Assembly (NCBI GenBank): GCA_035632635.1 | Contig: DASQGL010000074.1 | Location: forward strand, 4,601 to 68,600 | From: Candidatus Limnocylindrales bacterium | GTDB taxonomy: Bacteria > Chloroflexota > Dormibacteria > CF-121 | DNA length: 64,000 nucleotides | Direction: 5' to 3' | Part shown: in pieces, positions 1 through 64,000 of the stretch | How positions within the stretch are numbered: position 1 is the stretch's first letter | Layout of the letters: each line of letters begins with the position of its first letter | Made by a program: the position numbers and the translations under genes | The notes under the pieces: model-generated | The model's database searches: none | The model's input: the letters and a program-made list of their open reading frames with translations, nothing else | Told to the model about the DNA's origin: nothing

Positions 1-1436
1 CCTGGACCACCTACAACTACATGGCGCTCTGGATCGGCATGTCGCACAACATCCCGACCTACCTGCTGGCCTCCGGCCTGGTCGCGCTCGGCATGGCCTG
101 GTACCAGGCGATCTTGACCATCGCGCTGGCGAACGTCATCGTCCTCATCCCGATGCTGCTCAACAGCCACGCGGGCACGAAATACGGGATTCCCTATCCC
201 GTGTTCGCGCGGGCGTCCTTCGGCGTCTTCGGCGCCAACGTGGCGGCGCTGCTCCGGGCGGGAGTGGCCTGCGGCTGGTTCGGAATCCAGACCTGGATCG
301 GCGGCGGCGCGCTCTACACGCTGGCCGGCGCGCTCTTCGGCAGCGGCTGGACGAACGCCGGTGCCATCTTCGGCCACCCCTGGACGCAGTGGCTGAGCTT
401 CGCCATCTTCTGGGCGATCAACATCGCGATCATCGTCCGCGGCATGGACGCCGTGCGCCGCTTTGAGAACTGGGCCGCGCCCTTCGTCCTGATCGTCGCC
501 TTCGGGCTGCTCGCCTGGATGGTGACCAAGGCCGGCGGCTTCGGTCCGATCGTCAGCCAGGGCGGCACGATCGGCTGGGGTACCGACTTCTGGCTGAAGC
601 TCTTCCCGCCGTCGCTCATGGGCATGATCGCCTTCTGGTCGACGCTCTCCCTGAACATGCCCGACTTCACGCGCTTCGGCAAGAGCCAGCGGGCCCAGGC
701 GATCGGCCAGGTGCTCGGCCTTCCGACCACGATGACGATCTTCCCGCTGGTGGCCGTGCTGATCACGTCCGCGACGGTAGTCGTCTACGGCAAGGCGATC
801 TGGGACCCGGTGGTCCTGACCGGCAAGTTCACGAACCCGATCGTGATCGTCTTCGCGCTCTTCAGCCTGGCGGTCGCCACCCTGTCCGTGAACGTCGCGG
901 CGAACGTGGTCAGTCCCTCGTATGACTTCTCCAACGTCTGGCCCAAGCTGATCAGCTTCCGGACCGGTGGCCTGATCACCGGTGTGCTCGGGATCCTGAT
1001 CCAGCCCTGGCGCCTGCTCGAGAGCGCCAACGTCTACATCTTCACCTGGCTCGGCTTCTACGGCGGGGCGCTGGGCGCGATCGCCGGCGTCCTCATCGCC
1101 GACTACTGGGTCAGGCGGCAGACTCGGCTCAAGCTGGCCGACCTCTATAGAGAGAACGGCATCTACTCGTACACGGGCGGATTCAACCTGCGGGGGATCG
1201 CCGCGCTCCTGATCGGCGGGGTCCTCGCCGTGGGCGGGGCCTACTCGGCCCCGGGCAATGGGCCGTTCCCCGCGTCCGGAATCTTGCCACCCCTGTACAA
1301 CTTCCCGCTCATCCACCTGTACGACTACAGCTGGGTGGTCGGTTTGGTGGCGGCGTTCTTGAGCTACCTTGCCCTCTCGGCGATCTTCCCGGTCGGGCGC
1401 GTGGAACGGAGGGCGCAACCGGCGGCGGCGGTCTAG
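1..1436 (+). CDS. NCS1-family nucleobase/hydantoin:cation symporter (5' end outside window)
   Basis: The long hydrophobic ORF 21..1436 is still in frame back to position 1, so it is probably N-terminally truncated. It has a multi-TM profile typical of the cytosine/uracil/allantoin/hydantoin permease family. It is the first gene of an operon encoding hydantoinase-pathway enzymes. Confidence 0.8.
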   Translation, partial: WTTYNYMALWIGMSHNIPTYLLASGLVALGMAWYQAILTIALANVIVLIPMLLNSHAGTKYGIPYPVFARASFGVFGANVAALLRAGVACGWFGIQTWIGGGALYTLAGALFGSGWTNAGAIFGHPWTQWLSFAIFWAINIAIIVRGMDAVRRFENWAAPFVLIVAFGLLAWMVTKAGGFGPIVSQGGTIGWGTDFWLKLFPPSLMGMIAFWSTLSLNMPDFTRFGKSQRAQAIGQVLGLPTTMTIFPLVAVLITSATVVVYGKAIWDPVVLTGKFTNPIVIVFALFSLAVATLSVNVAANVVSPSYDFSNVWPKLISFRTGGLITGVLGILIQPWRLLESANVYIFTWLGFYGGALGAIAGVLIADYWVRRQTRLKLADLYRENGIYSYTGGFNLRGIAALLIGGVLAVGGAYSAPGNGPFPASGILPPLYNFPLIHLYDYSWVVGLVAAFLSYLALSAIFPVGRVERRAQPAAAV

Positions 1437-1513
1437 CTTCGCGAATCGACACGAGGTGGACTCCCTTCCTCGCGGCGGGGAGTCCACCAGCTTTTACGGG
1501 CAAGAGGAGGAGG

Positions 1514-2548
1514 ATGGCGAGACTCAGCTTCGGCGTCTGCTTCGCCCCGGACCCCCCGCCCTCGCGATGGGTGGATCTGACCAGGCTCGCCGAGCGGTGG
1601 GGCTTCGAATACGCCTGGCTGTTCGACTCACACGTCCTCTGGCACGAGGTCTATCCGATCTTCACCCTCATGGCGGCGGCGACGACCACCATCAAGATCG
1701 GCCCCTGCGTGACGAATCCCGCGACTCGAGATCCCACCGTGACCGCCAGCGTCATGGCGACCCTCAACGAGATCTCCCATGGCCGCATGGTGCTGGGCAT
1801 GGGGCGCGGCGACAGCGCCCAGCGCGTGCTCGGCCGCAAGCCGGTCCCGGTGGAGGACATGGAGGAGGATTGCCGGGTCATCCGCGCGCTCGCCCAGGGT
1901 CAGGAAGCGTCGGTCGACGGCCGGCCGGTCCGGATCAAGTGGGCCCACGGCGAGCTCCCGATCTGGGTGGCAGGCTACGGCCCCAAGGCGCTGCGTGCGG
2001 CGGGCCGGGTCGCGGACGGCGTGATCATCCAGCTCGCCGATCCGGCGATCATCCGCTGGTGCCTGCGGTTCGTTCGCGAAGGGGCGGAGGAGGCCGGGCG
2101 CGACTTCTCCTCGATCCAGGTGCAGGCGGCCGCCCCCGCCTTCATCGCCGACGATCTGCGCACGGCCCGTGAGCAGGTCCGCTGGTTTCCAGCGCTCGTC
2201 TCGAACCATGTGGTAGACCTGCTCAAGCGCTATGACCCGGGAGACCTGCCGGCCGCGCTCACCGACTACATCAAAGCGCGGGAGGACTACGACTACGATG
2301 AGCACGCGAAGCGGGGCGCCGCCCATGCGGAGTTCGTCCCGGACGACGTCGTCGATCGGTTCTGCGTGATCGGGAACGTGGCGCAAAGCCTCAACCGGGT
2401 CCAGGAACTGGTCGATGCGGGCGTGCACCAGTTCAACCTCTATCTGATGGTCGAGAACCCGCAATCCGTGATCGAGACCTACGGCCGGGAGATCATCCCG
2501 CACTTTCAGTCCCAGCTCGAATCGGCCGCGAGCTCAACCCGCGGCTAA
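1514..2548 (+). CDS. LLM-class (luciferase-like) F420-dependent oxidoreductase
   Basis: It is 344 aa. The N-terminal region (GFEYAWLFDSH...) and overall similarity match the luciferase-like monooxygenase / F420-dependent reductase family. Upstream lies an SD-like aggaggagg. Confidence 0.8.
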   Translation: MARLSFGVCFAPDPPPSRWVDLTRLAERWGFEYAWLFDSHVLWHEVYPIFTLMAAATTTIKIGPCVTNPATRDPTVTASVMATLNEISHGRMVLGMGRGDSAQRVLGRKPVPVEDMEEDCRVIRALAQGQEASVDGRPVRIKWAHGELPIWVAGYGPKALRAAGRVADGVIIQLADPAIIRWCLRFVREGAEEAGRDFSSIQVQAAAPAFIADDLRTAREQVRWFPALVSNHVVDLLKRYDPGDLPAALTDYIKAREDYDYDEHAKRGAAHAEFVPDDVVDRFCVIGNVAQSLNRVQELVDAGVHQFNLYLMVENPQSVIETYGREIIPHFQSQLESAASSTRG

Positions 2549-2566
2549 GAGAGGAGAGAAAAGGAT

Positions 2567-3412
2567 ATGGCGAAGATACGAGCCGCCCTGATCCAGGCTC
2601 ATGCGAACATGCCCAAGGAGGATGCGATCCGCAAACACGAGCAGCTGATCGGGAAGGCGGCGGCTGCGGGCGCCCAGATCACCTGCCTGCAGGAGATCTT
2701 TCACGGCCCCTATTTCTGCGCCGAGCAGGACCCGAAATGGTATGCGACGGCGGAGCGCGACGACGGTCCGACCGTCCGCCGCATGCAGGAGCTCGCCACA
2801 AAGCACAAGATGGCGCTGGTCGTTCCCTTCTACGAGGAGGCGCAGACCGGCGTCTACTACAACACGGCGATCCTGATCGAAAACGACGGTCGGGTGCTGG
2901 GCAAATATCGCAAGACCCATATCCCGCACGTGGGGCCGTGCTTCTGGGAGAAGTTCTACTTCAAGCCGGGCAACCTCGGCTACCCGGTCTGGGACACGTC
3001 GGTCGGCCGGATCGGAATCCTGATCTGCTACGACCGGCATTTTCCGGAGCCGGCCCGCGAACTGGGACTCAAGGGCGCCGAGCTCGTCTTCAACCCGTCG
3101 GCCACGGTCAAGTCGCTCTCCCGCTACCTCTGGGAGCTCGAACAGCCGGCCCATGCGGTCGCGAACGGCTACTTCATCGGGGCGATCAACCGGGTCGGCG
3201 TCGAGAAGCCGCTCAACGGCGCGGAGTTCTACGGTTCGAGCTACTTCTGCGACCCCCGGGGCCGCATCATCGCGAAAGCGTCGGAGACCGAAGACGAGGT
3301 GCTCGTCTGCGAGCTAGACCTCGACTTGATCCGCGAGGTCCGCAACACCTGGCAGTTCATGCGAGACCGGCGTCCAGAGACGTACCACGAGCTCGTGGAG
3401 CTGCTTCCATGA
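2567..3412 (+). CDS. beta-ureidopropionase / N-carbamoyl-amino-acid amidohydrolase (nitrilase superfamily)
   Basis: It is 281 aa and belongs to the CN-hydrolase family. The catalytic Cys lies in the ILICYD context, and the conserved Glu and Lys regions are present. Upstream lies an SD-like gagaggagag. Confidence 0.85.
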   Translation: MAKIRAALIQAHANMPKEDAIRKHEQLIGKAAAAGAQITCLQEIFHGPYFCAEQDPKWYATAERDDGPTVRRMQELATKHKMALVVPFYEEAQTGVYYNTAILIENDGRVLGKYRKTHIPHVGPCFWEKFYFKPGNLGYPVWDTSVGRIGILICYDRHFPEPARELGLKGAELVFNPSATVKSLSRYLWELEQPAHAVANGYFIGAINRVGVEKPLNGAEFYGSSYFCDPRGRIIAKASETEDEVLVCELDLDLIREVRNTWQFMRDRRPETYHELVELLP

Positions 3413-4788
3413 AGATCCTGATCAAGGGCGGCACCGTGGTCACCGCCAGCGAGACGGCCAGGGCGGACGTCCTCGTGGTGGACGAGAAGGTCGCCTCCAT
3501 CGGCTCCGGGCTCGACGGCAAGGCCGACCGGGTGATCGACGCCACCGGGCGGCTCGTGATGCCGGGCGGCATCGACGCGCATACCCACATGGAGCTGCCC
3601 TTCGGCGGTACCTTCGCCTCGGACGACTTCGCCACGGGCACGGCGGCGGCGGCCTGGGGCGGCACCACCACGATCGTGGACTTCGCGGTGCAGAGCTACG
3701 GCGAAAGCCTGGGCAAAGGTCTCGAAACCTGGATGAAGAAGGCGGCCGGCAAGGCGCACATCGACTACGGGTTCCACATGATCGTACGCGAGATCAACGA
3801 CGGAATCCTCAAGGAGATGGATGCGCTGGTCAGGCAAGGCGTGCCCTCCTTCAAGCTCTTCATGGCCTATCCCGGTGTCTTCATGCTCGACGACGCGTCC
3901 ATCTTCAAGGCCATGAGCCGGACGGCCCAAAACGGCGGGCTGATCATGATGCACGCCGAGAACGGCGGGGCGATCGACGTGCTCGTCCACCGCTACCTGG
4001 CGGAGAAGAAGACCGCCCCCATCAACCATGGGCTGACGCGGCCATCCTCGATGGAGGGAGAAGCCACCCATCGGGCGATCGCGCTGGCGCGGCTGGCGGA
4101 CGTGGCCGTGTATATCGTCCACCTCAGCTCGAAGGAGGCGCTCGATGCGGTGCGGGAGGCGCGCGACGACGGGGCGCCCGCGTATGCCGAAACCTGCCCC
4201 CAGTACCTCTACCTGAGCCTCGACGACCTCGGCCGCCCGGGCTTCGAAGGTGCGAAGTACGTCTGCTCCCCGCCGCTCCGCCCCCGACTCCACCAGGAAG
4301 AGCTCTGGAAGGGACTCTTGAAAGACGACCTGCAGATCGTCTCCACCGACCACTGCCCGTTCCACTACCGGAAGCAGAAGACGCTCGGCAGAGGCGACTT
4401 CTCCAAGATCCCGAACGGTCTCCCGGGGGTCGAGGATCGTTTCACCTTGATCTACGACGGCGGCGTGGCTCGAGGGCGGATCAGCCCGAACCGGTTCGTG
4501 GAACTGGTCTCCACCGCTCCGGCCCGCATGTTCGGGCTCTACCCCAAAAAGGGTACGATCGCGCCCGGCTCCGATGCCGACATCGTCGTCTTCAACCCCA
4601 GGGTGGAGCGGATGCTGTCGTCGAAGACGCACCATATGAACGTCGACTACTCGGCCTATGAGGGCCGCAAGGTCAAGGGAGTCCCCGAGGTGGTGATGCA
4701 GCGAGGCAAGGTGCTGGTCGAGAATGGGAAGTTCCACGGCCGCAGGGGGGACGGCCAGTTCCTGAAGCGGAACAGGTCCCAACCGTGA
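3409..4788 (+). CDS. dihydropyrimidinase / D-hydantoinase
   Basis: ATG 3409 overlaps the upstream TGA (ATGA). The protein is 460 aa. The N-terminus MKILIKGGTVV...GGIDAHTHMELPF is classic for cyclic amidohydrolases. Confidence 0.9.
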   Translation: MKILIKGGTVVTASETARADVLVVDEKVASIGSGLDGKADRVIDATGRLVMPGGIDAHTHMELPFGGTFASDDFATGTAAAAWGGTTTIVDFAVQSYGESLGKGLETWMKKAAGKAHIDYGFHMIVREINDGILKEMDALVRQGVPSFKLFMAYPGVFMLDDASIFKAMSRTAQNGGLIMMHAENGGAIDVLVHRYLAEKKTAPINHGLTRPSSMEGEATHRAIALARLADVAVYIVHLSSKEALDAVREARDDGAPAYAETCPQYLYLSLDDLGRPGFEGAKYVCSPPLRPRLHQEELWKGLLKDDLQIVSTDHCPFHYRKQKTLGRGDFSKIPNGLPGVEDRFTLIYDGGVARGRISPNRFVELVSTAPARMFGLYPKKGTIAPGSDADIVVFNPRVERMLSSKTHHMNVDYSAYEGRKVKGVPEVVMQRGKVLVENGKFHGRRGDGQFLKRNRSQP

Positions 4789-4807
4789 TTCGCGTAAGGA
4801 GGAGAAT

Positions 4808-6256
4808 ATGATCGCGACCAAGACGGTGTCCGCCTTCATCGGAGGTCGGTTCGAGGAGGCGCGTTCGAAGCAGGTCGATGAGATCCCCAATCCGGCGACC
4901 GGGGAGACCATCGCCCAGCTACCCCACTCGACGCCCGATGACATCAATCGGGCCGTTGAGGCGGCGGTCAAGGCTTTTCCCTCGTGGAGCGAGACGCCGG
5001 TTCCCGACCGGGCCCAGGTGCTGTTTCGCTTCAAGGCGCTCTTCGATCAGCACGTCGATGAGCTGGCCGCGATCGTGACCCGGGAAAATGGGAAGACGCT
5101 CGACGAATCGCGCGGCGAGGTCAAACGCGCGATCGAGGTCATCGATTTCGCCTGCGGCGCTCCGACCCTGATGATGGGGCAGAACCTCGACCAGATCGCC
5201 CGCGGCATCGACGAGGAGCTGACCCGCTTCCCGGTGGGCGTGGTGGCCGGCATCACGCCGTTCAACTTCCCGAACATGGTGCCGCTGTGGATGATCCCGG
5301 TGGCGCTCGCCTGCGGGAACACGTTCGTGCTCAAGCCCTCCCAGCTCACCCCGCTCTCCGCGATGCGGATCGCCGAGCTGCTGGTGGAGGCCGGGGTGCC
5401 GGACGGCGTCTTCAACGTCGTGCACGGCGCCAAGGACACGGTCGACGCCCTGCTCACCCATCCGGACGTCGCCGCCATCTCGTTCGTGGGCTCGGCCCAG
5501 GTCGCCGCCGAGATCTACCGCAACGGGGCGGCTCACGGGAAACGCGTACAGGCGCTCGGCGGCGCGAAGAATCACATCCTGGTCATGGACGACGCCGACC
5601 TCGAACGGTCGGCCCCGCACGTCGTCTCCTCGGCCTTCGGGAACGCCGGCCAGCGCTGCCTGGCCGGCAGCGTCGCGGTCGGAGTCGGCAAGGTCGGGGA
5701 CGCGCTCGTGTCCGAGCTGCGCAGCGAAGCGTCGAAGTTGCGGGTCGGGCCGGGGACCGATCCGAAGACCACCATGGGTCCGGTCATCCGCGGCGAGCGC
5801 AAGCGGCGTCTGATCGAGTACATCGACGAGGCGCAGGCGCAGGGCGCTCAGCTCGTCCAGGACGGACGGGACGGCGGGCCGAAAGACGGCTTCTTCCTCG
5901 GTCCCACGATCTTCGACCGGGTCACCCCGGACATGCGCATCTGGAAGGACGAGCTGTTCGGCCCCGTCCTTTCCGTGGTGCGGGCTGCCGACATCGACCA
6001 GGCGCTCGCGATCTTGAACTCGAGCACCTACGGCAACATGGCGTCGATCTTCACCACCTCGGGCAAGAATGCACGCGAGTTCAAGCGGCGGGCCGAGGCC
6101 GGCATGCTCGGCGTCAACATCGGGGTGGCGGCTCCGATGGCGTTCTTCCCGTTCACCGGCTGGAAGAACTCGTTCTTCGGAGACCTGCACGCCACCGGGA
6201 TGGACAGCGTGCGTTTCTACACGCGGCACAAGGTCACGACGACGCGATGGCTGTAA
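4808..6256 (+). CDS. mmsA: CoA-acylating methylmalonate/malonate-semialdehyde dehydrogenase
   Basis: It is 482 aa and belongs to the aldehyde dehydrogenase family. The MmsA-like N-terminus and the catalytic Cys context GQRCLA are present. Upstream lies the SD aggagga. Confidence 0.85.
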   Translation: MIATKTVSAFIGGRFEEARSKQVDEIPNPATGETIAQLPHSTPDDINRAVEAAVKAFPSWSETPVPDRAQVLFRFKALFDQHVDELAAIVTRENGKTLDESRGEVKRAIEVIDFACGAPTLMMGQNLDQIARGIDEELTRFPVGVVAGITPFNFPNMVPLWMIPVALACGNTFVLKPSQLTPLSAMRIAELLVEAGVPDGVFNVVHGAKDTVDALLTHPDVAAISFVGSAQVAAEIYRNGAAHGKRVQALGGAKNHILVMDDADLERSAPHVVSSAFGNAGQRCLAGSVAVGVGKVGDALVSELRSEASKLRVGPGTDPKTTMGPVIRGERKRRLIEYIDEAQAQGAQLVQDGRDGGPKDGFFLGPTIFDRVTPDMRIWKDELFGPVLSVVRAADIDQALAILNSSTYGNMASIFTTSGKNAREFKRRAEAGMLGVNIGVAAPMAFFPFTGWKNSFFGDLHATGMDSVRFYTRHKVTTTRWL

Positions 6257-7587
6257 AAGAGGCGGCGCCGCACGTGCTGAGCGCCGAAGAGATCGTTGCC
6301 ATGTGCCGGCGCTACACCCTCTACGACTGGATGGCGCAGTCGGCCGCCGACCCGATCCCGGTCGACCACGCGAAGGGTGTCTACTTCTACACCCCGGACG
6401 GCAAGCGTTACATCGACTTCAACAGTCAGCTGATGAGCGTGAATGCTGGCCACGGCCATCCGCGGATCATCGAGGCCATCACGCGCCAGGCAGAGAAGCT
6501 CGCCTTCGCCAATCCATTTATGGCGCACGAGCCGAGGGCGTTGCTCGGGCGCAAGCTCGTCGAGCTGCTGCCCGGCGACATCGACAAGGTGTTCTTCACC
6601 CTTGGCGGCGCGGAGGCGAACGAGAACGCGGTGAAGATCGCGCGGGCGGTTACCGGACGGCAGAAGATTGTGTCGCGGTACCGTTCCTACCACGGCGCGA
6701 CCGGCGCCGGCATCGGCATGACCGGCGACCCGCGCCGCTGGCCCAACGAGCTGGGGCTCTCCGGCTTCGTCCACGTCCTCGATCCCTACCACGGTCCGCA
6801 GCGTGAGGTCGACTCCACCGAAGACGCGCTCCGCTACCTGGACGAGACCATCCAGCTCGAGGGACCGCAGACGATCGCCGCCTTCGTCCTGGAAACGGTC
6901 ACCGGTACCAACGGCATCCTGATCCCTCCAGACGGCTACCTCCAGGGGGTTCGCGAACTCTGCGACCGGTACGGCATCTTGATGGTCTGCGACGAGGTGA
7001 TGGCCGGTTTCGGCCGCACCGGCGAATGGTTCGCGGTCGACCACTGGAAGGTCGTCCCAGACATCCTGACCATGGCCAAAGGCTTGACGAGCAGCGCCGT
7101 TCCGCTGGGTGCCGTGGGTATGCGCCGGCACGTCGCCGAGTACTTCGATACCCACACCTTCTGGGGCGGCCTCACCTACAACAGCCACCCGCTCGGCTGT
7201 GCGGCGGCGCTGGGCACGATCCAGGCCTATGAAGAGGACGACATGATCGGCAACGCCAGGCGGATGGGGGTCGTCATGCGACGCCACCACCTGGAGTTGC
7301 AGCGCAAGCACCCCTGCGTCGGGCTGGTCCGCAACATCGGACTGTTCGGGATTCTCGAGCTGGTGCGTAACCGCACGACGATGGAGCCGCTCGCGCCGTT
7401 CAACGGGACGTCCCCGGAGATGAAGGCGATCGCGGCTCACCTGCGCGAGCATGGCCTCTACACCTTCCTGCGCTGGCACACGATCATGACCAACCCGCCG
7501 CTCTGCATCACCGAAGCCGAGCTGGCCGAGGGGTTTGCCATTCTGGATTCGGCGCTCAGCATCGGCGACCAGGCTGTGACATCGTGA
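6247..7587 (+). CDS. class-III (omega) aminotransferase, beta-alanine/beta-aminoisobutyrate--pyruvate type
   Basis: ATG 6247 overlaps the mmsA 3' end. The protein is 447 aa. It is a PLP fold-type I class III aminotransferase, with the DEVMAGFGRTG region. Confidence 0.85.
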   Translation: MAVKEAAPHVLSAEEIVAMCRRYTLYDWMAQSAADPIPVDHAKGVYFYTPDGKRYIDFNSQLMSVNAGHGHPRIIEAITRQAEKLAFANPFMAHEPRALLGRKLVELLPGDIDKVFFTLGGAEANENAVKIARAVTGRQKIVSRYRSYHGATGAGIGMTGDPRRWPNELGLSGFVHVLDPYHGPQREVDSTEDALRYLDETIQLEGPQTIAAFVLETVTGTNGILIPPDGYLQGVRELCDRYGILMVCDEVMAGFGRTGEWFAVDHWKVVPDILTMAKGLTSSAVPLGAVGMRRHVAEYFDTHTFWGGLTYNSHPLGCAAALGTIQAYEEDDMIGNARRMGVVMRRHHLELQRKHPCVGLVRNIGLFGILELVRNRTTMEPLAPFNGTSPEMKAIAAHLREHGLYTFLRWHTIMTNPPLCITEAELAEGFAILDSALSIGDQAVTS

Positions 7588-7964
7588 CCAGGACGACCGA
7601 GGCGGAGGTGCAGGCTTTCCTGAAGGATTACCCGCCCGAGATTCGTGCGGTCGCCTTGCGCGCCCGCCAGCTGCTGGCCACCGAGATGCCGGACGCGGTG
7701 GAGCAGGTGAAGCCGGGCTGGAAGGTGATGCAGTACGGCGCGAATGCCTCGATGCAAGCGCAGCTCATCGTCATCCAGCCCCAGGCGAACTGGGTCAACC
7801 TCGGATTCGCACACGGGTCGGAGCTCCCGGATCCGGTGGGGCTGCTCGAGGGGACCGGCAAGGGCATCCGTCACGTCAAGCTGCGCACCGTCAAAGACGT
7901 CGAGCGCGAGCCGGTGCGGGCGCTGGTGAAGGCCGAAGTCCGCATCGCGGAGGCCGGCCGCTGA
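7584..7964 (+). CDS. DUF1801 domain protein (YdhG-like)
   Basis: A GTG start at 7584 overlaps the upstream stop (GTGA). The 126-aa sequence is typical of DUF1801. Confidence 0.6.
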   Translation: MTRTTEAEVQAFLKDYPPEIRAVALRARQLLATEMPDAVEQVKPGWKVMQYGANASMQAQLIVIQPQANWVNLGFAHGSELPDPVGLLEGTGKGIRHVKLRTVKDVEREPVRALVKAEVRIAEAGR

Positions 7965-7974
7965 CTCCCTCCCC

Positions 7975-8763
7975 ATGAAGGAGGATGGCGCGCGTCGCCG
8001 GGCCGGCCGCACCCTGATCCGGCGTGGGCTGCAGCGAGAGACCGCCGATCGGCGCCTCCTCCAGGCGGCCCCGCTGGACGATACGCTGCACACCGACCAG
8101 TGGCGGGTCCTGCGGATCATGGCCGAGTTCGTCGATGGGTTCGATGCGCTCGCTCGGGTGGGTCGCGCGGTCACCGTCTTCGGGTCCGCCCGCGTCCAGG
8201 ACGCCGACCCGATGTACGCTCAGGCCCGGCGGGTTGGCTCGGAGCTGGCCCGGCAGGGCTTCGCCGTCATCACCGGCGGAGGTCAGGGCATCATGGAGGC
8301 GGCCAACCGCGGTGCGCATGAGGCGGGCGGCCTGTCCGTCGGGTGCAACATCGAGCTCCCCTTCGAGCAGGAGTTCAACCCGTATGTCGACCTCGGTATC
8401 GAGTTCCATTACTTCTTCGTCCGCAAGATGATGTTCGTCAAGTACGCGGAAGGCTTCGTTATCTTCCCCGGCGGATTCGGCACCCTTGACGAGCTCTTCG
8501 AGTCGCTCACCCTCATCCAGACCGGCAAGATCACCCATTTCCCGGTGATCCTCTTCGGGTCCGACTACTGGCATGGGCTGCGGCAGTGGGTGAACGAGGT
8601 CGTGCTGGCGCAGGGCAAGATCTCGCCGTCCGACCTCGATCTGCTGACGGTCACCGACGATCCGGAGCACGTCGTCGCCGTGATGCAGCAGTTCCACGAA
8701 CGCAAGCTTCGGGAGGCGAACGCGGCGCCGGCGCCCCACCCGCGAAAGGGCGGCATGCAATGA
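7975..8763 (+). CDS. LOG-family protein (cytokinin riboside 5'-monophosphate phosphoribohydrolase / TIGR00730-like)
   Basis: Motifs ITGGGQGIMEAAN and PGGFGTLDELFE. Confidence 0.8.
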   Translation: MKEDGARRRAGRTLIRRGLQRETADRRLLQAAPLDDTLHTDQWRVLRIMAEFVDGFDALARVGRAVTVFGSARVQDADPMYAQARRVGSELARQGFAVITGGGQGIMEAANRGAHEAGGLSVGCNIELPFEQEFNPYVDLGIEFHYFFVRKMMFVKYAEGFVIFPGGFGTLDELFESLTLIQTGKITHFPVILFGSDYWHGLRQWVNEVVLAQGKISPSDLDLLTVTDDPEHVVAVMQQFHERKLREANAAPAPHPRKGGMQ

Positions 8764-9848
8764 CGGAGGAGGTGCTCGACGTCCGGCTCCTCACCGATGG
8801 CGGTCAGCGGGCCGAAGACGTGGCAGCGGAACTGGCTGCCTTTCTCGAGGCCGCCAGCGCCACGATCGAGATCGCGATCTACGACCTGAATCTATCTGGG
8901 CCGCCCGCAGCCGTGGTGGCCGCCGCCGTCCACGCAGCAACCGGCCGCGGGGTCAAGGTCCGCCTCGCCTACAACGTCGACTTTCCCGAGCCCATCCCGA
9001 TCCCTCCCCCGGCGCAGCCGGACCAGGCCTTCATCGACAGCCTGGGGGTTCCGGTACGAGGGATCGCCGGCGTGCCGGCGTTGATGCATCACAAGTACGC
9101 GATCCGGGATGCCGCGACCCCGAATGCGGCCGTCTGGACCGGGTCCACCAACTGGACGAACGATTCCTGGACCCGCGAGGAGAACGTGATCGTCCGGATC
9201 CTCTCACAGGCGCTTGCGGGGGAATACCGGCGCAACTTCGAGGAACTGTGGTCGACGGGACGGGTCGAGATCTCCGGCAAGTACGACCTGCCCCTGGTCG
9301 ACCTGGTCGACCGCCAGTGCGGGCCCGTCCGCGCCAGGGTGTACTTCTCGCCGGGTCGCGGCCGGCGCATGGCCCATCTGATCGCGGACCGCCTCGCCCA
9401 CGCCCGCCGGCGGATTCGCCTCTGCTCGCCGGTGATCAGCGATGGACCGATCCTGGGCACCCTCGCCGAGATGGTCGCGCACCCTCATCCCGATTTCAAA
9501 GGCGTCTATGACCGGACCCAGATGCAGGAGGTGCTCGCCCAGTGGCAGGTGAACCCGCACGCCGCCTGGAAGGCCCCCGCGTTCAAGACGGTCGCCGCCG
9601 GCCTTCCATTCGGATCCAAGGTCACCACGCCCTATTCGCCGACGAGCGTGCACGACTACATGCACGCCAAGGTCCTGGTCGTCGACGATACGGTGCTGAC
9701 CGGGAGCTACAACCTCTCGCACAGCGGCGAGGAGAATGCGGAGAACCTGCTGGAGCTCAAGAGTTCGGCCCTGGCCGACTTCTTCGCCGGCTTCATCGAC
9801 CAGCTGTACGCGCGGTACGCACCCGTCCCTGCGGCGGCCCCACAATGA
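8760..9848 (+). CDS. phospholipase D-like protein with two HKD motifs
   Basis: The ATG overlaps the LOG stop (ATGA). The protein is 363 aa. It carries two HxK(x4)D motifs (HHKYAIRD and HAKVLVVDD). No TM segment is evident. Confidence 0.75.
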   Translation: MTEEVLDVRLLTDGGQRAEDVAAELAAFLEAASATIEIAIYDLNLSGPPAAVVAAAVHAATGRGVKVRLAYNVDFPEPIPIPPPAQPDQAFIDSLGVPVRGIAGVPALMHHKYAIRDAATPNAAVWTGSTNWTNDSWTREENVIVRILSQALAGEYRRNFEELWSTGRVEISGKYDLPLVDLVDRQCGPVRARVYFSPGRGRRMAHLIADRLAHARRRIRLCSPVISDGPILGTLAEMVAHPHPDFKGVYDRTQMQEVLAQWQVNPHAAWKAPAFKTVAAGLPFGSKVTTPYSPTSVHDYMHAKVLVVDDTVLTGSYNLSHSGEENAENLLELKSSALADFFAGFIDQLYARYAPVPAAAPQ

Positions 9849-9852
9849 TCCC

Positions 9853-10554
9853 ATGACGCTCCTCGCGCGCGTCGCGCTCGAGATGCTGATCCTGGTGACC
9901 GCCCCCATCGTCGTCCTCGCGATCGGCCGTCACGGCTGGCATCGGAGCCACCTCGCCGGACATCCGGTGTTTGCGATCGTCGCGTTCAATGCCGCGCTGA
10001 TGGCGCTGATGGCGCCGCCGATCGTCCGCCTGACCGCCTCATCGACGCTCCTGCTCGGGCTGAGCCAGCTGGTGTTCCTGCTCGCCGCGATGGCGTTCTG
10101 GTGGCCGGTCTTGCGGCCGACGACGCGGGGCGGCCTGAGCCCGATGACGAAGATCGGGTATCTGTTCGTCGCCGGCGTTCCGCCGACCATCCCCGGTGTC
10201 GTGCTCGGGTTTTCGCGCGGGCTGCTCTACCCCGGGGTCCAGGCGAGCGGGGCCTTCGGACTGACGCCGCTCGAGGACCAGCAGCTCGCCGGGTTGCTGC
10301 TCTTCGCCACGGCGAAAGCGGTGCTCGTGACGCTGACCCTTTTCACGCTCTGGCGCCTGCTGGCTCAAGACGGGGAGCCGCCCGACGACTCATGGGATGA
10401 CGACACGATCGCGGCCGGGCCACCCGATACGCCCGCCTGGTTCCGCCGCCTCGACCAGGACCTGCCGCAGGAGCAGGCGGGAGCGAGGCCGATCGGCGCA
10501 CCCGGCGCGGATCGAGCGTGGGTGGGCGCCGGTCAGACGAGCGGCCAGGGGTAG
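9853..10554 (+). CDS. polytopic membrane protein (possibly cytochrome oxidase assembly CtaG-like; function tentative)
   Basis: It is about 234 aa with 5-6 predicted TM helices and a W/P-rich segment FWWPVLRP. The start lies 4 nt after the PLD stop. Confidence 0.5.
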   Translation: MTLLARVALEMLILVTAPIVVLAIGRHGWHRSHLAGHPVFAIVAFNAALMALMAPPIVRLTASSTLLLGLSQLVFLLAAMAFWWPVLRPTTRGGLSPMTKIGYLFVAGVPPTIPGVVLGFSRGLLYPGVQASGAFGLTPLEDQQLAGLLLFATAKAVLVTLTLFTLWRLLAQDGEPPDDSWDDDTIAAGPPDTPAWFRRLDQDLPQEQAGARPIGAPGADRAWVGAGQTSGQG

Positions 10555-11327
10555 GCCCAGCGCGAGCTCGGCTCCGGGTAACGGCCATCGCCCGCCACCC
10601 GTCGGGCCCGTCCCGCAAGGGCTCGGACCTCGGCGGGCGCGAGCAGCCGGGTGAGCGGCCTTGCCCAGGGGGCCTCCTGCTCGAGGTCCCGGGCCAGCCG
10701 GGCAGCGTCCTCGCGCAGCCGGGGCGGGATCTCTTCACGCGCGAACTCCCAGATCACCGTGCGAAGCTTGGGAAGCGGGTGGAACGTCAGCCCGTTGTCG
10801 ACGCCCCAGATATGGCCGTCCCCGTCGAGCAGGCAGTGCCCGCTCTTGCGGTCGGCATTGTTCACGATGCAGTCGAAAGCCGCCATCACCCGAAACGCGT
10901 CCGCGTGCGCCGCCAGCAGCGTGAAGTAGTGTTCCTGCAGATCGGCGCGGACGAACAGCTGGAGGGATCCGGGGCCGAGCGGCCCGTCGCCTCGGTAGAC
11001 GGTGGGTGGCACGATCTCCCAGCCCAGCGCGCGGTCGACCAGGTAGGCCGCGACCTCCCGCTTGCCCAGGGTGCCCGAGGGAAAGTCGCCGAGCGGGATC
11101 TCGCCGCGCATCGGTTTGTAGATTGCCAGCGTTTCCCGGTCGCCGTCCGGCGCGCAGACCTGGGCGAGATAGGTGTAGTTGGAACAGTCCGGCATCAGCC
11201 CTTTGACCGTGATCGCCCCGCGCCGCAGCAGCCGCAGCGCCGGCTGCGCATCCTCGACCGGGGTCACGCGTGGTGCCCGTTCAGCCGAGGGCAGATGCCT
11301 CCGTTGTGATCGCTCGGACCGCCGCAC
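10533..11327 (-). CDS. SCO1664-family protein (PI3/4-kinase-like, TIGR03843-like)
   Basis: It is 264 aa and matches the conserved actinobacterial/chloroflexal SCO1664 family. It lies immediately downstream of a DUF3090 gene, its usual partner. The start is uncertain because the long ORF overlaps the DUF3090 3' end by 63 nt. Confidence 0.7.
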   Translation of the reverse strand: MRRSERSQRRHLPSAERAPRVTPVEDAQPALRLLRRGAITVKGLMPDCSNYTYLAQVCAPDGDRETLAIYKPMRGEIPLGDFPSGTLGKREVAAYLVDRALGWEIVPPTVYRGDGPLGPGSLQLFVRADLQEHYFTLLAAHADAFRVMAAFDCIVNNADRKSGHCLLDGDGHIWGVDNGLTFHPLPKLRTVIWEFAREEIPPRLREDAARLARDLEQEAPWARPLTRLLAPAEVRALAGRARRVAGDGRYPEPSSRWAYPWPLV

Positions 11328-11761
11328 ATGGGACAGGGCGGTCTGCCGGCTGCCACCACGGCGATCGCGTGCTGCGCCAGGGCCTGCATCTGGCCGGCCT
11401 CGGCCAGGAACCTGCCGGTGGCCGGCTCGTCCCCCTCGGCCGTCAGCTCGACGAGGGTGACCTCGAAGAGGCGGTCGGCCTCGTCATAGGCCAGGGTCAT
11501 GGAGCCGATCCGCCAGGCCTCGTGAAGGGGCTCCTCCAGGGCGAGGTCGCCGATCAGCGCGCCCTCCGGCACCGACACGGTGGAGAGCAGCTGTTGCAGC
11601 CGATCGGCGAGCAGCTGGAGCTGCTGCTTCTCCATCGCCAGGCTGACGAGCTGCGTGCCCGCCCGCACCTGCAGGAAGAAGCTGCGCTTGCCCGGCGTGC
11701 CCACCGCGCCGGCCGTGACCCGGGTGACCCGCTCGAACTCGAAGCTCTGGGATGGCATCAC
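11264..11761 (-). CDS. DUF3090 family protein (TIGR03847-like) with C-terminal zinc ribbon
   Basis: The N-terminus FEFERVTRVTAGAVGTPGKRSFFLQVR and the C-terminal CPMCGGPSDHNGGICPRLNGH are characteristic of DUF3090. Confidence 0.75.
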   Translation of the reverse strand: MMPSQSFEFERVTRVTAGAVGTPGKRSFFLQVRAGTQLVSLAMEKQQLQLLADRLQQLLSTVSVPEGALIGDLALEEPLHEAWRIGSMTLAYDEADRLFEVTLVELTAEGDEPATGRFLAEAGQMQALAQHAIAVVAAGRPPCPMCGGPSDHNGGICPRLNGHHA

Positions 11762-11960
11762 CCCATTCTCCCCCGAAAAAAGTGCCCGCCGCTCGGGGGA
11801 GAGCGGCGGGCCGACGGGGGAGGGGGCGGAGGGGATCTCCGCTCCCTCCAGTTTGCGCAGACCGCGTCCGGCGGCGCCATCGGGCCAGCACCTGATAGCC
11901 CCCTAACGGCGCCCGACCTGCGTCACCCGATCGTGCCGGATCGCCTGCCTAGAATGAGTT

Positions 11961-12983
11961 GTGAGCTCGGTCCTGGATCCCCGTCGGTGGCATCGCGCCC
12001 TCACGACGTTTCAGAAAGTGGCGATCGCGAACAGCGCGATCATCATCGTGGGGGCGGTCGGCGGGCCCCTGATCGTCCTGAACGTCTCCGGTCAACGCCT
12101 CCCCTACCTCCTCCTCTTCCTGGCCGCCGGACTGCTCGCGATCCTGCTCGTGAACTTCGTGATCCTGCGGCTGGCGTTCCGGCCGCTGCGCGAGCTGGAG
12201 TCGACGATGACCCGGGTCCAACCGGGCCTGCAGGAGCAGCGTGCGCCGGACAACTTCGACGATCCGGACGTCCGGCGGATGGCCCAGGTCTTCAATTCCA
12301 TGCTGGACCGGCTCGAGCACGAGCGGCATGACGCGGCCCAGCGGGTGCTGCAGGCGCAGGAACGAGAGCGCCAGCGCGTCGCGCGGGAGCTCCACGATCA
12401 GACCGGCCAGGCGCTCACCCACGAGATCATCAGCCTGGATCTGCTCCGCGAGCGGACGACCGACCCCAAGGCGCGGCAGCAGCTCGAGGCGGTCAAGCGC
12501 ACGCTCGAGGAGACGCTGGAGGAGGTGCACCGCATGGCGCAGGACCTGCGGCCCTCCGTGCTCGACGACCTCGGGCTGGTTCCGGCGCTGCGCACCCTCG
12601 CCCGGCAGCGGAGCGGCCCGCGGGTCCGCCTGCAGACCGATGGCGTCCGCGATCGCTTCCCGGCCCCGATCGAGACCGCTCTCTACCGGATCGCCCAGGA
12701 GGCGGTGACGAACGCGAACAAGTACGCCCGGGCGTCCACGATCGAGATCGACCTCCGCTGCCGGAACGGCGGCCGCGTCGAACTCCGGGTTCGCGACGAT
12801 GGCATCGGATTCGACCCGGCGACGATCCCGGATCACCAGGCGCCGGGCCGGGCCGGACTGGGCCTGTTCGGCATGCGCGAGCGGGCCGCCCTCCTGCACG
12901 GCAGCGTCGAGGTGCGTTCCGCGCCGAACCGGGGGACGGAGGTGGTGGCCGAGCTTCCCCTGAGCGAGGTCGATGGTTACTGA
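11961..12983 (+). CDS. sensor histidine kinase (HisKA_3/NarL-type partner)
   Basis: It has two N-terminal TM segments, an H-box ELHDQTGQAL, and a HATPase_c region DDGIGFD...GLGLFGMRER. Confidence 0.8.
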   Translation: MSSVLDPRRWHRALTTFQKVAIANSAIIIVGAVGGPLIVLNVSGQRLPYLLLFLAAGLLAILLVNFVILRLAFRPLRELESTMTRVQPGLQEQRAPDNFDDPDVRRMAQVFNSMLDRLEHERHDAAQRVLQAQERERQRVARELHDQTGQALTHEIISLDLLRERTTDPKARQQLEAVKRTLEETLEEVHRMAQDLRPSVLDDLGLVPALRTLARQRSGPRVRLQTDGVRDRFPAPIETALYRIAQEAVTNANKYARASTIEIDLRCRNGGRVELRVRDDGIGFDPATIPDHQAPGRAGLGLFGMRERAALLHGSVEVRSAPNRGTEVVAELPLSEVDGY

Positions 12984-13635
12984 GCGGCGTCCCATCCGCG
13001 TCATGCTCGTCGAGGATCACAACCTCGTCCGGGCAGGCATTCGCGCGGTCATCGATGGGCAGAGCGACATCCAGGTGATCGCGGAGGCGACCGATGGGCG
13101 CGAGGCGGTTCACCTCGCCCGCCAGCGCTGCCCGGATGTCGCCGTGGTCGACGTCGCGATGCCCGGGATGTCCGGGATCGAGGCAACCCGGGAGATCCGC
13201 CGCCTGTGCCCGCAGGCGCAGGTCCTGATCCTCACGGCTCACGACAACGAGGAATATTTCTTCCAGACTCTCAAGGCGGGCGCCGTCGGCTACGTCTTGA
13301 AGAAGGCGGCCGCCAGCGACCTGATCGCCGCGATCGAGGCCGCCAGCCGCGGGGAGCCGTACCTGTACCCGTCCGTGGCGCGCCTGCTCGTCTCCGATTA
13401 CCTGCAGCGCGCGCCCGGGCGCGATACCTACGAGCCGCTCAGCGACCGCGAGCGGGAGGTGCTGCGGCTGGTCGCCGAGGGTCGGACGAACCGCCAGATC
13501 GCGGACACGCTGTTCCTGAGCATCAAGACGGTGCAGACCCACCGGGATCACATCATGAAGAAGCTCCGCATGCACGATCGCACCGAGCTCGTCAAGTACG
13601 CCATCCGCAAGGGGCTGATCGAAGCCGACGGATGA
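12973..13635 (+). CDS. LuxR/NarL-family response regulator
   Basis: It has a REC domain (VMLVEDH...D...) and a C-terminal LuxR HTH (LSDREREVLRLVAEGRTNRQIA). The start overlaps the kinase stop. Confidence 0.85.
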   Translation: MVTERRPIRVMLVEDHNLVRAGIRAVIDGQSDIQVIAEATDGREAVHLARQRCPDVAVVDVAMPGMSGIEATREIRRLCPQAQVLILTAHDNEEYFFQTLKAGAVGYVLKKAAASDLIAAIEAASRGEPYLYPSVARLLVSDYLQRAPGRDTYEPLSDREREVLRLVAEGRTNRQIADTLFLSIKTVQTHRDHIMKKLRMHDRTELVKYAIRKGLIEADG

Positions 13636-14645
13636 AGCTCGGGCTCTTCCTCCCGACCGAGACCGGTGTCGACCTGCCCGCGATGATCGCGCTCGCCCGT
13701 CGCGCGGAAGATCTCGGATATGACTCGGCCTGGGTGCCAGAAGCCTACGGCACGGATGCCGTCTCGATCCTGGGGGCGCTGGCCGCCACTACCTCAGGGA
13801 TAGGGCTGGGGACGGGCATCGTCAATGTCTTCAGTCGTACGCCGGCGCTGTTGGCGCAGACCGCCACCACGCTCGACCAGCTCTCCGGGGGACGGTTTCG
13901 CCTCGGGCTCGGGACCTCCGGTCACCAGGTGATCGCCGGCTGGCACGGCATGGCCTACGAGCACGCGGTGCGGCGCCTGCGCGAGGCGATCGAGATCGTG
14001 CGCACGGTCATGCGTCGGGATGCCGTTCGATACGAGGGCGAGATCTTCCATCTGGGCCAGGGCATCAAGCTGATGACCCATCCGATCCGCCCCAGGGTGC
14101 CCATCTATCTCGCCACGCTGACCCCGGCCGGCCTGCGCCTGACCGGCGAGCTGGCCGACGGCTGGATGCCGACCGTCTTCTCGCCCGATCACCTGGCGCT
14201 GTTCCGCTCGGACCTCGAGGCCGGGGCGCGGCTGCGGGGCGGGGGACTGGAGGGTCTCGACCTCGCCCCCAGCGTCCCGGTGGCGATCGACGACGATCGG
14301 TCCCGGGCTCGGGACGCCCTCCGGCCCTGGACGGCGCTCTACGTCGGGGGAATGGGCTCTCACGCCCGCAACTTCTACAACCAGACCGTCCGGCGCTACG
14401 GCTTCGAGCGAGAGGCCCTCGAGATCCAGCAGCTGTACCTGGGAGGCAAGAAGCTCGAGGCGATCGCGCGCGTGCCGGACGCGCTCGTCGACGCGATCGC
14501 GATCGCCGGCCCGCCGGGCTACGTGCGAGAGCGCCTGCAGGCGTATCGGGCCGTGGGCGTGACGAGCCTCCTGGCCCGCGTCCACGCGAAGGATCAGGCC
14601 GGCGCGTTGCGCGCCGTCGAGCTGCTGGCCGGGGCCAACCGCTAG
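13632..14645 (+). CDS. LLM-class F420-dependent oxidoreductase
   Basis: ATG 13632 overlaps the response-regulator TGA (ATGA). It is 338 aa and luciferase-like (GYDSAWVPE..., FRLGLGTSG). Confidence 0.8.
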   Translation: MKLGLFLPTETGVDLPAMIALARRAEDLGYDSAWVPEAYGTDAVSILGALAATTSGIGLGTGIVNVFSRTPALLAQTATTLDQLSGGRFRLGLGTSGHQVIAGWHGMAYEHAVRRLREAIEIVRTVMRRDAVRYEGEIFHLGQGIKLMTHPIRPRVPIYLATLTPAGLRLTGELADGWMPTVFSPDHLALFRSDLEAGARLRGGGLEGLDLAPSVPVAIDDDRSRARDALRPWTALYVGGMGSHARNFYNQTVRRYGFEREALEIQQLYLGGKKLEAIARVPDALVDAIAIAGPPGYVRERLQAYRAVGVTSLLARVHAKDQAGALRAVELLAGANR

Positions 14646-16057
14646 CCGGCGGCGGGTCCGGCGCCCAGTCCTGGCTCGGTCATGCGGGCCGGCTGCAGGA
14701 GGCGGTCGAGCTCGTCAGGCCGGAGCCCCGCACGCTCCGCCGCCACCTCGCGGATCGTCCGCCCGCTGCTCAGGGCTTCCTTGGCAATCGCGGCGGCGCG
14801 ATCGTACCCGATGGCGGGGGCGAGCGCGGTCGCCAGCATCAGGCCGCGCTCGACCATCTCCGGCCCGTGCTCGGTGGCGCGCAACCCACTCACGCACTGC
14901 TCCGCGAAGTTCTGCGCCGAGCGGGCCAGCAGGCTGATCGAGTGCAGGAGGTTGTAAGCGGCCACCGGCATCATCAGGTTCAGCTCGAAGATGCTGCCCG
15001 ACTGGGCCGCGATCGTGATGGTCAGGTCGTTGCCCAGCACCTGTGCGACGGCCATGGTCAGGGACTCGACGATGACCGGGTTCACCTTGCCGGGCATGAT
15101 CGAGCTGCCTGGCTGGACCTCGGGCAGCTTGAGCTCGCCGAGCCCGGCGCGCGGACCGGATCCCAGCCAGCGGATGTCGTTTCCGATCTTGTACAGGCTG
15201 ACCGCGATGGTGCGCAGCGCCCCGGCAGCCGCCAGCACCGAGTCGAGCGTGGCCTGCGCCTGGAAGTGATTGTCCGTCTCTTTCAAGGTGGCCCCCGTGC
15301 GGCGGGACAGGTGCGCCGCCACACGCCGGGCGAACTCCGGGTGCGCGTTGATGCCGGTGCCCACGGCCGTGCCGCCGAGGGGGAGCTCGGACAGCTCGAA
15401 GACGGCCGCCTGGGCACGGCGAATGCCTCGCACGAGCTGGCCGGCATAGCCCAGGAACTCCTGCCCCAGCCTGATGGGGGTGGCGTCCTGGAGGTGCGTC
15501 CGCCCGGTCTTGATCACCGGCATGAACTCGTCCGCCTTGGTGCGCAGCGCGCCGCCGAGCAGGTCCAGCGCCGGGATCAGGTCTTCAGTGATGGCGACCA
15601 GCGCCGAGAGCTGGATCGCCGTCGGGATGACGTCGTTGCTCGACTGGCAGAGGTTCACATGGTCGTTGGGATGCACCGGGCTCCGCGAGCCACGCTTGCT
15701 CCCGAGGATCTCGTTGGCTCGATTGGCGATGACCTCGTTCGCGTTCATGTTCGTCGAGGTCGCCGATCCCGTCTGAAAGACGTCGACCACGAACTGATCG
15801 TCGAACTGCCCGCCTTCGATCTCCTCGCAGGCCTGGACGATCGCGCCGCTCAGCCGCGCGTCCAGCAGGCCGAGCTCGGCATTGACGATCGCGGCGGCAC
15901 CCTTGATCTGGGCGAGCGATCGGATGAACCGGCGCGGCAGGCGCAGATCGCTGATGGGAAAGTTGCGCCGGGCGCGCTCCGTGCTGGCGCCATAATAGGC
16001 CGCTTCCGGAACGGCGAGCTCGCCCATCGAGTCCCGCTCCATCCGTTCCCCTCCCAT
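14642..16057 (-). CDS. class II fumarate hydratase / aspartate ammonia-lyase family enzyme (fumC-like)
   Basis: It carries the GSSIMPGKVNP signature, KTGRTHLQDATP and QSSNDVIPTA. The likely start is at MERDSMGEL (~16042). Confidence 0.85.
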   Translation of the reverse strand: MGGERMERDSMGELAVPEAAYYGASTERARRNFPISDLRLPRRFIRSLAQIKGAAAIVNAELGLLDARLSGAIVQACEEIEGGQFDDQFVVDVFQTGSATSTNMNANEVIANRANEILGSKRGSRSPVHPNDHVNLCQSSNDVIPTAIQLSALVAITEDLIPALDLLGGALRTKADEFMPVIKTGRTHLQDATPIRLGQEFLGYAGQLVRGIRRAQAAVFELSELPLGGTAVGTGINAHPEFARRVAAHLSRRTGATLKETDNHFQAQATLDSVLAAAGALRTIAVSLYKIGNDIRWLGSGPRAGLGELKLPEVQPGSSIMPGKVNPVIVESLTMAVAQVLGNDLTITIAAQSGSIFELNLMMPVAAYNLLHSISLLARSAQNFAEQCVSGLRATEHGPEMVERGLMLATALAPAIGYDRAAAIAKEALSSGRTIREVAAERAGLRPDELDRLLQPARMTEPGLGAGPAAG

Positions 16058-16108
16058 GCGTGGTCATCGTAACAAGCGGGCTCCCGGCGATCCCGTATCC
16101 TGTTCGCG

Positions 16109-16552
16109 ATGCAGGGGCGCGTCGCCGCCATTCAGGTCTGTCCGGGTCACCGCGAGCCCATGCGCGGCGTGAGCGTGGCGGAGTTGGACGCCGGGATGGG
16201 CCTGCGCGGCGACACGCACGCGAAGCCGGCCTCGAAGCGGCAGGTGCTGCTCGCGGACAAGGAAGCCCTGGACGCGCTCGGACTCCTGGCGGGCACGATC
16301 AAGGAGAACATCACGGTCGAGGGGGTCGACGTCATGCGGCTGTCCCCGGGCACCCGCCTGCGGCTCGGCGCGGCCGCGATGCTCGAGGTCACGACGGTGT
16401 GCGAGCCGTGTTTCCGCATGGACGAGATTCGCGCCGGCCTGCGCGCCGAGCTGGAGGGCCGGCGGGGCATGAACACGGTCGTGATCGAAGGAGGCCGGGT
16501 CGCGGTGGGTGATCGGGTGACCGTGCTCGAGCCCGGCCCGCTCTCCCCCTGA
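16109..16552 (+). CDS. MOSC domain protein (YiiM-like)
   Basis: It is 147 aa. The MOSC beta-barrel region is typical of the MoCo-sulfurase C-terminal domain family. Confidence 0.7.
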   Translation: MQGRVAAIQVCPGHREPMRGVSVAELDAGMGLRGDTHAKPASKRQVLLADKEALDALGLLAGTIKENITVEGVDVMRLSPGTRLRLGAAAMLEVTTVCEPCFRMDEIRAGLRAELEGRRGMNTVVIEGGRVAVGDRVTVLEPGPLSP

Positions 16553-16554
16553 CC

Positions 16555-17409
16555 GTGCCGGTCAGGGCGATCGATCTCCACGTCCACCTGCCCATGCAGG
16601 AATGGCTGGAGGGCAGCATGGGGCCGTACCGGGAGCCCGCTGAACGCTACTTCCGCACGCAGGTGCACGTCAAGACGGCCGACGAGCTCGCCGTCGAGTA
16701 CGCGCAGGAGGGGGTCTTCGGCATCCTCCTCGGCTGGGACGCCGAGACGGCGACCAGGCGGCCGCCGGTGAGCAACGACCTCGTGAGCGGCATCGTGAAG
16801 CGGCACCCACGCCGGTTCGCCTTCTTCGCCGGCGTCGACCCATGGAAGGGAGCGAGCGCCGTACGTGAGCTGGAGCGCTCGGTCAGGGAACTGGGCGCGA
16901 TCGGGGCCAAGTTCCATCCTTCGATGCAGGATTTCTTTCCCAGTGACGAGCGGCACTTCCCGCTCTGGGAGAAGGCGTCCGAGCTGCAGATCCCCTGTCT
17001 CTTCCACACGGGAACGAGCGGCATCGGCGCCGGCACGCCGGGCGGTCAGGGCATCCGCCTCGACCCCTCACGGCCGATCCACCTCGATGCGGTGGCCGCC
17101 CGCTTCCCCGACTTGCGCATCATTGCCGCCCATTTCGGCTGGCCCTGGCATCAGGAGCTGATCGCCATGGCGATCCACAAGCGGAACATCTACGTCGAGC
17201 TGTCCGGGTGGTCGCCGCGCTATTACCCCCCGGAGCTGGTGCGGGAGATCGGCGGCCGGCTCCAGGACCAGGCGCTCTTCGGCAGCGACTATCCGTTCAT
17301 CAAGCCGGCGCGCGTTCTCGAGGAGCTGGACGCGATCGGGCTGAGAGCCGAACCGAAGGTCAAGATCCTGCGCGAGAACGCTGCCAGGCTGCTCCGGCTG
17401 GAAGTGTGA
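16555..17409 (+). CDS. amidohydrolase-2 family (TIM-barrel metal-dependent hydrolase/decarboxylase)
   Basis: A GTG start lies 2 nt after the MOSC stop. The motifs IDLHVH (N-terminus) and HFGWPW are present. Confidence 0.75.
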   Translation: MPVRAIDLHVHLPMQEWLEGSMGPYREPAERYFRTQVHVKTADELAVEYAQEGVFGILLGWDAETATRRPPVSNDLVSGIVKRHPRRFAFFAGVDPWKGASAVRELERSVRELGAIGAKFHPSMQDFFPSDERHFPLWEKASELQIPCLFHTGTSGIGAGTPGGQGIRLDPSRPIHLDAVAARFPDLRIIAAHFGWPWHQELIAMAIHKRNIYVELSGWSPRYYPPELVREIGGRLQDQALFGSDYPFIKPARVLEELDAIGLRAEPKVKILRENAARLLRLEV

Positions 17410-18683
17410 AGCTGCCCCGCGGCTATCCGCGCTACGTCCTCGGGGTGATGGTCGCGATCACCTTCTTGAACTACGTCGACCGCTACGTGCTGCCGGCCGT
17501 GGCCATCCCCATCGAGCGTGAGTTCCACCTCAACGACGCGCAATTCGGCGCCCTGACCACCGCCTTCCTGCTCGTCTACGCGATCGCGGCCGTCCCGTTC
17601 GGGATCTGGGGCGACCGCGGGATTCGCCGGACGGTCATCGGCGTCGGGGTGACGATCTGGAGCGTCGCGACCCTGTTTACCGGGCTGGCCCGCAGCTTCG
17701 CTCAGCTGTTTGCGGCCCGCGCCCTGCTCGGCATCGGGGAGGCGGGCTACTTCCCGGCCGGGACCTCGCTGCTGGCCGACTACTTTCCGCCCTTGAGCCG
17801 CGGCCGGGCGATGTCGGTCTGGAGCGCGGGCAGTTTCCTGGGGATCGCGATCGGTTTCGCCGGGGGAGGCATCATCGCCAGCCGCTACGGGTGGCGCGTC
17901 GCCTTCTACCTGACCGCCATCCCGGGGCTGATCTGCGGGTTGCTGGCATTCCGGCTTCGGGAGCCGGTTCGCGGGGCGGCGGAGGCCAGCGGTCGTCAGG
18001 CGCAACCGATTGCCAGCGTGACCTTCGCCCATTTCCGGGCGCTGGCGACGATCCGCACGCTCCGGGCCACGATCGCGGCCGAGACCATCCTGTTCTTCGT
18101 CCTGGCCGGGGCGGCGGCCTGGCTGCCGACCTACCTCGGCCGCTCCTTCAACCTGGGAACCGCGGGGGCCGGGACCCTTGCGGGCGGCATCCTGGTCGTG
18201 GGCGGCCTGATCGGATGCCTGGCGGGCGGCGCGATCGCCGATCGGCGCGTCCGCCGGGTCGGCGCCCGGGGCAACCTCGAAGTCGGGCTCGCCGGGTTCG
18301 TGCTGGGCGCCGTCTTCGTGGTCATCGCGCTCGTCGCCTCATCGCTGGCGGTCTTCGTTCCCGCCCTGCTGGTGGGGGTCGTCGCGCTCTCCCTCTATAA
18401 CGGGCCCTACACCGCCATCAAGCAGGACGTCGTGGTGCCAACGCTGCGGGCCAGCGCGATCACCCTGGCCCTGCTCGTCGAGCATCTGCTGGGCGACTCG
18501 TATTCCCCGTTCGCGATCGGCCTGGTGTCGGACAGCCTGGGTAGCCTCCGGCTCGCGCTCATCCTGCTCCTGCCGCCGATGCTGCTGCTGGCCGCGGTGG
18601 CGGCGTCCTTCGGCCTGCGCTCCGCCGACCTCGATGCCGTCGCCATGGAGGCGCGTTGGGCTCGGGCGGAGCCGGTCGCCTGA
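17406..18683 (+). CDS. MFS transporter
   Basis: A GTG start overlaps the upstream TGA (GTGA). The protein has 12 TMs and an MFS motif-A-like GDRGIRR. Confidence 0.75.
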   Translation: MKLPRGYPRYVLGVMVAITFLNYVDRYVLPAVAIPIEREFHLNDAQFGALTTAFLLVYAIAAVPFGIWGDRGIRRTVIGVGVTIWSVATLFTGLARSFAQLFAARALLGIGEAGYFPAGTSLLADYFPPLSRGRAMSVWSAGSFLGIAIGFAGGGIIASRYGWRVAFYLTAIPGLICGLLAFRLREPVRGAAEASGRQAQPIASVTFAHFRALATIRTLRATIAAETILFFVLAGAAAWLPTYLGRSFNLGTAGAGTLAGGILVVGGLIGCLAGGAIADRRVRRVGARGNLEVGLAGFVLGAVFVVIALVASSLAVFVPALLVGVVALSLYNGPYTAIKQDVVVPTLRASAITLALLVEHLLGDSYSPFAIGLVSDSLGSLRLALILLLPPMLLLAAVAASFGLRSADLDAVAMEARWARAEPVA

Positions 18684-18693
18684 GCCTGGCCAG

Positions 18694-19455
18694 CTAGAGG
18701 CCGGCGAACAGATCCGTCTCCTCGAGCCGCGCCGGGGCCCCCGCGAGGGAGAAGAGCTCATGGGTTTCGTCCCCCGCGATGAACGCATCGAGCGGCTCCC
18801 ATTCCTGCGCCTGGCTGCGATGGCAGGCGAAGGCGCGACGCTTGTGCTCGACGTAGGCGCTCACCTCGATCCGGGTCGTGACCGGCGGCTGAGCGGGCAG
18901 CTTCAGCTCCGCCACCGTGCCCGCGCTGGCCGCCTGGAAGTACAGCTTGTGCGGCCGGAAGGCGCTGATGCCGACCGCGCGCAGCTGCGCCGGGTAATGA
19001 TCGGGGTCCCCGGCCTGCGGTGTGGCCTCCACCACCATTCGATGCAGCATCCGGTGGTCGGGGTGACCGTACCCGCCCTCCGGTCCAAAGGTCACGACCA
19101 CCTGCGGCCGGTGGGCTCGAATGCATCGCACGATGTCGGAGCAAAAGCGAGCCCGCACCTCGGGAACCTCTTCCACCCGCTCCAGCGCGCCATCCGGGTA
19201 GTCGAAGAGTTCGAGGAAAGTCACCCCGAGGAGATCCGCCGCCCGTCGCAGCTCCACTTCGCGGACGTCGGTCAGCCGGCGGAGGTCCCCGGCATCGTGA
19301 GCCTGCCACAAGCCGCCACCGCCCCGCGTCATCGTGACCAGGGAGACCGTGACCCCCTCGGCCGCATACCTGGCCATCGTCGCGCCGCAGCCGAAGCACT
19401 CGTCGTCGGGATGGGGCATGATCACCATCAGCCGCTTCCCGAGTCGACCGCCCAC
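18694..19455 (-). CDS. PIG-L/LmbE-family N-acetylglucosaminyl deacetylase (MshB/BshB/Mca-like)
   Basis: Motifs MPHPDDE and HPDH. The protein is 253 aa. Confidence 0.75.
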   Translation of the reverse strand: MGGRLGKRLMVIMPHPDDECFGCGATMARYAAEGVTVSLVTMTRGGGGLWQAHDAGDLRRLTDVREVELRRAADLLGVTFLELFDYPDGALERVEEVPEVRARFCSDIVRCIRAHRPQVVVTFGPEGGYGHPDHRMLHRMVVEATPQAGDPDHYPAQLRAVGISAFRPHKLYFQAASAGTVAELKLPAQPPVTTRIEVSAYVEHKRRAFACHRSQAQEWEPLDAFIAGDETHELFSLAGAPARLEETDLFAGL

Positions 19456-19475
19456 GGCTCGCCATAATAGGCGGA

Positions 19476-19853
19476 TTGAACTTGAACGATCCGGTCTTGA
19501 CCATCCATCGGAACCTCTTCGTGGCCGGCCTGCTGATCAGCCTCGTGGTCGGCGTCTGGGGGATCGTGACCTATCTGCGCAAGAGGATGGCCAGCGGTGC
19601 CCTGCGCTCGACCCTGGTCCTGACCGCCCTGCTCTTCACGGTGCAGGGGGCGATTGGGCTGGTCCTGTTCTTCACCGGGCACCCGCTGCGGGACAAGCTG
19701 CACTTCCTCTACGGGGTCCTGCTCGTGCTCGCCCTTCCGATCGCCGCCAGCTACGTCTCGCAGAACCGGCGACGGGAGCCCCTGATCTACGGCATCGTCG
19801 GGCTGATCATGGCGGCGCTGGCGATTCGGGCCTTCAGCACGGGCGGCGGCTGA
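19476..19853 (+). CDS. hypothetical small membrane protein (4 TM)
   Basis: A 125-aa ORF with four hydrophobic helices. It is followed by a hairpin at 19878-19901. Confidence 0.45.
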   Translation: MNLNDPVLTIHRNLFVAGLLISLVVGVWGIVTYLRKRMASGALRSTLVLTALLFTVQGAIGLVLFFTGHPLRDKLHFLYGVLLVLALPIAASYVSQNRRREPLIYGIVGLIMAALAIRAFSTGGG

Positions 19854-19865
19854 CGGCAACACCGC

Positions 19866-19901
19866 TGAAAAAACGAAGGAGAGAGGCCTCGGCCTCTCTC
19901 C
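19866..19901 (-). terminator. rho-independent terminator (minus-strand orientation; possibly bidirectional)
   Basis: The stem GGAGAGAGGCC/GGCCTCTCTCC is followed on the minus strand by TTCGTTTTTT. It sits directly downstream of the tiny basic ORF. Confidence 0.6.
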
Positions 19902-19921
19902 CGTACCCTAGTCCGTTTCGA

Positions 19922-19981
19922 CTAGCGGCTCTTGCGCGTCGCCTTCTTGGCCTTCTTGGTGGCCTTCTTCCGGGTCGCCAT
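19922..19981 (-). CDS. 19-aa lysine/alanine-rich basic peptide (MATRKKATKKAKKATRKSR)
   Basis: A consensus SD AAGGAGGTGA lies 4-6 nt upstream of the ATG. The stop is followed within ~20 nt by a strong terminator hairpin with a T-tract. Confidence 0.4.
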   Translation of the reverse strand: MATRKKATKKAKKATRKSR

Positions 19982-20095
19982 GCGTCACCTCCTTATCGCG
20001 TGAGCGGCGGACCGCGGCGCACTCGTCGCTGTGCGCTTACTGCAGATAACGCTCTGTGAAAATGGAACCTTGCGCGATTCGCTGCTTGCGAGCCG

Positions 20096-21073
20096 TCAGA
20101 ACATCGCGAGCTGCTGCGGCTGACGCAGCGGCGCCGCGCGCAGGCCGCGCCGCCGCAGGGCCAGCGCGAGGTCCTCGTCGAAGCCCAGCACCGTATACGT
20201 CATCTGCGGCGCGACCGCCTGCGCGAACTGGCAGAGCTCCTGGAAGTCGGCATGGTCGGAGAGCGGGAACGCCGCGTCGACCTGGAGCCGGTCTTTGAGA
20301 CCCGCGTCCATCGCCCAGCCGGTCAGCGCCGCGAAGCGAACGGTCGCATCAGCGCGAAGCGCCCACGCGCGTCCCGCAGACGGCGGCATGAGCAGCACGC
20401 TGCCCGCTGCCGCGGGCTGGTCGGGGCCCAGCCCCCCGGCGATCGTGCATCCGAGCTCCCGATACACGTCCGTCACGGCGTGCAGTGCCGGGTGCAACGC
20501 AAGCGTGAAGCCCGCGTCGCTCAATGCGGCGATGACCTCCTGCCCCTTGCCCAGGGAGTAGCCGAGCAGGGCCGGCGTCGCCCCCACGTTGAGGACGCCG
20601 CGGCACCAGGCGACCAGCGCCGCGATGACCTCGGCGTGGTCGGGAAACGTGTAGCGCGGCTTACCGAAGGTGCTCTCCAGGATGAGGACGTCGGCGGGGC
20701 GCGGACGGGCCGGGCTCGTCGTGTAGCCGGGCCGAACCTTGAGGTCGCCCGTGTACAGGACCCGGCCGAAATCGGTCTCCAGCAGCGTCTGGGCGGACCC
20801 GAGCACGTGGCCGGCCGAGTAGAAGGTGAGTCGCGTGCCGTCGAGGGCGAGCGGGGTCTCGTAGGGAACGGTGCGCAGGTCGTCGATCGTCACGCGGCGA
20901 TGGCTCACGAGCCGGCCGGTCTGCGGCGTCATGAAGGCGAGCGGGTGCGCCGCCACGTGGTCGCTGTGTGCATGGCTGATCACCGCCCGCGGCCTTCTGA
21001 GCTTGGGGTCGAGCCAGAGGCGTTGCTCCGGGAGATAGACGCCGCTATCCCAGAGGATCGGGTGCGAGATCAT
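20096..21073 (-). CDS. MBL-fold exonuclease, ligase-associated DNA-damage-response exonuclease-like (TIGR04122-like)
   Basis: It has the HAHSDH zinc motif near the N-terminus, and a C-terminal LSDHADFQEL resembling the beta-CASP tail. The protein is 325 aa. Confidence 0.6.
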   Translation of the reverse strand: MISHPILWDSGVYLPEQRLWLDPKLRRPRAVISHAHSDHVAAHPLAFMTPQTGRLVSHRRVTIDDLRTVPYETPLALDGTRLTFYSAGHVLGSAQTLLETDFGRVLYTGDLKVRPGYTTSPARPRPADVLILESTFGKPRYTFPDHAEVIAALVAWCRGVLNVGATPALLGYSLGKGQEVIAALSDAGFTLALHPALHAVTDVYRELGCTIAGGLGPDQPAAAGSVLLMPPSAGRAWALRADATVRFAALTGWAMDAGLKDRLQVDAAFPLSDHADFQELCQFAQAVAPQMTYTVLGFDEDLALALRRRGLRAAPLRQPQQLAMF

Positions 21074-21088
21074 CCCGGCCGAGTGAGA

Positions 21089-21391
21089 CTAATGGTGGGC
21101 GGCCGCGCTCGCGTCGAACAGCTCCTGCCTCAGCGCGCAGTGCATGCAGTAGCGGTGCCCCGGCGGGCCGGCGAAGACGCTGGTCTTGCCGCAGGTCGGA
21201 CAGGTCTCCTTCGCTTCCACGGCGGCGGGCGCCTCTTTCGCCGGTACCACGATCAGGGAGGTGGAGGCTGGCGGCACGTCGGCCGGACGGGTCGCTGCCG
21301 GGGAGGCGTCGGTGGCTGCCGCCGGGTCGCGAGCGTCGTCGCTCACGGCCCTGGCGCGATTGCCGAACAGTCGGGTCAGCCAGGCGAGCAC
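21089..21391 (-). CDS. hypothetical zinc-ribbon protein
   Basis: A 100-aa ORF with CPTCG...CMHC. It lies between the radical SAM and MBL genes on the same strand. Confidence 0.45.
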   Translation of the reverse strand: MLAWLTRLFGNRARAVSDDARDPAAATDASPAATRPADVPPASTSLIVVPAKEAPAAVEAKETCPTCGKTSVFAGPPGHRYCMHCALRQELFDASAAAHH

Positions 21392-21437
21392 TCGCGGCTA
21401 CGGTAGTCCCTTATCGCGTGCCTGTCAAATCGGCGGG

Positions 21438-22352
21438 TCAGGCGAGCAGGGCCAGCTGGGCCGGCTCGGGAGCCGGCTCGATGCGGAAAGCGCGGCGGTC
21501 CCGGATGCCGCGCTCGCGGCGCAGCCGCCCAACGGTCGCCTTGAGAGGGTCGCTGACGGCGTTCGGCGCGTAGGCGGCGGCCCCGGGGAACAGCTGCGCG
21601 TAGCGGGCGAGCAGGTGCGGATACTCGCGCGTGAGGAATTCCAGGTAGTGCTCCTTCGTCCCCGGCTTCAGGTAGACGACATTGGCCCAGACGAAGCACG
21701 CTCCGGCCTCGGCGGCCGCCGCGACCGTCCGATCGAGCTGGGCGGGCGCATCGCTCAGTCCCGGGAGGATGGGCGCCATCCCGACTCCCGCCTCGATGCC
21801 GGCATCGACCAGCCGCGTGAGGATGCGAAGCCTGGTGCGGGGTGGTGGCGTCGTCGGCTCGGTCTTCGCCCAGACCTCCTCATCGACCGTGGGGACGCTG
21901 AAGGTCACCGTCAGCCTGGCTCGCGAGGCGAGCTGCGTGAGCACGTCGAGATCGCGGACGATCATGGTGCCCTTCGTGATCAGGGAGACCGGGGTCCTGA
22001 AGTCGGAGAGCGCCTGAAGGCAGTGGCGGCTGAGGCGGTACCGGCCCTCCGCCGGCTGGTAGGGGTCGGTCGCGGTGCCGAAGGCGATCGTCTCCCGCTT
22101 CCAGGCCCGGCTCGACAGCTCACGTCTGAGGACCTGGGCGACGTTCACCTTGACGCCGATCCGGCTGGAGAACCCCTGTCCCGGATCCCGGTCGGCCAGC
22201 CTGGCGTGCGCGCGGGCGAAGCAGTACACGCAGCTGTGCACGCAGCCCTGATAGGGATTCAGCGACCAGCGGAATCCCATGTGCGCAACCCGGTTCAGGG
22301 CGCTCTTGCAGTCGATCTCGAAGTACTCGCGTTCGGGCATGGGGTGTTCCAT
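21438..22352 (-). CDS. radical SAM protein, SplB/DNA-photolyase-like (Rv2578c-like)
   Basis: It has a CxxxCxxC cluster (CVHSCVYC) near the N-terminus. The protein is ~300 aa. Confidence 0.75.
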   Translation of the reverse strand: MEHPMPEREYFEIDCKSALNRVAHMGFRWSLNPYQGCVHSCVYCFARAHARLADRDPGQGFSSRIGVKVNVAQVLRRELSSRAWKRETIAFGTATDPYQPAEGRYRLSRHCLQALSDFRTPVSLITKGTMIVRDLDVLTQLASRARLTVTFSVPTVDEEVWAKTEPTTPPPRTRLRILTRLVDAGIEAGVGMAPILPGLSDAPAQLDRTVAAAAEAGACFVWANVVYLKPGTKEHYLEFLTREYPHLLARYAQLFPGAAAYAPNAVSDPLKATVGRLRRERGIRDRRAFRIEPAPEPAQLALLA

Positions 22353-22379
22353 GATAGAACAAACGTTCGTAGCCGGGGG

Positions 22380-23057
22380 CTACCCGGGCAGCTGCCCGGC
22401 GGCGATCCGGGCGGCGAGCGCGAGGATGCCCTGCACGTACTGCTGCGTGCCGGCGTAGGGCCCGTCCGATTGCAGACTCGGCCCTCCCTGGTAGTAGGCG
22501 GCCAGCGCCGCCCCGGCCGACCCGTATGCGTGCAGGTTCTCCGCCAGGATGGCCGCGCCCAGATCCGTGTTGTCGTAGGGGTCCTGGAGGTCGACCGGCC
22601 TTAAGAGCAGCCGCGGCCCGTCCGCCGCCGCCGTCTGCGGCTCGATCTGCATCAGGCCGATCGCGCCGGTAGCCGAGACCTTCGACTGATCCCAGGCGCT
22701 CTCCCAGTAGGCCAGCGCCATCACGAGACTCGGATCGACGTCGTGACGTCGCGCCGCCGAGATCAGCAGCGCGATCGCCAGCTGGCGCTGATTGTGGCCG
22801 GTGGGGACGACGGCCGGCCGGGACCCGTCCGGCTGGACGTCCCACTCGCCGGAGCTTCGGCGAAGGGGGACGGCGGGAGGTGCCGGCAGGCGTGACAGCG
22901 GCCTGCCGGGCTCGAGCCGTATCCCGCTGAGCGGGCCCGCTGCCAGGTGACGCACGACCGCCATGGCGTCGTAGGGCGTGACCGCGTGGGGGGGCAGACT
23001 GACCGCCCCGCTCGCCACGCCGAGGAAGAGGCTCGCGCCAAGGCTGCGCAGACGCAT
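22380..23057 (-). CDS. secreted lytic transglycosylase (SLT domain)
   Basis: It has an N-terminal signal-like segment and the SLT motifs ESAWDQ...GAIGLMQI. Confidence 0.65.
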   Translation of the reverse strand: MRLRSLGASLFLGVASGAVSLPPHAVTPYDAMAVVRHLAAGPLSGIRLEPGRPLSRLPAPPAVPLRRSSGEWDVQPDGSRPAVVPTGHNQRQLAIALLISAARRHDVDPSLVMALAYWESAWDQSKVSATGAIGLMQIEPQTAAADGPRLLLRPVDLQDPYDNTDLGAAILAENLHAYGSAGAALAAYYQGGPSLQSDGPYAGTQQYVQGILALAARIAAGQLPG

Positions 23058-23152
23058 CCGCCCATGAAACCCAAACGGGCTTCACCGCCGCAAGCTCTGG
23101 CTCAGGCGGCGCCCGGGTCCGTGTCGTTGGCCATAATGGGGAGGTCCCTGCA

Positions 23153-23929
23153 ATGAATGTGGTCGTCTGCGTCAAACAGATTCCCGATCCGAACGCGCCC
23201 GGCAAGCTCGACGACGCCACCAGGCGGCTCACCCGGGATGGCGTCGACGTCGTGCTCGACCCGGGCGACGAGCACGCGGTGGAGGCCGCCCTGGTCGTGG
23301 CCGAGCAGCATGGCGGTGAGGTCACGGTGGTCTCGATGGGGCCGCCCCGCGCGGTGGACGCCATCCGCAAGGCGCTGTCCATGGGGGCCGCCCGGGGCGT
23401 GCACGTGCAGGATCCCGCGCTGCAAAACTCGGACGCGCTCTCGACGGCCCGCGTCCTGGCGGCGGCTGTCAAGGCGCAGCCCTTCGACCTGATCGTCACC
23501 GGCCAGGAGTCGACGGACGGCTATTCGGGCGCGGTCCCCGGTCAGATGGCCGAGCTGCTCGGCCTCCCGCTGCTCTCCTTCGCCAAGAAGCTCACCGTGG
23601 AGGGCGGCAAGGTCTTGATCCACCGCCAGACGGACGAGGGATACGACGTGGTCGAGGCGCCCCTGCCGGCCGTGGTCACCGTCACCGGGGGCATCAACGA
23701 GCCGCGCTACCCGTCGCTGCGCGGCATCATGCAGTCGAAGAACAAGGAGGTCAAGCAGCTCGCGCTCAAAGACCTCGGACTCGACGGCCAGGCTGGAGGC
23801 TCGGCCGCGACCCAGGAAGTGGTCGCACTCGAGGCCGCCCAGGCCCGCAAGGCGGGGCGTGTGATCGAGGACAAGGGCGAGGCGGCGAAGGAGATCGCCG
23901 ACTTCCTGGCCGGACTCAAGGTGATCTGA
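23153..23929 (+). CDS. etfB: electron transfer flavoprotein beta subunit
   Basis: The N-terminus MNVVVCVKQIPD is classic EtfB/FixA. A CATAAT -10 element and GGGGAGG SD lie upstream. Confidence 0.85.
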   Translation: MNVVVCVKQIPDPNAPGKLDDATRRLTRDGVDVVLDPGDEHAVEAALVVAEQHGGEVTVVSMGPPRAVDAIRKALSMGAARGVHVQDPALQNSDALSTARVLAAAVKAQPFDLIVTGQESTDGYSGAVPGQMAELLGLPLLSFAKKLTVEGGKVLIHRQTDEGYDVVEAPLPAVVTVTGGINEPRYPSLRGIMQSKNKEVKQLALKDLGLDGQAGGSAATQEVVALEAAQARKAGRVIEDKGEAAKEIADFLAGLKVI

Positions 23930-23931
23930 CC

Positions 23932-24900
23932 ATGGCTGCGGTCTGGGTCTTCGCGGAAACGACGGACGGCAAGCCGCGACCGATCGCGCTCGAGCTGCTC
24001 ACCAAGGCGCGCAGCCTGGGGGAGACCTCGGCCATCGCGCTCGGCCCCGGCGCGGCGCAGTCCGCGGAAGCACTCGGACAGTACGGCGCCGGCGTCGTCT
24101 ACGCGCATGAGGATCCGGCGTTTTCCGAGGTCCTGGCCCAACCGGCGGTGGACCTGCTCGCGAGTCTGGTACAGAAGCACAAGCCGGCCCTGCTCCTCTT
24201 CGGGATGACCTACGACGGCCGAGACATCGCGTCCCGCCTGAGCGCGCGGCTCGGCGCCCCCCTGATCGCAAACGCGACCGACATCGGGCCGCATGCCGGA
24301 GGCAGCTGGGCGGTGGTCTCCCCCCTCTTCGGCGGCTCGACCCTGGTCACCACCGTGCCCAAGGGCGATGGGCCGGCGATCGTGCTGGTCCGCCCCAAGG
24401 CCTTTACACCCGAGCCCCTGACCGGATCCGCGGCCCGGCTACAGAGGCTGACGGACCCGGTCGATCGGAGCCGGCCGTCCGCCCGAGTGGTCAGGCGGGA
24501 GACGGAACAGGCGCAGGGTCCCCGCCTCGAGGACGCCGCCATCATCGTGAGCGGCGGCCGCGGTCTGGGCGGCCCTGAGCACTTCAAGCTCGTCGACGAT
24601 CTCGCGGCCCAGCTCGGCGCCGCGGTCGGCGCCAGCCGGGCGGTGGTCGACGCCGGCTGGAAGCCCTATGCGTTCCAGGTCGGCCAGACCGGCAAGACCG
24701 TCAAACCATCCGTCTACATCGCGATCGGCATCTCCGGGGCGATGCAGCACACGGTGGGCATGAAGGGCGCCAGGACGATCATCGCGATCAACAAGGATCC
24801 CGAGGCGCCGATCTTCAAGCTCGTCGACCTGGGCGTGGTGGGCGACGTGCACAAGGTGGTGCCTCAGCTGACCGAGGAGCTTCGCAGGCGTAAGGCGTGA
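23932..24900 (+). CDS. etfA: electron transfer flavoprotein alpha subunit
   Basis: It has an EtfA FAD-binding C-terminal domain (SGAMQH...IAINKD). It starts 3 nt after etfB. Confidence 0.85.
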   Translation: MAAVWVFAETTDGKPRPIALELLTKARSLGETSAIALGPGAAQSAEALGQYGAGVVYAHEDPAFSEVLAQPAVDLLASLVQKHKPALLLFGMTYDGRDIASRLSARLGAPLIANATDIGPHAGGSWAVVSPLFGGSTLVTTVPKGDGPAIVLVRPKAFTPEPLTGSAARLQRLTDPVDRSRPSARVVRRETEQAQGPRLEDAAIIVSGGRGLGGPEHFKLVDDLAAQLGAAVGASRAVVDAGWKPYAFQVGQTGKTVKPSVYIAIGISGAMQHTVGMKGARTIIAINKDPEAPIFKLVDLGVVGDVHKVVPQLTEELRRRKA

Positions 24901-25742
24901 ACGAGCTCGGCCTGCTGGCGGTGCACGCGCACCCCGACGACGAGTCGATCACGATGGGTGGGACGCTGGCACGCTACGCGGCCCAGGGAGTCCGGACGAC
25001 CCTGGTGACGGCCACCCGCGGCGAGGTCGGGGAGATCCTGGACAAAGACCTCGATCCGAAGGAGGCGGCGCCCCGGCTTGGCCAGATCCGCGAGGCCGAG
25101 CTGCGCCGTGCCTGCGCCATCCTGGGCGTCGACGAGCTGATGTTCCTCGGCTACGAAGACTCCGGCATGATGGGCGAGCCTCGCAACCACGCCCCGGGGA
25201 CCTTCTGGCAGGCCGACGAGCACGAGGCGACCGCGCGCCTGATCGAGGTCGTCCGCCGGGTGCGCCCGCAGGTGATGGTCGCCTACAACGAGATCGGCGG
25301 CTACGGACACCCCGACCACATCATGGCTCACCGGGTCGCGATCATGGCCTTCTACCACGCCGACAACACCGAGCTGTTCCCCGGCGGAGAGCCGCACCGG
25401 GTCAGCAAGTTCTACTACACGGCGTTTCCGATCTCGCAGATGCGCGCGCTGGCGGAGCGGCTCAGGTCCGCCGGGGTCGAGAGCCCGTTCGAGTCGGACG
25501 GCGAGTCACTCTTCGGCGTGACCGACGACCGGGTGACCGCCCAGCTCGACGTCAGCGCGGAACTCGACAAGAAGATCGCCGCCATGCAGGCCCACCGGAC
25601 CCAGATCCCGCCCGACAGCTGGTTCATGCGGCTGCGCGCTGCGCTGGGCCGCGACGCCTGGAACCGCGAGGCGTTCGAGCGCGTCCGGACGCGGGTCGAC
25701 GCCCGGACGCCGGAGGACGACCTCTTCGAGGGCCTGCGCTAG
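24897..25742 (+). CDS. PIG-L/LmbE-family deacetylase/amidase (MshB/Mca-like paralogue)
   Basis: A GTG start overlaps the etfA TGA (GTGA). It has VHAHPDDE and HPDH motifs. The protein is 281 aa. Confidence 0.75.
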
Positions 25743-26380
25743 GGCGTCAGGGTGCCGGCCGCGTGCCCGTTCGGGGAGAAGTCGGCGTGCAGTGGCCGGG
25801 GCGCCCGCTCGACGATCCCGTCGATGACCCCGTAGTCTTTCGCCTGCTCCGGCGTCATGAAGAAGTCGCGTTCGACGTCGTGCGCGATCTTCTCCTTGGT
25901 CTGGCCGGTGTGGCGCGCGTAGATCTCGATCATGAGCTCGCGCATCCGGAGGATTTCACGGGCATGGATCTCGATGTCGGTGCTCTGGCCCTGTGCGCCG
26001 CCGCTCGGCTGGTGCAGCAGGATCTGTCCGTGCGGGAGGGAGAGTCGCCTGCCGGCGGCGCCGCCTGCGAGCACGAGCGATGCGGCGCTGGCCGCCATCC
26101 CGGTGCAGATCGTGGCGACCGACGGGTGCACGTAGGTCATGGTGTCGTAGATGGCGAGCCCTGCCGTCATCGAGCCGCCCGGGCTGTTGATGTAGATGGA
26201 GATTTCCTTGTCCGGGTCCTCGCTGTCGAGGAAGAGCAGCTGCGCGATGACCAGGTTGGCGACGTCGTCGTCGATGGGCGTGCCCAGGAAGATGATGCGG
26301 TCGCGCAACAGGCGTGAATAGATGTCGTAGGCGCGCTCGCCGCGCTGGGTGGTCTCGATCACGTTGGGAATCAGCATTGG
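25739..26380 (-). CDS. clpP: ATP-dependent Clp protease proteolytic subunit
   Basis: Motifs [23 protein letters not shown]...SPGGS and [10 protein letters not shown]. The likely start is MLIPNV at 26380; the longer ORF runs to 26464. Confidence 0.85.
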
Positions 26381-26387
26381 GGTCCTC

Positions 26388-26804
26388 CTAGAGAGTGAAT
26401 CCGATGCGCCGTCTCGGCGGGGCCGCCTGCGTCGCGGCGAGGTAGACACTGAAGTCGACGACACTGCGGAGCGCCGTGGGCCCCAGGCTCTGGGCGGCCA
26501 GCCGAAGCTGGGCGCGCGGGTCGGCGGGCCAGGAGCGCGGCGCGCCGGCGTCCGTCGTTCCGAGGGCGCGGGAGAGCTCGAGGTAGAAGTCTCCGGCGCT
26601 CAGGTCGAGGGCGTGGGCGAGGGCGACCAGCCGGTCGACGGAGACGTCCTTGAGCCCGCGCTCGATCTCGGACAGGAAAGCCGGTGAGCAGGCGGCCCGT
26701 CCCGCCAGCGCCACAAGACTCTGGCCGCGCTCCTCGCGGCGCCGGCGCAGCACCGAGCCGAGGGCCCGGCGGACGCGCATGGTTTCGCTACCAGCGTATG
26801 CCAT
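26388..26804 (-). CDS. XRE-family HTH regulator, ClgR-like (clp gene regulator)
   Basis: Its HTH_3 core [12 protein letters not shown] resembles ClgR LSEVERGQKEAS. It ends 8 nt before clpP on the same strand. The start could be 26804 or 26780. Confidence 0.6.
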
Positions 26805-26833
26805 TCGCTTGCGGCAAAAGCATAGCAGGATCG

Positions 26834-27136
26834 TCAGGAGACCGGGAAGGTCTGGCCGCAGGCCGGGCAGACGACCGGGTTCTGGCCCGGGGGCGCGCTG
26901 AAGAGTTCCTCGCAGGCAGGGCACGCGTAGTCCTCGAGCGGCTGGACTTCGGCCTCGTCATCGGCCGCCATGGCCGGCGCCACCTCGGCCAGGTCGACCG
27001 CCGGGCTCCCGCACGCGCTGCAGCGGTAGAGCGGCGCCTCGTCCGCACGGTGCTCGAGGTAGCGACCCTGCGCATCGACGAACACGGAGGCGTTCCAGAG
27101 TTCGAAGCGGTCGGCGCTGCAGCGATTGGGGCAGGC
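26834..27136 (-). CDS. hypothetical Cys-rich zinc-ribbon protein (~100 aa)
   Basis: A candidate GTG start lies 18 nt after the aminotransferase stop. It has four CxxC-type pairs (CPNRC, CSAC, CPAC, CPAC). The upstream part of the long ORF overlaps the aminotransferase in another frame and is discounted. Confidence 0.35.
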   Translation of the reverse strand, partial: ACPNRCSADRFELWNASVFVDAQGRYLEHRADEAPLYRCSACGSPAVDLAEVAPAMAADDEAEVQPLEDYACPACEELFSAPPGQNPVVCPACGQTFPVS

Positions 27137-27153
27137 GAGGAACACGGGCAGTC

Positions 27154-28329
27154 TCAGACCGGGAGCGGCTTGAACGCCCGCAGCCGCTCGGCCGCCCGTC
27201 GGAGCGTCTCCATCTTCTTGGGAAAGGAGAAGCGCAGCTGGCGGCGGCCGCGAGCCGGATCCAGGTAGAAGCTGCTGCCCGGTACGGTGGCAAGCCCGAC
27301 TTCGCGGATCATGCGGTGGGCGAGCGCGACGTCGTCCTCCTGGAAGCTGCTGATGTCGGTCATCACGTAGTAGGCGCCGTCCGGTGGGTAGGCGGCAAAG
27401 CCGGCGCCCTGCAGGATCTCCAGCATGAATTCGCGACGCTCGCGATAGGCGGCCAGCAGGTCGACGTAGTACTGGTCCGGAAAGTGCAGGGCCGTCGCCG
27501 CCGCGATCTGCAGGGGATGCGGCGCGCCGACGGTGACGAAGTCGTGGACCTTGCGGATCGCGTTCGTCATGGCCGGCGGCGCGATCGCGTAGGCGAGACG
27601 CCACCCGGTCACGCTGTAGGTCTTGGACAGGCCGCTGATCAAGACCGTGCGCTCCCGCATGCCGGGAAGCGTGGCGAGGGGGACGTGCTCGCCCGCATAG
27701 ACCAGGTGCTCATAGATCTCGTCGGTGATCGCGATCGCGTCGTGCTCCTGGCAGAGGTCGGCGATCAGATGGAGCTCGTCCCGTGAAAAAACCTTGCCGG
27801 TCGGATTGTGCGGCGTGTTCACGATGACCGCCCGGGTGCGCGCGGTGAAGGCCCGGCGAAGCTGGTCGGCGTCGATGGCCCAGCTGGGCGGGCGCAGCGG
27901 GATGATGCGTGGGGTGGCGCCGGCGAGGATGCAGTCCGGTCCGTAGTTCTCATAGAAGGGCTCGAAGACGATCACCTCGTCCCCCGCGTCGACCAGCGCA
28001 AGGATGGTGGAGAGCATCGCCTCGGTGACGCCGCAACAGACCGTCAGCTCCGTTTCCGGATCGACCCGCATCTGACGGAAGCGGTACTGCTTCTCGGCGA
28101 TCGCCTCCCGCATCGGCCGCGCCCCCCAGGTGGTCGCGTACTGGTTGTGGTCGGATCGGATGGCGAGGACGGCCGCCTCCTTCAGCTCGGCCGGAGCCGG
28201 GAAGTCGGGAAACCCCTGCGCCAGGTTGAGGCAATCCGCACCGTGCGTCTCGATGCAGAGCCGCGTCATCTCCCGGATCACCGACTCGGTGAACAGGCTC
28301 GCCTTGTGCGAGTGGAGTGGCCGGGCCAT
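27154..28329 (-). CDS. PLP-dependent class I/II aminotransferase (aspartate/kynurenine aminotransferase-like)
   Basis: It is 391 aa. It has a fold-type I PLP lysine region (SGLSKTYSVTGWRLAY). Confidence 0.8.
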   Translation of the reverse strand: MARPLHSHKASLFTESVIREMTRLCIETHGADCLNLAQGFPDFPAPAELKEAAVLAIRSDHNQYATTWGARPMREAIAEKQYRFRQMRVDPETELTVCCGVTEAMLSTILALVDAGDEVIVFEPFYENYGPDCILAGATPRIIPLRPPSWAIDADQLRRAFTARTRAVIVNTPHNPTGKVFSRDELHLIADLCQEHDAIAITDEIYEHLVYAGEHVPLATLPGMRERTVLISGLSKTYSVTGWRLAYAIAPPAMTNAIRKVHDFVTVGAPHPLQIAAATALHFPDQYYVDLLAAYRERREFMLEILQGAGFAAYPPDGAYYVMTDISSFQEDDVALAHRMIREVGLATVPGSSFYLDPARGRRQLRFSFPKKMETLRRAAERLRAFKPLPV

Positions 28330-28355
28330 GGGCGGACTAACCGTATCATGGGGCC

Positions 28356-29735
28356 GTGCAGGTCCTGGACACCATCCTGGACGCCGTCGGCGGGACGCCG
28401 CTGGTTCGCCTGCACCGCATCACGGCGTCGCTCAGACCGACCGTGCTGGCGAAGGTCGAAAGCCTGAACCCGGGCGGCAGCGTCAAGGATCGCATCGGGC
28501 TGCGCATGATCGAGGATGCGGAGCGCCGCGGCGTGCTCAAGCCGGGTGGCACGATCGTCGAGCCGACCTCGGGGAACACGGGACATGCGCTCGCCATCAC
28601 CGCGGCGATCAAGGGCTACCGGATGATCTTCGTCATGGCGGACAAGCAGTCGCCGGAGAAGATCGCGCTGCTCCGTGCCTACGGTGCCGAGGTCGTCGTC
28701 TGCCCGACCGCCGTACCGCGCGAGTCCCCGGAGAGCTACTACTCGGTCGCCGAGCGGCTCAGCCGCGAGATCCCCGGGGCGTACCAGCCGAACCAGTACT
28801 TCAATCCGGAGAATCCGCGGGCGCACTACGAGACCACCGGTCCGGAGATCTGGGAGCAGACGGACGGCCGGGTGGATGCCGTGGTCGGCGGGCTCGGGAC
28901 CGGCGGGACGATCACCGGCGTCGCGCGGTTCTTGAAGGAGCGCAAGCCGTCCGTGCAGATCATCGGGGCCGACCCCGAGGGCTCGCTCTACTCCGGCGAC
29001 ACCGTGCGCCCGTACAAGGTCGAAGGCATCGGCGAGGACTTCATCCCGGGAACCATCGATCTCGGCCTGATCGACCGCATCATCCGGGTCAGCGACCGGG
29101 ACTCGTTCCTGCTCGCCCGGCGCATCACGCGCGAGGAGGGCATCCTGGTGGGCGGCTCCGCCGGCACGGCGATGAAGGCGGCCCTCGAGGCCGCGGCCGG
29201 CATGGCCGAGGGAGAGCTGCTGGTGGTCATCCTGCCGGACACCGGCCGCAACAACCTGAGCAAGATCTACTCCGACGAGTGGATGCGGCAGAACGGCTTC
29301 CTCGAGCGCTTTCCCCGGCAACGCGTCCAGGACGTGGTCACGATGCGGGGGCGTGAGATCCCCGAGCTGATCACGGTCGCCTCGAACGAGAAGGTCGGAC
29401 GGGCGATCGACAGGCTGCAGGAATACGGGATCTCCCAGATGCCGGTCGTGCAGCCCGACGGCCGGGGCGCCGAGGTCAGCCTGGTGGGAAGCATCCAGGA
29501 ACGCACCCTGCTCGACCGCGTCTATCGCGATCCGGGCCTGATCGAGACCGAGGTGGGAGCCGCCATGGACGGCCCGTTCCCGACCATCAACGCGGGCGCC
29601 CACATCGACGAGGCGTTCAACACGCTGCTCAGCGGCGCGACCGCCGTGGTGGTGGTCGATGAGCGGAAGCCGGTCGGGATCATCACGCGGCTCGACCTCC
29701 TGGAGTTCATGGCGCACGCCCGCAGCTCCCCGTGA
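28356..29735 (+). CDS. cystathionine beta-synthase (PLP domain plus C-terminal CBS pair)
   Basis: It has a PLP-lysine region SLNPGGSVKDR, a tandem CBS domain at the C-terminus, and a GTG start. Confidence 0.85.
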   Translation: MQVLDTILDAVGGTPLVRLHRITASLRPTVLAKVESLNPGGSVKDRIGLRMIEDAERRGVLKPGGTIVEPTSGNTGHALAITAAIKGYRMIFVMADKQSPEKIALLRAYGAEVVVCPTAVPRESPESYYSVAERLSREIPGAYQPNQYFNPENPRAHYETTGPEIWEQTDGRVDAVVGGLGTGGTITGVARFLKERKPSVQIIGADPEGSLYSGDTVRPYKVEGIGEDFIPGTIDLGLIDRIIRVSDRDSFLLARRITREEGILVGGSAGTAMKAALEAAAGMAEGELLVVILPDTGRNNLSKIYSDEWMRQNGFLERFPRQRVQDVVTMRGREIPELITVASNEKVGRAIDRLQEYGISQMPVVQPDGRGAEVSLVGSIQERTLLDRVYRDPGLIETEVGAAMDGPFPTINAGAHIDEAFNTLLSGATAVVVVDERKPVGIITRLDLLEFMAHARSSP

Positions 29736-30889
29736 GCGAGCCCGAGTCCGGTTTCGCCACGCGGGCGATCCACGCCGGGCAGTCCCCGGACCCGTCGACC
29801 GGTGCGGTCGTCGTCCCCATCTACCAGACCTCGACCTATGCCCAGCCGGCGGTCGGCAAGCACCGGGGCTACGAGTATTCGAGGACGGCCAATCCGACCC
29901 GGACGGCGCTCGAGACCTGCCTCGCCGCGCTCGAGGGAGGGCGATTCGGTTTGGCCTTCGCCTCCGGCATGGCGGCGGAAGCGACCACCATGCGCCTGCT
30001 CTCCCCGGGCGATCACACGATCGCGGTCGACGACCTGTACGGGGGCACGTATCGCCTGTTCATGCGCGTGCTCGAGCCCATGGGGCTGGCCTTCAGCTTC
30101 GTCGACGGGTCACGACTCGAGTCGATCGAGAAGGCCTGGACGCCGCAGACCCGGATGGTCTGGATCGAGTCCCCGACGAACCCGCTGCTCAAGGTGGTCG
30201 ACATCCGGGCCATCAGCGACATCGCCCACCGACAGGGTGCCCTCCTCGTGGTCGACAACACGTTCTCGAGCCCATATTTTCAGCGCCCGCTCGCGCTCGG
30301 GGCGGACATCGTCGTCCACAGCGCCACCAAGTACCTGGGCGGTCACAGCGACACGATCGCGGGGGCCCTCGTCGTGGATCGCGAGGACCTGCGCGATCGC
30401 CTGGCCTTCTTCCAGAACGCCGCGGGCGCCGTGCCCGGGCCGATGGACGCCTGGCTCGTCCTGCGCGGGCTGAAGACGCTGGCGCTGCGCATGCAGGAGC
30501 ACGCGCGCAATGCCGCCGGGGTGGCCGAGTACTTGCGCGGGCACGCCCGAGTCGAACGCGTCTACTACCCGGGGCTCAAGGATCACCCGAACCACGCGCT
30601 CGCGCGGCGGCAGATGAGCGGATTCGGCGGGATGGTGTGCTTCGAGGTCACGGGCGGCCTGCCTGCGGCGCGCCGGGTGGTCGAGGCGACCCGGCTCTTC
30701 ACCCTGGCGGAAAGCCTCGGCGGGGTGGAGTCCCTGGTCGAGCTGCCCGCCGCCATGACCCATGCCTCGATCCCTCCCGAGGTGCGTCGGGCGCACGGCG
30801 TCGCGGACGGGCTGATCCGCCTCTCGGTCGGCATCGAGGATCTCGCCGATCTGATCTCGGACCTTGACCGGGCGCTCGCTGAAGCCTGA
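29732..30889 (+). CDS. cystathionine gamma-lyase / gamma-synthase family (Cys/Met metabolism PLP enzyme)
   Basis: A GTG start overlaps the CBS-synthase TGA. It has motifs AIHAGQ..., YSRTANPT and HSATKYLGGHSD. Confidence 0.85.
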   Translation: MSEPESGFATRAIHAGQSPDPSTGAVVVPIYQTSTYAQPAVGKHRGYEYSRTANPTRTALETCLAALEGGRFGLAFASGMAAEATTMRLLSPGDHTIAVDDLYGGTYRLFMRVLEPMGLAFSFVDGSRLESIEKAWTPQTRMVWIESPTNPLLKVVDIRAISDIAHRQGALLVVDNTFSSPYFQRPLALGADIVVHSATKYLGGHSDTIAGALVVDREDLRDRLAFFQNAAGAVPGPMDAWLVLRGLKTLALRMQEHARNAAGVAEYLRGHARVERVYYPGLKDHPNHALARRQMSGFGGMVCFEVTGGLPAARRVVEATRLFTLAESLGGVESLVELPAAMTHASIPPEVRRAHGVADGLIRLSVGIEDLADLISDLDRALAEA

Positions 30890-30913
30890 AGCTCAGGTGC
30901 TAGAGGTGAATGC

Positions 30914-31105
30914 ATGAGAGTGAACGTCAACTTCTCGAACATCCTGGTGGCGATCATCCTGCTCCTGCTGGGCCTGGCCGTCTTCACCCGTCACCGGGTG
31001 GCGTCCTACGTCGTCGGGGGCTTCCTGGCGGTGCTCGCCCTGCTCAGCATCCTGGCCTTCCTGCACATCCTGGTGGTGCAGAGCGGCCCGATCAACATCG
31101 GGTAG
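30914..31105 (+). CDS. hypothetical small membrane protein (2 TM, 63 aa)
   Basis: An SD-like GAGGTGA lies upstream of the ATG. It encodes two hydrophobic helices. Confidence 0.35.
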   Translation: MRVNVNFSNILVAIILLLLGLAVFTRHRVASYVVGGFLAVLALLSILAFLHILVVQSGPINIG

Positions 31106-31286
31106 GCGCCGTGCGCAGGCGCGAGCGACCGCCGGAGCCGGACGAGCCGGTCCCGGGTACGCACGGACCGCCTCGGCCGCCGCTGCCCGAGCCGCCGCGC
31201 CCGCCGCATCCGCCCATTCCCTGAGCCGTCACCGGTCTGTCACGATCGGCCGGCTGAGACCGAAAATGCCTGGGTAGACTCAGATC

Positions 31287-32159
31287 ATGCAGGTCCTCAA
31301 GATCACGCCGCGGGGGTACTGCCACGGCGTGGTCGAAGCGATCCGGGCTGCCAAGCAGACGGCGAAGGAGCGCCCGGGGGAGAAGATCGCGATGCTCGGC
31401 TACCTCGTCCACAACACGCACGTGACGGACGAGCTGCAGCAGCACGGCATCCAGCTGGTCGACGCGGACAACCGGTTGGAGGGACTCGACCAGGTCGCGG
31501 GCGGCACGGTCATCTTCACGGCGCACGGGGTCTCCCCGGCGGTCAAAGAGCGGGCTGCGGCCCGCGGGCTCAGCCTGGTGGACGCAACCTGCTCGGACGT
31601 GGTCGTCACCCACGACCTGGTCAAAGACCTCGCGGAGCGTGGCTACGACATCGTCTATATCGGTCGCCGAGGACATCCAGAGCCGGAAGGCGTGCTGGGG
31701 GAGGCCCCCGGGAGGGTCCATCTCGTCCAGGACCCCCAGGACGTCGATGAGCTGGACATCCGCAACGACAAGATCGCGGTGACCTGCCAGACGACGCTGA
31801 GCATCTGGGACACCGCCGCCATGATCAAGCGGGTTCGCGAGAAGTACCCGCAGACCGAGGCGTACAACGAGATCTGCCGCGCGACCCAGGATCGCCAGGA
31901 GGCGGCGGTCGAGGCCGCTAAAGAGTGTGACGTCGTCATCGTGGTCGGCAGCGAGCGGAGCTCGAACTCGCGCCGGCTCGTCCAGGTGGTCGAGGAGCTC
32001 GGGCACAAGCCCGCGCACCTGGTCGACACCGTCAAAGACATCAAGCTCGAGTGGCTTGAAGGCAAGAAGAAGGTCGGGGTGACCTCGGGCGCCTCGACCC
32101 CGACCCAGCTGACCCGCGAAGTCATCGAATACCTGGAAAAGCTGGACGTGCCCGCCTGA
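31287..32159 (+). CDS. ispH: 4-hydroxy-3-methylbut-2-enyl diphosphate reductase
   Basis: Motifs CHGV, TAHG and VVGSERSSNSRRL...GASTP. A TAGACT -10-like element lies 6 nt from the ATG. Confidence 0.9.
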   Translation: MQVLKITPRGYCHGVVEAIRAAKQTAKERPGEKIAMLGYLVHNTHVTDELQQHGIQLVDADNRLEGLDQVAGGTVIFTAHGVSPAVKERAAARGLSLVDATCSDVVVTHDLVKDLAERGYDIVYIGRRGHPEPEGVLGEAPGRVHLVQDPQDVDELDIRNDKIAVTCQTTLSIWDTAAMIKRVREKYPQTEAYNEICRATQDRQEAAVEAAKECDVVIVVGSERSSNSRRLVQVVEELGHKPAHLVDTVKDIKLEWLEGKKKVGVTSGASTPTQLTREVIEYLEKLDVPA

Positions 32160-32261
32160 CGGCTCCGAAGCGCCGGCCCGTCCCCTCGGGCGTCCCCTGA
32201 CTCCGCGGCGGCGATAGACTCGGCCTGTCTTCCCGTTGCACTCACGACAAGGGGGTTATCG

Positions 32262-32912
32262 ATGCGCTTCTATCCGGACCTGTACGGCCGTCGCTTTGCC
32301 TGGATGCTCGGCGACCTGGTGGCGCTCATCTGGACCGCGCTGTGGGTCGATGCCGGCCATATCGTGGAGCGCCTCTTCAGCCGGCTGGACGTGCTCGCGA
32401 CCGGCGTCATCAACGCTGGGCGCACGTTTGACGGCTGGATTCGCTCCTTCGAGAAAGCCGTGCCGTCCGGCGTGCCCTACCTCTCCGACTTCCTCCGCCA
32501 GGTCGCGAATGCGCTCAAGACCCACTCCGGCGATCCGCTGATCACGGCCGGCCAGACCGGCTACCAGGCGATCCACACGGTCGCTCTCCTGCTCGGGGTC
32601 CTGACCGCCGCCGTCCCGATCGCGATCCTCCTGATCGTCTACCTGCCCCGGCGGATCCGCCTCGTCTACGACATGCAGGGCGTGCACGTCACCCTGCGCC
32701 GGGCGCTCGCCCGGCCCGAGGTCGCCCCGCAGATGCTCGAGATCCTGGCCGGCCGGGCGATCTACACCATGCCCTACCACGAGCTCTTGCGCTACTCGCA
32801 CAACCCGGCGGAGGACTGGTACGCGAGGCGGTTCGACCGCCTGGCGCAGGCCGAGATGGCCCGCCACGGCCTGTCCGTTCAGCGGTATTTCGGCGACCGC
32901 CCGGCGGCCTAG
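32262..32912 (+). CDS. hypothetical membrane protein
   Basis: An SD AAGGGGG lies 6 nt upstream of ATG 32262. Two TM helices are present. I preferred it over the overlapping antisense ORF because of the SD and the hydrophobic helices. Confidence 0.5.
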   Translation: MRFYPDLYGRRFAWMLGDLVALIWTALWVDAGHIVERLFSRLDVLATGVINAGRTFDGWIRSFEKAVPSGVPYLSDFLRQVANALKTHSGDPLITAGQTGYQAIHTVALLLGVLTAAVPIAILLIVYLPRRIRLVYDMQGVHVTLRRALARPEVAPQMLEILAGRAIYTMPYHELLRYSHNPAEDWYARRFDRLAQAEMARHGLSVQRYFGDRPAA

Positions 32913-32959
32913 CGGCCTGGGGGCCTCCCGGGAAAGCAAGAAAGGCCCGACCCGGCCGG

Positions 32960-34315
32960 TTGCTTTCTACTGTGATCAACCGGCCAGACATGCCGGTCGG
33001 GCAGCCGCAGCCATACGCGGTGCAGCCCCCGTCGGCCCCTGCCGCCCCGGACTTCTTTCCCTCGGCCCCGGGCCGGGTGGAGGACTGCGGGCTGCCGGTG
33101 GCGCGCCTGGCCGACCTGTTGCTCAAGCACCTGTACTTCAAATCGCCGCTTTCGGCCAAGGACTGGGCGGCCATGGTCCGGCTACCCTACGCCACCATCG
33201 TCCCGGCGATCCAGAGCCTGGTCGAGCAGGGCTGGGCCCAGACCATCGGGCGGATGGGTCCCGCGGGCAACGGCGCCGAATTCGGGGAGTCGCTCGGATA
33301 CCTGATCAACGACCCGGGGCGGCAGCGCGCCCGGGACGTCCTGACCCGGGACCACTATGTCGGCCCGGCGCCGGTGACCTACGCGCAGTACGAGGAATCC
33401 GTGCGGGCGCAGGTCAGCCAGGTCGACGTGACCGCCGCCTGGCTCACCCGTGCCCTTCAGCATCTCACCCTCAGTCCCGAGATCCTGGTCCAGCTCGGGC
33501 CTCCGATCAACGCCCGCGCGCCGCTCTTCCTCTACGGCGCGCCCGGGAACGGCAAGACGAGCATCGCGGAGGCCTGTGCCGATCTGCTGGGAGCGCCGGT
33601 CTTCATCCCTTACGCGATCGACATCGAGGGCCAGATCATGCGCCTGTACGATCCGCTTCACCACGTCCAGATCAAGCGCGACATGCCGCCTCAGCTGGAC
33701 ACCCGGTGGGTGCTGGTCAAACGACCCTTCGTGAAGGTCGGAGGCGAGCTCACCCTCGCGCAGCTCTCGCCATCCTTCGATGCCCTGATGCGCTACTACG
33801 AAGCCCCCATCCACCTCAAGGCGAACCTGGGCATCTTCCTGCTTGACGACTTCGGCCGCCAGGACGCGCCGCCGCGCTCCCTGCTGAACCGGTTGATCGT
33901 GGCCCTGGAGCGGCGGGTCGACTACCTGAACCTGTCCGGCGCCGGGATGGCCGTGGCCGCGCCGTTCGAGGCCATGGTCGTCTTCAGCACCAACCTGGAG
34001 CCGGCCGATCTCGTGGACGAGGCCTTCCTGCGCCGGGTGCGGTACAAGATCCACGTCCCCGACCCCTCGGCGGAGGAGTTCCGCCAGATCTTCGAGCGGG
34101 CCTGCCGTGAATCCGAGATCGTCTTCAGCGAGGCCGGATACAACTACGTCGTCGACCGCTATTACAAGCCGTTCAAACGGCCGTTTCGTGGCTGCCAGCC
34201 GCGGGACATCCTGCAGCAGCTCGACGAGGCTGCCTACTTCCTGCAGCGCCCGCCGCTGCTGGAAAAGGACCTGATCGACCTGGCCTGCCGTTCCTACTTC
34301 GTCCAGACCGGCTAG
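32960..34315 (+). CDS. AAA+ ATPase with unique ~190-aa N-terminal domain (function unknown)
   Basis: It has a Walker A LYGAPGNGKTS and a Walker B IFLLDDFG. It has a sensor-1 VVFSTN and an Arg-rich FLRRVRYKIHV. The start is ambiguous (TTG 32960, GTG 32972 or ATG 32990). Confidence 0.7.
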   Translation: MLSTVINRPDMPVGQPQPYAVQPPSAPAAPDFFPSAPGRVEDCGLPVARLADLLLKHLYFKSPLSAKDWAAMVRLPYATIVPAIQSLVEQGWAQTIGRMGPAGNGAEFGESLGYLINDPGRQRARDVLTRDHYVGPAPVTYAQYEESVRAQVSQVDVTAAWLTRALQHLTLSPEILVQLGPPINARAPLFLYGAPGNGKTSIAEACADLLGAPVFIPYAIDIEGQIMRLYDPLHHVQIKRDMPPQLDTRWVLVKRPFVKVGGELTLAQLSPSFDALMRYYEAPIHLKANLGIFLLDDFGRQDAPPRSLLNRLIVALERRVDYLNLSGAGMAVAAPFEAMVVFSTNLEPADLVDEAFLRRVRYKIHVPDPSAEEFRQIFERACRESEIVFSEAGYNYVVDRYYKPFKRPFRGCQPRDILQQLDEAAYFLQRPPLLEKDLIDLACRSYFVQTG

Positions 34316-34336
34316 CCCGCGGGCCAGCCCGCGGCG

Positions 34337-34726
34337 TCAGCGGTGATTGTAGAACTCGATCTGCCAGCGCCACTCCGACCGGTCCGCCGCGTGCCACCAG
34401 GCTTTGAGGATGCCGGCCTCACCACCGGGAAGCAGCACCACCCGCCCGATGTCGGCGTCGGCCGGCCACCCGTCCTCCAGGCCGATGGCCTGACCCCGAC
34501 GGGTCAGGTAGCTCATCGGCCCTGGCTCGCCGCGCTTGAGGTTCGAGCCCCTGGCGACCACGTCGCCACGGGCGCCGAAGACCGTGACATCGAGGGAGGC
34601 GGGCGCCGCGTGGACGAGCAGGCGATCCCCCGCATCCTGGGCGTTGATCCGGCACCGCGCGAACGAAAGACCGCTGGCGCCGGGTCCCGGCATCCAGAGA
34701 TCCCAGACCTCGATGGAGCCGTCCAT
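34337..34726 (-). CDS. hypothetical protein (129 aa)
   Basis: The ORF converges on the end of the AAA+ gene. It is probably beta-rich and Trp-rich at its C-terminus (WWHAADRSEWRWQIEFY). No family recognised. Confidence 0.4.
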   Translation of the reverse strand: MDGSIEVWDLWMPGPGASGLSFARCRINAQDAGDRLLVHAAPASLDVTVFGARGDVVARGSNLKRGEPGPMSYLTRRGQAIGLEDGWPADADIGRVVLLPGGEAGILKAWWHAADRSEWRWQIEFYNHR

Positions 34727-34811
34727 TTCCGGATTATGCGCCGCGCAAATGCAAGAACGCCCGGGATTGCTCCCGGGCGCTCCTGCAGGAGGCGAGGCGT
34801 TCGGCGTGGGG

Positions 34812-35117
34812 TCAGGTTCGGATCTGCTTGATCAAGCGATCCTGAGCTTCGAAGATGATGTCCTGGATGTCCAGCGCATTGGCCCCGGACGCGTCCATCC
34901 GGTAGGCGAGCTGCTGGTCGACCGCCTCGACGATCTGCCGCAGCCGCGCCTGCATGTCGAGCGGGACTTCCATCACGTCCGTTTCGAGCAAGCGCTCGAC
35001 TTGCTCCAGCGCCTGGTAGAGCGAGTACCGAAGCGTGCGACGGGCGGACTCTTCCCGGCGCAGCTGGTTGAACCATTGATCCTGCTGGTTGATCATCCGG
35101 AGCGTGTTTCTGAGCAT
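34812..35117 (-). CDS. hypothetical protein (~101 aa, Gln/Glu/Leu-rich)
   Basis: ATG 35117 is preceded by the SD AGGGGGAG (5-nt spacer). Its composition is atypical for GC-artifact ORFs. A near-consensus promoter lies ~150 nt upstream. Confidence 0.45.
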   Translation of the reverse strand: MLRNTLRMINQQDQWFNQLRREESARRTLRYSLYQALEQVERLLETDVMEVPLDMQARLRQIVEAVDQQLAYRMDASGANALDIQDIIFEAQDRLIKQIRT

Positions 35118-35272
35118 CAGTTCTCCCCCTGGCTCACGCAAGCGCGACAACCGTGCGCTCGGCCGGCGTCTGCCGCCGCCGGTAAACCTTTTCGTTCCGG
35201 ATCCTTGGCTGGCAACCTCCCCTAGATGTTGGGCCCGACGCGTTTGTGGGGTACTAGATGTAGATTGGCCGC

Positions 35273-35301
35273 ATTCTATCGCTAGCCTTTGGGCCTGTCA
35301 A
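35273..35301 (-). promoter_or_regulatory. near-consensus sigma70-type promoter (TTGACA-17-TAGAAT) reading toward the hypothetical gene at 35117
   Basis: On the minus strand, TTGACA lies at 35301-35296 and TAGAAT at 35278-35273, with exactly a 17-nt spacer. It sits in an AT-richer intergenic region. Confidence 0.5.
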
Positions 35302-35497
35302 GGCGGACCCGGCGCTCCGCTGCGTCGTCCCCGCTGGAAGAGCCGTCCCTGACGTCGCCTCAAGCAGCAGAGCCATAAAATACGCGGGCCTCTTGAGGTC
35401 GTAAAGCCGGAACATTTGTTGCCCATTCTTTTCCACCGGCGACTAACAGGACGTGCATAACTGCTGTGGAAAAGCAGCGGATATCAGGACCGCGACG

Positions 35498-35818
35498 TCA
35501 TGCGGGGCGCCCTTCGTACTTCGCAAGCGTGTCATCGAGCGCGGTCGAGAGGTCCACCTCGAGGCTGTTCGCGAGCAGAACGACGATGAAAAGGACATCA
35601 CCGAGCTCATCAGCAATCGAGCGCGGCGTGTCCTTCGAGGTGCGTGGCTTGTCACCGAAGCGGTGGTTGAGCTCTCGACCCAGCTCTCCCACTTCTTCGA
35701 CCAGCCGCACGTACTGGGAGAGCGCCGACCAGTAGCGGCCGCGCGACCGGATCCAGGCATCCAGCTCGCGCTGCAGGTCGGAAAGCGTCCGAGGACTAGG
35801 CCGATTGGCGGGGGGCAT
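35498..35818 (-). CDS. MazG-like nucleotide pyrophosphohydrolase domain protein
   Basis: It has EEVGELGRE and DELGDVLF (the EExxE/DxxxD-type MazG helices). Its ATG overlaps the ligD TGA. Confidence 0.7.
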   Translation of the reverse strand: MPPANRPSPRTLSDLQRELDAWIRSRGRYWSALSQYVRLVEEVGELGRELNHRFGDKPRTSKDTPRSIADELGDVLFIVVLLANSLEVDLSTALDDTLAKYEGRPA

Positions 35819-38514
35819 CACAGCTTGGGCAGACGCTGATGCAAGGTGACGGCCTCACGGAACAGGTCGCCAACCTGCAAGAGGCGCTCCCCGATGGTCC
35901 GGATCGTCCACCGGTTCGGCGTCAGCGAGGGATCATCGAGCTCGGCCCAGCTAACCGGGGTCGAAACCGGCGCACCTGGGGCCGGGCGGACGGAGTATGG
36001 ACCGGCCAGCGTCTTGTTGATGACGTTCTGGGTGTAGTCGATCCGAATCTTGCCCGTGCGGCGGCTGACCTGCCAGTCTTCCGTCACGCGTTCGGGCATC
36101 AGCTGCGCGACCGTGCGGGCGAGGGCTTCGACGAATCCGCGGCTCTGTTCGTGCGTGTAGCGTCGCTCGATCGGAATGTAGATGTGCAGCCCGCTCTGGC
36201 CGGTCGTCTTGGCCACCGCCTTCAGCTCGAGGTGGTTGAGGGCGTCCTTGAGGACTTTGGCCAGCTCGACGACCTCCCGGAACGTAGCGCCCTCGGCAGG
36301 GTCGAGATCGATCACCGCCCAGTCGGGATACTCCGGCTTGTCCACGCGCGAGTACCAGGGATGCAGGTCGATTACCGCGTGGTTGGCCAGCCAGGCAAGG
36401 GTCGCCGTCTCCTCGATCAGGATCCAGTCCTTCTCGCTCTTCTGATCCTTGTATCGAAAGGTCGGAATCCAGTCGGGCGCGTAGGCCGGCTTGTCCTTCT
36501 GCCAGAAACTCTTGCCGTGGATGCCGTCCGGGTGCGGGTTCATCGAGAGTGGCCGGTCGCGGTAGTAGGGAATCAGAATGGACGCTACCTCGACGTAGTA
36601 GCGGATCAGGTCGCGCTTGCGCAGCGAATCCTCGGGGAAGAGCACCTTGTCCAGGTTGGTCAGGTGGACCGACCGGCCCGCGACCTCCCAGTCTCCCTGG
36701 TTGGGCAGCGCGTCGAGCGCGGCCAGCTCATCGACCGTGGCCGGCCTGATGCCCGAGCCTTTGCCGATCCGCGCCGCCGCCTGCATGAGCGCGCTGCCGG
36801 CCTGGTCTCGCCGGCCGGGCGCGGCCCGCGGGCTCAGCACCACCGACCGTCGGGCGGTGTGGGCCCGGCGCGTCCTGGCCGTTCCCCGGGTGGGGCGGGT
36901 TCGGCTCGCCGGCTTTGCTGCAGGCTGCGCGGTCTCGGCCTGCCGGCGCTGGCGGTCCGTGTCCTGTGGTTGCTCACGCCGGACGCTCCTGGGATCGACA
37001 TCGTCGCGCAAGCCGAGGAACACCGGCTGACGCATGAGACCATCCTTCGTCCACTCGGCGAACTTGACCTCCGCCACGAGCTGGGGCTTGACCCAGGTCG
37101 GCTTCTCGTTCGTCCGGGGCGGCTCGCCGGAAAACGGCGACTTCTTGACGCGCAGCTTCTGCAGCTGCTGGTACACGGTTTCGAGGCTTCGCTCGTCGAA
37201 GCCGCCGCCGACGTGGCCGGTGTAGACGAGGTTGCCATCGTCGTACACGCCGACGAGGAGCGCGCCAAAGTATTTGCGACTGTGGCGCGGTGCGGTGTAG
37301 CCACCGATCACCACCTCCTGCTGGGCAACCGTCTTGATCTTCAGCCAGCTGCTGCTGCGCACCCCGGGCAGGTAGGGACTGTCGCGGAGCTTGGCGACGA
37401 TGCCCTCGAGCCGCTTGGCCCTGGCCGCCTGGTAGAAAGCCTTGCCCTGCCCGATGATGTGGTCCGAGTAGCGCACCAGCGGCGATGGGCGCAGCCCGTT
37501 CTGCAGCAGGCGTTTTCGGTCCTCGAGCGGGACCTTGAAGAGGCGGCGGCCGTCCGCGTAGACGATGTCGAAGACCACGTATTGCAGGGTGACCGGCTGA
37601 TTGCCGCGGTTCTGCAGGAGCTGGAACGAGGGACGGCCCTCCTCGTCGAGCGCCACGACCTCCCCGTCGAGGACGGCCTCCTTCAGGCTGAGGAGATCCG
37701 GCAGGCCCTTGAGCTGTGGGTACTCGGCGTCGACCGACCGACCGCGGCGGGTCTGCAGGCTCACCTTCCCATCCCGGACGAAGCTGATCAGGCGGATCCC
37801 ATCCCATTTCACCTCGAAGAGCCAGCGGTCGTCGTCAAACGGCTGCTCGACCAGGCTCGCCTTCATCGGATCGAGCGAGGTCGGCATCGGACCCGGCTCC
37901 GCCTGCGCCAGGTCGATCAGGCCCCCCTGGCCCTCCGCTCTCGAGCTCGACCACACGGCGTCCTTGCCTTGCTCGATCTCCTCCTTCGTCCGCCCGGTCT
38001 TGACCGAGGTCCGAAACGCCTCGATGTCGAAGTTGGGATCGGCGGCCTCGTCGCGCTTCTTGATCAGCAGCCAGTCCTTCTCCGAACGCGTTCGCACCAG
38101 GGCGAACCGGCCGCGCAGCCGCTCGCCGTGCAAGCGAAACTTGATCTCGCCCCGGCGGAGCGACTCCGCGGGCGTGGACTCCTCGAGCTCGTAGGTGCCC
38201 CAGTCCCAGACCATCACGGTCCCCCCGCCGTACTCGCCTTTGGGAATCAGGCCTTCGAAGTCGTAGTAGCTCACCGGGTGATCCTCGACGTGAGCGGCGA
38301 GCCGCCGCTCGGCCGGATTCAAGGTCGGCCCCTTGGGGATCGCCCAGGAGACGAGCACGCCGTCCATCTCCAGGCGGAAGTCGTAGTGGAGGCGCGTGGC
38401 CCAGTGTTTCTGCACCACGAACCGGTTGTGACCGGTTGGCTCGGGCGTGCCCTTCGGCTCCGGAGTCCTGGAGAAATCGCGCTTCCGCTGATACTCCGCC
38501 AGCGATCGAGGCAT
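35818..38514 (-). CDS. ligD: multidomain ATP-dependent DNA ligase D (phosphoesterase-ligase-polymerase order)
   Basis: The N-terminal 3'-phosphoesterase domain has FVVQKHWATRLHYDFRLE. The central ligase adenylation domain has EVKWDG (KxDG). The C-terminal domain is a LigD primase-polymerase. The likely start is MPRSLAEY at 38514, although the ORF extends to 38661. Confidence 0.85.
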   Translation of the reverse strand: MPRSLAEYQRKRDFSRTPEPKGTPEPTGHNRFVVQKHWATRLHYDFRLEMDGVLVSWAIPKGPTLNPAERRLAAHVEDHPVSYYDFEGLIPKGEYGGGTVMVWDWGTYELEESTPAESLRRGEIKFRLHGERLRGRFALVRTRSEKDWLLIKKRDEAADPNFDIEAFRTSVKTGRTKEEIEQGKDAVWSSSRAEGQGGLIDLAQAEPGPMPTSLDPMKASLVEQPFDDDRWLFEVKWDGIRLISFVRDGKVSLQTRRGRSVDAEYPQLKGLPDLLSLKEAVLDGEVVALDEEGRPSFQLLQNRGNQPVTLQYVVFDIVYADGRRLFKVPLEDRKRLLQNGLRPSPLVRYSDHIIGQGKAFYQAARAKRLEGIVAKLRDSPYLPGVRSSSWLKIKTVAQQEVVIGGYTAPRHSRKYFGALLVGVYDDGNLVYTGHVGGGFDERSLETVYQQLQKLRVKKSPFSGEPPRTNEKPTWVKPQLVAEVKFAEWTKDGLMRQPVFLGLRDDVDPRSVRREQPQDTDRQRRQAETAQPAAKPASRTRPTRGTARTRRAHTARRSVVLSPRAAPGRRDQAGSALMQAAARIGKGSGIRPATVDELAALDALPNQGDWEVAGRSVHLTNLDKVLFPEDSLRKRDLIRYYVEVASILIPYYRDRPLSMNPHPDGIHGKSFWQKDKPAYAPDWIPTFRYKDQKSEKDWILIEETATLAWLANHAVIDLHPWYSRVDKPEYPDWAVIDLDPAEGATFREVVELAKVLKDALNHLELKAVAKTTGQSGLHIYIPIERRYTHEQSRGFVEALARTVAQLMPERVTEDWQVSRRTGKIRIDYTQNVINKTLAGPYSVRPAPGAPVSTPVSWAELDDPSLTPNRWTIRTIGERLLQVGDLFREAVTLHQRLPKL

Positions 38515-38542
38515 CCCATTTGCAGTTTGGCAGAATGGCCGG

Positions 38543-39706
38543 ATGCCGACGGCATTGAAGGAGGCGGTCGAACGTCGGGTAAAGGACCTGGTCGGCAGGC
38601 GCCGGCACTTCCACGCCGAGCCCGAGCTGTCCTTCCAGGAGCGCGAGACGGCCCGGGTCATTGCCGACCACCTGGGTCAATGGGGATTCGAGGTGCAGAC
38701 CGGCGTCGCCTCGACCGGGGTCGTCGGCTCACTCCGCGGTGGGCGACCGGGCAAGGGCGTCCTGGTCCGCGCCGACATGGATGGCCTCCCGCTCGAGGAA
38801 CGATCCGAGCTGCCCTTTCGGTCCATTCATCGCGGCGTCATGCAGGCCTGCGGCCACGACGTGCACATGGCCATCGCGCTGACCCTGGCCGAGCTGCTGG
38901 CCGAGCGGCGTGCGGAGCTTCCCGGGCTCGTCCGCTTCGCCTTCCAGCCGGCGGAGGAGGTTGCCGGCGGAGCCAAACCGATGGTCGAGGCAGGGGTGCT
39001 CGACGGCATCGACCGGGTGATCGGGCTCCACGTCTGGGCCGGGCTTGCGACCGGGCTCATCTGTGCTCGCCCGGGGCCGCTGATGGCGAGCGCGGATCAG
39101 TTCTCCCTGACCATCACCGGCAAAGGCGGCCACGGGGCGCTGCCCCACCTGACCGTCGATGCCGTCGTGATCGCGGCCCAGGTGATCACCGCGCTGCAGA
39201 CGCTGCGCAGCCGCGAGACGCCTCCGGCGGCGCCCATCGTCGTCACGCTCGGCAGCATCCACGGCGGAACCGCGCACAACATCATCGCCGGCGAGGTCGT
39301 GATCGAAGGCACGCTGCGCACGTTCGACTCCACGCTCCGGCAGCGGTTGCTGGGCCGGATCCAGGAGCTCGCCCAGGCGATCGCTTCGGGGATGGGCGGG
39401 GCTGCCACCTTCAGGCACCTCTCCGGGACCCCGCCGGTCGTCAACGACGCGGCGATGGCCGGGCTGGTGGCTGAGGCGGCGGAGGTTGTGGGAGCCGAGA
39501 ATGTCGTGTCGTTCGAGCCGTTGATGGTCGGCGAGGACTTCGCCTATTTCCTCGAGCAGCGTCCGGGATGCTTCTTCCTCCTGGGAGGGGCGCCGCCCGG
39601 CGGGCCGCGCGTCCACCACACGGCGGACTTCGCCGTCGACGAGGCCTGTTTGCCGATCGGTCTCGAGGTGCTCGGCGAGTCGGTGCTCCGAATGCTGAGC
39701 GACTAG
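38543..39706 (+). CDS. M20D-family amidohydrolase (N-acyl-amino acid amidohydrolase / hippurate hydrolase-like)
   Basis: It has metal-binding His/Asp/Glu motifs (ACGHD, FQPAEE). It is divergent from ligD across a 28-nt gap. Confidence 0.8.
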   Translation: MPTALKEAVERRVKDLVGRRRHFHAEPELSFQERETARVIADHLGQWGFEVQTGVASTGVVGSLRGGRPGKGVLVRADMDGLPLEERSELPFRSIHRGVMQACGHDVHMAIALTLAELLAERRAELPGLVRFAFQPAEEVAGGAKPMVEAGVLDGIDRVIGLHVWAGLATGLICARPGPLMASADQFSLTITGKGGHGALPHLTVDAVVIAAQVITALQTLRSRETPPAAPIVVTLGSIHGGTAHNIIAGEVVIEGTLRTFDSTLRQRLLGRIQELAQAIASGMGGAATFRHLSGTPPVVNDAAMAGLVAEAAEVVGAENVVSFEPLMVGEDFAYFLEQRPGCFFLLGGAPPGGPRVHHTADFAVDEACLPIGLEVLGESVLRMLSD

Positions 39707-40125
39707 ACGGAGGCTAGAATCGCGGCTTTCGGAGCGAGGGGCGCACCGTGTAGCCGATCAGCAGGAGGCTCAGCAGCAGGCCGATCAGCATGCTGAGCGG
39801 ATTGAGCGGCAGGCCGGCGACGGAGGCCAGCAGGCCCAGGGCCGAGAAGAGCAGGGCCGTCATGCCGACCAGCCGGACCAGCCGATTGAAGGGGCTGCGG
39901 AACGGGAAATGCAGTCGAGGCCGGATGGACGGCAGCCGCCGCGGCGCCGGGACCGGTTCTGTCGATTCCCCCTCGCGGGCAAGCGACCGTGCGAGATTCT
40001 CAGCCAACCCGCCAGTTATAACGCCGGCCGGCCGGTCGTTCCGTGACGTCCTCGTTACACCCGGCTCCCGAACAGGTGACACCCCACCGCCGGGAGGCTG
40101 AGGGAGGCCCTTACCTATAATTCCT

Positions 40126-40521
40126 GTGATGGCGCTGACGGCGGTGGACCTGGCCACGGTGGAATCCGCCATGTCCGGCCAGTTCCCCTTCTGCTTCCCC
40201 AATACCACGCTCGCCCAGGCCGCACGCATGATGGCGCAGAACCGGGTGCTCGAGCTCCCGGTGATCGTCGACCAGCGTTGCCTCGGCTACATCTCGTATC
40301 TCGACATCCTCCAGCGCTACGTGAAAGCCAGGCTCGAAGCCCGCGCGACCGATATCATCCGGACGCCGCTTCCGGAGGTCCGGATCACCACGCCGCTCAA
40401 GGAGGCCGTGCGCGTCCTCCGCGAGACGGGCCGGCAACTCGTCCTCGTGACCACGCCCGAGGGCATGCCGCTCGGCGCGCTCACCGTCAAGGACCTGGCC
40501 GGCGCGCTGGGACGCCGCTGA
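40126..40521 (+). CDS. CBS-pair domain protein
   Basis: It is 131 aa with two CBS motifs. A TATAAT lies 7 nt upstream of ATG 40129, which suggests a leaderless transcript. The GTG at 40126 is alternative. Confidence 0.65.
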   Translation: MMALTAVDLATVESAMSGQFPFCFPNTTLAQAARMMAQNRVLELPVIVDQRCLGYISYLDILQRYVKARLEARATDIIRTPLPEVRITTPLKEAVRVLRETGRQLVLVTTPEGMPLGALTVKDLAGALGRR

Positions 40522-42725
40522 TGCCCACCCTCAGCAAGGTCACCCGGCCGCTGCTGGCCACGATCGCGGCGCAGGAGAGTGCCGCCGGCGCGCTGGCGCG
40601 CCTGCGCGCCTCCGACGCCGAGGCGCTGCTCGTGGTCCGGGACGGCGAGATCGCAGGGGTCTTCGGACATCGCGAGGCGGTGCATGCGCTCCTCGACGGC
40701 GCGGAGCCGGTCGAGCGCTACATGCGGCAGCCTTTGCCGAGCCGCTCGGTCGCGGACTCGATGGAGGCCGGCGCCGACATCATGTTCCGCGAGGACACCC
40801 CGTACGTGATCCTGACCCAGGACGAGGGCCCGCTGTTCCGCAAGACCGCCAGGCCGGTCGGGATGATGACGGCGTTCGAGGTCCTGGAAGAGATCGGCCG
40901 GACGACCACGGACACGGCCGCGAACAAGGTGTTCCTGGGGCGCCGGGACCTCGGCCTCAACGTTCCCGTGTCGCCTTGCCAGCGCGCCTGCCCGATCCAC
41001 CAGGACATCGCGACCTACGTCGACTACGTGTCGCAGGGACGCTACCTCGACTCCTGGCTGGTGATCCATGAGACGAACCCGTTCCCGTCGATGCTGGGCC
41101 GGCTGTGCAACCACCCGTGCGAGACCGACTGCAAGCGCGGCTGGGTGCAGGGCCCGGAGAACGCGGTCTCGATCAAGTCGATCAAGCGCTTCGCGACCGA
41201 CTACGCCTTTGCCCGCGGGGTGAAGATCCGCCACCAGCTCGCACCGGAGAACGGCCGGCGCGTGGCCATCGTCGGATCGGGCCCGGCGGGGCTGACCGCC
41301 GCCCAGGACCTCCGCCTGATGGGTTATGGCGTCGACCTCTATGAGCGCGAGGCGAAGCTGGGCGGCCTGCTCTCGGCGAGCATCCCGCATTTCCGCTTCG
41401 AGATGGACCAGCTGCTCTGGGAGATCGACATGATCGTGCAGATGGGCGTCACCGTGCACCTCAACGCGAATGTGGGCAAGGAGATCCCGCTGAGCGACCT
41501 GCTGGCGAAATACGACGCGGTCTTCGTGGCCGTCGGCATGATGACCGGCCGCATCCTGCCCGTTCCAGGCTCGGACCTGCCCGAGGTCATCTCGGCCATG
41601 GAGTTCCTTCGGGTCCGGTCCTACGACCGGATCCCGGACAGCTTCCCGAAGGGAGGCGACGTCGTGGTCATCGGCGGCGGCGCCGTGGCGACCGATGCCG
41701 CCCAGACCTCGATCAAGAGCGGGGCGCGTAAGGTCTGGATGGTCTCCATCGAGCCCGCCGACCGTCTGCCGGCCTTCGGCAATGAGCTGGTCGAGGCCCG
41801 TGAGATCGGGCTGACCCTGCACACCGGGGTGATCGTCAACGCGATCAAGGCGGACGAGCAGGGTCATGTCAACGGGGTGGAGTTCATCCGCGTGGACGAG
41901 AGCAAGCTCGAATTCGACCCCGAGAGCGGCAAGCTGCTCATCAACACGGTCCAGAAGCTGCCGGGCACCGAGCATGTGATTCCCTGCAAGTACGCGATTT
42001 TCGCCTCCGGCCAGATCATGGACTTCCAGGACAAGGAAACCCCACTCACCCCGCGTAAATTGATCGAGGCGGATACCGGCGGTCACACCAGGGTCGGCAA
42101 GCTCTTCGCAGGCGGCGACTGCGTCGAAGGACCGTCCTTCATCGTCAACGCGGTGGGCTGGGGGCATCGGGTTGCGCGCGCCATCAACGAGTTCCTCGGG
42201 GCGTCCGTGCCGCGTGACGCGAAGGCCCTGACCGTCATCGAGGCGACCGACGACCACCGGGAGGCGGACTACTACAATCGCGAGGAGCCGCCTATCCTGC
42301 CGCCCGAAAAGCGCATGGACATGACGCCGGTCGAGCTGCCCTGGAACGACGAGCAGGCGATCACCGCGGCCCTGCGCTGCTTCCAGTGCGACACGGTCCA
42401 CCACGTGGACGAATCCACCTGTATCCTGTGCGGGGCCTGCGATGACGTGTGCCCGGAGAAGGCGCTGGACGTCGTGGTCTACGGCGAATCCCGCGATACC
42501 TCCAGTGGCGGCTTCGTCGAGATCTGCAACACGGTGGTCGGCGAGGAGTTCGGGGGCAAGGCCGGCAAGATTCTGGTGAACTACGATCGCTGTACGAACT
42601 GTCGCATCTGTGAGGACCATTGCCCTGTGAACTGCATCACCTTCCAGCGTGTCCGATTCCGCGACGACGCCATGCAGATCATCCCCCTGACGCCGGTCGC
42701 GACGAAAGCGCCGGCAGGCGTTTGA
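40521..42725 (+). CDS. CBS-pair / GltD-like NAD(P)H-FAD oxidoreductase / 2x[4Fe-4S] ferredoxin fusion protein
   Basis: The ATG overlaps the upstream TGA (TGATG). It encodes 734 aa. The N-terminus carries a CBS pair. A GltD/DPD-type Fe-S helical region follows (CQRACPIHQDI...CNHPCETDCKRG). Two Rossmann motifs are present (VAIVGSGPAGL and VVVIGGGAVA). The C-terminus carries two CxxCxxCxxxCP ferredoxin motifs. Confidence 0.8.
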   Translation: MPTLSKVTRPLLATIAAQESAAGALARLRASDAEALLVVRDGEIAGVFGHREAVHALLDGAEPVERYMRQPLPSRSVADSMEAGADIMFREDTPYVILTQDEGPLFRKTARPVGMMTAFEVLEEIGRTTTDTAANKVFLGRRDLGLNVPVSPCQRACPIHQDIATYVDYVSQGRYLDSWLVIHETNPFPSMLGRLCNHPCETDCKRGWVQGPENAVSIKSIKRFATDYAFARGVKIRHQLAPENGRRVAIVGSGPAGLTAAQDLRLMGYGVDLYEREAKLGGLLSASIPHFRFEMDQLLWEIDMIVQMGVTVHLNANVGKEIPLSDLLAKYDAVFVAVGMMTGRILPVPGSDLPEVISAMEFLRVRSYDRIPDSFPKGGDVVVIGGGAVATDAAQTSIKSGARKVWMVSIEPADRLPAFGNELVEAREIGLTLHTGVIVNAIKADEQGHVNGVEFIRVDESKLEFDPESGKLLINTVQKLPGTEHVIPCKYAIFASGQIMDFQDKETPLTPRKLIEADTGGHTRVGKLFAGGDCVEGPSFIVNAVGWGHRVARAINEFLGASVPRDAKALTVIEATDDHREADYYNREEPPILPPEKRMDMTPVELPWNDEQAITAALRCFQCDTVHHVDESTCILCGACDDVCPEKALDVVVYGESRDTSSGGFVEICNTVVGEEFGGKAGKILVNYDRCTNCRICEDHCPVNCITFQRVRFRDDAMQIIPLTPVATKAPAGV

Positions 42726-42727
42726 GC

Positions 42728-43729
42728 ATGGCCGAGATCAACGTGGTCGACCGGATGACGCCGCTTGAATCGGCGACCCTGACCCGTCCGGCGTTGACCG
42801 CCTGGCGCGTGCTGCCCGTCCCCTTCTACATCCTTGTCCTGGCGCTGATCCGCGGCGATCTCGCGCATCCGCTCAGCGCTCCGGGCGACCTCTCCCTGCA
42901 CCTGTACTTCGGCGCGCTCATCCTCTACCTGGGCGGGATGCTGGCCTTCTTCGCCTATTTCGCCTATCGGCAGGACCTGTTCCGCTGGGTGGGGCTGGCG
43001 TTGGTCGTGCCGGGGGCCGCCGTGCACCTGCTGGCGATCGTGTTTCGCGGATTCGCGGACGGACACTACCCGCTGGCCAACATGTACGAATACAGCTCCA
43101 TGCTGGCGCTGGTCGCGGTCGCGGTCTTCCTGCTCATGACGATCCGCTATCCGGTGGCGGCGCTCGCCGGCGGGCTGGCGCTCTTCGTGGTGGTCGCCCT
43201 GATGGGACTGGGCTTCGCCCTCTACCAGTCGCCGGAACCCCTCGTCCCGGCGCTGCAGAGTTACTGGCTGAAGATCCACGTCACGAGCATGATGGTCTCC
43301 TCCGGGGTGCTCGTTTCCAGCTTCGTGTTCGCGGCGCTGTACCTGGTCAAGGACCGCAGCCTGCAGGTGAAATCGTGGCTGCACGATTCGGCGGTGGCCG
43401 TCCGCCTCCCGTCGCTGGAGACGCTGGACCGGCTCACCTTCCGGGCTATCCTGCTCGGGTTCCCGATCTGGACGTTCGGCACCATGGCCGGGGCGATCTG
43501 GGGTGAGCATGCCTGGGGACGGTGGTGGGGCTGGGATCCGAAGGAGACCTGGGCCGCCATCACCTGGATCGTGTACGCGATCTACCTCCACGCGCACAGC
43601 CTGCGCGCCTGGCGGGGGCGGCGCACGGCGCTGATCGCCACCGCGGGGTTCATCTCGATCCTGGTGACGCTCTACGCCGTCAACCTCTGGATCGTGGGCC
43701 TGCACTCATACGCCCGGGGGGCGGGCTAG
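42728..43729 (+). CDS. CcsA/ResC-family cytochrome c assembly (heme-handling) membrane protein
   Basis: It has the W-rich WWD-like motif WGRWWGWDPKETW, multiple TMs and conserved His residues. It starts 3 nt after the upstream gene. Confidence 0.75.
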   Translation: MAEINVVDRMTPLESATLTRPALTAWRVLPVPFYILVLALIRGDLAHPLSAPGDLSLHLYFGALILYLGGMLAFFAYFAYRQDLFRWVGLALVVPGAAVHLLAIVFRGFADGHYPLANMYEYSSMLALVAVAVFLLMTIRYPVAALAGGLALFVVVALMGLGFALYQSPEPLVPALQSYWLKIHVTSMMVSSGVLVSSFVFAALYLVKDRSLQVKSWLHDSAVAVRLPSLETLDRLTFRAILLGFPIWTFGTMAGAIWGEHAWGRWWGWDPKETWAAITWIVYAIYLHAHSLRAWRGRRTALIATAGFISILVTLYAVNLWIVGLHSYARGAG

Positions 43730-43779
43730 CGAACCGCCGCGCTGGTGCGGAGCTGCCGATGGCGCATCGGCACCGATAA

Positions 43780-45030
43780 GTGAAGTTCAGGCCGCGGATC
43801 ATCCGGGCGGCGCCCAGCCACACCTCGGAGGCGCTCAGCCCGTCCTGGCGCACGAGCCTGTACGCGACCTGCTTCGCGCAGATGACCGCCATGCTCGCCT
43901 TCGGATTCGTCCTGCCCTTCCTCGCCCTCTACCTGAAGGAGCTTGGGGTCCAATCCGACCGGGCGATCGAGCTCTGGTCCGGCGCGCTGGTCGCCTCGAC
44001 CGCGGTCTCGCTGGCGATCTTCAGTCCGGTCTGGGGCGCGCTCGCCGACCGGCGGGGCCGCAAGCTCATGGTGCTGAGGGCGATGATCGCCGGCGGATTC
44101 GTGCTTGCCGCCATGGGATTCGTGCAGAACGTCTTTGAGTTGCTCGGACTGCGAATCCTGCAGGGAGCGGTGACCGGCACGGTCGCGGCCTCCACCGCCC
44201 TCGTCTCCACGATCGTGCCCAAAGATCGGCTCGCTTACAGCATGGGGTTGCTGCAGACCAGCATCTACCTGGGCATCTCGGGCGGTCCCGTGGTCGGCGG
44301 GGTGATCGCCGAGGCGGTCGGTATCCGCGGCACGTTCATCGTGGCCGGCATCCTGTTGGCCAGCGCCGGGCTGGCGATCTGGCTCTTCGTGCACGAGCAT
44401 TACCTGCCGCTCACGACCCAGCGGCGGCCTGGATTCTTGCAGTCGATGCGGGCCGGCCTCCAGTCCCAAACCCTGATGCCCCTGCTGGTGGTCGTCATGC
44501 TCATCCAGCTCAGTTCCGCGATCGTGTTTCCGATCCTGCCGCTGTTCGTGGCCAACATCAGCGGCCCGCAGGATCCGGTCAAGCTCTACTCGGGCCTGGC
44601 GTTTGGCGCAACCGCGGTCTTCAGCGCGCTGGCCGCGGTCTCCTACAGTCGCGTCGTCGAGCGGAGCGGGTATCGCCGGCTCCTCGTCTTCGCCGCCTTC
44701 GCCGCGGCCGCCTTCTTCCTCCCCCAGGCGTTCGTGCGGACGCCCGGCCAGCTGCTCTTGCTTCGAGCCGGGCTCGGGCTCTTCTTCGGCGTCCTGATCC
44801 CGGCCACCAACGCGATGGTGGGGCTGGGGACGCCGGGCAACCTTCGTGGGTCCGCCTACGGGTTGACCAGCAGCGCCACGGCGATGGGCAATGCGATCGG
44901 CCCACTGATCGGATCCGTGCTGGCAGCCACGCTCGGCCTGCGGGCGATCTTCATCGCCACGGCCGGCGTGCTCGCCCTGCTGGGGGTGTGGATCATCGGG
45001 CTCGTGCGCGAACCGGTCACGCCGGCGTGA
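43780..45030 (+). CDS. MFS transporter
   Basis: GTG start; 12 TMs; it has ADRRGRK (motif A-like). Confidence 0.75.
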   Translation: MKFRPRIIRAAPSHTSEALSPSWRTSLYATCFAQMTAMLAFGFVLPFLALYLKELGVQSDRAIELWSGALVASTAVSLAIFSPVWGALADRRGRKLMVLRAMIAGGFVLAAMGFVQNVFELLGLRILQGAVTGTVAASTALVSTIVPKDRLAYSMGLLQTSIYLGISGGPVVGGVIAEAVGIRGTFIVAGILLASAGLAIWLFVHEHYLPLTTQRRPGFLQSMRAGLQSQTLMPLLVVVMLIQLSSAIVFPILPLFVANISGPQDPVKLYSGLAFGATAVFSALAAVSYSRVVERSGYRRLLVFAAFAAAAFFLPQAFVRTPGQLLLLRAGLGLFFGVLIPATNAMVGLGTPGNLRGSAYGLTSSATAMGNAIGPLIGSVLAATLGLRAIFIATAGVLALLGVWIIGLVREPVTPA

Positions 45031-45057
45031 TCGCGCCGCCTCGCTAAACTCAGGCGG

Positions 45058-46473
45058 ATGGACCTGCTCGATCCGTCGCTGGCGGACTCGGTGATCCGCC
45101 GCGCGCTCCGCTCGGGAGCGGACTTCGCCGAGCTCTTCGTCGAGCGCAAGCGGAACCAGTCGGTCAGCGTCGAGGAAAGCCAGGTCCAGCGCGTCAATTC
45201 CGGGAACGACCGCGGAGCCGGGCTGCGGATCATCCACGGCGGCGTCGTCAGCTACATCTACACCGAGGACCTGTCGGAGGATGGCCTGCTGAAGACGGCT
45301 GACGTCGCCGCCTCGGTGGGGCGACGCGGGGGCGGGAGTTTCGCGCTGAGCGAGATCGCCGGCATGCCCCACAAGCCCCAGGCGGTCGAGGTCGACCCCC
45401 AGACGGTGGACGCGGAAGCGAAGATCGAGCTCCTGCTGGAGGCTGACCAGGCGGCCCGCGCCGCGGGTGGCGAAATCCGGCAGGTCGCGGTCGGCTACGG
45501 CGAGAGCCGCCAGGAGATCCTGGTCGTGACCTCCGAGGGCATCCGTCACCAGGATGCGCGCACGCGCGTTCGATTGATGGTCCATGCCGTCGCCGAGCGC
45601 AACGGCGAGATCCAGACCGCGATGGAGGCGCCCGGCGCCCAGCGCGGATTCGAATTCTTCGACGACACCTCCCCGGCCGACTACGCGCGCATGGCAGCCG
45701 AGCGCGCGCTGATGCTGCTCACCGCCGCACCGTCGCCCGCCGGCACCATGCCGGTCGTGGTGGGGAACGAGTTCGGCGGGGTGCTCTTTCATGAAGCCTG
45801 CGGGCACGGCCTGGAAGCCGACTTCGTGAGCAAGGGTTCCACCGTGTTCGCGGGCAAGATCGGCCAGCAGGTCGCGAGCCCGATCGTGACCGCGATCGAT
45901 GACGGCACGCTGCCGGCGCGCTGGGGCACGCTCGCCGTCGACGATGAGGGCGTTCCCACCCGGCGCAACGTGCTGATCCAGGATGGCGTGCTGGTCAGCT
46001 ACATGTTCGATCGCCTGCGGGCCGGTCAGCTGGCCCATCCTGCAACCGGCAACGGCCGGCGGCAGTCGTACCAGCACCTCCCGATCCCCCGGATGACGAA
46101 CACCTTCATCGCGCCCGGCGCGCATTCGGTCGAGGGCATCATCGCCGCCACCCCGCGCGGGCTGTACGCGCGCAAGCTCGGCGCCGGGCAGGTCGACGTC
46201 ATCACCGGCGATTTCGTCTTCGCCGTGACCGAGGGCTACCTGATCGAGGGCGGCCGGATCGGGCGTCCGGTCCGCGGGGCGACCATCGTCGGCAACGGGC
46301 CCCGCGCGCTGCACAAGATCGACATGGTCGGCAACGACCTCAAGCTCGCCCCCGGGACCTGCGGCAAGGAGGGCCAGGGCGTGCCGGTCTCGGTGGGTCA
46401 GCCGACCATCCGCATCAGCGAGCTGCTGGTCGGCGGAACGGGCGTGGTCCCGGCCGGCGCGATGCGTCCGTGA
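45058..46473 (+). CDS. tldD: TldD-family metalloprotease
   Basis: It has the HEACGH zinc motif and a length of 471 aa. Confidence 0.85.
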   Translation: MDLLDPSLADSVIRRALRSGADFAELFVERKRNQSVSVEESQVQRVNSGNDRGAGLRIIHGGVVSYIYTEDLSEDGLLKTADVAASVGRRGGGSFALSEIAGMPHKPQAVEVDPQTVDAEAKIELLLEADQAARAAGGEIRQVAVGYGESRQEILVVTSEGIRHQDARTRVRLMVHAVAERNGEIQTAMEAPGAQRGFEFFDDTSPADYARMAAERALMLLTAAPSPAGTMPVVVGNEFGGVLFHEACGHGLEADFVSKGSTVFAGKIGQQVASPIVTAIDDGTLPARWGTLAVDDEGVPTRRNVLIQDGVLVSYMFDRLRAGQLAHPATGNGRRQSYQHLPIPRMTNTFIAPGAHSVEGIIAATPRGLYARKLGAGQVDVITGDFVFAVTEGYLIEGGRIGRPVRGATIVGNGPRALHKIDMVGNDLKLAPGTCGKEGQGVPVSVGQPTIRISELLVGGTGVVPAGAMRP

Positions 46474-46477
46474 CGGC

Positions 46478-47815
46478 GTGAACGAGCTCGCGGAGCGGCT
46501 GCTGGCGCGGGCCCGCGCGCTCGGCGCCGAGGAGGCGGAGGTCTACCTGTCGCGCGGCTCCGAGTTCACGGTCAAGGTCTTCCAGGGCCGGGTCGAGTCG
46601 CTCGTGTCGGCGGACAGCCGCGGCCTGGGGCTGCGGACCTTCCGCGAGCGGCGGGTCGGCTTCGCGTACACGTCCGAGCTGGAACCGGCTGCCCTCGATG
46701 CGCTCGTCGAGGAGGCGATCGGCAACGGGCGCTACAACCACGCCGAGGAGGCGAACGTGCTGCCTGATCCGGAGCCGATCGAGCCGCTTCAGGGCGTCTA
46801 TGTGCCGGAGCTGCTGACCTACGACCCGGAGCGCAAGGTCGACTTCGCGCTGGCGCTCGAGCGGGTCGCGACCTCGCTGGATCCGCGGGTTACGCGGGTC
46901 AGCGATGCCGTCTACAGCGATGGCGCGGGTCGCGTCGAGCTGGCCAACAGCCGCGGTGTCGATGCGGCCTTCGAACGGACGGTCGCCTACGGCGTGATCG
47001 ATGCCATCGCCGAGCAGGACGGCGAGATGCAGTCCGGCTTCGCGTTCACCTACGGACGCGACCTCGAGGCGCTCGACGGGGTCGCCGCCGCGCGCGAGGC
47101 GGTCGACAACGCGACCGGCCTGCTGGGGGCTCGGCGGGCGAAGACGGCCCGGGTGCCGGTGGTGCTCCATCCGCATGCCGCCGCGATGCTGCTCGGCGTG
47201 ATCGGCAGCTCGTTCAGCGGCGACGCTGTGCTCAAGCGTCGCTCGCTCCTTGCCGGGAAGGTCGGGCAGGTGGTCGCCTCGACGCACGTGGCCATCGTGG
47301 ACGACGCCCGCCTGCCTACCGGCCTCGCCAGCCGTCCTTTCGATGGGGAAGGGGTAAGGGCCCGCCGCGTCGAGCTGATCACGGATGGCGTCCTGCGCGG
47401 CTACCTCCAGAACACCTATACCGCCCGGCGCAGCGGCGAGCGCTCCACGGGAAGCGCCGTCCGCACCTACAAGAGCGTGCCCGAGGTCGGCGTCACGAAC
47501 CTGATGCTGCAGCCCGGAGGCGAACGTCGCGAGGCGCTCCTCGCGCGGGTGTCGAACGGCCTGCACGTCGAGCAGCTGCACGGACTCAACACCGTCAATC
47601 CGGTCTCCGGTGAGTTCTCCTTCGGGGTCACCGGTCACTGGATTCGCGACGGCGCGCTGGCCGAGCCCGTCCGCGAGATGACGGTGGCCGGCAACCTGAT
47701 CAGTCTGCTGCGGTCAATCGTCGGCCTCGCCGACGATCTGCGGTTCCTCTTCGCCGGCGGTTTCTGCGGGTCGCCGAGCGTCCTGATCGAGGAGCTCCCG
47801 ATCGGCGGCGACTGA
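46478..47815 (+). CDS. pmbA: PmbA/TldE-family metalloprotease partner
   Basis: It is a 445-aa TldD/PmbA-fold protein lacking HExxH. It lies 5 nt after tldD. Confidence 0.8.
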   Translation: MNELAERLLARARALGAEEAEVYLSRGSEFTVKVFQGRVESLVSADSRGLGLRTFRERRVGFAYTSELEPAALDALVEEAIGNGRYNHAEEANVLPDPEPIEPLQGVYVPELLTYDPERKVDFALALERVATSLDPRVTRVSDAVYSDGAGRVELANSRGVDAAFERTVAYGVIDAIAEQDGEMQSGFAFTYGRDLEALDGVAAAREAVDNATGLLGARRAKTARVPVVLHPHAAAMLLGVIGSSFSGDAVLKRRSLLAGKVGQVVASTHVAIVDDARLPTGLASRPFDGEGVRARRVELITDGVLRGYLQNTYTARRSGERSTGSAVRTYKSVPEVGVTNLMLQPGGERREALLARVSNGLHVEQLHGLNTVNPVSGEFSFGVTGHWIRDGALAEPVREMTVAGNLISLLRSIVGLADDLRFLFAGGFCGSPSVLIEELPIGGD

Positions 47816-48544
47816 CGTCGCGTCCCGCAGGGCCTCGGGGGCGGTGGAGCAGAGCGTGGTGAACGCGGTCATGCCGGCGATCACGTCGCTCCGATCGATG
47901 CCGCTCCGCCCCGCCGCCGCCGCGCGGGCCATGGCGATGACCTGGGCGCTGAAGCTCGCGTAGCTCATCAGCATGGTGCCCCGCACGGGGTGGAGCTTCT
48001 CGCTCGTGACGGCGGCCTCGACCGCGCCGAGCAGCCGGGCGGCACGCCGCAGAACCGGATAGGCGTCGTCACGGGTGAGCGCTACCCGGCGTAGACGATG
48101 GAAGAAGGCGGCATCCGGCTCAGCCGGCTGCCTCGCTTCGAGGAAGCGGTCCGCGCCGGCGAGCAGGCGCAGCATCGCCGCGTAGGTGACCTGAAGTCGC
48201 GCCTGGCCGGTCCGCTCCTGCGTGTGCCCGTAGTGCCAGAGGACGACGGCGTCGGCGAACGAGAAGAAGACGTTGCGATAGAGCGTTTCGCCACGCAGCG
48301 TCGCCATCAGCGCGTTGTGCAGCTCCGCGCGAGCCAGCTTGAGCAGCGGCCGCTCGAAGAGGTCGTCGACCATCCCCGCCCACTGGGGGCGGGCGGCCAG
48401 GGACGCCGTCGCCATGGTCCGAAAGGCGGGGAGATCGCGCAGTCCTTCGATCGAGACCGCAAGCGACGCGGCCTCGCGGCCGGCAGCCTCGAGGAGACCG
48501 GCGCGCGCCTCGACGATGGCGGCGGTCGGTGCGCTGGCGCTCAT
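47714..48544 (-). CDS. hypothetical Ala-rich protein
   Basis: ATG 48544 overlaps the PHP gene TGA (ATGA). Its 3' end overlaps the pmbA 3' end by ~100 nt. No family recognised. Confidence 0.35.
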   Translation of the reverse strand: MSASAPTAAIVEARAGLLEAAGREAASLAVSIEGLRDLPAFRTMATASLAARPQWAGMVDDLFERPLLKLARAELHNALMATLRGETLYRNVFFSFADAVVLWHYGHTQERTGQARLQVTYAAMLRLLAGADRFLEARQPAEPDAAFFHRLRRVALTRDDAYPVLRRAARLLGAVEAAVTSEKLHPVRGTMLMSYASFSAQVIAMARAAAAGRSGIDRSDVIAGMTAFTTLCSTAPEALRDATSVAADRELLDQDARRPAETAGEEEPQIVGEADD

Positions 48545-49374
48545 CCGGTCGCCTCCAGCGCCGGCCATTCGATCCGGGCCTCAAGCCGCTCCAGGTAGCG
48601 CGGGTCGATCGTCTGCGTGGGCGCCGCGTACGGCTCGTCGCTGAAGCCGTGGAAATCCGTGCCCACCGTCCAGGGCAGACCGCTTCGACGTGCCATCTCC
48701 TCGTAGACCGGGATCTGCTCGGGCTTGTGCCGCCGCGTGTACACCTCGATGCCGTCGACCAGCTGGAGCACCTCTTTCAAGAGGTCCTGGTCCGGGACGG
48801 AGCCCGGGTGGGCGGCGACCGCGAGCCCGCCCGCGGCATGGATCGCTTCGACCGCCTCGGCCGGCGAGGCCATCGGCGCGTAGACCTCCGCCGGCAGGAA
48901 ATCGACGGCCTCGCGAACGCTCTGCCAGGCCTCCTTCTCCGGCATCAGCCGGTGCTGGAGGACGAGCTTGAGCACGGCGCCGGGCATCACCATCGGCTTG
49001 TGGGCGAAGGCGTCGAGCCCGAGCACCCGTCCGAATCCACGTTCGCGCAGCACCGCGATCCAGGCCTCGGTCTGGCGCCGGAGGACGCCCTGGTTGCGGT
49101 GGAGGAGCGCGAGCAGCTCAGGGTTGCGCATGTCGACGCCGTGACCGAGGATGTGCCGCATCTGCAGGGGCGGGTACGTGGTGACCTCGACCGCCGGCAC
49201 GTAGCCGAGCCCCCGCGCGTGGGCGACGGCACGAGCGCGCAGGACCCCGTAGAACGAGTCGTGGTCGGTGAGCGCCATGACGCGCACCCCGTGGTCGGCA
49301 GCCAGGTGGGCGACCTCGTCCGGGTCTCGCCATCCGTCACTGACGGTGGAATGCATATGGAGGTCTGCCAGCAC
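48541..49374 (-). CDS. PHP-domain metal-dependent phosphoesterase
   Basis: The N-terminus is DLHMHSTVSDG, with His/Asp metal ligands along the protein (277 aa). Confidence 0.75.
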   Translation of the reverse strand: MLADLHMHSTVSDGWRDPDEVAHLAADHGVRVMALTDHDSFYGVLRARAVAHARGLGYVPAVEVTTYPPLQMRHILGHGVDMRNPELLALLHRNQGVLRRQTEAWIAVLRERGFGRVLGLDAFAHKPMVMPGAVLKLVLQHRLMPEKEAWQSVREAVDFLPAEVYAPMASPAEAVEAIHAAGGLAVAAHPGSVPDQDLLKEVLQLVDGIEVYTRRHKPEQIPVYEEMARRSGLPWTVGTDFHGFSDEPYAAPTQTIDPRYLERLEARIEWPALEATG

Positions 49375-49501
49375 CGCTCCAGTCTACGGATCGAGGTGCG
49401 CGCCGCCTCTTCCCAGGCGACGAGCCGGTTTTCGAGGTGGTGACGGTTTTTCGGGCGTGCCGCGTTGGGTGGAATAACGGCAGTCGGCAAACCGCGGTTG
49501 T

Positions 49502-49756
49502 ATGGAGAGGATGACGATGCTTGGGGAACGTGAGCTGGTCGCACTGATCGAGGCCAACGACTATCCCGCCAGGGTGATCGAGACCGGGCTCGTCTGGGTC
49601 GAGCTGGAGATCGTCGACGGGAGGTCCAACACCCTGACCCGGAGGCGCCTGTCCAAGTCGGCCTTCGCCGACCTGATCCTCGACTGGCGCGAGCGGCGCA
49701 CGGCGAAGACGCGGGAGCTCAGCCCCGCGCTGCGCAAGATCGGCATCGCCGCCTAG
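49502..49756 (+). CDS. hypothetical small protein (~80 aa)
   Basis: An SD GGAGAGG lies upstream of ATG 49502/49511. It is followed by the repeat region. Confidence 0.4.
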   Translation: MERMTMLGERELVALIEANDYPARVIETGLVWVELEIVDGRSNTLTRRRLSKSAFADLILDWRERRTAKTRELSPALRKIGIAA

Positions 49757-49945
49757 CTATAGGCGCGAAAGCGCGGCTCGCCTGGCGGCTCGCTCTCATG
49801 CTTCGCCGGGCATCCGCGAAAGCGCGACTCGCCCTGCGGGCTCGCCGCGCTGCGGCGGCGGCTCGCTCTCATGCTTCGCCGGCCATCCGCGAAAGCGCGA
49901 CATACGCGCGAAAGCACGGCTCGCCCTGCGGGCTCGTGGCGCCGG
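49757..49945. repeat. intergenic tandem repeat array (~73-bp period, 2 copies) containing four GCGC-GAAA-GCGC type hairpins
   Basis: The 45-nt unit GGCGGCTCGCTCTCATGCTTCGCCGG(G/C)CATCCGCGAAAGCGCGAC occurs at 49784-49828 and 49857-49901. TCGCCCTGCGGGCTCG occurs twice. GCGCGAAAGC(G/A)CGGCTCGCC occurs twice. Confidence 0.7.
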
Positions 49946-49966
49946 CTCCGGTAAAATGACGGGGTC

Positions 49967-50941
49967 ATGCGGGTATCACGCTTTCTGTCAGCGAGGCTAT
50001 CGTCGGGCTTGCTCGTCGCCGGTCTGCTGGCAGCCTGCGGCTCGGAGGCGCCCGCCTCGGCGCCCACCCCCACCCCGACTCCGGCCCGGCCCGGACCGGC
50101 CATGGTCCAGGTCGAGAACTCGATCCAGGCCCGACCCCAATCCGGCCTGCAGCAGGCCGACCTCGTCTTCGAATACCTGGCGGAGGGCGGCATCACGCGC
50201 ATGACGGTGATCTACTTCAAGCCGGGCGGGCAGACGAAGATCGGCCCGGTGCGCAGCGCCCGACCGGTCACGATCCGCCTCCAGAAGGCGTACCAGGGCC
50301 TCATCTTCTTCAGCGGCGCGAACCAGAAGGTGCTGGACGAGATCGCCAGCCAGGGCATCCCGGCGCTCTCGGAGTCATCCGACGGCGGCCAGTACTTCTT
50401 CCGCGACCACAGCCGGCTGCCGCCGCACAACCTGTACACGACCGGGGACCGGCTCGCCTTCGGCGTCGAGCGACACGCACCCAGGATCACCTACCATCTG
50501 CCGTCACCCGGCGCTCCCTCCGCCAGCCCGGCGCCCGGGCAGGCCGTCCGGGTGCAGTTCGACCAGACGAGCTTCCACCGGGTCATCTATACGTACTCGG
50601 CTGCGGCCAATGCCTACGTCTACAACACCGTGATGGGGCCGCTGATCGACGCGTCGACCGGGCAGGGGATCCAGGCGGTCAACGTCATCCTCCTCCAGGT
50701 GGCCCACCACGACGCCGGCTTCACGGACGTGCTCGGCGCCCCCGCCCAGGACTTCGACCTGCAGGGGCAGGGCCCTGCCGACCTCTTCACCGGCGGCCGT
50801 CACTACGCCATCACCTGGGACCTCCGGGACCCGACCCAGCCGCTGCGATTCCTCGACGCCGCGGGCAGGCTGGTGCACCTCCCGGCGGGGCTGACCTGGG
50901 TGCACCTGGTCGACCCCGGCACGCCGATCAGCGTGTCCTGA
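49967..50941 (+). CDS. DUF3048-domain lipoprotein (YerB-like)
   Basis: It has a signal peptide with a lipobox (LLAACGS) and a Pro/Thr linker. The body resembles DUF3048. Confidence 0.7.
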   Translation: MRVSRFLSARLSSGLLVAGLLAACGSEAPASAPTPTPTPARPGPAMVQVENSIQARPQSGLQQADLVFEYLAEGGITRMTVIYFKPGGQTKIGPVRSARPVTIRLQKAYQGLIFFSGANQKVLDEIASQGIPALSESSDGGQYFFRDHSRLPPHNLYTTGDRLAFGVERHAPRITYHLPSPGAPSASPAPGQAVRVQFDQTSFHRVIYTYSAAANAYVYNTVMGPLIDASTGQGIQAVNVILLQVAHHDAGFTDVLGAPAQDFDLQGQGPADLFTGGRHYAITWDLRDPTQPLRFLDAAGRLVHLPAGLTWVHLVDPGTPISVS

Positions 50942-51074
50942 CGCCGGCGCCCAGGTCCTGACCAGGGCCTGCTGACGCGCGTTCCCCGCGGCGCATCCCG
51001 CTCGGGCTGGACAGTCGGCGCTCTGGGTGCTATACCGCTTACGGCAGGCGGAATCGGTCTAAGGAGGGATGCCC

Positions 51075-51578
51075 ATGCGTCAGCGGGTCTCGATGACCAT
51101 CAACGGCGCGCGCTACGAGCACGAGGTCGAGCCTCGGACGCTCCTCGTCCATTACATCCGGGAGCAGGCGGGCCTCACGGGAACCCACATCGGCTGCGAC
51201 ACCAGCAACTGCGGCGCCTGCACGATCGAGATGGACGGTCACAGCGTGAAGTCCTGCACCGTCTTCGCGGTCCAGGCCAACGGCAGTCAGCTCCTCACCA
51301 TCGAGGGACTCGCCAACGGGACCCAGCTGCACCCGTTGCAGCAGGCGTTCTGGGACGAGCACGGCCTGCAGTGCGGCTACTGCACTCCGGGCATGATCAT
51401 GGCCGCCCGCCAGCTGCTGGCGCGGAATCCGAACCCGAGCGAGCGGGAGATCCGGCTCGGAATCGAAGGTAATCTCTGCCGCTGCACCGGATACCACAAC
51501 ATCGTCAAAGCGATCCAGACGGCCGCCCGGGTCATGGGCGAGGGCGCCAAGCGGAAATCGCCGGCCACGGTTTCGTGA
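51075..51578 (+). CDS. coxS: [2Fe-2S]-binding small subunit of a molybdenum hydroxylase (CoxS/CutS-like)
   Basis: Motifs [10 protein letters not shown] and CGYCTPG...CRCTGY. An SD AAGGAGGG lies 6 nt upstream of the ATG. Confidence 0.85.
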
Positions 51579-51596
51579 GCGCGGGAGGGATGTGAA

Positions 51597-53948
51597 ATGG
51601 CTGTCTCCCAGATGATCGGCGCCTCCATCAAGCGTCGCGAGGATCCCGAGCTGGTGACGGGTACCGGCTCCTTCGTCGACGACCTGCCCCAGACGGCGGT
51701 CCTCTACATGCACGTCGTGCGCAGCACCGAGCCTCACGCGCGCATCCTTGGAATCGAGACGGCGCGGGCGAAGGAAGCCGGCGGCGTGGTGGCCATCTAC
51801 ACCGGGAAGGACCTGCGCCAGGAATTCCAGTCGCCGCTCCCGGTGACCGTGACCTTCGTCCCCGAGAAGAAGGTCCCCGACCAGTACCCGATCGCGGTTG
51901 ACAAGGTGCGCTATGTGGGGGAGCCGGTCGCCATCGTGCTGGCCACAAGCCGCGCCGCCGCCGAAGACGCCGCCGAGCGGGTCGAGGTCCGCTACGAGGC
52001 GCTCCCCGCCGTGACCGACATCGAGGCCGCGATCGCCAAGGGCGCGCCGGTGATCCACGAGAGTCTCGGCTCCAACCTGTCCTATGACGTGCAGCGGTCG
52101 GCCGGCGACATCGATGCTGCCTTCCGCGAGGCCGAGGTGACGGTCAAGCAGCGGCTCCAGCAGCAGCGGCTGATCCCGATCGCGGTCGAGACCCGTGGCG
52201 TCGTCGCCGACTACCGGCGCTTCGCCAACAGCCTGACCGTCTGGTCCTCGACCCAGATCCCGCACTTCGTCAAGGTCTGGCTGGCGGTCATCCTGGGCAT
52301 CCCGGAGAGCCAGGTGCGCGTGGTCGCGCCCGACGTGGGCGGCGGCTTCGGTTCGAAGATCCGGGTCTACCCCGAGGAAGTGCTGACCGCGCTGGCGTCG
52401 CGCAAGGCCGGCCGGCCGGTCAAGTGGATCGAGGACCGCGAGGAGAACATGCGCGCGACCCACCACGGCCGCTCCCAGATCTGGGACGTCGAGATCGCGG
52501 CCAAGAAGGACGGGACCGTCCTCGGGCTGCGGGCCACCCAATGGCTCGACCTGGGCGCCTACTGCTCGCAATTCGGCACCTTCCAGACGATCGGCCTGCT
52601 GGTCGTGCAGGGTCCCTACCGCCTCAAGGCTCTCGACGGGCGGCTGGTTGGCATCTTCACGAACCGGACTCCGACGGACGCCTATCGCGGGGCCGGCCGG
52701 CCGGAGGCGACCTATGTCATCGAGCGCGTCATGGACCTCGTCGCCCAGGCCACGGGACTCGACCCGGCGGCCGTGCGGCGCAAGAACCTGGTGCGAGCGG
52801 ACGAGCAGCCATTCACCAGCCTGCTCGGCTTCACTTACGACTCGGGTGACTACAGGGCCGGGCTCGACCGTGCCCTCGAGCTGGTCGGCTACGAGAAGCT
52901 GCGCCAGGAACAGGCCGAGGGACGCAAGCATGGACGGTACATGGGCATCGGGCTGGCCAGCTATCTCGAGATCTGCGGGCTCGGCCCCGCCGCGCCGACC
53001 CAGGCCAACACGGGCGTCTCCCTGTGGGGCATGGGGGTGGTCCGCCTGCACTTCACCGGCAAGGCCACCGCGATCACGGGCAGCTCACCCCACGGCCAGG
53101 GGCACGAGACCACGTTCTCGCAGATCGTGTCCGATGTCATCGGCATTCCACCCGAGGACGTGGACGTGATCCATGGCGACACCGCGAACGGGCCGATGGG
53201 CATGAACACGTACGGCAGCCGCAGCACCGCCCTGGACGGGAACGCGGTGCACATCTCGGCCACCCGGGTTCGGGACAAGGCCAAGAAGATCGCGGCCCAT
53301 CTGCTCGAGGCCGCCGAGGACGACATCGTCTACGAGCAGGGCAAGGCGTTCGTCAAGGGGTCGCCGTCGAAATCGGTGACGATCCAGGAAATCGCGATGG
53401 CGTCCTTCCAGACGAACCGGATCCCCCCGGGTATGGAGGGCGGACTCGAGGCGACGACCTTCTACGATCCCACGAACTTCGTCTGGCCGTTCGGGACGCA
53501 TGTCTGCGTGGTGGAGGTCGATCCACAGACGGGCGCCGTGCGCATCGCGCGCTACCTGGCGCTCGACGACTGCGGCACCCGGATCAACCCGATGGTGGTC
53601 AACGGGCAGATCCACGGAGGGATCGCCCAGGGCATCGGCCAGGCGTTGCTCGAGGAGGGGGTGTACGGCGACGACGGCCAGCTGAAGACGGGCACGCTCG
53701 TCGACTACCTGATCCCGAGTGCCGCGGACCTTCCCTTCTTCGAGCTCACGGAGACGATCACCCCGAGCCCGGTCAACCCGCTCGGGGTCAAGGGCATTGG
53801 GGAGGCGGGCACGATCGCCTCGACGGCGGCAACCATCAACGCCGTGGTCGACGCCCTGCAGCCGTTCGGCGTCAAAGACGTCGACATGCCGGCGAGCCCG
53901 GCGAAGGTCTGGCAGCTGATGCATCGCAACGGAGGGAAGAAAGCATGA
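51597..53948 (+). CDS. coxL: molybdopterin-binding large subunit, form-II CoxL-like (AYRGAGR active-site loop)
   Basis: It is 783 aa and belongs to the xanthine dehydrogenase family. Its loop TDAYRGAGRPE matches the form-II/putative CODH type rather than form-I VAYRCSFR. An SD GGGAGGGA is present. Confidence 0.85.
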   Translation: MAVSQMIGASIKRREDPELVTGTGSFVDDLPQTAVLYMHVVRSTEPHARILGIETARAKEAGGVVAIYTGKDLRQEFQSPLPVTVTFVPEKKVPDQYPIAVDKVRYVGEPVAIVLATSRAAAEDAAERVEVRYEALPAVTDIEAAIAKGAPVIHESLGSNLSYDVQRSAGDIDAAFREAEVTVKQRLQQQRLIPIAVETRGVVADYRRFANSLTVWSSTQIPHFVKVWLAVILGIPESQVRVVAPDVGGGFGSKIRVYPEEVLTALASRKAGRPVKWIEDREENMRATHHGRSQIWDVEIAAKKDGTVLGLRATQWLDLGAYCSQFGTFQTIGLLVVQGPYRLKALDGRLVGIFTNRTPTDAYRGAGRPEATYVIERVMDLVAQATGLDPAAVRRKNLVRADEQPFTSLLGFTYDSGDYRAGLDRALELVGYEKLRQEQAEGRKHGRYMGIGLASYLEICGLGPAAPTQANTGVSLWGMGVVRLHFTGKATAITGSSPHGQGHETTFSQIVSDVIGIPPEDVDVIHGDTANGPMGMNTYGSRSTALDGNAVHISATRVRDKAKKIAAHLLEAAEDDIVYEQGKAFVKGSPSKSVTIQEIAMASFQTNRIPPGMEGGLEATTFYDPTNFVWPFGTHVCVVEVDPQTGAVRIARYLALDDCGTRINPMVVNGQIHGGIAQGIGQALLEEGVYGDDGQLKTGTLVDYLIPSAADLPFFELTETITPSPVNPLGVKGIGEAGTIASTAATINAVVDALQPFGVKDVDMPASPAKVWQLMHRNGGKKA

Positions 53949-54805
53949 TTCCGGCGGCCTTCGATTACGTGGCGCCGCGCACCCTGCCCGAGGCGGTCGC
54001 CGAGCTGGTCAAGCACGGCTCGGAAGCCAAGGTGCTGGCCGGCGGGCACAGCCTGATCCCCCTCATGAAGCTGCGGCTGAGCACCCCGTCGTTTCTGGTC
54101 GACATCGGGCATATCAAGGACCTCAGCTACATCCGCGAACAGGACGGCCACATCGTGCTCGGCGCCCTGACCACGCATCACGACATCGAGTTCTCCGACC
54201 TGATCGTTGCGAAGCTACCCCTCCTGCAGCGGGCCGCCACCCAGATCGGCGACCCCCAGGTCCGCAACCGCGGCACCGTCGGCGGCGCCGCCGCGCACGC
54301 CGATCCGAACGGGGACTTCCCGACCTGTCTGCTGGCGCTGGACGCGGAGTTCGTGGCGGTGGGTCCGCGCGGGGACCGCCTGATCAAGGCCCGCGACTTC
54401 TTCGTCGATACGTTCACGTCGGCGCTGGAGCCGGACGAGGTGTTGCGCGAGATTCGCATCCCGACGCCGCCCGCCGGTACCCGATCCACCTACGTCAAGT
54501 TCAGCCGGCGATCCCAGGACTGGGCGATCGTGGCCGTGGCCGCCCAGGTCACGGTCCGGGATGGGAAGGTCGAGCGGGTCGCGGTCGGACTGACCGGCAT
54601 GGGCCCGACGCCGCTGCGCGCGGCCGCGACCGAACGGGCGCTCGCCGGCAAACCGGCCACGCCACAGGCGCTCTCCGAGGCGGCGGGCCACGCCGCCGAC
54701 GGGATGGAGCCGCCGGAGGACCTGAACGGCACGCCCGAGTATCGCCGCCATCTGGCATCGGTCCTCACCCGTCGCGCGCTGGAGGAGCTGACCGCGTCGA
54801 AGTAG
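53945..54805 (+). CDS. coxM: FAD-binding medium subunit (CoxM/CutM-like)
   Basis: The ATG overlaps the coxL TGA (ATGA). It has an FAD_binding_5 domain with AGGHSL. S-L-M gene order is typical of form II. Confidence 0.85.
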   Translation: MIPAAFDYVAPRTLPEAVAELVKHGSEAKVLAGGHSLIPLMKLRLSTPSFLVDIGHIKDLSYIREQDGHIVLGALTTHHDIEFSDLIVAKLPLLQRAATQIGDPQVRNRGTVGGAAAHADPNGDFPTCLLALDAEFVAVGPRGDRLIKARDFFVDTFTSALEPDEVLREIRIPTPPAGTRSTYVKFSRRSQDWAIVAVAAQVTVRDGKVERVAVGLTGMGPTPLRAAATERALAGKPATPQALSEAAGHAADGMEPPEDLNGTPEYRRHLASVLTRRALEELTASK

Positions 54806-54827
54806 CCATCTCGAACAGGCGCTCGTG

Positions 54828-54859
54828 AAGCCGGCGGCCTCGCCGCCGGCTTTTCATTC
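54828..54859 (+). terminator. rho-independent terminator after coxM
   Basis: The stem AAGCCGGCGG/CCGCCGGCTT has a 5-nt loop and is followed by TTCATTC. Confidence 0.6.
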
Positions 54860-54901
54860 GCGTCGCCCCGTGCGGTGGCGTCAGCCCGCCGTCTCCGCGA
54901 C

Positions 54902-56605
54902 CTAGCCCACCAGCGCGGGGCCCGCGGCGGCCGGCAGGCGCAGGATGCTTCCGCTCGCCTGGAGCGCGACAAGCGGCGGGCCGACGTGGTGCAAGGTCCG
55001 GTGGGACGCGGACGTGACCGGCTTGGGAAAGGTGGTCAGCGGGTGCCGGAGTACGGTCTTCTCGACACCTTCGAGCATGGCGGTGTTGTGCACGAAGCCC
55101 GCGCCGCTCTGGATGTCGGCCGCGCTGGTGGACGGGTGGCCCCCCCACGGCGTCCCGATGCCGAAGCCCCAGGCTGCCCACAGGTTCAGGCTGACGGTTC
55201 CGTAGCGCAGATCCACCAGCGCCTGCTCGAGGGCGACTGCGACCCGGGGGTCACGCAGGCTCCGGGGCGACACGACCACGGTCGCGCTCAGCGTGCCCCA
55301 GACCCGCTCGTTGAGGAAACGGACCGCCTGCTCGAGAAAGGCGACCGGGTCGTCCGCGGGCAGCGACGTGTGGGAGAGGATGGCGCAGAACGGCTCGCGC
55401 CGGAAGGCCACCTCGTCGTCCGCCGCAGGATCGAGGTCGGGGAGCAGCGTCCAGGGCAGCGCGCCGTCCGCTGCGCCCGGGGAGGCGGTCACCGTGCGAT
55501 GCCGCGCGGTCAGCTCGCGCCACCGTTCCTCGGACCCCGGGTAGTACGCCTGGCGAACCGGGGTCCGGGCGAGCGCCGCCTCGATGCCGCGAAGCAGCTC
55601 AGGTCCCTGGCCGAAGCCGCGGGCCGTCACCAGCAGCTTGTTCGCGTTGCAGTTGAAGGACGCGTTGTTCGTCACGCCGCCCGCGATGTGGTCGGCCTGC
55701 CACTGCAGCTGACGCGGCCGGTAGTCCCCGGGGACGACGATGACCGGCGAGATGCTCCCCAGCTCCGCCGTGACCGGCTTGGAGAGCACCGGCCGCCGCT
55801 GCGCCTTGCGCAGCTCCTGCTCGGGACCCGGCGGGCCGAACACCAGCGCCTCGTAGGTCCGGTCGGAGCCCGTGATGTGAATCTCGTCCACCGCCGGGTG
55901 GGCGGCGAGGTAGGCGCCCTCCTCCGCGCCGCCGTAGACGATGGCGAGGAATCGCTGGCGAATGGCATGCTCGAATGCCTGCTCCAGGAGCGGCCCGAGG
56001 TAGGCGTTGACCGGGTGCATCTTCAGGATGCACACCTTCCCCTCGTTGAACAGCTTCGTCGCCACGTCGAGTGGCGGGATCGCGTTGACGTTGCCGGCGC
56101 CGAGCACCAGGACGCAGGCCGGTCGCCCCGCATGGCCGTCCCGGTAGAAGGACGCGCGCTGGTCGGCGGCCGCCCCGCGGCGCAGGTGCACCTCGGCCCG
56201 CAGCGAGGGGAAGACCGCCCAGTCCAGCGCGCCGCCCGGGTAGACGCGCACCGACACGCGGGAGTCGATGGTTTCCCGAAGGCCCCCGACGCGCGTCGAG
56301 CCCGTCCGCGCGATGGCTCGCAGCGCGTCGTGCCATTGCCGCAGGAGGGTCAGGGTGATGACCGGACCCGAAAGCCATTCCTCGCCTTCGGCAGGCGTGC
56401 CCAGGGGAATCCGTTTCGCCAGGCAGGCGAGGTGGACGCTCGGCTTGGCAATGCCCGCGTAGCCGCGGCGCATGGACTCGACCAGCGCGATCCGCTGGGT
56501 GATGGGCAGCCGCACGAAGGCGGCCGCCCCCTCCTGGAGCCGCGCCAGCGCGGCGTCCATCGCGGCCTGCCGCGTCGGGCCGGGCGCAGCAACCGTAGCA
56601 GCCAT
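54902..56605 (-). CDS. aldehyde dehydrogenase superfamily protein (atypical, 567 aa)
   Basis: It has ELGSISP (ELGGKSP-like) and a catalytic-Cys region NASFNCNANK. The start is either 56605 or MDAAL at ~56560. Confidence 0.65.
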   Translation of the reverse strand: MAATVAAPGPTRQAAMDAALARLQEGAAAFVRLPITQRIALVESMRRGYAGIAKPSVHLACLAKRIPLGTPAEGEEWLSGPVITLTLLRQWHDALRAIARTGSTRVGGLRETIDSRVSVRVYPGGALDWAVFPSLRAEVHLRRGAAADQRASFYRDGHAGRPACVLVLGAGNVNAIPPLDVATKLFNEGKVCILKMHPVNAYLGPLLEQAFEHAIRQRFLAIVYGGAEEGAYLAAHPAVDEIHITGSDRTYEALVFGPPGPEQELRKAQRRPVLSKPVTAELGSISPVIVVPGDYRPRQLQWQADHIAGGVTNNASFNCNANKLLVTARGFGQGPELLRGIEAALARTPVRQAYYPGSEERWRELTARHRTVTASPGAADGALPWTLLPDLDPAADDEVAFRREPFCAILSHTSLPADDPVAFLEQAVRFLNERVWGTLSATVVVSPRSLRDPRVAVALEQALVDLRYGTVSLNLWAAWGFGIGTPWGGHPSTSAADIQSGAGFVHNTAMLEGVEKTVLRHPLTTFPKPVTSASHRTLHHVGPPLVALQASGSILRLPAAAGPALVG

Positions 56606-56612
56606 TGCTACG
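56594..56612. promoter_or_regulatory. 19-bp palindrome CGTAGCA-N5-TGCTACG (copy 1) at the ALDH start / ATPase stop
   Basis: The site lies in the context GCAACCGTAGCAgccatTGCTACG. The arms are perfect 7-bp inverted repeats. Confidence 0.5.
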
Positions 56613-56615
56613 AGC

Positions 56616-57800
56616 CTAGCCCTCGACGCCCTGGCGGAGCAGGAAGTCGCGATAGAGCGGGAGGCTGAACGCGACCTCTCCCCGCTCGGCCGGCCGGTAC
56701 AGCTGGCCCCGCTCGACCAGCCGCGCGATCGAGGCCCGCAGCAGCGCCCGGCTCCCCGGCCAGGTGACGGCTTCGATCCGGGCGCGCTCGCCGACCCGGG
56801 CGATCGCCAGCAGCGCCTCCCGCTCGGCCCGCGGGAGCTTGCGGAAACGCCCTTCGAAGAAGCTCTCGTCCAGCTCGTTCAGGAGCAGCGGCCGGAGCAG
56901 CTCCAGGGCGTCGACGTCGAATCGATCCTCGTCGGGGACGCTCTCGATCAGGAAGGAGGCATAGTACTGGAGGAAGTAGGGATACCCACGCGTCTCGGCC
57001 ACGATCCGCTCGATCAGCGCCGGTGAGAAGGTCACCGACGAACGGCCCAGCGGACGCGTGATCGCGGCCCGGGCGTCGGTGGGCTCGAGATTGTCCAGGC
57101 GAAAGACGACCAGGTCCCGCTCGAGGTAGCTGCGACTCTTCACGATGTTGGGAATGACGGTCGGCAGGCCGCTGACCACGAGGACGACCGGCAGCCCCTT
57201 CAGTTGGACGCGCTTGACCGCGTTGAAAAGCGTGGCCAGGGGCGCCTGGCCCTTGCGGCGGCCATCCCAGACTTCGTGGAACTCGTCGTAGAAGAGCAGG
57301 AGACCCTTGTGCTGATGACGGACGACCGGCATCAGCTCGTCGAACATCCGGACCAGCCGGTCGGTGGGGGGCGCGGGCGGCTCCTTCGCATAAGCCGGAC
57401 TGTAGGTGATGCCCCAGGCGGCGACGTCCTTGGGCCGGAACGTCTCGACCAGGCGGCGGCCGGTCCGGCGCATGCGCAGTGCGAGCGAGGCGCCCGTCCC
57501 CACCCGCAGGAGATCGCTGGCGGTCGCGCGCACGAGCGCCGCCGTCTCGTTCAGGGTCTCGTCGAGCTCGCGCTCTGCCGAGAGCCAGCCGTTCAGCTGG
57601 GCCAGCTTGCGGAACTCTCCGAGCAGGACGGTCTTCCCCGTCCCGCGCAGTCCGGTGAGCACCACGTGGCGCGGCACACGCGTGGCGCGCTTCAGGTGCC
57701 GTTCGAAGGCTCCGAGCATCGCATCTCGACCGGCGAGGAAGGGTGGAGGGTAGCCGGCCCCCGGCGTGAACGGGTCGCGGATCGCTCGCGGGCTCGCCAC
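56616..57800 (-). CDS. Orc1/Arch-type AAA ATPase (Arch_ATPase/DUF234-like)
   Basis: It has a Walker A GLRGTGKT and a Walker B LLFYDEF, with a C-terminal winged-helix-like region. The start is GTG 57800. The alternative overlapping frame 56608..57816 is Arg/Pro-rich and was rejected. Confidence 0.7.
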   Translation of the reverse strand: MASPRAIRDPFTPGAGYPPPFLAGRDAMLGAFERHLKRATRVPRHVVLTGLRGTGKTVLLGEFRKLAQLNGWLSAERELDETLNETAALVRATASDLLRVGTGASLALRMRRTGRRLVETFRPKDVAAWGITYSPAYAKEPPAPPTDRLVRMFDELMPVVRHQHKGLLLFYDEFHEVWDGRRKGQAPLATLFNAVKRVQLKGLPVVLVVSGLPTVIPNIVKSRSYLERDLVVFRLDNLEPTDARAAITRPLGRSSVTFSPALIERIVAETRGYPYFLQYYASFLIESVPDEDRFDVDALELLRPLLLNELDESFFEGRFRKLPRAEREALLAIARVGERARIEAVTWPGSRALLRASIARLVERGQLYRPAERGEVAFSLPLYRDFLLRQGVEG

Positions 57801-57808
57801 GTAGCAAC

Positions 57809-57827
57809 CGTAGCACGCGTTGCTACG
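57809..57827. promoter_or_regulatory. 19-bp palindrome CGTAGCA-N5-TGCTACG (copy 2) in the divergent ATPase / coxD promoter region
   Basis: The site lies in the context GCAACCGTAGCAcgcgtTGCTACG, 9 nt upstream of the ATPase GTG start and ~20 nt upstream of the TAGAAT element of coxD. Confidence 0.5.
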
Positions 57828-57860
57828 GGCATTGGCTGGTCACCTTAGAATGGGTGGGCG

Positions 57861-58757
57861 ATGGAAGGCCTGCCGTTTTCGACCATCGAGGAGGTCGAAG
57901 ACGCCCTCCGCGAGCATCATTACGTCGCCGGGCGCGAGCTTGCCACCACGATCTTCCTGGGCCTCAAGCTCGACAAGCCGCTCCTGCTCGAGGGGGAGGC
58001 CGGCGTGGGCAAGACGGAGGTCGGCAAAGTGCTCGCCGACATCCTCCAGGCCGACCTGATCCGCCTGCAGTGCTACGAGGGCATCGACATCAACAACGCC
58101 GTCTACGAATGGGCGTACGCGCGCCAGATGCTGCACATCCGGCTGCTCGAAACCCAGGCCGCCGATCGCGCCGCGATGGAACGCGAGATCTTCAGCCCCA
58201 GCTTCCTGGTCAAGCGCCCGCTGCTCCAGGCGATCGAGCACGGCGGCGCGCGACCACCCGTGCTCCTGATCGACGAGATCGACCGGTCGGACGACGAATT
58301 CGAGGCGTTCCTGCTCGAGCTGCTCTCGGACTTCCAGATTTCGATCCCCGAGATCGGGACGATCCGGGCGGAGCGTCCGCCCGCGGTGGTGATCACCTCC
58401 AACCGCACCCGCGAGATCCATGACGCGCTCAAGCGGCGGTGCCTCTACTTCTGGATCGACTATCCGAGCGTCGACCGGGAATTCGAGATCGTCCAGGCCA
58501 GGATCCCGGACGTGCCGCGACGGCTCAACCGCCAGGTGACCCGGTTCATCGCCCAGGTCCGCCAGCTCGACCTCTACAAGCTGCCCGGCATCGCCGAGAC
58601 CCTGGACTGGACCCGCGCCCTGCTGGCCCTGGGCGAGACCGAGCTGAGCGAGCACGCGGTGCAGGCCACCCTGGGGTCGATCGTCAAGTACCAGGAGGAT
58701 CTCGCCCGGTTGCGCGGCGAGCAGACCCGGACGCTGCTCAAGGCCTCGGGTGCCTGA
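57861..58757 (+). CDS. coxD: MoxR-family AAA ATPase (CoxD-like)
   Basis: It has a Walker A LEGEAGVGKT and a Walker B LLIDEIDR. A TAGAAT lies 9 nt upstream of the ATG. Confidence 0.85.
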   Translation: MEGLPFSTIEEVEDALREHHYVAGRELATTIFLGLKLDKPLLLEGEAGVGKTEVGKVLADILQADLIRLQCYEGIDINNAVYEWAYARQMLHIRLLETQAADRAAMEREIFSPSFLVKRPLLQAIEHGGARPPVLLIDEIDRSDDEFEAFLLELLSDFQISIPEIGTIRAERPPAVVITSNRTREIHDALKRRCLYFWIDYPSVDREFEIVQARIPDVPRRLNRQVTRFIAQVRQLDLYKLPGIAETLDWTRALLALGETELSEHAVQATLGSIVKYQEDLARLRGEQTRTLLKASGA

Positions 58758-59931
58758 GCCGGGCCGCACGTTCGTCCGGAACTGGCTCTGGTTCGGGAGC
58801 CTGCTGCGCGGTCTCGGGTTCGACGCCGGGCCGGTGCGGACGCTGGGATTCCTTCGCGCGCTGACGCTGATCGATCCCGCCAACGAGTCCGACCTGCGAA
58901 CCGTGGTCCGGGCGCATTTCGCTCGACGGCGAGAGGATCACCCGGTCCTCGATCGGGCGCTGACTCTCTTTCTCGCCCGGGCGAGCGCGCTGGAGTCGGC
59001 GGCTGAAGGGCCGGCGGGCTCGGAGGCCGGATCCGAGGTCTCGGACTGGCCCGCCGACGCCGCCCGCCAGCTGAGCGTCCTCGACGGCGACGAGACGGTG
59101 GATGATGCCGAAGAGCTTCCGGTGGCCAGCTTCTCCGCAACCGATCGATTGCGGCACAAGGACTTCGACACCATGACCGATGCCGAGCTCAGTGAGATCC
59201 GGCGCCTGATCCGGATCATGCGGATTCCGGCGGGCCTTCGCCGATCCCGGCGTTTCAAGCGCGGAGGCGACGAGCGGCTCGACCTGCGCCAGCTGCTGCG
59301 CAACAGCCTTCGCTTCGGCGGCGAGCCTCTGCAGTTCTCCTTCCGACGGCCGCGGCTCAAGTCGCGCCCCCTCGTGCTCATCTGCGACATCAGCGGCTCG
59401 ATGGAACGCTACACGCGAGTCCTCCTGAACTTCGCCTACGCGATCGAGAATGCGACCGACCGGGTCGAGGCCTTCGTCTTCGCCACCCGGTTGACGCGGA
59501 TCACGCGCATGCTGCGGAGCCACGACGCGGATGCCGCGCTCGACCGGGTGACCAGCGCCGTCCAGGACTGGTCCGGCGGGACCCGCATCGGGGAGGCGAT
59601 CGCCACCTTCAACCGGCGCTATGGCCGCCGGGTGCTGGCCCATGGAGCGACCGTGGTGCTGATCAGCGACGGCTGGGACCGGGGCGACCCGCGCGAGCTG
59701 CGCGATGCGGTGGCCCACCTCCAGCGCTCCTGCTACCGGCTGATCTGGATGAATCCGCTGATGGGCGCGGCAGACTACGAGCCGCTCACCATGGGACTGC
59801 AGGCGGCCCTCCCCTACGTCGATGATTTCCTGCCCTGCCACGACCTGGCCAGCCTCGAGGCGCTGGGGCGGCTGCTGCTCGAGACGCAGGTGCGGCGGCC
59901 GGTGAGGCGGCAGGCCCAGATCGTGGCCTGA
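58750..59931 (+). CDS. coxE: VWA-domain protein (CoxE-like)
   Basis: A GTG start overlaps the coxD 3' end. It has the MIDAS motif DISGSM and a C-terminal VWA domain. Confidence 0.8.
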   Translation: MPEPGRTFVRNWLWFGSLLRGLGFDAGPVRTLGFLRALTLIDPANESDLRTVVRAHFARRREDHPVLDRALTLFLARASALESAAEGPAGSEAGSEVSDWPADAARQLSVLDGDETVDDAEELPVASFSATDRLRHKDFDTMTDAELSEIRRLIRIMRIPAGLRRSRRFKRGGDERLDLRQLLRNSLRFGGEPLQFSFRRPRLKSRPLVLICDISGSMERYTRVLLNFAYAIENATDRVEAFVFATRLTRITRMLRSHDADAALDRVTSAVQDWSGGTRIGEAIATFNRRYGRRVLAHGATVVLISDGWDRGDPRELRDAVAHLQRSCYRLIWMNPLMGAADYEPLTMGLQAALPYVDDFLPCHDLASLEALGRLLLETQVRRPVRRQAQIVA

Positions 59932-59962
59932 AAGCGCCCGGCGGGCTGGGTACACTCGATCC

Positions 59963-60955
59963 ATGCGGGACGTGCTCGAGGACGTCAGGTCGTGGATTTT
60001 GGCGCAGGACCCGGTCGCGCTGGCGACGGTGATCAGCACCTGGGGCAGCGCGCCCCGTCCGGCCGGATCGCGGATGGCGATCAGCCGGTCGGGCAAGATC
60101 GCGGGCTCGGTCAGCGGCGGATGCCTCGAGGGCGAAGTCTTCGAACAGGCGCAGCTGGTCCTCAAGGGCAAGCCGGCGCAGGTGTTCCATTACGGCGTCA
60201 GCGATGACCTGGCCTTCTCCGTCGGGCTGAGCTGCGGGGGTGAGGTGGACGTCCTGGTCGAGCCGCTCTCGGACGTCCACCGTGGCCTGATCGAGGCGCT
60301 GGAACACGAGCGACCGGTCGTGCTCGAAACGGTGCTGGAGGGGACGCCGGGAGCGCGCCGGCTGTTGCCTGTGGACGAGCCCGGCTCCGCCGCCATCCTG
60401 GCGGGCGAGATGCCCCAGCGGCGCGACGGCGTCTTCCTGGAGCCGTTTCCCCGCCCGCACGAGCTGATCATCGTCGGCGGATCCCACGTCGCGATCCCGC
60501 TCACCCGCCTGGCGAAGGACCTCGGGTTCCGCGTCACCGTGATCGATGCGCGGGCGACGTTCGCCGACCCGAGCCGTTTTCCGGGCGCGGATTCCGTCAT
60601 CCACGGCTGGCCGGACGAGGCGCTCAACCGGTTGACGATCGACCGGTCGACCTACGTCGTCGTCCTCACCCATGACCCGAAGTTCGATGATCCGGCCATC
60701 CGGGCGGCGCTCAGCGGCGGCGCACGGTACGTGGGCGCGATCGGCAGCCGGAAGACGCACACGCAACGGATTGCCCGGCTCTTGCAGGCTGGAGTACCCG
60801 GCGCGCAGCTGGAGACGGTGCATGCGCCGATCGGTCTGGACCTGGGCGCGCAGACCGCGGAAGAGACGGCGCTCGCCATCCTGAGCGAGGTGGTGGCGGT
60901 GCGTCACGGGCGCACCGGCGGCCCGATGCGGGCGGCGGCGGCCGCACCGGCATGA
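59963..60955 (+). CDS. XdhC/CoxI-family molybdenum cofactor insertion factor
   Basis: It has an XdhC_CoxI N-terminal domain plus a Rossmann-like C-terminal domain (IVGGSHVAIPL). Confidence 0.8.
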   Translation: MRDVLEDVRSWILAQDPVALATVISTWGSAPRPAGSRMAISRSGKIAGSVSGGCLEGEVFEQAQLVLKGKPAQVFHYGVSDDLAFSVGLSCGGEVDVLVEPLSDVHRGLIEALEHERPVVLETVLEGTPGARRLLPVDEPGSAAILAGEMPQRRDGVFLEPFPRPHELIIVGGSHVAIPLTRLAKDLGFRVTVIDARATFADPSRFPGADSVIHGWPDEALNRLTIDRSTYVVVLTHDPKFDDPAIRAALSGGARYVGAIGSRKTHTQRIARLLQAGVPGAQLETVHAPIGLDLGAQTAEETALAILSEVVAVRHGRTGGPMRAAAAAPA

Positions 60956-61989
60956 GAGCCGAGGCGCTCGCCGGCGCGCGGCTGACCGGCGAAGCCATCG
61001 CCGGCGCGATCCTCGCGCAGACGCTCCAGGACCCCGCGGATCATCACCGGCCGCTGCTCCACAAGGGGCGGCGCCTGCAGCCGGACGACCTGGCCCTGGT
61101 CCGGCGCGCCGGAGTCAGTGAGCTGCACGTCGTACGGATGGACGTGGACGACGTGCACGAGGATGATGCCGCCCGCCGCCTGGCGGCGCTGGTGGCCGGT
61201 GAAGGCATCGCCGTGCACGGTCCGGTGGAGAGCCAGATGCGCTTGGCGGCCGACACGAACGGGATCTTCCAGGTCGACATCCGGCGGCTCGAGGCCTTGA
61301 ACGCGATCGAGGACATCTGCGTGTTCACCCTGTTCGACGGGCAGCTGGTGCCCCGCGGCAAAACCGTGGCGGGCGTCAAGGTCACCCCGTTCGCCCTGCC
61401 GCGCGCGCGGCTCGAAGAGGCCGAGCGCCAGGTCGCGGGATCCGACGGGGTCGTGCGGGTGCGCGCCTTCAGGCCGATGCGGGTGGGCGTGCTGGTGCGC
61501 GAGCGGCTGGACGCCTCCGCCCGCGAGAGGTTCCAGGCCTCGATCGAGGCCAAGGTGGCCTGGTTCGGCTCTCGGCTTACGGCCATCCAGTACGTGGCCG
61601 ACGACGCCGGACTCGTCGCCGCGTCCCTGCGCCAGCTGGCCTCGCAGGCCGATCTCGTGCTGACCGCGGGAGCGAACGCGACCGATCCGCTCGATCCCAC
61701 GCTGATCGCGCTGGCGGCGATCGGGGCAAAGATGGAGAAGCAGGGTGCGCCGGCGCATCCCGGGAGCGCCGTCTGGCTCGCCTACCTGGGCGACGTGCCG
61801 ATCTTTGGCGTGGCCGCCTGCGGCATGTTCTCGCGTGCGACCGTGCTCGACCTGCTCCTGCCCCGCCTGTTCACCGGGGTCAGGCTGTCGGCCGGCGACT
61901 TTACCGGGCTCGGCCACGGCGGCCTCCTGTCCCGCGACATGGCCTTCCGCTTTCCCTCCTACGGCGCATCCGATACGCTGGACGCATGA
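60952..61989 (+). CDS. MoeA/CinA-like molybdopterin-binding domain protein
   Basis: The ATG overlaps the upstream TGA. It has a MoCF-biosynthesis-like domain (LVLTAGANATDPLD). Confidence 0.6.
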   Translation: MRAEALAGARLTGEAIAGAILAQTLQDPADHHRPLLHKGRRLQPDDLALVRRAGVSELHVVRMDVDDVHEDDAARRLAALVAGEGIAVHGPVESQMRLAADTNGIFQVDIRRLEALNAIEDICVFTLFDGQLVPRGKTVAGVKVTPFALPRARLEEAERQVAGSDGVVRVRAFRPMRVGVLVRERLDASARERFQASIEAKVAWFGSRLTAIQYVADDAGLVAASLRQLASQADLVLTAGANATDPLDPTLIALAAIGAKMEKQGAPAHPGSAVWLAYLGDVPIFGVAACGMFSRATVLDLLLPRLFTGVRLSAGDFTGLGHGGLLSRDMAFRFPSYGASDTLDA

Positions 61990-62447
61990 TTCTCACGACA
62001 ACCTTTCAGGTCGACGCTCCTCTGTCCCCGGTGTGGACGTACATGCTCGATGTCCCGCGGATCGCCCACTGCGTCCCCGGCGCCCAGCTGACCGAGGTGA
62101 TCGACGAGCGCACTTACGCCGGGAAGATCGAGGTCAAGCTGGGCCCGATCGGCGTCGCCTACAAGGGTCGCCTTCACCTCGAAGAGGTCGACGAGGAGGC
62201 GCACACCGTGAAGCTTCGCGCCGAGGGCAACGAGTCGCGCGGGCGGGGTGGCGCCTCCGCCAGGGTGAAGGCCAGCTTGAGCGAGGCGGATGGGAAGACG
62301 ACCGTGATCATGGAGTCGGACGTCGCCGTCAGCGGGCTGGTCGCCCAGTTCGGACGGTCCGCGATCATGCAGGAGGTCTCGCAGCGCCTCGCGCAGCGGT
62401 TTGCCAACTGCCTCGAACAGGAGCTTCGGGCTCAGTCCACCCGGTGA
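61986..62447 (+). CDS. coxG: SRPBCC-family CoxG protein
   Basis: The ATG overlaps the upstream TGA. It is 153 aa and matches the CoxG family. Confidence 0.8.
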   Translation: MILTTTFQVDAPLSPVWTYMLDVPRIAHCVPGAQLTEVIDERTYAGKIEVKLGPIGVAYKGRLHLEEVDEEAHTVKLRAEGNESRGRGGASARVKASLSEADGKTTVIMESDVAVSGLVAQFGRSAIMQEVSQRLAQRFANCLEQELRAQSTR

Positions 62448-63010
62448 TCCCGGCGATCCTGCTGGCCGCCGGGCAGGCGAGCCGGTACGGACGCCCCAAG
62501 CTGCTCGAACCGTTCCAGGGGGAGACGCTCCTGCGCCGCGCCGCCCGGACCCTGCGCGGCGCGGGCTGCGACCCGCTGATCGTCGTGGTGGCCCCTTCAC
62601 AGGCGCTGCGCGCGGAGGTCGACGATCTCCATCCGATCCTGGTCGAGAATCCGTCCCATGCGCTCGGAATCTCGCACTCGATCGCCCTGGGAGTCGAGGC
62701 GCTGCCCGCCGGGGCCGAGGCGGTGCTGATCGCGGTCGCGGACCAGCCGCTCGTCTCCGAGGACGTCATCCGCGCGCTGCTCCGGGCGTTCGAGCCAGGT
62801 CTGATCGTGGCGCCGCGCTACGGCGCGGATCGAGGCAACCCACGCGTCTACGACCGTCGGTTCTTCGCCGAGCTATCGGAGCTCCAGGGGGATCGCGGAG
62901 CGCAGACGCTGGCCGACCGCCACCCGGAAGCCGTGCGGGAGGTGGCGCTGGCGGAGCGCCACGGTCTCGACATCGACACGCCGGACGACTGGCGAAAGCT
63001 CGCACGCTAG
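62444..63010 (+). CDS. MobA-like NTP transferase, probable molybdenum cofactor cytidylyltransferase (MocA-like)
   Basis: A GTG start overlaps the coxG TGA. Its N-terminus is AILLAAGQASRYGRPKLL. Confidence 0.75.
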   Translation: MIPAILLAAGQASRYGRPKLLEPFQGETLLRRAARTLRGAGCDPLIVVVAPSQALRAEVDDLHPILVENPSHALGISHSIALGVEALPAGAEAVLIAVADQPLVSEDVIRALLRAFEPGLIVAPRYGADRGNPRVYDRRFFAELSELQGDRGAQTLADRHPEAVREVALAERHGLDIDTPDDWRKLAR

Positions 63011-63201
63011 CCGGTACAGCAGACCGATCACGGTGCCGATCACCAGGGCGTCGATCCGCCAGCCGAACAGGGATCCGTAGACGGCCAGGTTCTCGCTGAT
63101 CGATCGTATGCCGTTCATCTTGCTCTCTCCGACCTGCGCTCAGCATCGGCCCGGCCGCTGAGAGGGATGACGGAGACGGCTGAGAAACGCCTGAGAACGG
63201 G

Positions 63202-64000
63202 TCAGCCGGCGCTCGACAGCTCCGACGGCGCGCGTTCCGCCTCTTTCAGGATCTGCGCGAAGCGGTCCACCAGCCGCCGCTCCCACTGGCTGCCGGCGCC
63301 CTGGCGGAGGACCTCGAGCGCCTGCGCGGGTGACCGACGGGGCCGGTAGGGCCGATCGCTGGTGATGGCGACGAACGCGTCGGCCACCGCCAGGATCCGG
63401 GCGAAGAGCGGGATCCGGTCGCCCACGAGCCCGTCCGGATAGCCGGAGCCGTCGACCCGCTCGTGATGATGACGGACCGCCGGCAGAACCCGGTCGGCGT
63501 CCGGAATCGCCCGCAGGAGCCGTTCACCCTCCTCCGGATGGCGCATCACCTGGCTGAACTCGGCGGCATCCAGCGGGCCGGGCTTGGCGACGATGCTTCG
63601 CGGCACGGCAACCATGCCCAGGTCGTGCAGCAGCGCGGCGCGGTACAGCGGCGTGAGCTCGGTGTCGCTCAACCCGACGCCCGACCCGAGCTGGGTCGCC
63701 CAGTGTGCGACTCGCTCCGCCTGACCGCCGGCTGTGCCGTCGCGGTCGTCGACGGCCCGCGACAGGAGGACGACGAGATCTTCGAGATCGGCGATCTGTC
63801 GCTGGAGGCGGCGCAGCTGCAGACGGGCGTCGATCAGCGCCAGCACCATGCCGCGATCGACGGGACTGGAGGCCACGTCGTCGGCGCCGGCCTGACGGGC
63901 GCGATCCCGCGCGCCGGCATCATCCGAATCCGTAAGGAGGATTACGGGGATCGACCTCGTCGCCGGAGCGTCCTTGATCGAACGGCAGAGCTCGCTGCCC
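63202..64000 (-). CDS. response regulator with REC and HD-GYP domains (5' end outside window)
   Basis: It has the HD-GYP motifs HHERVDGSGYP and HD...H. The upstream in-frame sequence IPVILLTDSDDAGARDRARQAGADD is a receiver-domain C-terminus that runs to the window edge. Confidence 0.75.
   Translation of the reverse strand, partial: GSELCRSIKDAPATRSIPVILLTDSDDAGARDRARQAGADDVASSPVDRGMVLALIDARLQLRRLQRQIADLEDLVVLLSRAVDDRDGTAGGQAERVAHWATQLGSGVGLSDTELTPLYRAALLHDLGMVAVPRSIVAKPGPLDAAEFSQVMRHPEEGERLLRAIPDADRVLPAVRHHHERVDGSGYPDGLVGDRIPLFARILAVADAFVAITSDRPYRPRRSPAQALEVLRQGAGSQWERRLVDRFAQILKEAERAPSELSSAG

Follow-up and report, generated by a model that had tools for sequence, protein, structure and literature searches.

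A TIGR03842 luciferase-like protein as the probable F420-dependent uracil/thymine reductase of a Chloroflexota pyrimidine-catabolic operon

The opening step in the reductive pyrimidine (Pyd) pathway is catalyzed by the iron-sulfur flavoprotein dihydropyrimidine dehydrogenase (PydA), which is represented by PreT/PreA of E. coli and by the ferredoxin-dependent PydA of Clostridium chromiireducens (PMC7332683) and acts upstream of dihydropyrimidinase and beta-ureidopropionase. PydA combines a dihydroorotate-dehydrogenase-like FMN domain with an FAD domain resembling PreT/GltD; it also contains four Fe-S clusters, and either NAD(P)H or ferredoxin supplies its electrons. This study analyzed a protein of the luciferase-like (LLM) class for which we propose the same reaction and the same place in the pathway, although it shares no homology with PydA. 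It is a single 344-aa TIM-barrel without Fe-S motifs, in which F420H2 would donate the hydride directly.

For characterized LLM-type F420 enzymes, one review gives as substrates sugar phosphates, alcohols, mycolic acids, a nitroaromatic ring, and methylene-H4MPT, and it includes no enzyme that reduces the C=C bond of an unsaturated cyclic amide (PMC8498797). The F420H2-dependent picrate reductase Fht/Npd has the LLM fold and transfers a hydride from F420H2 to a carbon of an electron-poor ring (PMC8498797); however, it reduces a nitroaromatic xenobiotic and belongs to another LLM subfamily. SSGG-03002, a homologue of NpsU and presumed to be an F420/FMN-dependent oxidoreductase, is the only uracil-ring reductase implicated by genetics; it was shown genetically to reduce the uracil C5=C6 bond of mureidomycins, whereas in vitro assays gave no activity (PMC10714638). 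SSGG-03002 and NpsU (mureidomycin and napsamycin clusters) serve antibiotic biosynthesis on a uridyl-peptide rather than the catabolism of a free base. In Chloroflexota uric-acid clusters, an F420-type LLM, a putative 'yanthine reductase', has been proposed to replace YgfK or the PydA-like UacX beside a ring-opening amidohydrolase (PMC12507026). That arrangement is similar to the one reported here, but it concerns the purine/uric acid pathway, has SsnA as the partner amidohydrolase, and is likewise a bioinformatic proposal. Our literature search found no description of an F420-dependent dihydropyrimidine dehydrogenase.

The window, a 64-kb stretch of DNA analyzed as a whole, derives from a Chloroflexota metagenome-assembled genome of the order Candidatus Limnocylindrales. 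Positions 1-7964 carry a densely packed six-gene pyrimidine-catabolic set on the + strand, and all six genes named in the earlier note were present and co-directional. The first gene (1..1436) encodes an NCS1 nucleobase:cation symporter (PF02133, E=4.9e-124; TIGR00800, 388.7 bits, above the cut-off of 353) that is 5'-truncated at the window edge, its frame being open from base 3 (3..1436). The closest relative, L002, has a full-length 530-aa orthologue at the equivalent position, and the permease is probably responsible for uracil/thymine uptake. The LLM gene follows at 1514..2548 (PF00296, E=3.4e-61; TIGR03842, 441.4 bits, above the cut-off of 295.45); the TIGR03842 model is titled 'LLM class F420-dependent oxidoreductase'. 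The gene at 2567..3412 encodes a CN-hydrolase family beta-ureidopropionase (N-carbamoyl-beta-alanine amidohydrolase; PF00795, E=2.1e-66). It scored below the AguB cut-off (264.9 vs 410), and its top PDB relatives were Drosophila beta-alanine synthase (2vhh) and human beta-ureidopropionase (6ftq/8pt4). The dihydropyrimidinase/D-hydantoinase gene lies at 3409..4788 (TIGR02033, 609.3 bits against 393.25), and its product matched the D-hydantoinase/dihydropyrimidinase structures 1yny and 3sfw with E values of ~1e-160. The two remaining genes encode a CoA-acylating malonate/methylmalonate-semialdehyde dehydrogenase (4808..6256; TIGR01722, 620.5 bits against 448.5) and a class-III (omega-amino acid) aminotransferase (6247..7587; PF00202, E=3.4e-89; NF004718, 534.9 bits). 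The top PDB relative of the latter was taurine:2-oxoglutarate aminotransferase (6jix, E=3.6e-114), and it is probably a beta-alanine/beta-aminoisobutyrate aminotransferase.

Three junctions (3409/3412, 6247/6256, and 7584/7587) have overlapping start and stop codons, and the remaining gaps measure 18-19 nt; this spacing fits a single transcription unit made up of the LLM gene and the genes after it. The permease and LLM genes, in contrast, are 77 nt apart, and this gap contains a conserved hairpin. Folding placed the hairpin, of 14 bp, at 1455..1488 on the + strand; its apex reads CCTCGCGG, and a short T-run follows it. An equivalent hairpin was found at the matching position in 9 of the 11 relatives examined, RNAalifold supported 14 pairs (8 with compensatory changes), and a comparison with Rfam yielded no match. 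The element is possibly a weak terminator, an attenuator, or an mRNA-stability element. At the other end, a gene for a DUF1801 protein (7584..7964, + strand; PF08818, E=8.3e-10) is translationally coupled to the aminotransferase gene. In L002 no such gene intervenes between those for the aminotransferase and LOG, and none was found in any other locus examined; its lack in this closest relative places it outside the conserved cluster.

Consistent with the earlier note, the operon contains no dihydropyrimidine dehydrogenase gene, and the 64-kb window contains no PreA/PydA-type gene; tblastn (E<1e-10) detected no PreA-like sequence in it. A PreT/GltD-like flavoprotein encoded at 40278..42725 lacks a dihydroorotate-dehydrogenase-like domain. 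Neither PreA nor PreT was found at any of 45 species-level LLM loci. At least 11 plasmid records had a dihydropyrimidinase gene within ~4 kb of preA, and the LLM matches included none of these records; this mutual exclusivity of the LLM gene and preA fits a non-orthologous replacement. For each step but the first, the operon encodes a dedicated enzyme with a confident assignment, so that only the LLM protein is left over. It is not the sole oxidoreductase of the operon, as had been claimed, because the semialdehyde dehydrogenase is also one, but the pathway step of that enzyme is accounted for.

The top family matches of the LLM protein were all F420-class models, and FMN-class models scored no more than 40 bits. 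Its AF2 model (pLDDT 87) most closely resembled Mer structures with bound F420 (TM 0.78, 30-32% identity), followed by FGD2, FGD1, and Adf. Mer (PDB 1z69, 8qpl) is thus the closest solved structure, and it is also the closest characterized homologue in sequence (E ~1e-57). The barrel segments that hold F420 in Mer are well conserved in the LLM protein; Asp96 of Mer aligns with the invariant Asp100, and the carboxamide that ends beta-6 aligns with Gln173, also invariant. This kinship would suit a Mer-like or other housekeeping F420 enzyme whose pyrimidine neighborhood is functionally meaningless, but several results make that explanation barely credible. The protein missed the cut-offs of both Mer models by a wide margin (174.4 vs 348.7 and 183.7 vs 276). 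Unlike Mer, it has Thr or Cys at the position of the catalytic Glu6 (PMC11094777), a position occupied by Thr, Cys, Ala, or Val in 87 of 87 family members and never by Glu. It also differs from Mer in its substrate lid (residues ~224-283), which was modeled with lower confidence (pLDDT ~70) and has invariant polar and aromatic residues of its own (N231, H232, D235, Y259, Y261, and H264), and in its gene context, which is pyrimidine catabolism instead of C1 metabolism. Scores far under the Mer, Fgd, and Adf-related cut-offs likewise separate it from the G6PD/Adf-type and other LLM enzymes of known specificity; the earlier note had named clustering with G6PD/Adf-type enzymes as grounds for refutation. 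A second F420-class LLM gene is present in the 64-kb window.

The neighborhood census covered 45 loci from four phyla, one per GTDB species, each with at least 5 kb of flank on both sides. A dihydropyrimidinase gene was located within 10 kb of the LLM gene in 43 loci and was missing from that range in 2. A beta-ureidopropionase candidate was present in 39 of the 45, belonging to two unrelated types (31 CN-hydrolase and 8 M20). In Streptomyces rimosus, a cultured member of Actinomycetota, the dihydropyrimidinase gene is directly upstream of the LLM gene. The order and orientation of the cluster were shuffled among Chloroflexota, Dormibacterota, Actinomycetota, and Acidobacteriota, which indicates that selection, and not common descent of one operon, maintains the link to the LLM gene. 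A linkage of this frequency, across phyla and in shuffled order, is beyond chance and further opposes a housekeeping role. Other recurrent neighbors were pyrimidine-specific and comprised ABC transporters of the NMT1 type, CNT nucleoside transporters, pyrimidine-nucleoside phosphorylases, and inosine-uridine nucleoside hydrolases; at the Acidobacteriota loci the additions are a transporter for nucleosides, a phosphorylase for pyrimidine nucleosides, and a nucleoside hydrolase of the uridine type.

The LLM protein might belong to the same catabolic module and yet act on another substrate or at another step, which we regard as unlikely. Ahead of ring opening by the amidohydrolase, it could reduce a different N-heterocycle, for example an unsaturated hydantoin, a xanthine-like ring, or a uracil substituted at C5; alternatively, it could convert malonic semialdehyde to 3-hydroxypropionate in the manner of PydE. 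Dihydropyrimidinases are also D-hydantoinases with broad specificity for cyclic ureides, and are so named among the PDB matches; an F420 LLM has been proposed to act on a xanthine-derived ring in Chloroflexota (PMC12507026), and the F420 LLM Adf has alcohol dehydrogenase activity. However, the omega-aminotransferase, the methylmalonate-semialdehyde dehydrogenase, and the nucleoside-catabolic neighbors fit the products of uracil and thymine. The hydantoin alternative of the earlier note became less likely in view of these neighbors in Acidobacteriota, and saturated hydantoins require no reductase. At many loci the LLM gene accompanies the dihydropyrimidinase and beta-ureidopropionase genes without the aminotransferase and semialdehyde dehydrogenase genes, which points to the upper pathway, and in the window the aldehyde is already provided for by a semialdehyde dehydrogenase.

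Six proteobacterial loci, from Leisingera, Paracoccus alcaliphilus, Cohaesibacter, Marinobacterium, and marine metagenome-assembled genomes, had the LLM gene in terminal position, directly after cofG-cofH-cofD-cofC-cofE-fno. The placement of a TIGR03842 gene in a cof-fno operon supports the use of F420. Five of the six also contained a dihydropyrimidinase and/or an M20 hydrolase of the beta-ureidopropionase type, plus a class-III aminotransferase or NCS1/NMT1 uptake genes, so the link to the pathway is repeated in a fifth phylum. The Leisingera locus additionally has pntAB. At the Paracoccus alcaliphilus locus, the sole such match was a weak one to an NMT1-type transporter (24% identity, E=1e-6), and dihydropyrimidinase was not found within 12 kb. 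These operons also bear on whether the LLM protein is instead an oxygenase that uses FMN for an oxidative attack on the pyrimidine ring, as RutA does in the Rut pathway. RutA has the LLM fold and takes uracil as its substrate, and the matching Pfam model is titled 'luciferase-like monooxygenase'. We nevertheless judge such an oxygenase very improbable: the best family models and nearest structures are of the F420 class, the proteobacterial gene shares its operon with those for F420 biosynthesis and Fno, the recurrent neighbors included neither a flavin reductase nor any other Rut-type gene, and an oxygenolytic route would leave the dihydropyrimidinase needless.

These findings favor the proposal that the operon encodes the reductive pyrimidine pathway with PydA/PreTA replaced by the unrelated TIGR03842 protein, a reading that we consider probable. 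The earlier suggestion, which cast the LLM protein as the missing uracil/thymine reductase, thus gains support from the census and the cof-fno operons, and this support is genomic rather than biochemical. We infer the substrate, reaction direction, F420 binding, and catalytic residues of the LLM protein as follows. The permease would bring in uracil or thymine, and the LLM protein would hold F420H2 in its TIM-barrel, so that the C5 hydride could pass directly to C6 of the pyrimidine while a conserved active-site residue protonates C5, giving 5,6-dihydrouracil or 5,6-dihydrothymine. Dihydropyrimidinase would open the ring, the CN-hydrolase would yield beta-alanine or beta-aminoisobutyrate with CO2 and NH3, and the aminotransferase and semialdehyde dehydrogenase would lead to acetyl-CoA or propionyl-CoA. 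F420H2 would be regenerated elsewhere, and in the proteobacterial versions by Fno of the same operon with NADPH. The potential of NADPH, the donor of canonical dihydropyrimidine dehydrogenase, is about -320 mV. That of F420 is slightly lower (E0' = -340 mV; PMC8498797), and pyrimidine reduction should therefore be feasible.

Because the pairing recurs in five phyla and adjoins an F420-synthesis operon in Proteobacteria, the TIGR03842 family is probably a uracil/thymine reductase. If this is true, TIGR03842 would constitute an undescribed family of such reductases.

We examined the first 8 kb of the window, which comprised seven genes, all co-directional on the + strand. An NCS1 permease gene (3..1436; PF02133, E=4.9e-124), cut by the left edge of the window, preceded the gene encoding the 344-aa LLM protein (1514..2548; TIGR03842, 441.4 bits versus a cut-off of 295.45). 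These were followed by a CN-hydrolase gene (2567..3412), the product of which has the Drosophila and human beta-ureidopropionases as its nearest solved structures, the dihydropyrimidinase (PydB) gene (3409..4788; TIGR02033, 609.3 bits versus 393), a gene for a CoA-acylating methylmalonate-semialdehyde dehydrogenase (4808..6256; TIGR01722, 620 bits versus 448), a class-III aminotransferase gene (6247..7587), and, as the last of the seven, the gene of a small DUF1801 protein (7584..7964). The solved structure nearest to the aminotransferase was a taurine:2-oxoglutarate aminotransferase, and beta-alanine has taurine as its sulfonate analogue. Because the gene junctions overlap or nearly abut, the genes from the LLM gene onward appear to form a single transcription unit. 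The pyrimidine-catabolic gene set proposed for this operon in the earlier note was borne out, with all assignments backed by curated models or solved relatives, and two of the Pyd-cluster features, dihydropyrimidinase and beta-ureidopropionase (PydC), were present. In the close relative L002, the cluster began with the permease gene, and only unrelated genes lay further upstream.

The spacer between the permease stop and the LLM start measured 77 nt (1437-1513) and contained a conserved hairpin (1455-1488) of 14 pairs, 8 of which showed compensatory changes among 10 relatives. The apex of this hairpin, CCTCGCGG, was invariant, and a short T-run lay on its 3' side. A different hairpin occupied the equivalent spacer position in the related loci L012 and L013. 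The spacer hairpin had no Rfam match and was missed by a simple terminator scan, both performed on positions 1-10000; it could act in partial termination, attenuation, protein binding, or mRNA stability. At the other end of the operon, the DUF1801 gene (7584-7964) was translationally coupled to the aminotransferase gene and was missing from L002 (86% identical), in which a LOG-family gene directly follows the aminotransferase gene; the DUF1801 gene looks like a lineage-specific insertion. A PLD-like open reading frame (8586-9848), when read from its first start codon, shared 178 nt with the LOG-family gene. This frame encodes 420 aa in the window and 371 aa in its L002 orthologue, and the true start is therefore probably further downstream.

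The earlier note had also claimed that the canonical dihydropyrimidine dehydrogenase, PydA, was missing from the operon, and this held within the 64-kb window when E. coli PreA was used as the tblastn query. PreA matched neither the window nor any of the related loci, and PydA was absent from the window, from in or near the cluster in all 45 species loci that extended at least 5 kb to either side of the LLM gene, and from the proteobacterial loci. The LLM protein itself matched PF00296 alone in Pfam and carried none of the PreA/PreT domains of the canonical dehydrogenase. The sole match to E. coli PreT in the window was a gene at 40278..42725 (+), located 32 kb from the operon among unrelated genes. 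Its 815-aa product contained a Fer4_20 domain (PF14691) of the 4Fe-4S type of DPD domain II, an FAD/NAD(P) domain of the PreT/GltD-like pyridine-nucleotide-disulfide oxidoreductase type, and a C-terminal two-cluster ferredoxin domain, and its first ~230 residues matched no family. No dihydroorotate-dehydrogenase-like domain and no PreA-like partner were found for this protein, and it reached the cut-off of no specific NCBIfam model (the highest-scoring was PRK12771, 393 bits versus 516). An M20 amidohydrolase gene (38543-39706) lay just upstream of the gene.

We then compared plasmids by cross-matching the hydA and preA match lists. In at least 11 plasmid records (Burkholderia, Caballeronia, Mycetohabitans, and Kozakia), the dihydropyrimidinase gene hydA and preA lay no more than approximately 4 kb apart, and none of these records was among the 13 TIGR03842-bearing records listed; conversely, none of these 13 was among the 40 preA records listed. 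Among the matches listed, the LLM and PydA genes thus followed an either/or pattern on plasmids, which is indicative only. The plasmid hydA genes of Paraburkholderia aromaticivorans, Deinococcus psychrotolerans, and Paracoccus yeei were considered as canonical comparators and rejected as uninformative, their contexts being unrelated.

To characterize the LLM protein, we analyzed its family assignment and predicted fold. The TIGR03842 (F420_CPS_4043) alignment spanned residues 6-331 of the 344 residues, and the next family, Mer (methylene-tetrahydromethanopterin reductase), scored 183.7 bits. The AF2 model (mean pLDDT 87.2, pTM 0.86) predicted a luciferase-like (beta/alpha)8 barrel with a helical lid, and every one of the top 11 PDB matches of the model in Foldseek was an F420-dependent LLM enzyme. 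Mer was the nearest relative in sequence (E about 1e-57), with the Mer-F420 complexes 8qpl and 1z69 at TM 0.78 and 30-32% identity, followed by FGD2, FGD1, and Adf; the nearest relatives were all F420 enzymes. These comparisons indirectly support F420 rather than FMN as the probable cofactor. Source annotations of family members read only "TIGR03842 family ... oxidoreductase" or were evidently automatic names, for example Mer, G6PD, or phthiodiolone ketoreductase. A second F420-class LLM gene (13686..14645, +) was observed just downstream of a HisKA_3 histidine kinase and LuxR-type response regulator pair (11961-13635), and its N-terminally trimmed translation scored 333.9 bits against the TIGR03559 cut-off of 335. 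The presence of this gene fits an F420-using host. A Pfam search of ~50 of the ~60 predicted window proteins found no F420 biosynthesis genes.

The closeness to Mer in sequence raised the question of whether the LLM protein is a Mer-like enzyme with a meaningless genomic context. The Mer cut-offs were not reached (TIGR03555, 174.4 bits versus 348.7; NF002619, 183.7 versus 276). In jMer, the catalytic Glu6 lies at the end of beta-1, and an E6Q variant retains 0.4% of kcat (PMC11094777). This residue aligned with Cys9 of the window protein. Among 87 aligned family members, representing five phyla, 69 had Thr at this position and 16 had Cys, with a single Ala, a single Val, and no Glu. The sub-cut-off scores and the missing catalytic Glu ruled out identity with Mer, and a Mer-like role detached from the genomic context is very unlikely. 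Unlike that of Mer, the lid subdomain of TIGR03842 carried the family-specific invariant residues N231, H232, D235, Y259, Y261, and H264. Across the TIGR03842 family, Trp43 was invariant and His40 nearly so; the two are presumably akin to the His/Trp pair found in Fgd enzymes such as FGD1 and in Adf. In jMer, the carboxamide residue of beta-6 is given as Gln178 (PMC11094777), but 8qpm_A as aligned has Asn at 178; either way, the jMer residue aligned with the invariant Gln173. A RutA-like oxygenase, which would likewise act on the pyrimidine ring, is an unlikely reading of the LLM protein: no RutA model was among its 25 best NCBIfam matches, FMN-class LLM models scored at most 40 bits, and no Rut-type genes (flavin reductase or RutB-F) were among the recurrent neighbours described below.

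The link between the LLM gene and pyrimidine genes was not confined to the window operon. The close relatives L002 and L003 carried the same operon, and L004, with an LLM protein 64% identical, encoded the LLM protein, CN-hydrolase, aminotransferase, dihydropyrimidinase, and aldehyde dehydrogenase in another order and without a permease. A family-alignment scan of one genome per GTDB species yielded at least 600 matching stretches, and a relative was encoded in at least 593 of them. The best 80 of these loci fell in Chloroflexota, Dormibacterota, Actinomycetota, and Acidobacteriota, and the 45 loci with sufficient flank among these 80 were analyzed. Dihydropyrimidinase was encoded within 10 kb of the LLM gene in 43 of the 45, and a beta-ureidopropionase candidate was present in 39 (CN-hydrolase in 31 and the unrelated M20 hydrolase in 8); neither PreA nor PreT was encoded in any of them. 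In Acidobacteriota, the dihydropyrimidinase gene was divergent from the LLM gene, and the permease and hydrolase genes were convergent with it, indicating that the linkage of LLM and dihydropyrimidinase genes has outlived rearrangement. Cultured carriers of the gene were Streptomyces rimosus, Leisingera, Cohaesibacter, and Marinobacterium. In Streptomyces rimosus, the dihydropyrimidinase gene ended 18 nt ahead of the LLM gene, and CN-hydrolase and aminotransferase genes were located 6-8 kb upstream. One database entry, P0039 (477 aa), was considered as a natural LLM/CN-hydrolase fusion and rejected; it is an internally deleted chimera, with the LLM part cut at ...RKRIE and joined mid-hydrolase, and is probably an assembly or gene-calling artefact.

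Clustering of the remaining neighbour open reading frames identified recurrent partners. An NMT1/THI5-type ABC transporter was encoded in 19 loci and the M20 hydrolase in 11, all without a CN-hydrolase; the others were a CNT nucleoside transporter, a pyrimidine-nucleoside phosphorylase, and an inosine-uridine nucleoside hydrolase. These neighbours point to uracil/thymine, not hydantoins, as the substrates. On this evidence, the LLM gene is very likely part of pyrimidine catabolism. That the LLM protein serves another substrate or step of the same catabolic module is possible, at a low probability.

The strongest evidence for F420 use came from the proteobacterial TIGR03842 members (40-44% identity). 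In all six loci examined (Paracoccus alcaliphilus, Leisingera caerulea, Cohaesibacter sp. ES.047, the gammaproteobacterium Marinobacterium arenosum, and two marine metagenome contigs), the TIGR03842 gene was the last gene after cofG-cofH-cofD-cofC-cofE-fno, tying the family genomically to F420 metabolism; fno/npdG, located between cofE and the TIGR03842 gene, encodes NADPH:F420 oxidoreductase. Pyrimidine-catabolic genes (dihydropyrimidinase, M20 hydrolase, class-III aminotransferase, or NCS1/NMT1-type uptake) were found in five of the six, and the dihydropyrimidinases were 44-48% identical to that of the window. The Paracoccus locus contained nothing of this kind beyond a weak NMT1-type transporter match. 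The Leisingera caerulea island (loci L087/L092; the other islands are L086 and L093-L096) was located on plasmid NZ_CP081074.1 at 155.7-171.6 kb, and its divergent operon had the order pntA-pntB-aminotransferase-hydrolase-hydA-NCS1. The genes of this island thus provide for uptake, NADPH supply, and the synthesis and reduction of F420, together with the LLM protein and hydrolysis; PydA was not found in this island. The pntAB transhydrogenase genes head the Leisingera divergent operon. In Proteobacteria, a complete F420 operon with fno sits inside a pyrimidine-catabolic island. A DUF1330 gene was observed at the island edge in both Leisingera and Paracoccus.

Elsewhere in the window, we identified the large subunit gene of a CoxL/glyceraldehyde-dehydrogenase-like molybdenum hydroxylase (51597-53948), which scored below the CO-dehydrogenase cut-off; genes for a MoxR-type AAA ATPase, a CoxE-like VWA protein, an XdhC homologue, and a molybdopterin-related gene were located downstream within 51069-62447. 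A three-domain LigD gene (phosphoesterase, ligase, and primase-polymerase; 35818-38661, -), an electron-transfer flavoprotein beta/alpha pair (23153-24900, +), and a TldD/PmbA pair (45058-47815, +) are ordinary and unconnected with the pyrimidine finding.

Considering its family, predicted fold, and genomic context, the LLM protein is probably an F420-dependent uracil/thymine reductase. From pathway completeness and conserved context, we infer that it converts uracil and thymine to the 5,6-dihydropyrimidines. F420H2, an obligate hydride carrier with an E0' of -340 mV (PMC8498797), would transfer a hydride to C6 of the pyrimidine lying over the deazaflavin in the barrel cleft, and C5 would be protonated by an active-site acid, with the conserved residues S39, H40, D100, S101, N231, H232, D235, Y259, Y261, and H264 as candidates. 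The dihydropyrimidine would then be taken by dihydropyrimidinase, followed by beta-ureidopropionase and finally by the aminotransferase and semialdehyde dehydrogenase. Three precedents make such a mechanism plausible: Fht, of the LLM family, reduces the picrate ring; genetic evidence shows uracil-ring reduction by SSGG-03002, an NpsU homologue (PMC10714638); and an F420 LLM enzyme has been independently proposed in place of YgfK/UacX in the uric-acid clusters of Chloroflexota (PMC12507026). Somewhat less probable, but still more likely than not, is a broader reading in which TIGR03842 is a widespread Fe-S-free F420H2-dependent dihydropyrimidine dehydrogenase and the cofGHDCE-fno operon, as a horizontal acquisition, mainly feeds it in many marine Alpha- and Gammaproteobacteria.

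A full-text search, with most subscription journals outside its coverage, retrieved neither an account of an F420-dependent dihydropyrimidine dehydrogenase nor any paper in which TIGR03842 or CPS_4043 is named. The pathway is known; what would probably be new is an unrelated enzyme family and cofactor serving its first step. According to a 2021 review, experimental study of F420-dependent enzymes in bacteria had been confined to Actinobacteria, and the role of F420 in Proteobacteria and Chloroflexi was stated to be unknown (PMC8498797). If the proposed function is true, it would add the reduction of a C=C bond in a cyclic unsaturated amide to the chemistry of luciferase-like F420 enzymes and provide a small, Fe-S-free, probably oxygen-tolerant uracil reductase that could be put to use in biocatalysis and in research on fluoropyrimidine metabolism. 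It would also fill an annotation gap, since Pyd clusters that seemingly lack the first enzyme are found in hundreds of species from soil and sea, belonging to Chloroflexota, Dormibacterota, Actinomycetota, Acidobacteriota, and Proteobacteria. F420 driving the first step of pyrimidine breakdown would be a concrete answer for non-actinobacterial F420, explaining its production by Proteobacteria and Chloroflexota and giving it a role in primary catabolism, the recycling of pyrimidine nitrogen and carbon, outside Actinomycetota and archaea.

Follow-up and report, generated by a model that had tools for sequence, protein, structure and literature searches.

What is the function of two small, tightly joined genes that a whole soil lineage keeps under strong constraint after the loss of the phosphatase gene with which they are usually found? 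The question is raised by a gene for a kinase-like protein of the SCO1664 family and a gene for a DUF3090 protein, which lie together in a 64-kb stretch of DNA from a Ca. Limnocylindrales (Chloroflexota) MAG (the whole of the stretch analysed, hereafter the window). Both proteins are already named by NCBI annotation, so the locus itself is not surprising. The set of kinase, DUF3090 protein, and phosphatase is among the more widely conserved bacterial modules that have no known function; as the original prediction had stated, no published function for it was found in the searchable literature. In M. tuberculosis, the module is presumably represented by Rv2135c-Rv2134c-Rv2133c (TIGR03848, DUF3090, and SCO1664, respectively). 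SCO1664 has been regarded as a signature protein of Actinobacteria (PMC4255298), and Rv2135c, the M. tuberculosis phosphatase, showed weak generic acid-phosphatase activity when assayed on small molecules (PMC3866925). Incidental mentions exist of Rv2134c in a rifampicin Tn-seq screen, and of MSMEG_4192, a candidate DUF3090 orthologue, in a dibucaine Tn-seq screen and a ClpC1 interactome.

The features of the locus are collected in Table 1. The pair had been predicted to be TIGR03843-like and TIGR03847-like, and both proteins scored above the curated cut-offs of these families. The TIGR03843 profile matched the 244-aa protein at 249.3 bits (E 3.7e-74; cut-off 172.4), and the TIGR03847 profile matched the 164-aa protein at 146.6 bits (cut-off 117.25), with Pfam DUF3090 giving 137.5 bits for the latter (cut-off 27). 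The composition of both ORFs is of the coding type (GC3 0.86 and 0.92, GC2 ~0.5), and the product of the kinase-like gene is 100% identical to a database protein (P0001).

Table 1. Positions of the features in the window
Feature	Position	Strand	Remarks
SCO1664/TIGR03843 atypical kinase-like gene (predicted)	10533..11267	-	244 aa; GTG start at 11267
DUF3090/TIGR03847 gene	11264..11758	-	164 aa; ATG start at 11758
GTGA start/stop overlap	11264..11267	-	kinase GTG over DUF3090 TGA; direct sequence reading
Shine-Dalgarno-like GGGGGAG	11768..11774	-	9 nt 5' of DUF3090 ATG; direct sequence reading
Conserved C-rich RNA element	11768..11854	-	CTGG... box, C-rich tract, hairpin, U-run
Codons of putative catalytic loop D139-R-K-S-G-H144 and metal-binding D157-N-G	10797..10853	-	conservation
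Codon of putative ATP-binding lysine K51	11115-11117	-	conservation
Codons of putative zinc-knuckle tail, residues 138-162: GRPPCPMCGGPSDHNGGICPRLNGH	11273..11347	-	invariant columns

With this GTG as the start of the kinase-like gene, the overlap of the two genes, which had been predicted, is real, but its size is 4 nt and not 64 nt. An independent gene call in a second assembly (L083) gave the same start and the same overlap. As read from the sequence, this arrangement is typical of translational coupling. Upstream of 11761, where a phosphatase gene could have adjoined the pair, there is only an intergenic region of ~200 nt followed by a divergent two-component system (HisKA_3/LuxR); the window also holds CtaG-like and PLD-family flanking genes. 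The long plus-strand ORF at 11270-12331, originally taken for an antisense artifact, failed a codon-composition test in agreement with that view. No sigma-70-type promoter was found.

The conserved C-rich RNA element in front of DUF3090 contains an 11-bp G+C hairpin (11784-11811) with a C-rich loop, which forms a terminator-like site. In the alignment of this hairpin, 99.2% of the cells were paired and 4 of 10 pairs were changed on both sides, a covariation score reached by none of 500 shuffles. A covariance model gave 14 matches in 1.34 Mb, all of them in the window clade and all upstream of DUF3090. The folding z-score of the element is -4.4, and in this fold the C-tract pairs with the Shine-Dalgarno region. 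Rfam yielded only sub-threshold sRNA matches upstream (sX13, 26 bits vs 50), so the element falls in no known family. It is either an operon leader or a separate small RNA, and its membership of the module is therefore uncertain.

For comparison, 80 related loci (81 with the window) were retrieved with a kinase alignment, comprising the 15 closest relatives and 65 more distant ones, and neighbouring genes were identified by profile searches of unfiltered six-frame ORFs. The DUF3090 gene lies directly upstream of the kinase-like gene, on the same strand, in 79 of the 80 related loci (80 of 81 including the window); of these 79 junctions, 24 are 4-nt overlaps and ~22 more are gaps of 1-9 nt. A histidine phosphatase had been named as the usual third partner, and it stands directly upstream of the pair in 59 of the 65 more distant loci, in the order TIGR03848 phosphatase-DUF3090-kinase; a representative scored 222.8 bits with TIGR03848 (cut-off 203.85). 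The families occur in Actinobacteria and Chloroflexi, to which the original prediction had assigned them, but also in genomes labelled Dormibacterota and Methylomirabilota. DUF3090 alone comprises ~2,800 representative clusters at 50% identity from at least four phyla.

The phosphatase is absent here, as had been claimed. With filters off, the TIGR03848-type profile gave no match at E<=10 in the six-frame translation of the window, and the RHG[EQ][TS] motif was found in no coding frame, its one match being out of frame inside the CtaG-like gene. The 15 closest relatives also lacked a TIGR03848-type phosphatase in the +/-10 kb searched (0 of 16 for the whole clade). Its absence from the window and from all of these relatives makes the missing phosphatase a trait of the clade and not a peculiarity of the locus. 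A proxy search for the phosphatase elsewhere in the lineage gave no match named Limnocylindria, and the two closest phosphatases with inspected context (L081 and L082) belong to intact three-gene modules of another lineage. The pair genes are single-copy, and their synteny with housekeeping genes is stable across the 15 relatives. Since the pair has been kept after the loss of the phosphatase, the core function would lie in the pair, with the phosphatase as an accessory.

A fusion of the phosphatase to DUF3090 was found in two variants, which are 94% identical without gaps and come from independent sources; on each of the two contigs seen, the kinase gene comes next and overlaps the fusion gene by 4 nt. 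The maintenance of such a fusion in another lineage points to DUF3090 as the hub of the module. Several candidates for a universal fourth partner were considered and rejected: CysS/MshC (2 of 80 loci only), IMPase (1 of 80), the DAG-kinase family (8 of 80, from two phyla), BacA/UppP (2 of 80, Actinomycetota), the PLD family (window clade only), and UDG, Ogt, and FrhB-like genes (neighbours in Actinomycetota only).

Structure prediction places the kinase-like protein in the PI4KII/Fam20/HipA cluster, as a predicted atypical protein-kinase-like enzyme, and structure comparison agrees with the PI3/4-kinase-like fold proposed at the outset. The predicted ATP-binding and catalytic set (K51, E71, D139, H144, and D157) is complete and strongly retained; across 81 sequences drawn from four phyla, these residues and R140 are each conserved to at least 95%. 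The motifs align with DRHxGN and DFG of PI4KIII-alpha through the sole profile link to solved structures, a weak catalytic-loop match (E 0.18), and an invariant His144 takes the place of the catalytic-loop Asn. The kinase shows ~50% identity across phyla and ends in an invariant aromatic tail (...SRWAYPWPL). Because the fold cluster holds protein, sugar, and lipid kinases, a lipid or small-molecule substrate is not made more likely by the resemblance to PI3/4-kinases.

In the DUF3090 protein, which is acidic, residues ~6-136 are predicted to form a PUR/Whirly-like domain of two beta-beta-beta-beta-alpha repeats, with a Cys3-His zinc knuckle at the C-terminal end. The zinc ribbon of the original prediction thus survives as this small knuckle, but most of the protein is the PUR/Whirly-like domain. 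The tail gave weak matches to Pfam zinc-ribbon and zinc-hook models. C142, C145, and C156 are invariant in the family, and His151 is a clade-specific, putative fourth ligand; His151 (27 sequences) and His154 (90 sequences) hardly ever occur together, and the position of the His ligand appears to have moved in the phosphatase-less clade (151 and not 154). All the family-invariant motifs (GxPGxRxF, EK, and GRPxCxxC...C..N) are present in the window protein, which carries G20, G23, R25, F27, E43, K44, C142, C145, C156, and N160. Among 121 DUF3090 sequences, no invariant Ser, Thr, Tyr, or His was found outside the metal site; position 39, which adjoins the invariant E43-K44, is Ser or Thr in 95% of them, and as it sits in a beta-strand, it could be purely structural. 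The median pI of DUF3090 is 4.8 (net charge ~-10), and that of the phosphatase is 10.2. The charge within DUF3090 is +3 (slightly basic) for repeat 1 and -7 for repeat 2, and many members (e.g., L045) have long Asp/Glu insertions.

The best explanation, which we hold tentatively, is a phosphorylation module centred on DUF3090, in which the window pair is a translationally coupled two-gene operon and a phosphatase-less version of a widespread three-gene module. The kinase and DUF3090 would form a complex with DUF3090 as the hub, and the kinase would pass phosphate to DUF3090 itself or to something held by it; the best candidate acceptor on DUF3090 would be Ser/Thr39. In most lineages, the very basic phosphatase, encoded beside DUF3090 or (in one lineage) fused to it, would remove the phosphate and complete a reversible switch. 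In the window clade, the dedicated phosphatase would have been lost and the zinc site remodelled, and the mark may be left unreversed or be reversed by an unrelated enzyme. That a whole clade does without the phosphatase suggests that reversibility is not essential to the function of the pair.

This explanation draws on the conserved catalytic residues, the obligate pairing, the gene order, the fusion, the complementary charges, and the Ser/Thr at position 39. In addition, protein kinases make up most of the bacterial part of the fold cluster (HipA, CtkA, and CotH), which provides a precedent for protein substrates. On the other side, the cross-phylum identity of the kinase and the signature status of SCO1664 would also fit a housekeeping metabolic enzyme, lipid kinases are among the nearest relatives in both sequence and structure, and the activity of Rv2135c on small molecules was weak and generic (PMC3866925). 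Collectively, the main claims of the original prediction were supported by the tests, and the locus raises several hypotheses: a catalytically competent PI4KII/Fam20-like kinase, an acidic PUR-like partner with a Cys3-His zinc site, a DUF3090 hub marked by a natural fusion, and Ser/Thr39 as a candidate phospho-acceptor.

A lipid or small-molecule kinase is a possible but rather unlikely alternative. The enzyme would phosphorylate a hydroxyl group of a membrane lipid or of a metabolite (e.g., a polyprenol, or a lipid or headgroup that contains inositol), DUF3090 would be a subunit that regulates or targets it, and the phosphatase would reverse the reaction. PI3_PI4_kinase is indeed the closest sequence family: the Pfam model (PF00454) matched the window protein at 22.7 bits (E 1.1e-4; below the gathering threshold of 27.1), and a precomputed PF00454 match is present on many homologues, including some close ones. 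However, the fold cluster is equally close to the Fam20 and HipA protein kinases. The aromatic C-terminal tail recalls the membrane-binding C-terminal tails of PI3K and PI4K, but no membrane segment was predicted in the kinase. Lipid-related neighbours recur by clade, namely BacA/UppP in Actinomycetota, the DAG-kinase family at 8 loci, and the PLD family in the window clade; none, CysS/MshC included, is conserved across phyla at the counts given above, and a CDP-alcohol phosphatidyltransferase motif was not found in the window. Rv2135c was reported to be associated with the membrane fraction and to hydrolyse small phosphate esters (PMC3866925), and SCO1664 has been linked in actinomycetes to mshC, a gene of mycothiol, which contains inositol (PMC4255298). 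A lipid or small-molecule role would not account for the strict coupling of the kinase to an acidic PUR-like zinc protein, nor for the fusion of that protein to the phosphatase.

It is unlikely that the SCO1664 family is a true bacterial counterpart of the eukaryotic type II PI4-kinases. In that role, it would act on a lipid or headgroup that contains inositol, DUF3090 would be the subunit that targets or regulates it, and the phosphatase would oppose it. Such a role would fit the rank of PI4-kinases as the best sequence and structure relatives, the intact catalytic residues and aromatic tail, the links of actinomycete copies to inositol/mycothiol and lipid-phosphate genes, and the membrane-fraction report for the M. 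tuberculosis phosphatase. Compared to PI4KII-alpha and -beta, the window protein lacks the eukaryotic insertions and is much smaller (244 aa), has His144 in place of the catalytic-loop Asn and an obligate small partner, and scores below the PF00454 gathering threshold. If the assignment were true, free-living Actinomycetota, Chloroflexota, and relatives would possess an endogenous phosphoinositide-type kinase/phosphatase cycle, and the PI4KII lineage would have a possible bacterial root.

Still less probable is a nucleic-acid module, in which DUF3090 would bind ssDNA or RNA through its PUR/Whirly-like fold and expose an end or a 2'-OH on which the kinase and phosphatase could act, for end-healing or reversible RNA phosphorylation. 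The DUF3090 segment KRSFFLQVR, which we take to resemble KRFYLDVK of PUR repeats, would fit such a role, as would the archaeal ArkI (7vnx), an RNA kinase with a protein-kinase fold that offers a precedent and gave a weak Foldseek match. DNA-repair genes (UDG family and Ogt) are found beside the module in 10-12 Actinomycetota loci, but only one phylum has these neighbours, and common descent may be enough to explain them. Furthermore, DUF3090 proteins are uniformly acidic, 41 members searched at E<=10 gave no match to a PurA, Whirly, or related Pfam model, and a profile search of PDB sequences with DUF3090 returned nothing. The same fold serves protein binding in SsgA and CdiI. A HipA-like toxin-antitoxin or defence pair, with the kinase as a growth-arresting toxin and the small upstream protein as its antitoxin, is scarcely credible. 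In its favour, the genes are small and overlap, with the smaller gene in front; against it, there was no PADLOC match, no HTH or DNA-binding antitoxin, and no mobile-element context, the single-copy genes keep stable housekeeping synteny, the kinase retains its identity across phyla as an actinobacterial signature protein (PMC4255298), and the usual partner is a phosphatase and not a repressor.

The DUF3090-centred phosphorylation module that we favour can be compared with several known systems. First, the window pair has in common with the three-gene module TIGR03848/TIGR03847/TIGR03843 the DUF3090-then-kinase order, the tight coupling, and the conserved residues, but it differs in having no phosphatase, either adjacent or within the 64 kb, and in the use of His151 as putative ligand instead of His154. 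The flanks also differ, with CtaG-like, PLD, and HisKA_3/LuxR genes in the window and UppP and MshC in the three-gene module. Second, Fam20, HipA, CtkA, and CotH show no detectable sequence similarity to the window kinase, and their partners and biology are different: the window kinase carries neither a secretion signal nor a toxin-antitoxin or spore-coat context. Third, the PUR domain of Pur-alpha and the Whirly-like proteins (Whirly, MRP1/2, and SsgA) are predicted to share with DUF3090 the beta-beta-beta-beta-alpha repeat fold, whereas identity is only 10% with no profile-level match, DUF3090 is acidic and not basic, and the putative Cys3-His zinc knuckle is an addition of DUF3090.

Finally, the partner-switching systems RsbU-RsbV-RsbW and SpoIIE-SpoIIAA-SpoIIAB have the same order of phosphatase, small acidic protein, and kinase, and their logic would be that of the proposed module. 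The comparison is an analogy only, as the folds are different: PP2C, STAS, and GHKL in the Rsb and SpoII proteins, against a histidine phosphatase, a PUR-like protein, and a PI4KII-like kinase in the module, to which no sigma factor is linked. Fused versions of partner-switching modules, such as Rv1364c, also exist and provide a parallel to the fusion of the phosphatase with DUF3090.

Two minus-strand ORFs of coding-type composition (GC3 of 0.86 and 0.92, GC2 of about 0.5) occupy positions 10533-11761 of the window. The downstream ORF scored 249.3 bits against TIGR03843, the SCO1664 family (cut-off 172.4), and the upstream ORF 146.6 bits against TIGR03847 (cut-off 117.25) and 137.5 bits against Pfam DUF3090; both family assignments of the original prediction therefore hold at curated cut-offs. 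Against Pfam PI3_PI4_kinase, the kinase-like protein reached 22.7 bits, under the gathering threshold of 27.1. Proteins 100% identical to both products are present in databases from a Candidatus Limnocylindrales MAG under the names "SCO1664 family protein" and "DUF3090 family protein", and an independent gene call on the same locus in a second assembly yields the identical two genes. The overlap between the genes, also predicted, exists but is smaller than the 64 nt that the longest ORF would give. DUF3090 ends in CAC GCG TGA and the kinase-like gene begins over this end with GTG ACC CCG; since the GTG start lies on the TGA stop, the overlap is the 4-nt GTGA at 11264-11267.

The locus thus belongs to known, uncharacterized families and is already annotated so. 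The M. tuberculosis phosphatase of the TIGR03848 type is presumably Rv2135c. This protein has been characterized biochemically as a generic acid phosphatase (PMC3866925), and other mentions of the module genes are incidental screen hits; in line with the claim that the families have no known function, no work on what DUF3090, TIGR03848 or the SCO1664 family does turned up in the searchable literature. What is new is a two-gene architecture throughout the clade, accompanied by a shifted ligand at a predicted zinc site, the model-based fold assignments of both proteins, and a natural phosphatase-DUF3090 fusion that points to DUF3090 as the hub.

Features of the locus and of homologous loci (window coordinates unless a locus is named)
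Feature	Position	Strand	Remark
Kinase-like gene	10533-11267	-	244 aa
DUF3090 gene	11264-11758	-	164 aa
Ribosome-binding site GGGGGAG	9 nt 5' of ATG at 11758	-	DUF3090 start
C-rich RNA element	11768-11854	-	between divergent histidine-kinase gene and DUF3090
Hairpin of the element	11784-11811	-	
HAMP/HisKA_3 histidine kinase, LuxR-type response regulator	11961-13635	+	upstream of pair, divergent
Luciferase-like monooxygenase, then class II fumarase/aspartase-family lyase			beyond two-component genes
CtaG-like membrane protein, then PLD-family, LOG-family, class-III aminotransferase genes			downstream of pair, convergent
Fusion P0391	L087 6001-7215; L088 145-1359		404 aa; kinase-like gene next, 4-nt overlap, in both contigs
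Long DUF3090 variant	L045 571-1293		240 aa
Kinase gene without adjoining partners	L048 9968-10717		Dehalococcoidia chromosome OZ240224.1
Cysteinyl-tRNA-synthetase-type gene	L058 6687-8159; L066 6620-8071		Thermoflexales; about 1.2 kb from pair

A kinase alignment was used to retrieve 80 loci from reference genomes labelled Chloroflexota, Dormibacterota, Actinomycetota and Methylomirabilota/Rokubacteria. In 80 of 81 loci, the window counted, a profile search of unfiltered six-frame ORFs found a same-strand DUF3090 gene immediately 5' of the kinase; the stop and start overlap by 4 nt in 24 of 79 loci and are 1-9 nt apart in about 22 more. Unbiased clustering of neighbours gave a single dominant family, whose representative is a histidine phosphatase passing TIGR03848 (222.8 bits, cut-off 203.85). 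The profile made from this cluster found the phosphatase immediately 5' of DUF3090 in 59/65 more distant loci, as expected of the typical third partner. With filters off, the same profile had no match at E<=10 in the loci of the 15 closest relatives (65-77% identity) or across the whole 64-kb window, where no histidine-phosphatase motif occurs in a coding frame either, which bears out the predicted absence. These relatives share the window synteny (CtaG-like, PLD, LOG, aminotransferase, histidine kinase/response regulator and fumarase/aspartase-type lyase genes), so that the two-gene form characterizes the clade and is no accident of this contig. A protein-database search with the nearest lineage's phosphatase returned no match named Limnocylindria, and, of the matches whose surroundings were inspected, the two closest belong to complete three-gene operons from another lineage of Dormibacteria. 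For the window, the relatives' loci and this database search, phosphatase loss is the simplest reading.

The window neighbours are functionally unrelated to the pair. Elsewhere, the sole kinase of the 81 loci with neither DUF3090 nor phosphatase adjoining (L048) has a convergent inositol-monophosphatase-like gene 83 nt downstream. The cysteinyl-tRNA-synthetase-type gene of two Thermoflexales loci recalls the actinomycete linkage to MshC, a paralogue of that synthetase; at 2/80 loci it may be coincidence.

Between the pair and the divergent two-component genes lies a C-rich RNA element. Its terminator-like hairpin, on the DUF3090 strand and about 25 nt ahead of that gene's start, has a stem of 11 bp, 10 of them G-C, a C-rich loop (CCCC) and a U-run after the stem, and there is no co-directional upstream gene in need of a terminator. 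The order of a CTGGGTACAGAT-like box, C-rich tract CCCTCCCCCTC, G+C hairpin and U-run is conserved in the clade. Across 12 sequences, 99.2% of stem cells are paired and 4/10 pairs are altered on both sides; the observed covariation score was reached by 0/500 shuffles, and slid controls were about 40% paired. A covariance model gave exactly 14 matches in 1.34 Mb, one per locus, all 5' of DUF3090 in the phosphatase-less clade, two of them outside the model-building set; an Rfam search returned no family for the element (sX13, 26 bits against a threshold of 50). The distance to the histidine-kinase start is constant at about 105-112 nt, and two loci (L002 and L003) carry an opposite-strand gene between element and DUF3090, so the element may be a separate small C-rich RNA, not an operon leader. 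For the window copy, folding predicts base-pairing between the C-tract and the Shine-Dalgarno sequence of DUF3090 (z-score -4.4). Two identities fit the element: a small RNA of about 75 nt, or a leader that acts by attenuation. Equivalent histidine-kinase and response-regulator genes occur in loci L002-L015, syntenic with the pair across most of the clade, and may control the pair or the element lying in between.

The AlphaFold2 model of the kinase-like protein (pTM 0.80) best matched human PI4KII-alpha and -beta in Foldseek (E 2.5e-5, probability 1.0, 18-23% identity), while a profile search of PDB sequences found no solved structure for the family. The model places the protein in the atypical-kinase cluster; as this spans lipid, sugar and protein kinases, the substrate class is not readable from the fold. 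Across 81 sequences of four phyla, conservation reaches at least 95% for the lysine that binds ATP (K51), for E71, for the catalytic loop D139-R-K-S-G-H144 and for the metal-binding D157-N-G; the last two align with DRHxGN and DFG of PI4KIII-alpha. Conservation extends to a basic KLRTVIW segment and to a PWP motif at the C-terminus, where the tail in the window's clade reads ...SRWAYPWPL. Phosphotransferase activity of the protein is very probable.

The DUF3090 model is confident (pLDDT 85.7, pTM 0.77) and shows a beta-sheet-plus-helix unit twice, at residues 6-60 and 80-136, before a flexible Cys-rich tail. Its modelled likeness to PUR/Whirly-like folds is structural only: PurA/Whirly profiles had no match among 41 members, and a DUF3090 profile search of PDB sequences found nothing. 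Conserved residues are G20, G23, R25, F27, Q30, E43, K44, P77, G138, R139, C142, C145, C156 and N160, and 95% of 121 sequences have Ser/Thr at position 39. The predicted fourth metal ligand is His154 in 90 sequences; 27 others, all from the phosphatase-less clade, have Gly/Ser at 154 and His at 151. This near-exclusive swap supports a predicted Cys3-His zinc site and sets the clade apart as a structural variant. In one locus (L045), a variant has an insertion of about 70 residues between the repeats, extremely rich in Asp, Glu and Gly, and several further representatives of about 236 aa, with the match split into two stretches, resemble it; this linker is a hot spot of acidic expansion.

When 1.84 billion representative proteins were searched by profile, 2,824 DUF3090 representatives emerged at E<=1e-3, and the best 150 include one 404-aa TIGR03848-type phosphatase-DUF3090 fusion (phosphatase 196.7 bits, just below the 203.85 cut-off; DUF3090 177 bits). 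Its variants P0391 and P0512, from independent sources, align without gaps at 94% identity and differ by 26 substitutions. Together with the kinase gene that follows in both contigs read, they indicate a maintained fusion and exclude a sequencing artefact. The module's phosphatases (median pI 10.2) are opposite in charge to DUF3090. The fixed order phosphatase-DUF3090-kinase, the translational coupling of DUF3090 to the kinase and the complementary charges place DUF3090 at the centre of the module, and the natural fusion identifies it as the putative hub.

An atypical kinase with an active-looking site is thus obligately co-encoded with an acidic, predicted zinc-binding, PUR-like protein, to which a histidine phosphatase is physically tied in other lineages. 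Our preferred, still tentative reading centres phosphorylation on DUF3090. First, kinase and DUF3090 would form a complex. Second, the kinase would move phosphate to DUF3090, with Ser/Thr39 as best candidate, or to a ligand held by it. Third, the phosphatase would undo this transfer in lineages that have it; in the window's clade the reverse step would be lost or performed by another enzyme. The main rival, in which the kinase acts on a lipid or small molecule and DUF3090 is its regulatory subunit, is rather doubtful. PI3/PI4-kinases are the closest sequence relatives, actinobacterial kinase copies have UppP on one side and the mycothiol ligase MshC on the other (PMC4255298), genes of the DAG-kinase and PLD families recur near the pair, and Rv2135c weakly hydrolyzes small phosphate esters and has been reported in the membrane fraction (PMC3866925); however, none of these lipid-related neighbours is kept across phyla. 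A nucleic-acid-directed module, suggested by the modelled PUR-like fold and by DNA-repair genes adjoining the module in one phylum, is highly improbable, as the DUF3090 family is uniformly acidic (median pI 4.8, net charge about -10, some members with long Asp/Glu insertions), which counts against plain nucleic-acid binding and argues for a protein-binding or ligand-presenting role. It is also unlikely that the two genes are a toxin-antitoxin system of the HipA type. The DUF3090-centred reading has a parallel in the rsbU-rsbV-rsbW partner-switching modules, which resemble phosphatase-DUF3090-kinase in logic and gene order but differ in all three folds.

Follow-up and report, generated by a model that had tools for sequence, protein, structure and literature searches.

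The 64-kb window, that is, the whole stretch of DNA analyzed here, was found to contain a micro-gene of 19 codons on the minus strand, which encodes a strongly basic peptide and very probably represents a real, translated gene. The comparison with related loci showed that its open reading frame (ORF) is under frame-specific purifying selection and that the micro-gene evolves 5-10 times slower than the neighboring enzyme. This conserved micro-gene is unannotated in all databases searched here, and offers a concrete case in which textbook signals are accompanied by strong purifying selection and yet the gene escapes annotation. By analogy with known systems, the peptide is most likely a nucleic-acid-binding micro-protein and probably associated with the ribosome. 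The features of the locus are listed in Table 1.

Table 1. Features of the micro-gene locus and its neighborhood (positions in the window)
Feature	Position	Strand	Basis or remark
TM125 gene, 125-aa membrane protein	19476-19853		Convergent on the cassette
Intrinsic terminator (stem of 11 bp with GAGG loop) followed by TTCGTTTTTT	19868..19902	minus	Terminator scan
Small hairpin spanning the stop codon (CTAGTC, GAAACG loop, GACTAG)	19908..19925	minus	MFE fold
Micro-gene ORF, 19 codons + TAG	19922..19981	minus	Encodes MATRKKATKKAKKATRKSR by translation
Leader element overlapping the ribosome-binding site	19976..20015	minus	RNAalifold and single-sequence fold
Extended Shine-Dalgarno (SD) sequence TAAGGAGGTGA, 11 nt	19985..19995	minus	In-frame TGA at its 3' end
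Leader hairpin 1, GCGCAC-variable loop-GTGCGC	20017..20036	minus	RNAalifold; present as well when the window transcript is folded (MFE)
Bipartite promoter-like block, (C)TGCAAG-16-17 nt-CGTTAT	20046..20075	minus	Conserved across related cassettes
MBL-fold/beta-CASP protein gene, 325 aa	20096-21073	minus	Resembles ligase-associated exonuclease
100-aa protein gene	21089-21391	minus	Weak, sub-threshold zinc-ribbon-like Pfam matches
Rv2578c-family radical SAM (rSAM) protein gene	21438-22352	minus	NCBIfam

Reading frame and start signals

The ORF extends from an ATG at 19981-19979 to a TAG at 19924-19922. As an in-frame TGA is located two codons 5' of the ATG, within the SD sequence, the ORF can have no longer N-terminus. 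We take TAAGGAGGTGA to be complementary to the canonical 3' tail of 16S rRNA. The 10-mer AAGGAGGTGA occurred exactly once in the 64-kb window and was unchanged in 16/16 distinct cassettes. When all ORFs of 8-45 aa in the window were scanned, the micro-gene alone combined a K+R content of at least 40% with an SD of at least 5 nt. The earlier note had described a tiny basic 19-aa gene with a consensus SD and its own terminator, and this was confirmed, with the gene assigned to the minus strand. The SD-N4-6-ATG arrangement given there was right as to the SD and slightly off in its spacing if counted from the 10-mer: the gap to the ATG is 3 nt (CGC) from TAAGGAGGTGA, and 6 nt from the GGAGG core. 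An overlapping 26-aa GTG ORF in another frame (19908-19988) was rejected as a gene because of premature stops in the relatives.

Conservation and selection on the reading frame

The relatives were contigs encoding MBL homologues of 60-76% identity, together with contigs obtained by scanning metagenomes with the degenerate pattern M-A-T-x-K-K-A-x-K-K-A. The MBL protein of the window was 100% identical to one annotated from a 'Candidatus Limnocylindrales bacterium' MAG. The MBL relatives in this identity range carry the labels Dormibacteraeota or Chloroflexi; Limnocylindrales is placed in Chloroflexota (NCBI taxonomy). The ORF was kept in 21/21 related loci, corresponding to 16 distinct cassettes from Limnocylindria-like Chloroflexota, although many of these loci are metagenomic and their phylogenetic independence may not hold. 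In all 21 loci it was flanked by the MBL gene on one side and by the membrane-protein gene on the other. The recurrence of SD and terminator along with the ORF in 21 related loci is far beyond chance. Among the matches listed, none of the MBL homologues of 45% identity or less, mostly from Verrucomicrobiota, was accompanied by the peptide.

The peptides of the relatives showed identity at 16-19 of 19 residues. The variants were MATRKKATKKAKK(A/S)TRKSR, MATTKKA(P/G)KKAKKATRKSR and one 20-aa form, MATRKKATKKAARKSTRKSR, which arose from the sole indel observed, an in-frame insertion of 3 nt. The ATG, frame and stop were maintained in all 16 distinct cassettes, and the length was 19 aa in all but the 20-aa variant. 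The non-basic residues A2, T3, A7, A11, T15 and S18 were invariant. The nucleotide changes were mostly synonymous and at third positions (GCG/GCA, CGG/AGG/CGT, ACC/ACG, AAG/AAA, ACC/ACG/ACT and CGC/CGT/CGG), and the stop codon varied between TAG and TAA. The fixed length and the invariant small residues favor a specific structured partner over generic charge neutralization.

Pairwise NG86 analysis of the micro-gene frame gave dN of 0.033, dS of 0.243 and dN/dS of 0.14, and the same DNA read in the two other frames gave dN/dS of 1.9 and 3.6. For the adjacent MBL gene compared with that of the window, dN was 0.18-0.36 and dS was 0.95-1.35. The nucleotide identity was 84-97% for the ORF, 82-93% for the leader and 66-75% for the MBL gene. 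As dS of the micro-gene (0.24) was lower than that of the MBL gene (about 1.0-1.3), some of the conservation resides at the RNA level. The sequence conservation ended 3' of the stop codon, beyond which the structure of the terminator alone was kept. The earlier note had argued for expression in spite of the tiny size and had proposed to check whether the frame, rather than just the DNA, is conserved in relatives. The frame passed this check: the retention in 21/21 loci, the dN/dS above 1 out of frame and below it in frame (0.14), and the in-frame indel mark a genuine, expressed-looking gene. Horizontal spread as the source of the high identity was rejected, since the gene occupies a constant syntenic gap and its variants track the divergence of the MBL gene.

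Organization of the cassette

On the minus strand, the MBL stop at 20096 is followed by a spacer of ~20 nt, the promoter-like block, a leader of ~60 nt, the SD, the ORF, the small hairpin and the terminator, in this order. In the window copy, the block consists of GCAAG (20073-20069), N17 and CGTTAT (20051-20046), and both parts and their spacing were retained among the related cassettes, also where the cassette is inverted (see below). About 110 nt 5' of the ATG were conserved in all cassettes, with 4-7 variable nucleotides separating the block from the leader, and the sequences upstream of the block were unrelated between cassettes. From this conservation and spacing, we infer that the block is a promoter, with the transcription start around 20040. 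The arrangement TGCAAG-N16/17-CGTTAT bears some resemblance to ECF-type promoters, to which no weight is given here. A scan of the window for sigma-70 promoters returned 0 sites, and the block had no match to that consensus. A search for a regulon sharing the block gave the cassette itself as the sole match, with one occurrence in the window.

The stem-loop of the terminator (19902-19877, in minus-strand orientation) has 11 pairs, seven of which are G-C, and a 4-nt loop. A G+C-rich hairpin followed by a T-tract was present ~10-25 nt past the stop codon in 14 of the 16 cassettes; the stem sequences differed among cassettes with the pairing retained. In the loci L083 and L092, additional sequence (about 100 nt in L083) was inserted between the stop codon and the terminator. 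At the site of the small hairpin, the relatives have a different one, in which the invariant GCCGC of codons 18-19 pairs with a downstream GCGG(T). This pairing may account for the invariance of AAGAGCCGCTA.

In the loci L086-088 and L131, the cassette was inverted from the promoter-like element through the terminator, and it is located there downstream of the TM125 gene instead of the MBL gene. As the block and the leader travel with the ORF on inversion, the cassette is a separate unit and not the tail of the upstream operon. In either orientation, the terminator of the cassette faces the 3' end of a convergent gene. No intervening terminator was found between the MBL stop and the block, so that read-through from the upstream gene is possible. 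The organization is best explained by a monocistronic, independently transcribed micro-gene of ~208 nt (19868-20075, minus strand) with predicted promoter activity. The unique 11-nt SD, the strong terminator and the stem-loop near the 5' end of the putative transcript suggest high expression. The whole cassette, at ~208 nt, is small enough for direct synthesis and testing.

The rSAM protein upstream was assigned to the Rv2578c/PA0069 family with 314 bits, along with a weak match to spore photoproduct lyase. The MBL protein scored 197 bits against the ligase-associated exonuclease family, below the cut-off of 325 bits. The surrounding region is syntenic throughout the clade (ETF, SLT, rSAM, MBL, TM125 and MFS), and the micro-gene is not near ribosomal genes. 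The earlier note had put the micro-gene last in a DNA-repair-like operon; as a functional link this is not accurate, given the cassette's own block and leader, its inversion in one sub-lineage (L086-088 and L131) and the sub-threshold score of the MBL protein.

Properties and proposed function of the peptide

The peptide MATRKKATKKAKKATRKSR would have a mass of 2058.5 Da without Met and of 2189.7 Da with it, and its computed pI and net charge are 12.0 and about +10, respectively. It is composed of 7 K, 3 R, 4 A, 3 T and 1 S, and contains neither Pro nor Cys. Lys accounts for 37% of the peptide, compared with 2.6% in 12 confident genes of the window, where Arg accounts for 8.8%. The Lys/Arg positions showed a helical periodicity with its maximum at 90-100 degrees (p = 0.03 in the window peptide and 0.007 in the L084 variant). 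The bound peptide would thus be an amphipathic helix with a basic face of nine or ten Lys/Arg and an opposite face of Ala/Thr/Ser only, as inferred from this periodicity. The synthetic form ATRKKATKKAKKATRKSR, an 18-mer, is accessible by chemical synthesis.

The 19-aa peptide had no family match in NCBIfam, and the 20-aa variant remained unmatched in Pfam, including DUF1713, at E-values up to 10. A sequence search of the PDB returned only N-terminal tails of histone H3 with E of about 3 or more, which is not significant, and BLASTP against the PDB-verified bS22 of M. smegmatis gave no alignment. The sensitivity of family searches is very low at 19-20 aa, and distant homology is neither proven nor excluded by these results. 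The 20-aa variant and nine similar tiny ORFs (20-31 aa), the forms searched for, were absent from a collection of 15 billion proteins. The literature search yielded no paper containing these sequence strings and none on small proteins of Dormibacterota; bS22, bL37 and bL38 were the only useful precedents. The earlier note had likened the peptide to bL37/bS22 or to the tails of HU/Ku proteins, and this holds as a matter of composition and analogy; membership in these families was not supported by NCBIfam, Pfam or BLASTP.

The fixed length, the invariant small residues, the helical periodicity of charge and the precedent of ribosomal micro-proteins favor an rRNA- or ribosome-bound structural micro-protein. 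The micro-gene would be transcribed alone and translated into a polycation of 18-19 residues. This peptide, presumably abundant, would then sit as a structural ligand in one particular polyanionic pocket, most likely of rRNA in the ribosome, and would resemble bS22/eL41, bL37 and bTHX in function but not by descent. A leader helix covering the 3' end of the SD and the AUG may tune the translation, possibly through feedback by the peptide. Taken as a whole chain, this explanation is put forward tentatively, at somewhat less than an even chance. Should the product indeed belong to the ribosome or the nucleoid, no shorter component of this kind would be known, and it would come from a soil/freshwater lineage represented only by metagenomes.

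Several observations point away from the ribosomal reading. Within the low sensitivity attainable at 19-20 aa, no similarity to any ribosomal micro-protein was found. The K/A/T/S composition is closer to that of H1/HU-tail binders than to the R-rich and partly hydrophobic bS22/eL41. The micro-gene lies away from ribosomal genes, and a length of 19 aa is shorter than that of any known ribosomal protein. The low dS, the support of the leader by only two compensatory pairs and the possible non-independence of the loci also stand against the best explanation.

In the main rival reading, the peptide is a polycation that binds DNA or belongs to the nucleoid, and corresponds to a Lys/Ala-rich tail, as known from H1-like proteins, mycobacterial HupB or Ku, that exists on its own. 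It would coat or condense DNA or bridge its ends, perhaps aiding the radical SAM and beta-CASP repair-like neighbors. A composition of K/A/T/S with Lys far above Arg, in a genome of 68% G+C, is typical of such tails; no Pfam model matched. The C-terminal region of HupB is treated in PMC2932737. The only weak matches in the PDB were histone H3 N-tails (E of about 3), many unrelated proteins carry MATKKKA... at their N-terminus, and the cluster of rSAM (Rv2578c family), zinc-ribbon and MBL genes adjoins the micro-gene in 21/21 loci. This adjacency is nevertheless of little weight, since the entire region is syntenic in the clade; moreover, the cassette is inverted in one sub-lineage, and the MBL homologues from other phyla (among the matches listed) lack the peptide. 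The H3 match was not significant. Low-complexity DNA-binding tails vary rapidly in length and sequence, whereas the length of this peptide is fixed and its small residues are nearly invariant. We regard a DNA-binding role as possible, with a probability well below one half.

Structure of the leader RNA

A consensus fold of 15 sequences was computed by RNAalifold. In hairpin 1, the stem was kept and the loop was free in sequence and length; one compensatory change of G-C to A-U (L092) and two G-U variants were observed. The second element, overlapping the ribosome-binding site (RBS), was near-invariant across the relatives. In its predicted helix, CGCCGCUCAC (20009-20000) pairs with GUGACGC..GGCG (19988-19976), so that the 3' part of the SD and the AUG would be buried. 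The only C-to-U change in this leader, found in L084, coincides with the only GCG-to-GCA change in codon 2, and is thus compensatory. A long-range pairing was also predicted between a GCGGU of the leader and the GCCGC of codons 18-19. A local hairpin between GCGG (20015-20012) and CCGC (20010-20007) is an alternative to both the RBS helix and the long-range pairing. Because the leader is almost invariant, the support from covariation is thin, amounting to two compensatory pairs in total. Within Rfam 15 (E up to 1), nothing overlapped the cassette, and the sole match was a sub-threshold sX6 inside the MBL gene.

Coding alone does not account for the clear constraint on the leader and on synonymous positions within the ORF; this extra constraint at the RNA level fits translational control or mRNA stabilization and is compatible with a dual-function RNA. 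Conceivably, the product of the locus is primarily a small structured RNA, or one of dual function, in which the leader and 3' hairpins or the 11-nt sequence complementary to the anti-SD are the functional parts and the peptide is secondary. Such an RNA would account for the higher identity of the leader (82-93%) than of the neighboring gene (66-75%), for the constrained synonymous sites (dS of 0.24 versus about 1.1) and for the fold z of -3.5 obtained for the window transcript; the invariant AAGAGCCGCTA can also pair with GCGGU upstream as well as downstream. The frame-specific selection, the in-frame indel and the invariant ATG, stop and SD go beyond what RNA constraint alone would produce, however, and neither an Rfam match nor more than very little covariation was found. 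We consider an RNA as the primary product to be quite unlikely.

Other explanations

A terminator directly after a tiny ORF with an excess of one amino acid is the classical layout of a leader peptide in a transcription attenuator, and the distance of ~20 nt, without a terminator, between the MBL stop and the conserved block could also make the cassette a 3'-UTR element of the MBL operon. The attenuator is contradicted by the gene layout, as no co-directional gene is located past the terminator: the 3' end of a convergent gene is found there in both orientations and leaves nothing to regulate. The cassette follows the TM125 gene in L086 and L131, which argues against a 3'-UTR element of the MBL operon, and both possibilities are very improbable.

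A RiPP precursor, to be modified by the radical SAM enzyme whose gene is ~1.5 kb away from the small peptide gene, seems equally improbable. This enzyme belongs to the Rv2578c/PA0069 family, which is not a recognized family of peptide maturases. The peptide has neither a leader/core organization nor Cys and is invariant instead of having a hypervariable core, and the cassette, with transcription signals of its own, is inverted in one lineage. Chance formation of an ORF between genes, a reading suggested by the very short length, of the size that gene callers skip, was refuted by the comparative data (conservation, dN/dS pattern, unique SD and terminator) and retains a negligible probability.

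Similar micro-genes in other contigs

The metagenome scan also gave other tiny MATKKKA... ORFs in contigs of different G+C. A family of 14-19 aa, represented by the loci L096, L104, L114, L120, L124, L173 and L196, is preceded by a near-consensus TTGACT-N17-TATACA promoter and has two leader hairpins with compensatory differences, a terminator and abundant synonymous flips between AAA and AAG. In L104 and L120, a thiolase gene is divergent and a UvrD-like helicase gene is convergent. More families, of 15, 17, 19-21 and 22-24 aa, share the stand-alone layout. The Rfam search of the other tiny-ORF cassettes gave nothing, and the scan of viral contigs detected only generic MATKKKA N-terminal tails and none of the Limnocylindria micro-gene family. 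The shared N-terminus was imposed by the search pattern and MATKKKA tails are also common on many longer proteins, so that homology among the tiny-ORF families is unproven.

The recurrent architecture suggests a general, overlooked class of micro-genes. In its broadest form, the class would comprise stand-alone MAT(K/R)KKA... genes of 14-31 codons, each with its own promoter and terminator and a two-hairpin leader abutting the SD, in contigs ranging from 0.43 to 0.70 G+C; this extension is rather unlikely in our estimation. If it is true, the products of these genes, systematically overlooked by gene callers, would be the smallest structural polycations in bacterial cells, as new components of the ribosome (bS22/eL41-pocket-like) or of the nucleoid.

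Comparison with known systems

Several known systems share a part of the features of the micro-gene. As in the attenuator leader peptides, one amino acid predominates in a very short ORF, which has a strong SD and a terminator directly after it; unlike those leaders, the micro-gene has no downstream gene, its terminator just closes the unit and the peptide itself is under purifying selection. The H1-like, HupB and Ku tails resemble the peptide in composition, in the (A/T)KKA periodicity and in a plausible affinity for polyanions. They are, however, of variable length and attached to folded domains, whereas the micro-gene product is free-standing, invariant and of fixed length. The N-terminal tail of a DUF6496 protein in L174, MATKKKATKKAAKKSTRKYS..., matches MATRKKATKKAARKSTRKSR at 17/20 positions by eye. 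It leads into a DUF6496 domain of 58 positions (E = 1e-13), whereas the micro-gene ends in a stop codon and a terminator, and the likeness is possibly due to low-complexity convergence.

The ribosomal micro-proteins bL37 (Actinobacteria), eL41 and bTHX share the size class and the charge range with the peptide, bTHX being about 26 aa in length, and lie within the rRNA as single helices or in extended form. The peptide differs from them in its phylum, its shorter length and the dominance of Lys, and has no NCBIfam/Pfam match. The length of bL37 is 24 aa (PMC10081302), and eL41, of about 24-25 aa, has a single helix of 24 residues (PMC10618245).

bS22, present in mycobacteria, Bacteroidota and Borrelia and an analogue of eL41 and mS38, is like the micro-gene product tiny, basic, encoded by a stand-alone gene often missed by annotation, and extremely conserved within a lineage. 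The bS22-type peptides occupy a conserved rRNA pocket (h44/h45/h27 with H68-70). In Borrelia, bS22 was formerly unannotated; it consists of 30-33 aa with about 61% K/R and differs by one residue across the Borrelia groups, and it has been predicted in further phyla (PMC10618245), because the rRNA pocket is conserved (PMC10618245, PMC12123416). In contrast to the 19-aa peptide, which is composed of K/R/A/T/S only and has no detectable similarity to it, bS22 is longer (30-33 aa), has roughly equal Arg and Lys, includes hydrophobic residues and bears the DUF1713 (AURKAIP1-COX24) signature. The micro-gene product is a new family of a known type of object, the polybasic bacterial micro-protein, and is unusual in its size, its conservation and the strength of its signals.

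Genes adjoining the micro-gene

The micro-gene of the window lies next to a conserved gene trio, which encodes an Rv2578c-family radical SAM protein, a protein of 100-109 aa, and an MBL/beta-CASP protein. Searches of Pfam with the 100-109-aa protein gave zinc-ribbon-like matches that were weak and sub-threshold only, and the MBL/beta-CASP protein did not reach the cut-off score of the ligase-associated exonuclease family. Of the ORFs inspected in window 12000-28000, none was recognised as a gene for a ligase, Lhr or a phosphoesterase. The Rfam match to the proteobacterial sRNA sX6 was sub-threshold; it falls within the coding sequence of the MBL gene, on the strand opposite to it, and is most likely due to chance. 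Among the related loci, one sub-lineage carried the entire micro-gene cassette flipped inside the same intergenic gap, and the gap in three of its loci (L086-088) was about 170 nt longer than that in the window (415 vs 242 nt).

Features located in the window and in the fetched loci (L-numbers)
Feature	Location	Strand	Remark
Conserved gene trio	window 20096-22352	-	
Match to sRNA sX6	window 20109-20213	+	19.4 bits vs gathering score 40, E = 0.07
Inverted micro-gene cassettes	L086:4136-4415; L087; L088; L131:4279-4520		
19-21-codon ORFs	L187:2435-2494; L156:1229-1291; L151:827-892	+	
19-21-codon ORF	L105:1862-1921	-	
14-19-codon ORFs	L096:2492-2536; L114:238-282; L120:9010-9060	+	
14-19-codon ORFs	L104:9108-9152; L124; L173; L196	-	
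22-24-codon ORFs	L117:8371-8442; L143:1703-1777; L204:145-216	+	
22-24-codon ORFs	L125; L130; L206	-	
6S RNA	L209:1845-2029	-	confident, 78 bits
DUF6496 protein, 73 aa	L174, ORF start at reverse-complement position 5560	-	Pfam E = 1e-13

Other families of tiny ORFs

The metagenome scan, the pattern of which imposed a shared N-terminus, also collected tiny ORFs of other families. ORFs of 19-21 codons (MATKKKAAKKAKKATKKKK and similar) were found on contigs of 0.66-0.70 G+C. All four loci had their own terminator, and three of them (L105, L187 and L156) had a G-rich extended Shine-Dalgarno sequence ending in GGGAGGTGAC, and L151 had AGAGGAGGTGAC. This family is possibly the nearest sister to the micro-gene family of the window, although its leader is unrelated and no MBL gene is adjacent.

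A separate family of 14-19 codons (MATKKKAKKKAKKK, ...KKH and similar) was found on contigs of 0.53-0.60 G+C. Each ORF was preceded by a near-consensus promoter, TTGACT-N17-TATACA, and accompanied by an intrinsic terminator. The leader contained two hairpins, in which the differences between members were compensatory, and the Shine-Dalgarno sequence was AGGGAGA. Synonymous AAA/AAG flips were numerous among the ORFs. In L104 and L120, the ORF was located between a divergent thiolase gene and a convergent UvrD-like helicase gene.

As the flanks of the 22-24-codon ORFs (MATKKKAAKKAKKGGKKKAAKKR and similar) were complementary to each other (upstream gttgtgcgccgtt and downstream gtggcgcaca ... aacggcg), their sequences suggest a closed, structured RNA enclosing the ORF. 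Rfam gave no match in the three loci searched (L117, L125 and L206). In L117 and L125 the ORF adjoined a conserved gene run; judged by sequence, its putative products resemble proteins of type IV pilus assembly. Apart from these families, the 6S RNA was detected approximately 1.2 kb away from one member of the 15-codon MATKKKAKKKASKKK ORFs.

Resemblance to histone tails and a longer protein

The PDB sequence matches of the micro-gene peptide (window 19922-19981 and L090:4079-4141) were weak and confined to the N-terminal tails of histone H3. The five residues ARKST are shared by the 20-aa variant and the H3 tail, but the match is not significant (E about 3). The N-terminal tail of the DUF6496 protein, MATKKKATKKAAKKSTRKYS, agreed by eye with this 20-aa variant, MATRKKATKKAARKSTRKSR, in 17 of 20 residues. 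Either low-complexity tails have converged here, or the agreement hints at the origin of the micro-gene peptide.
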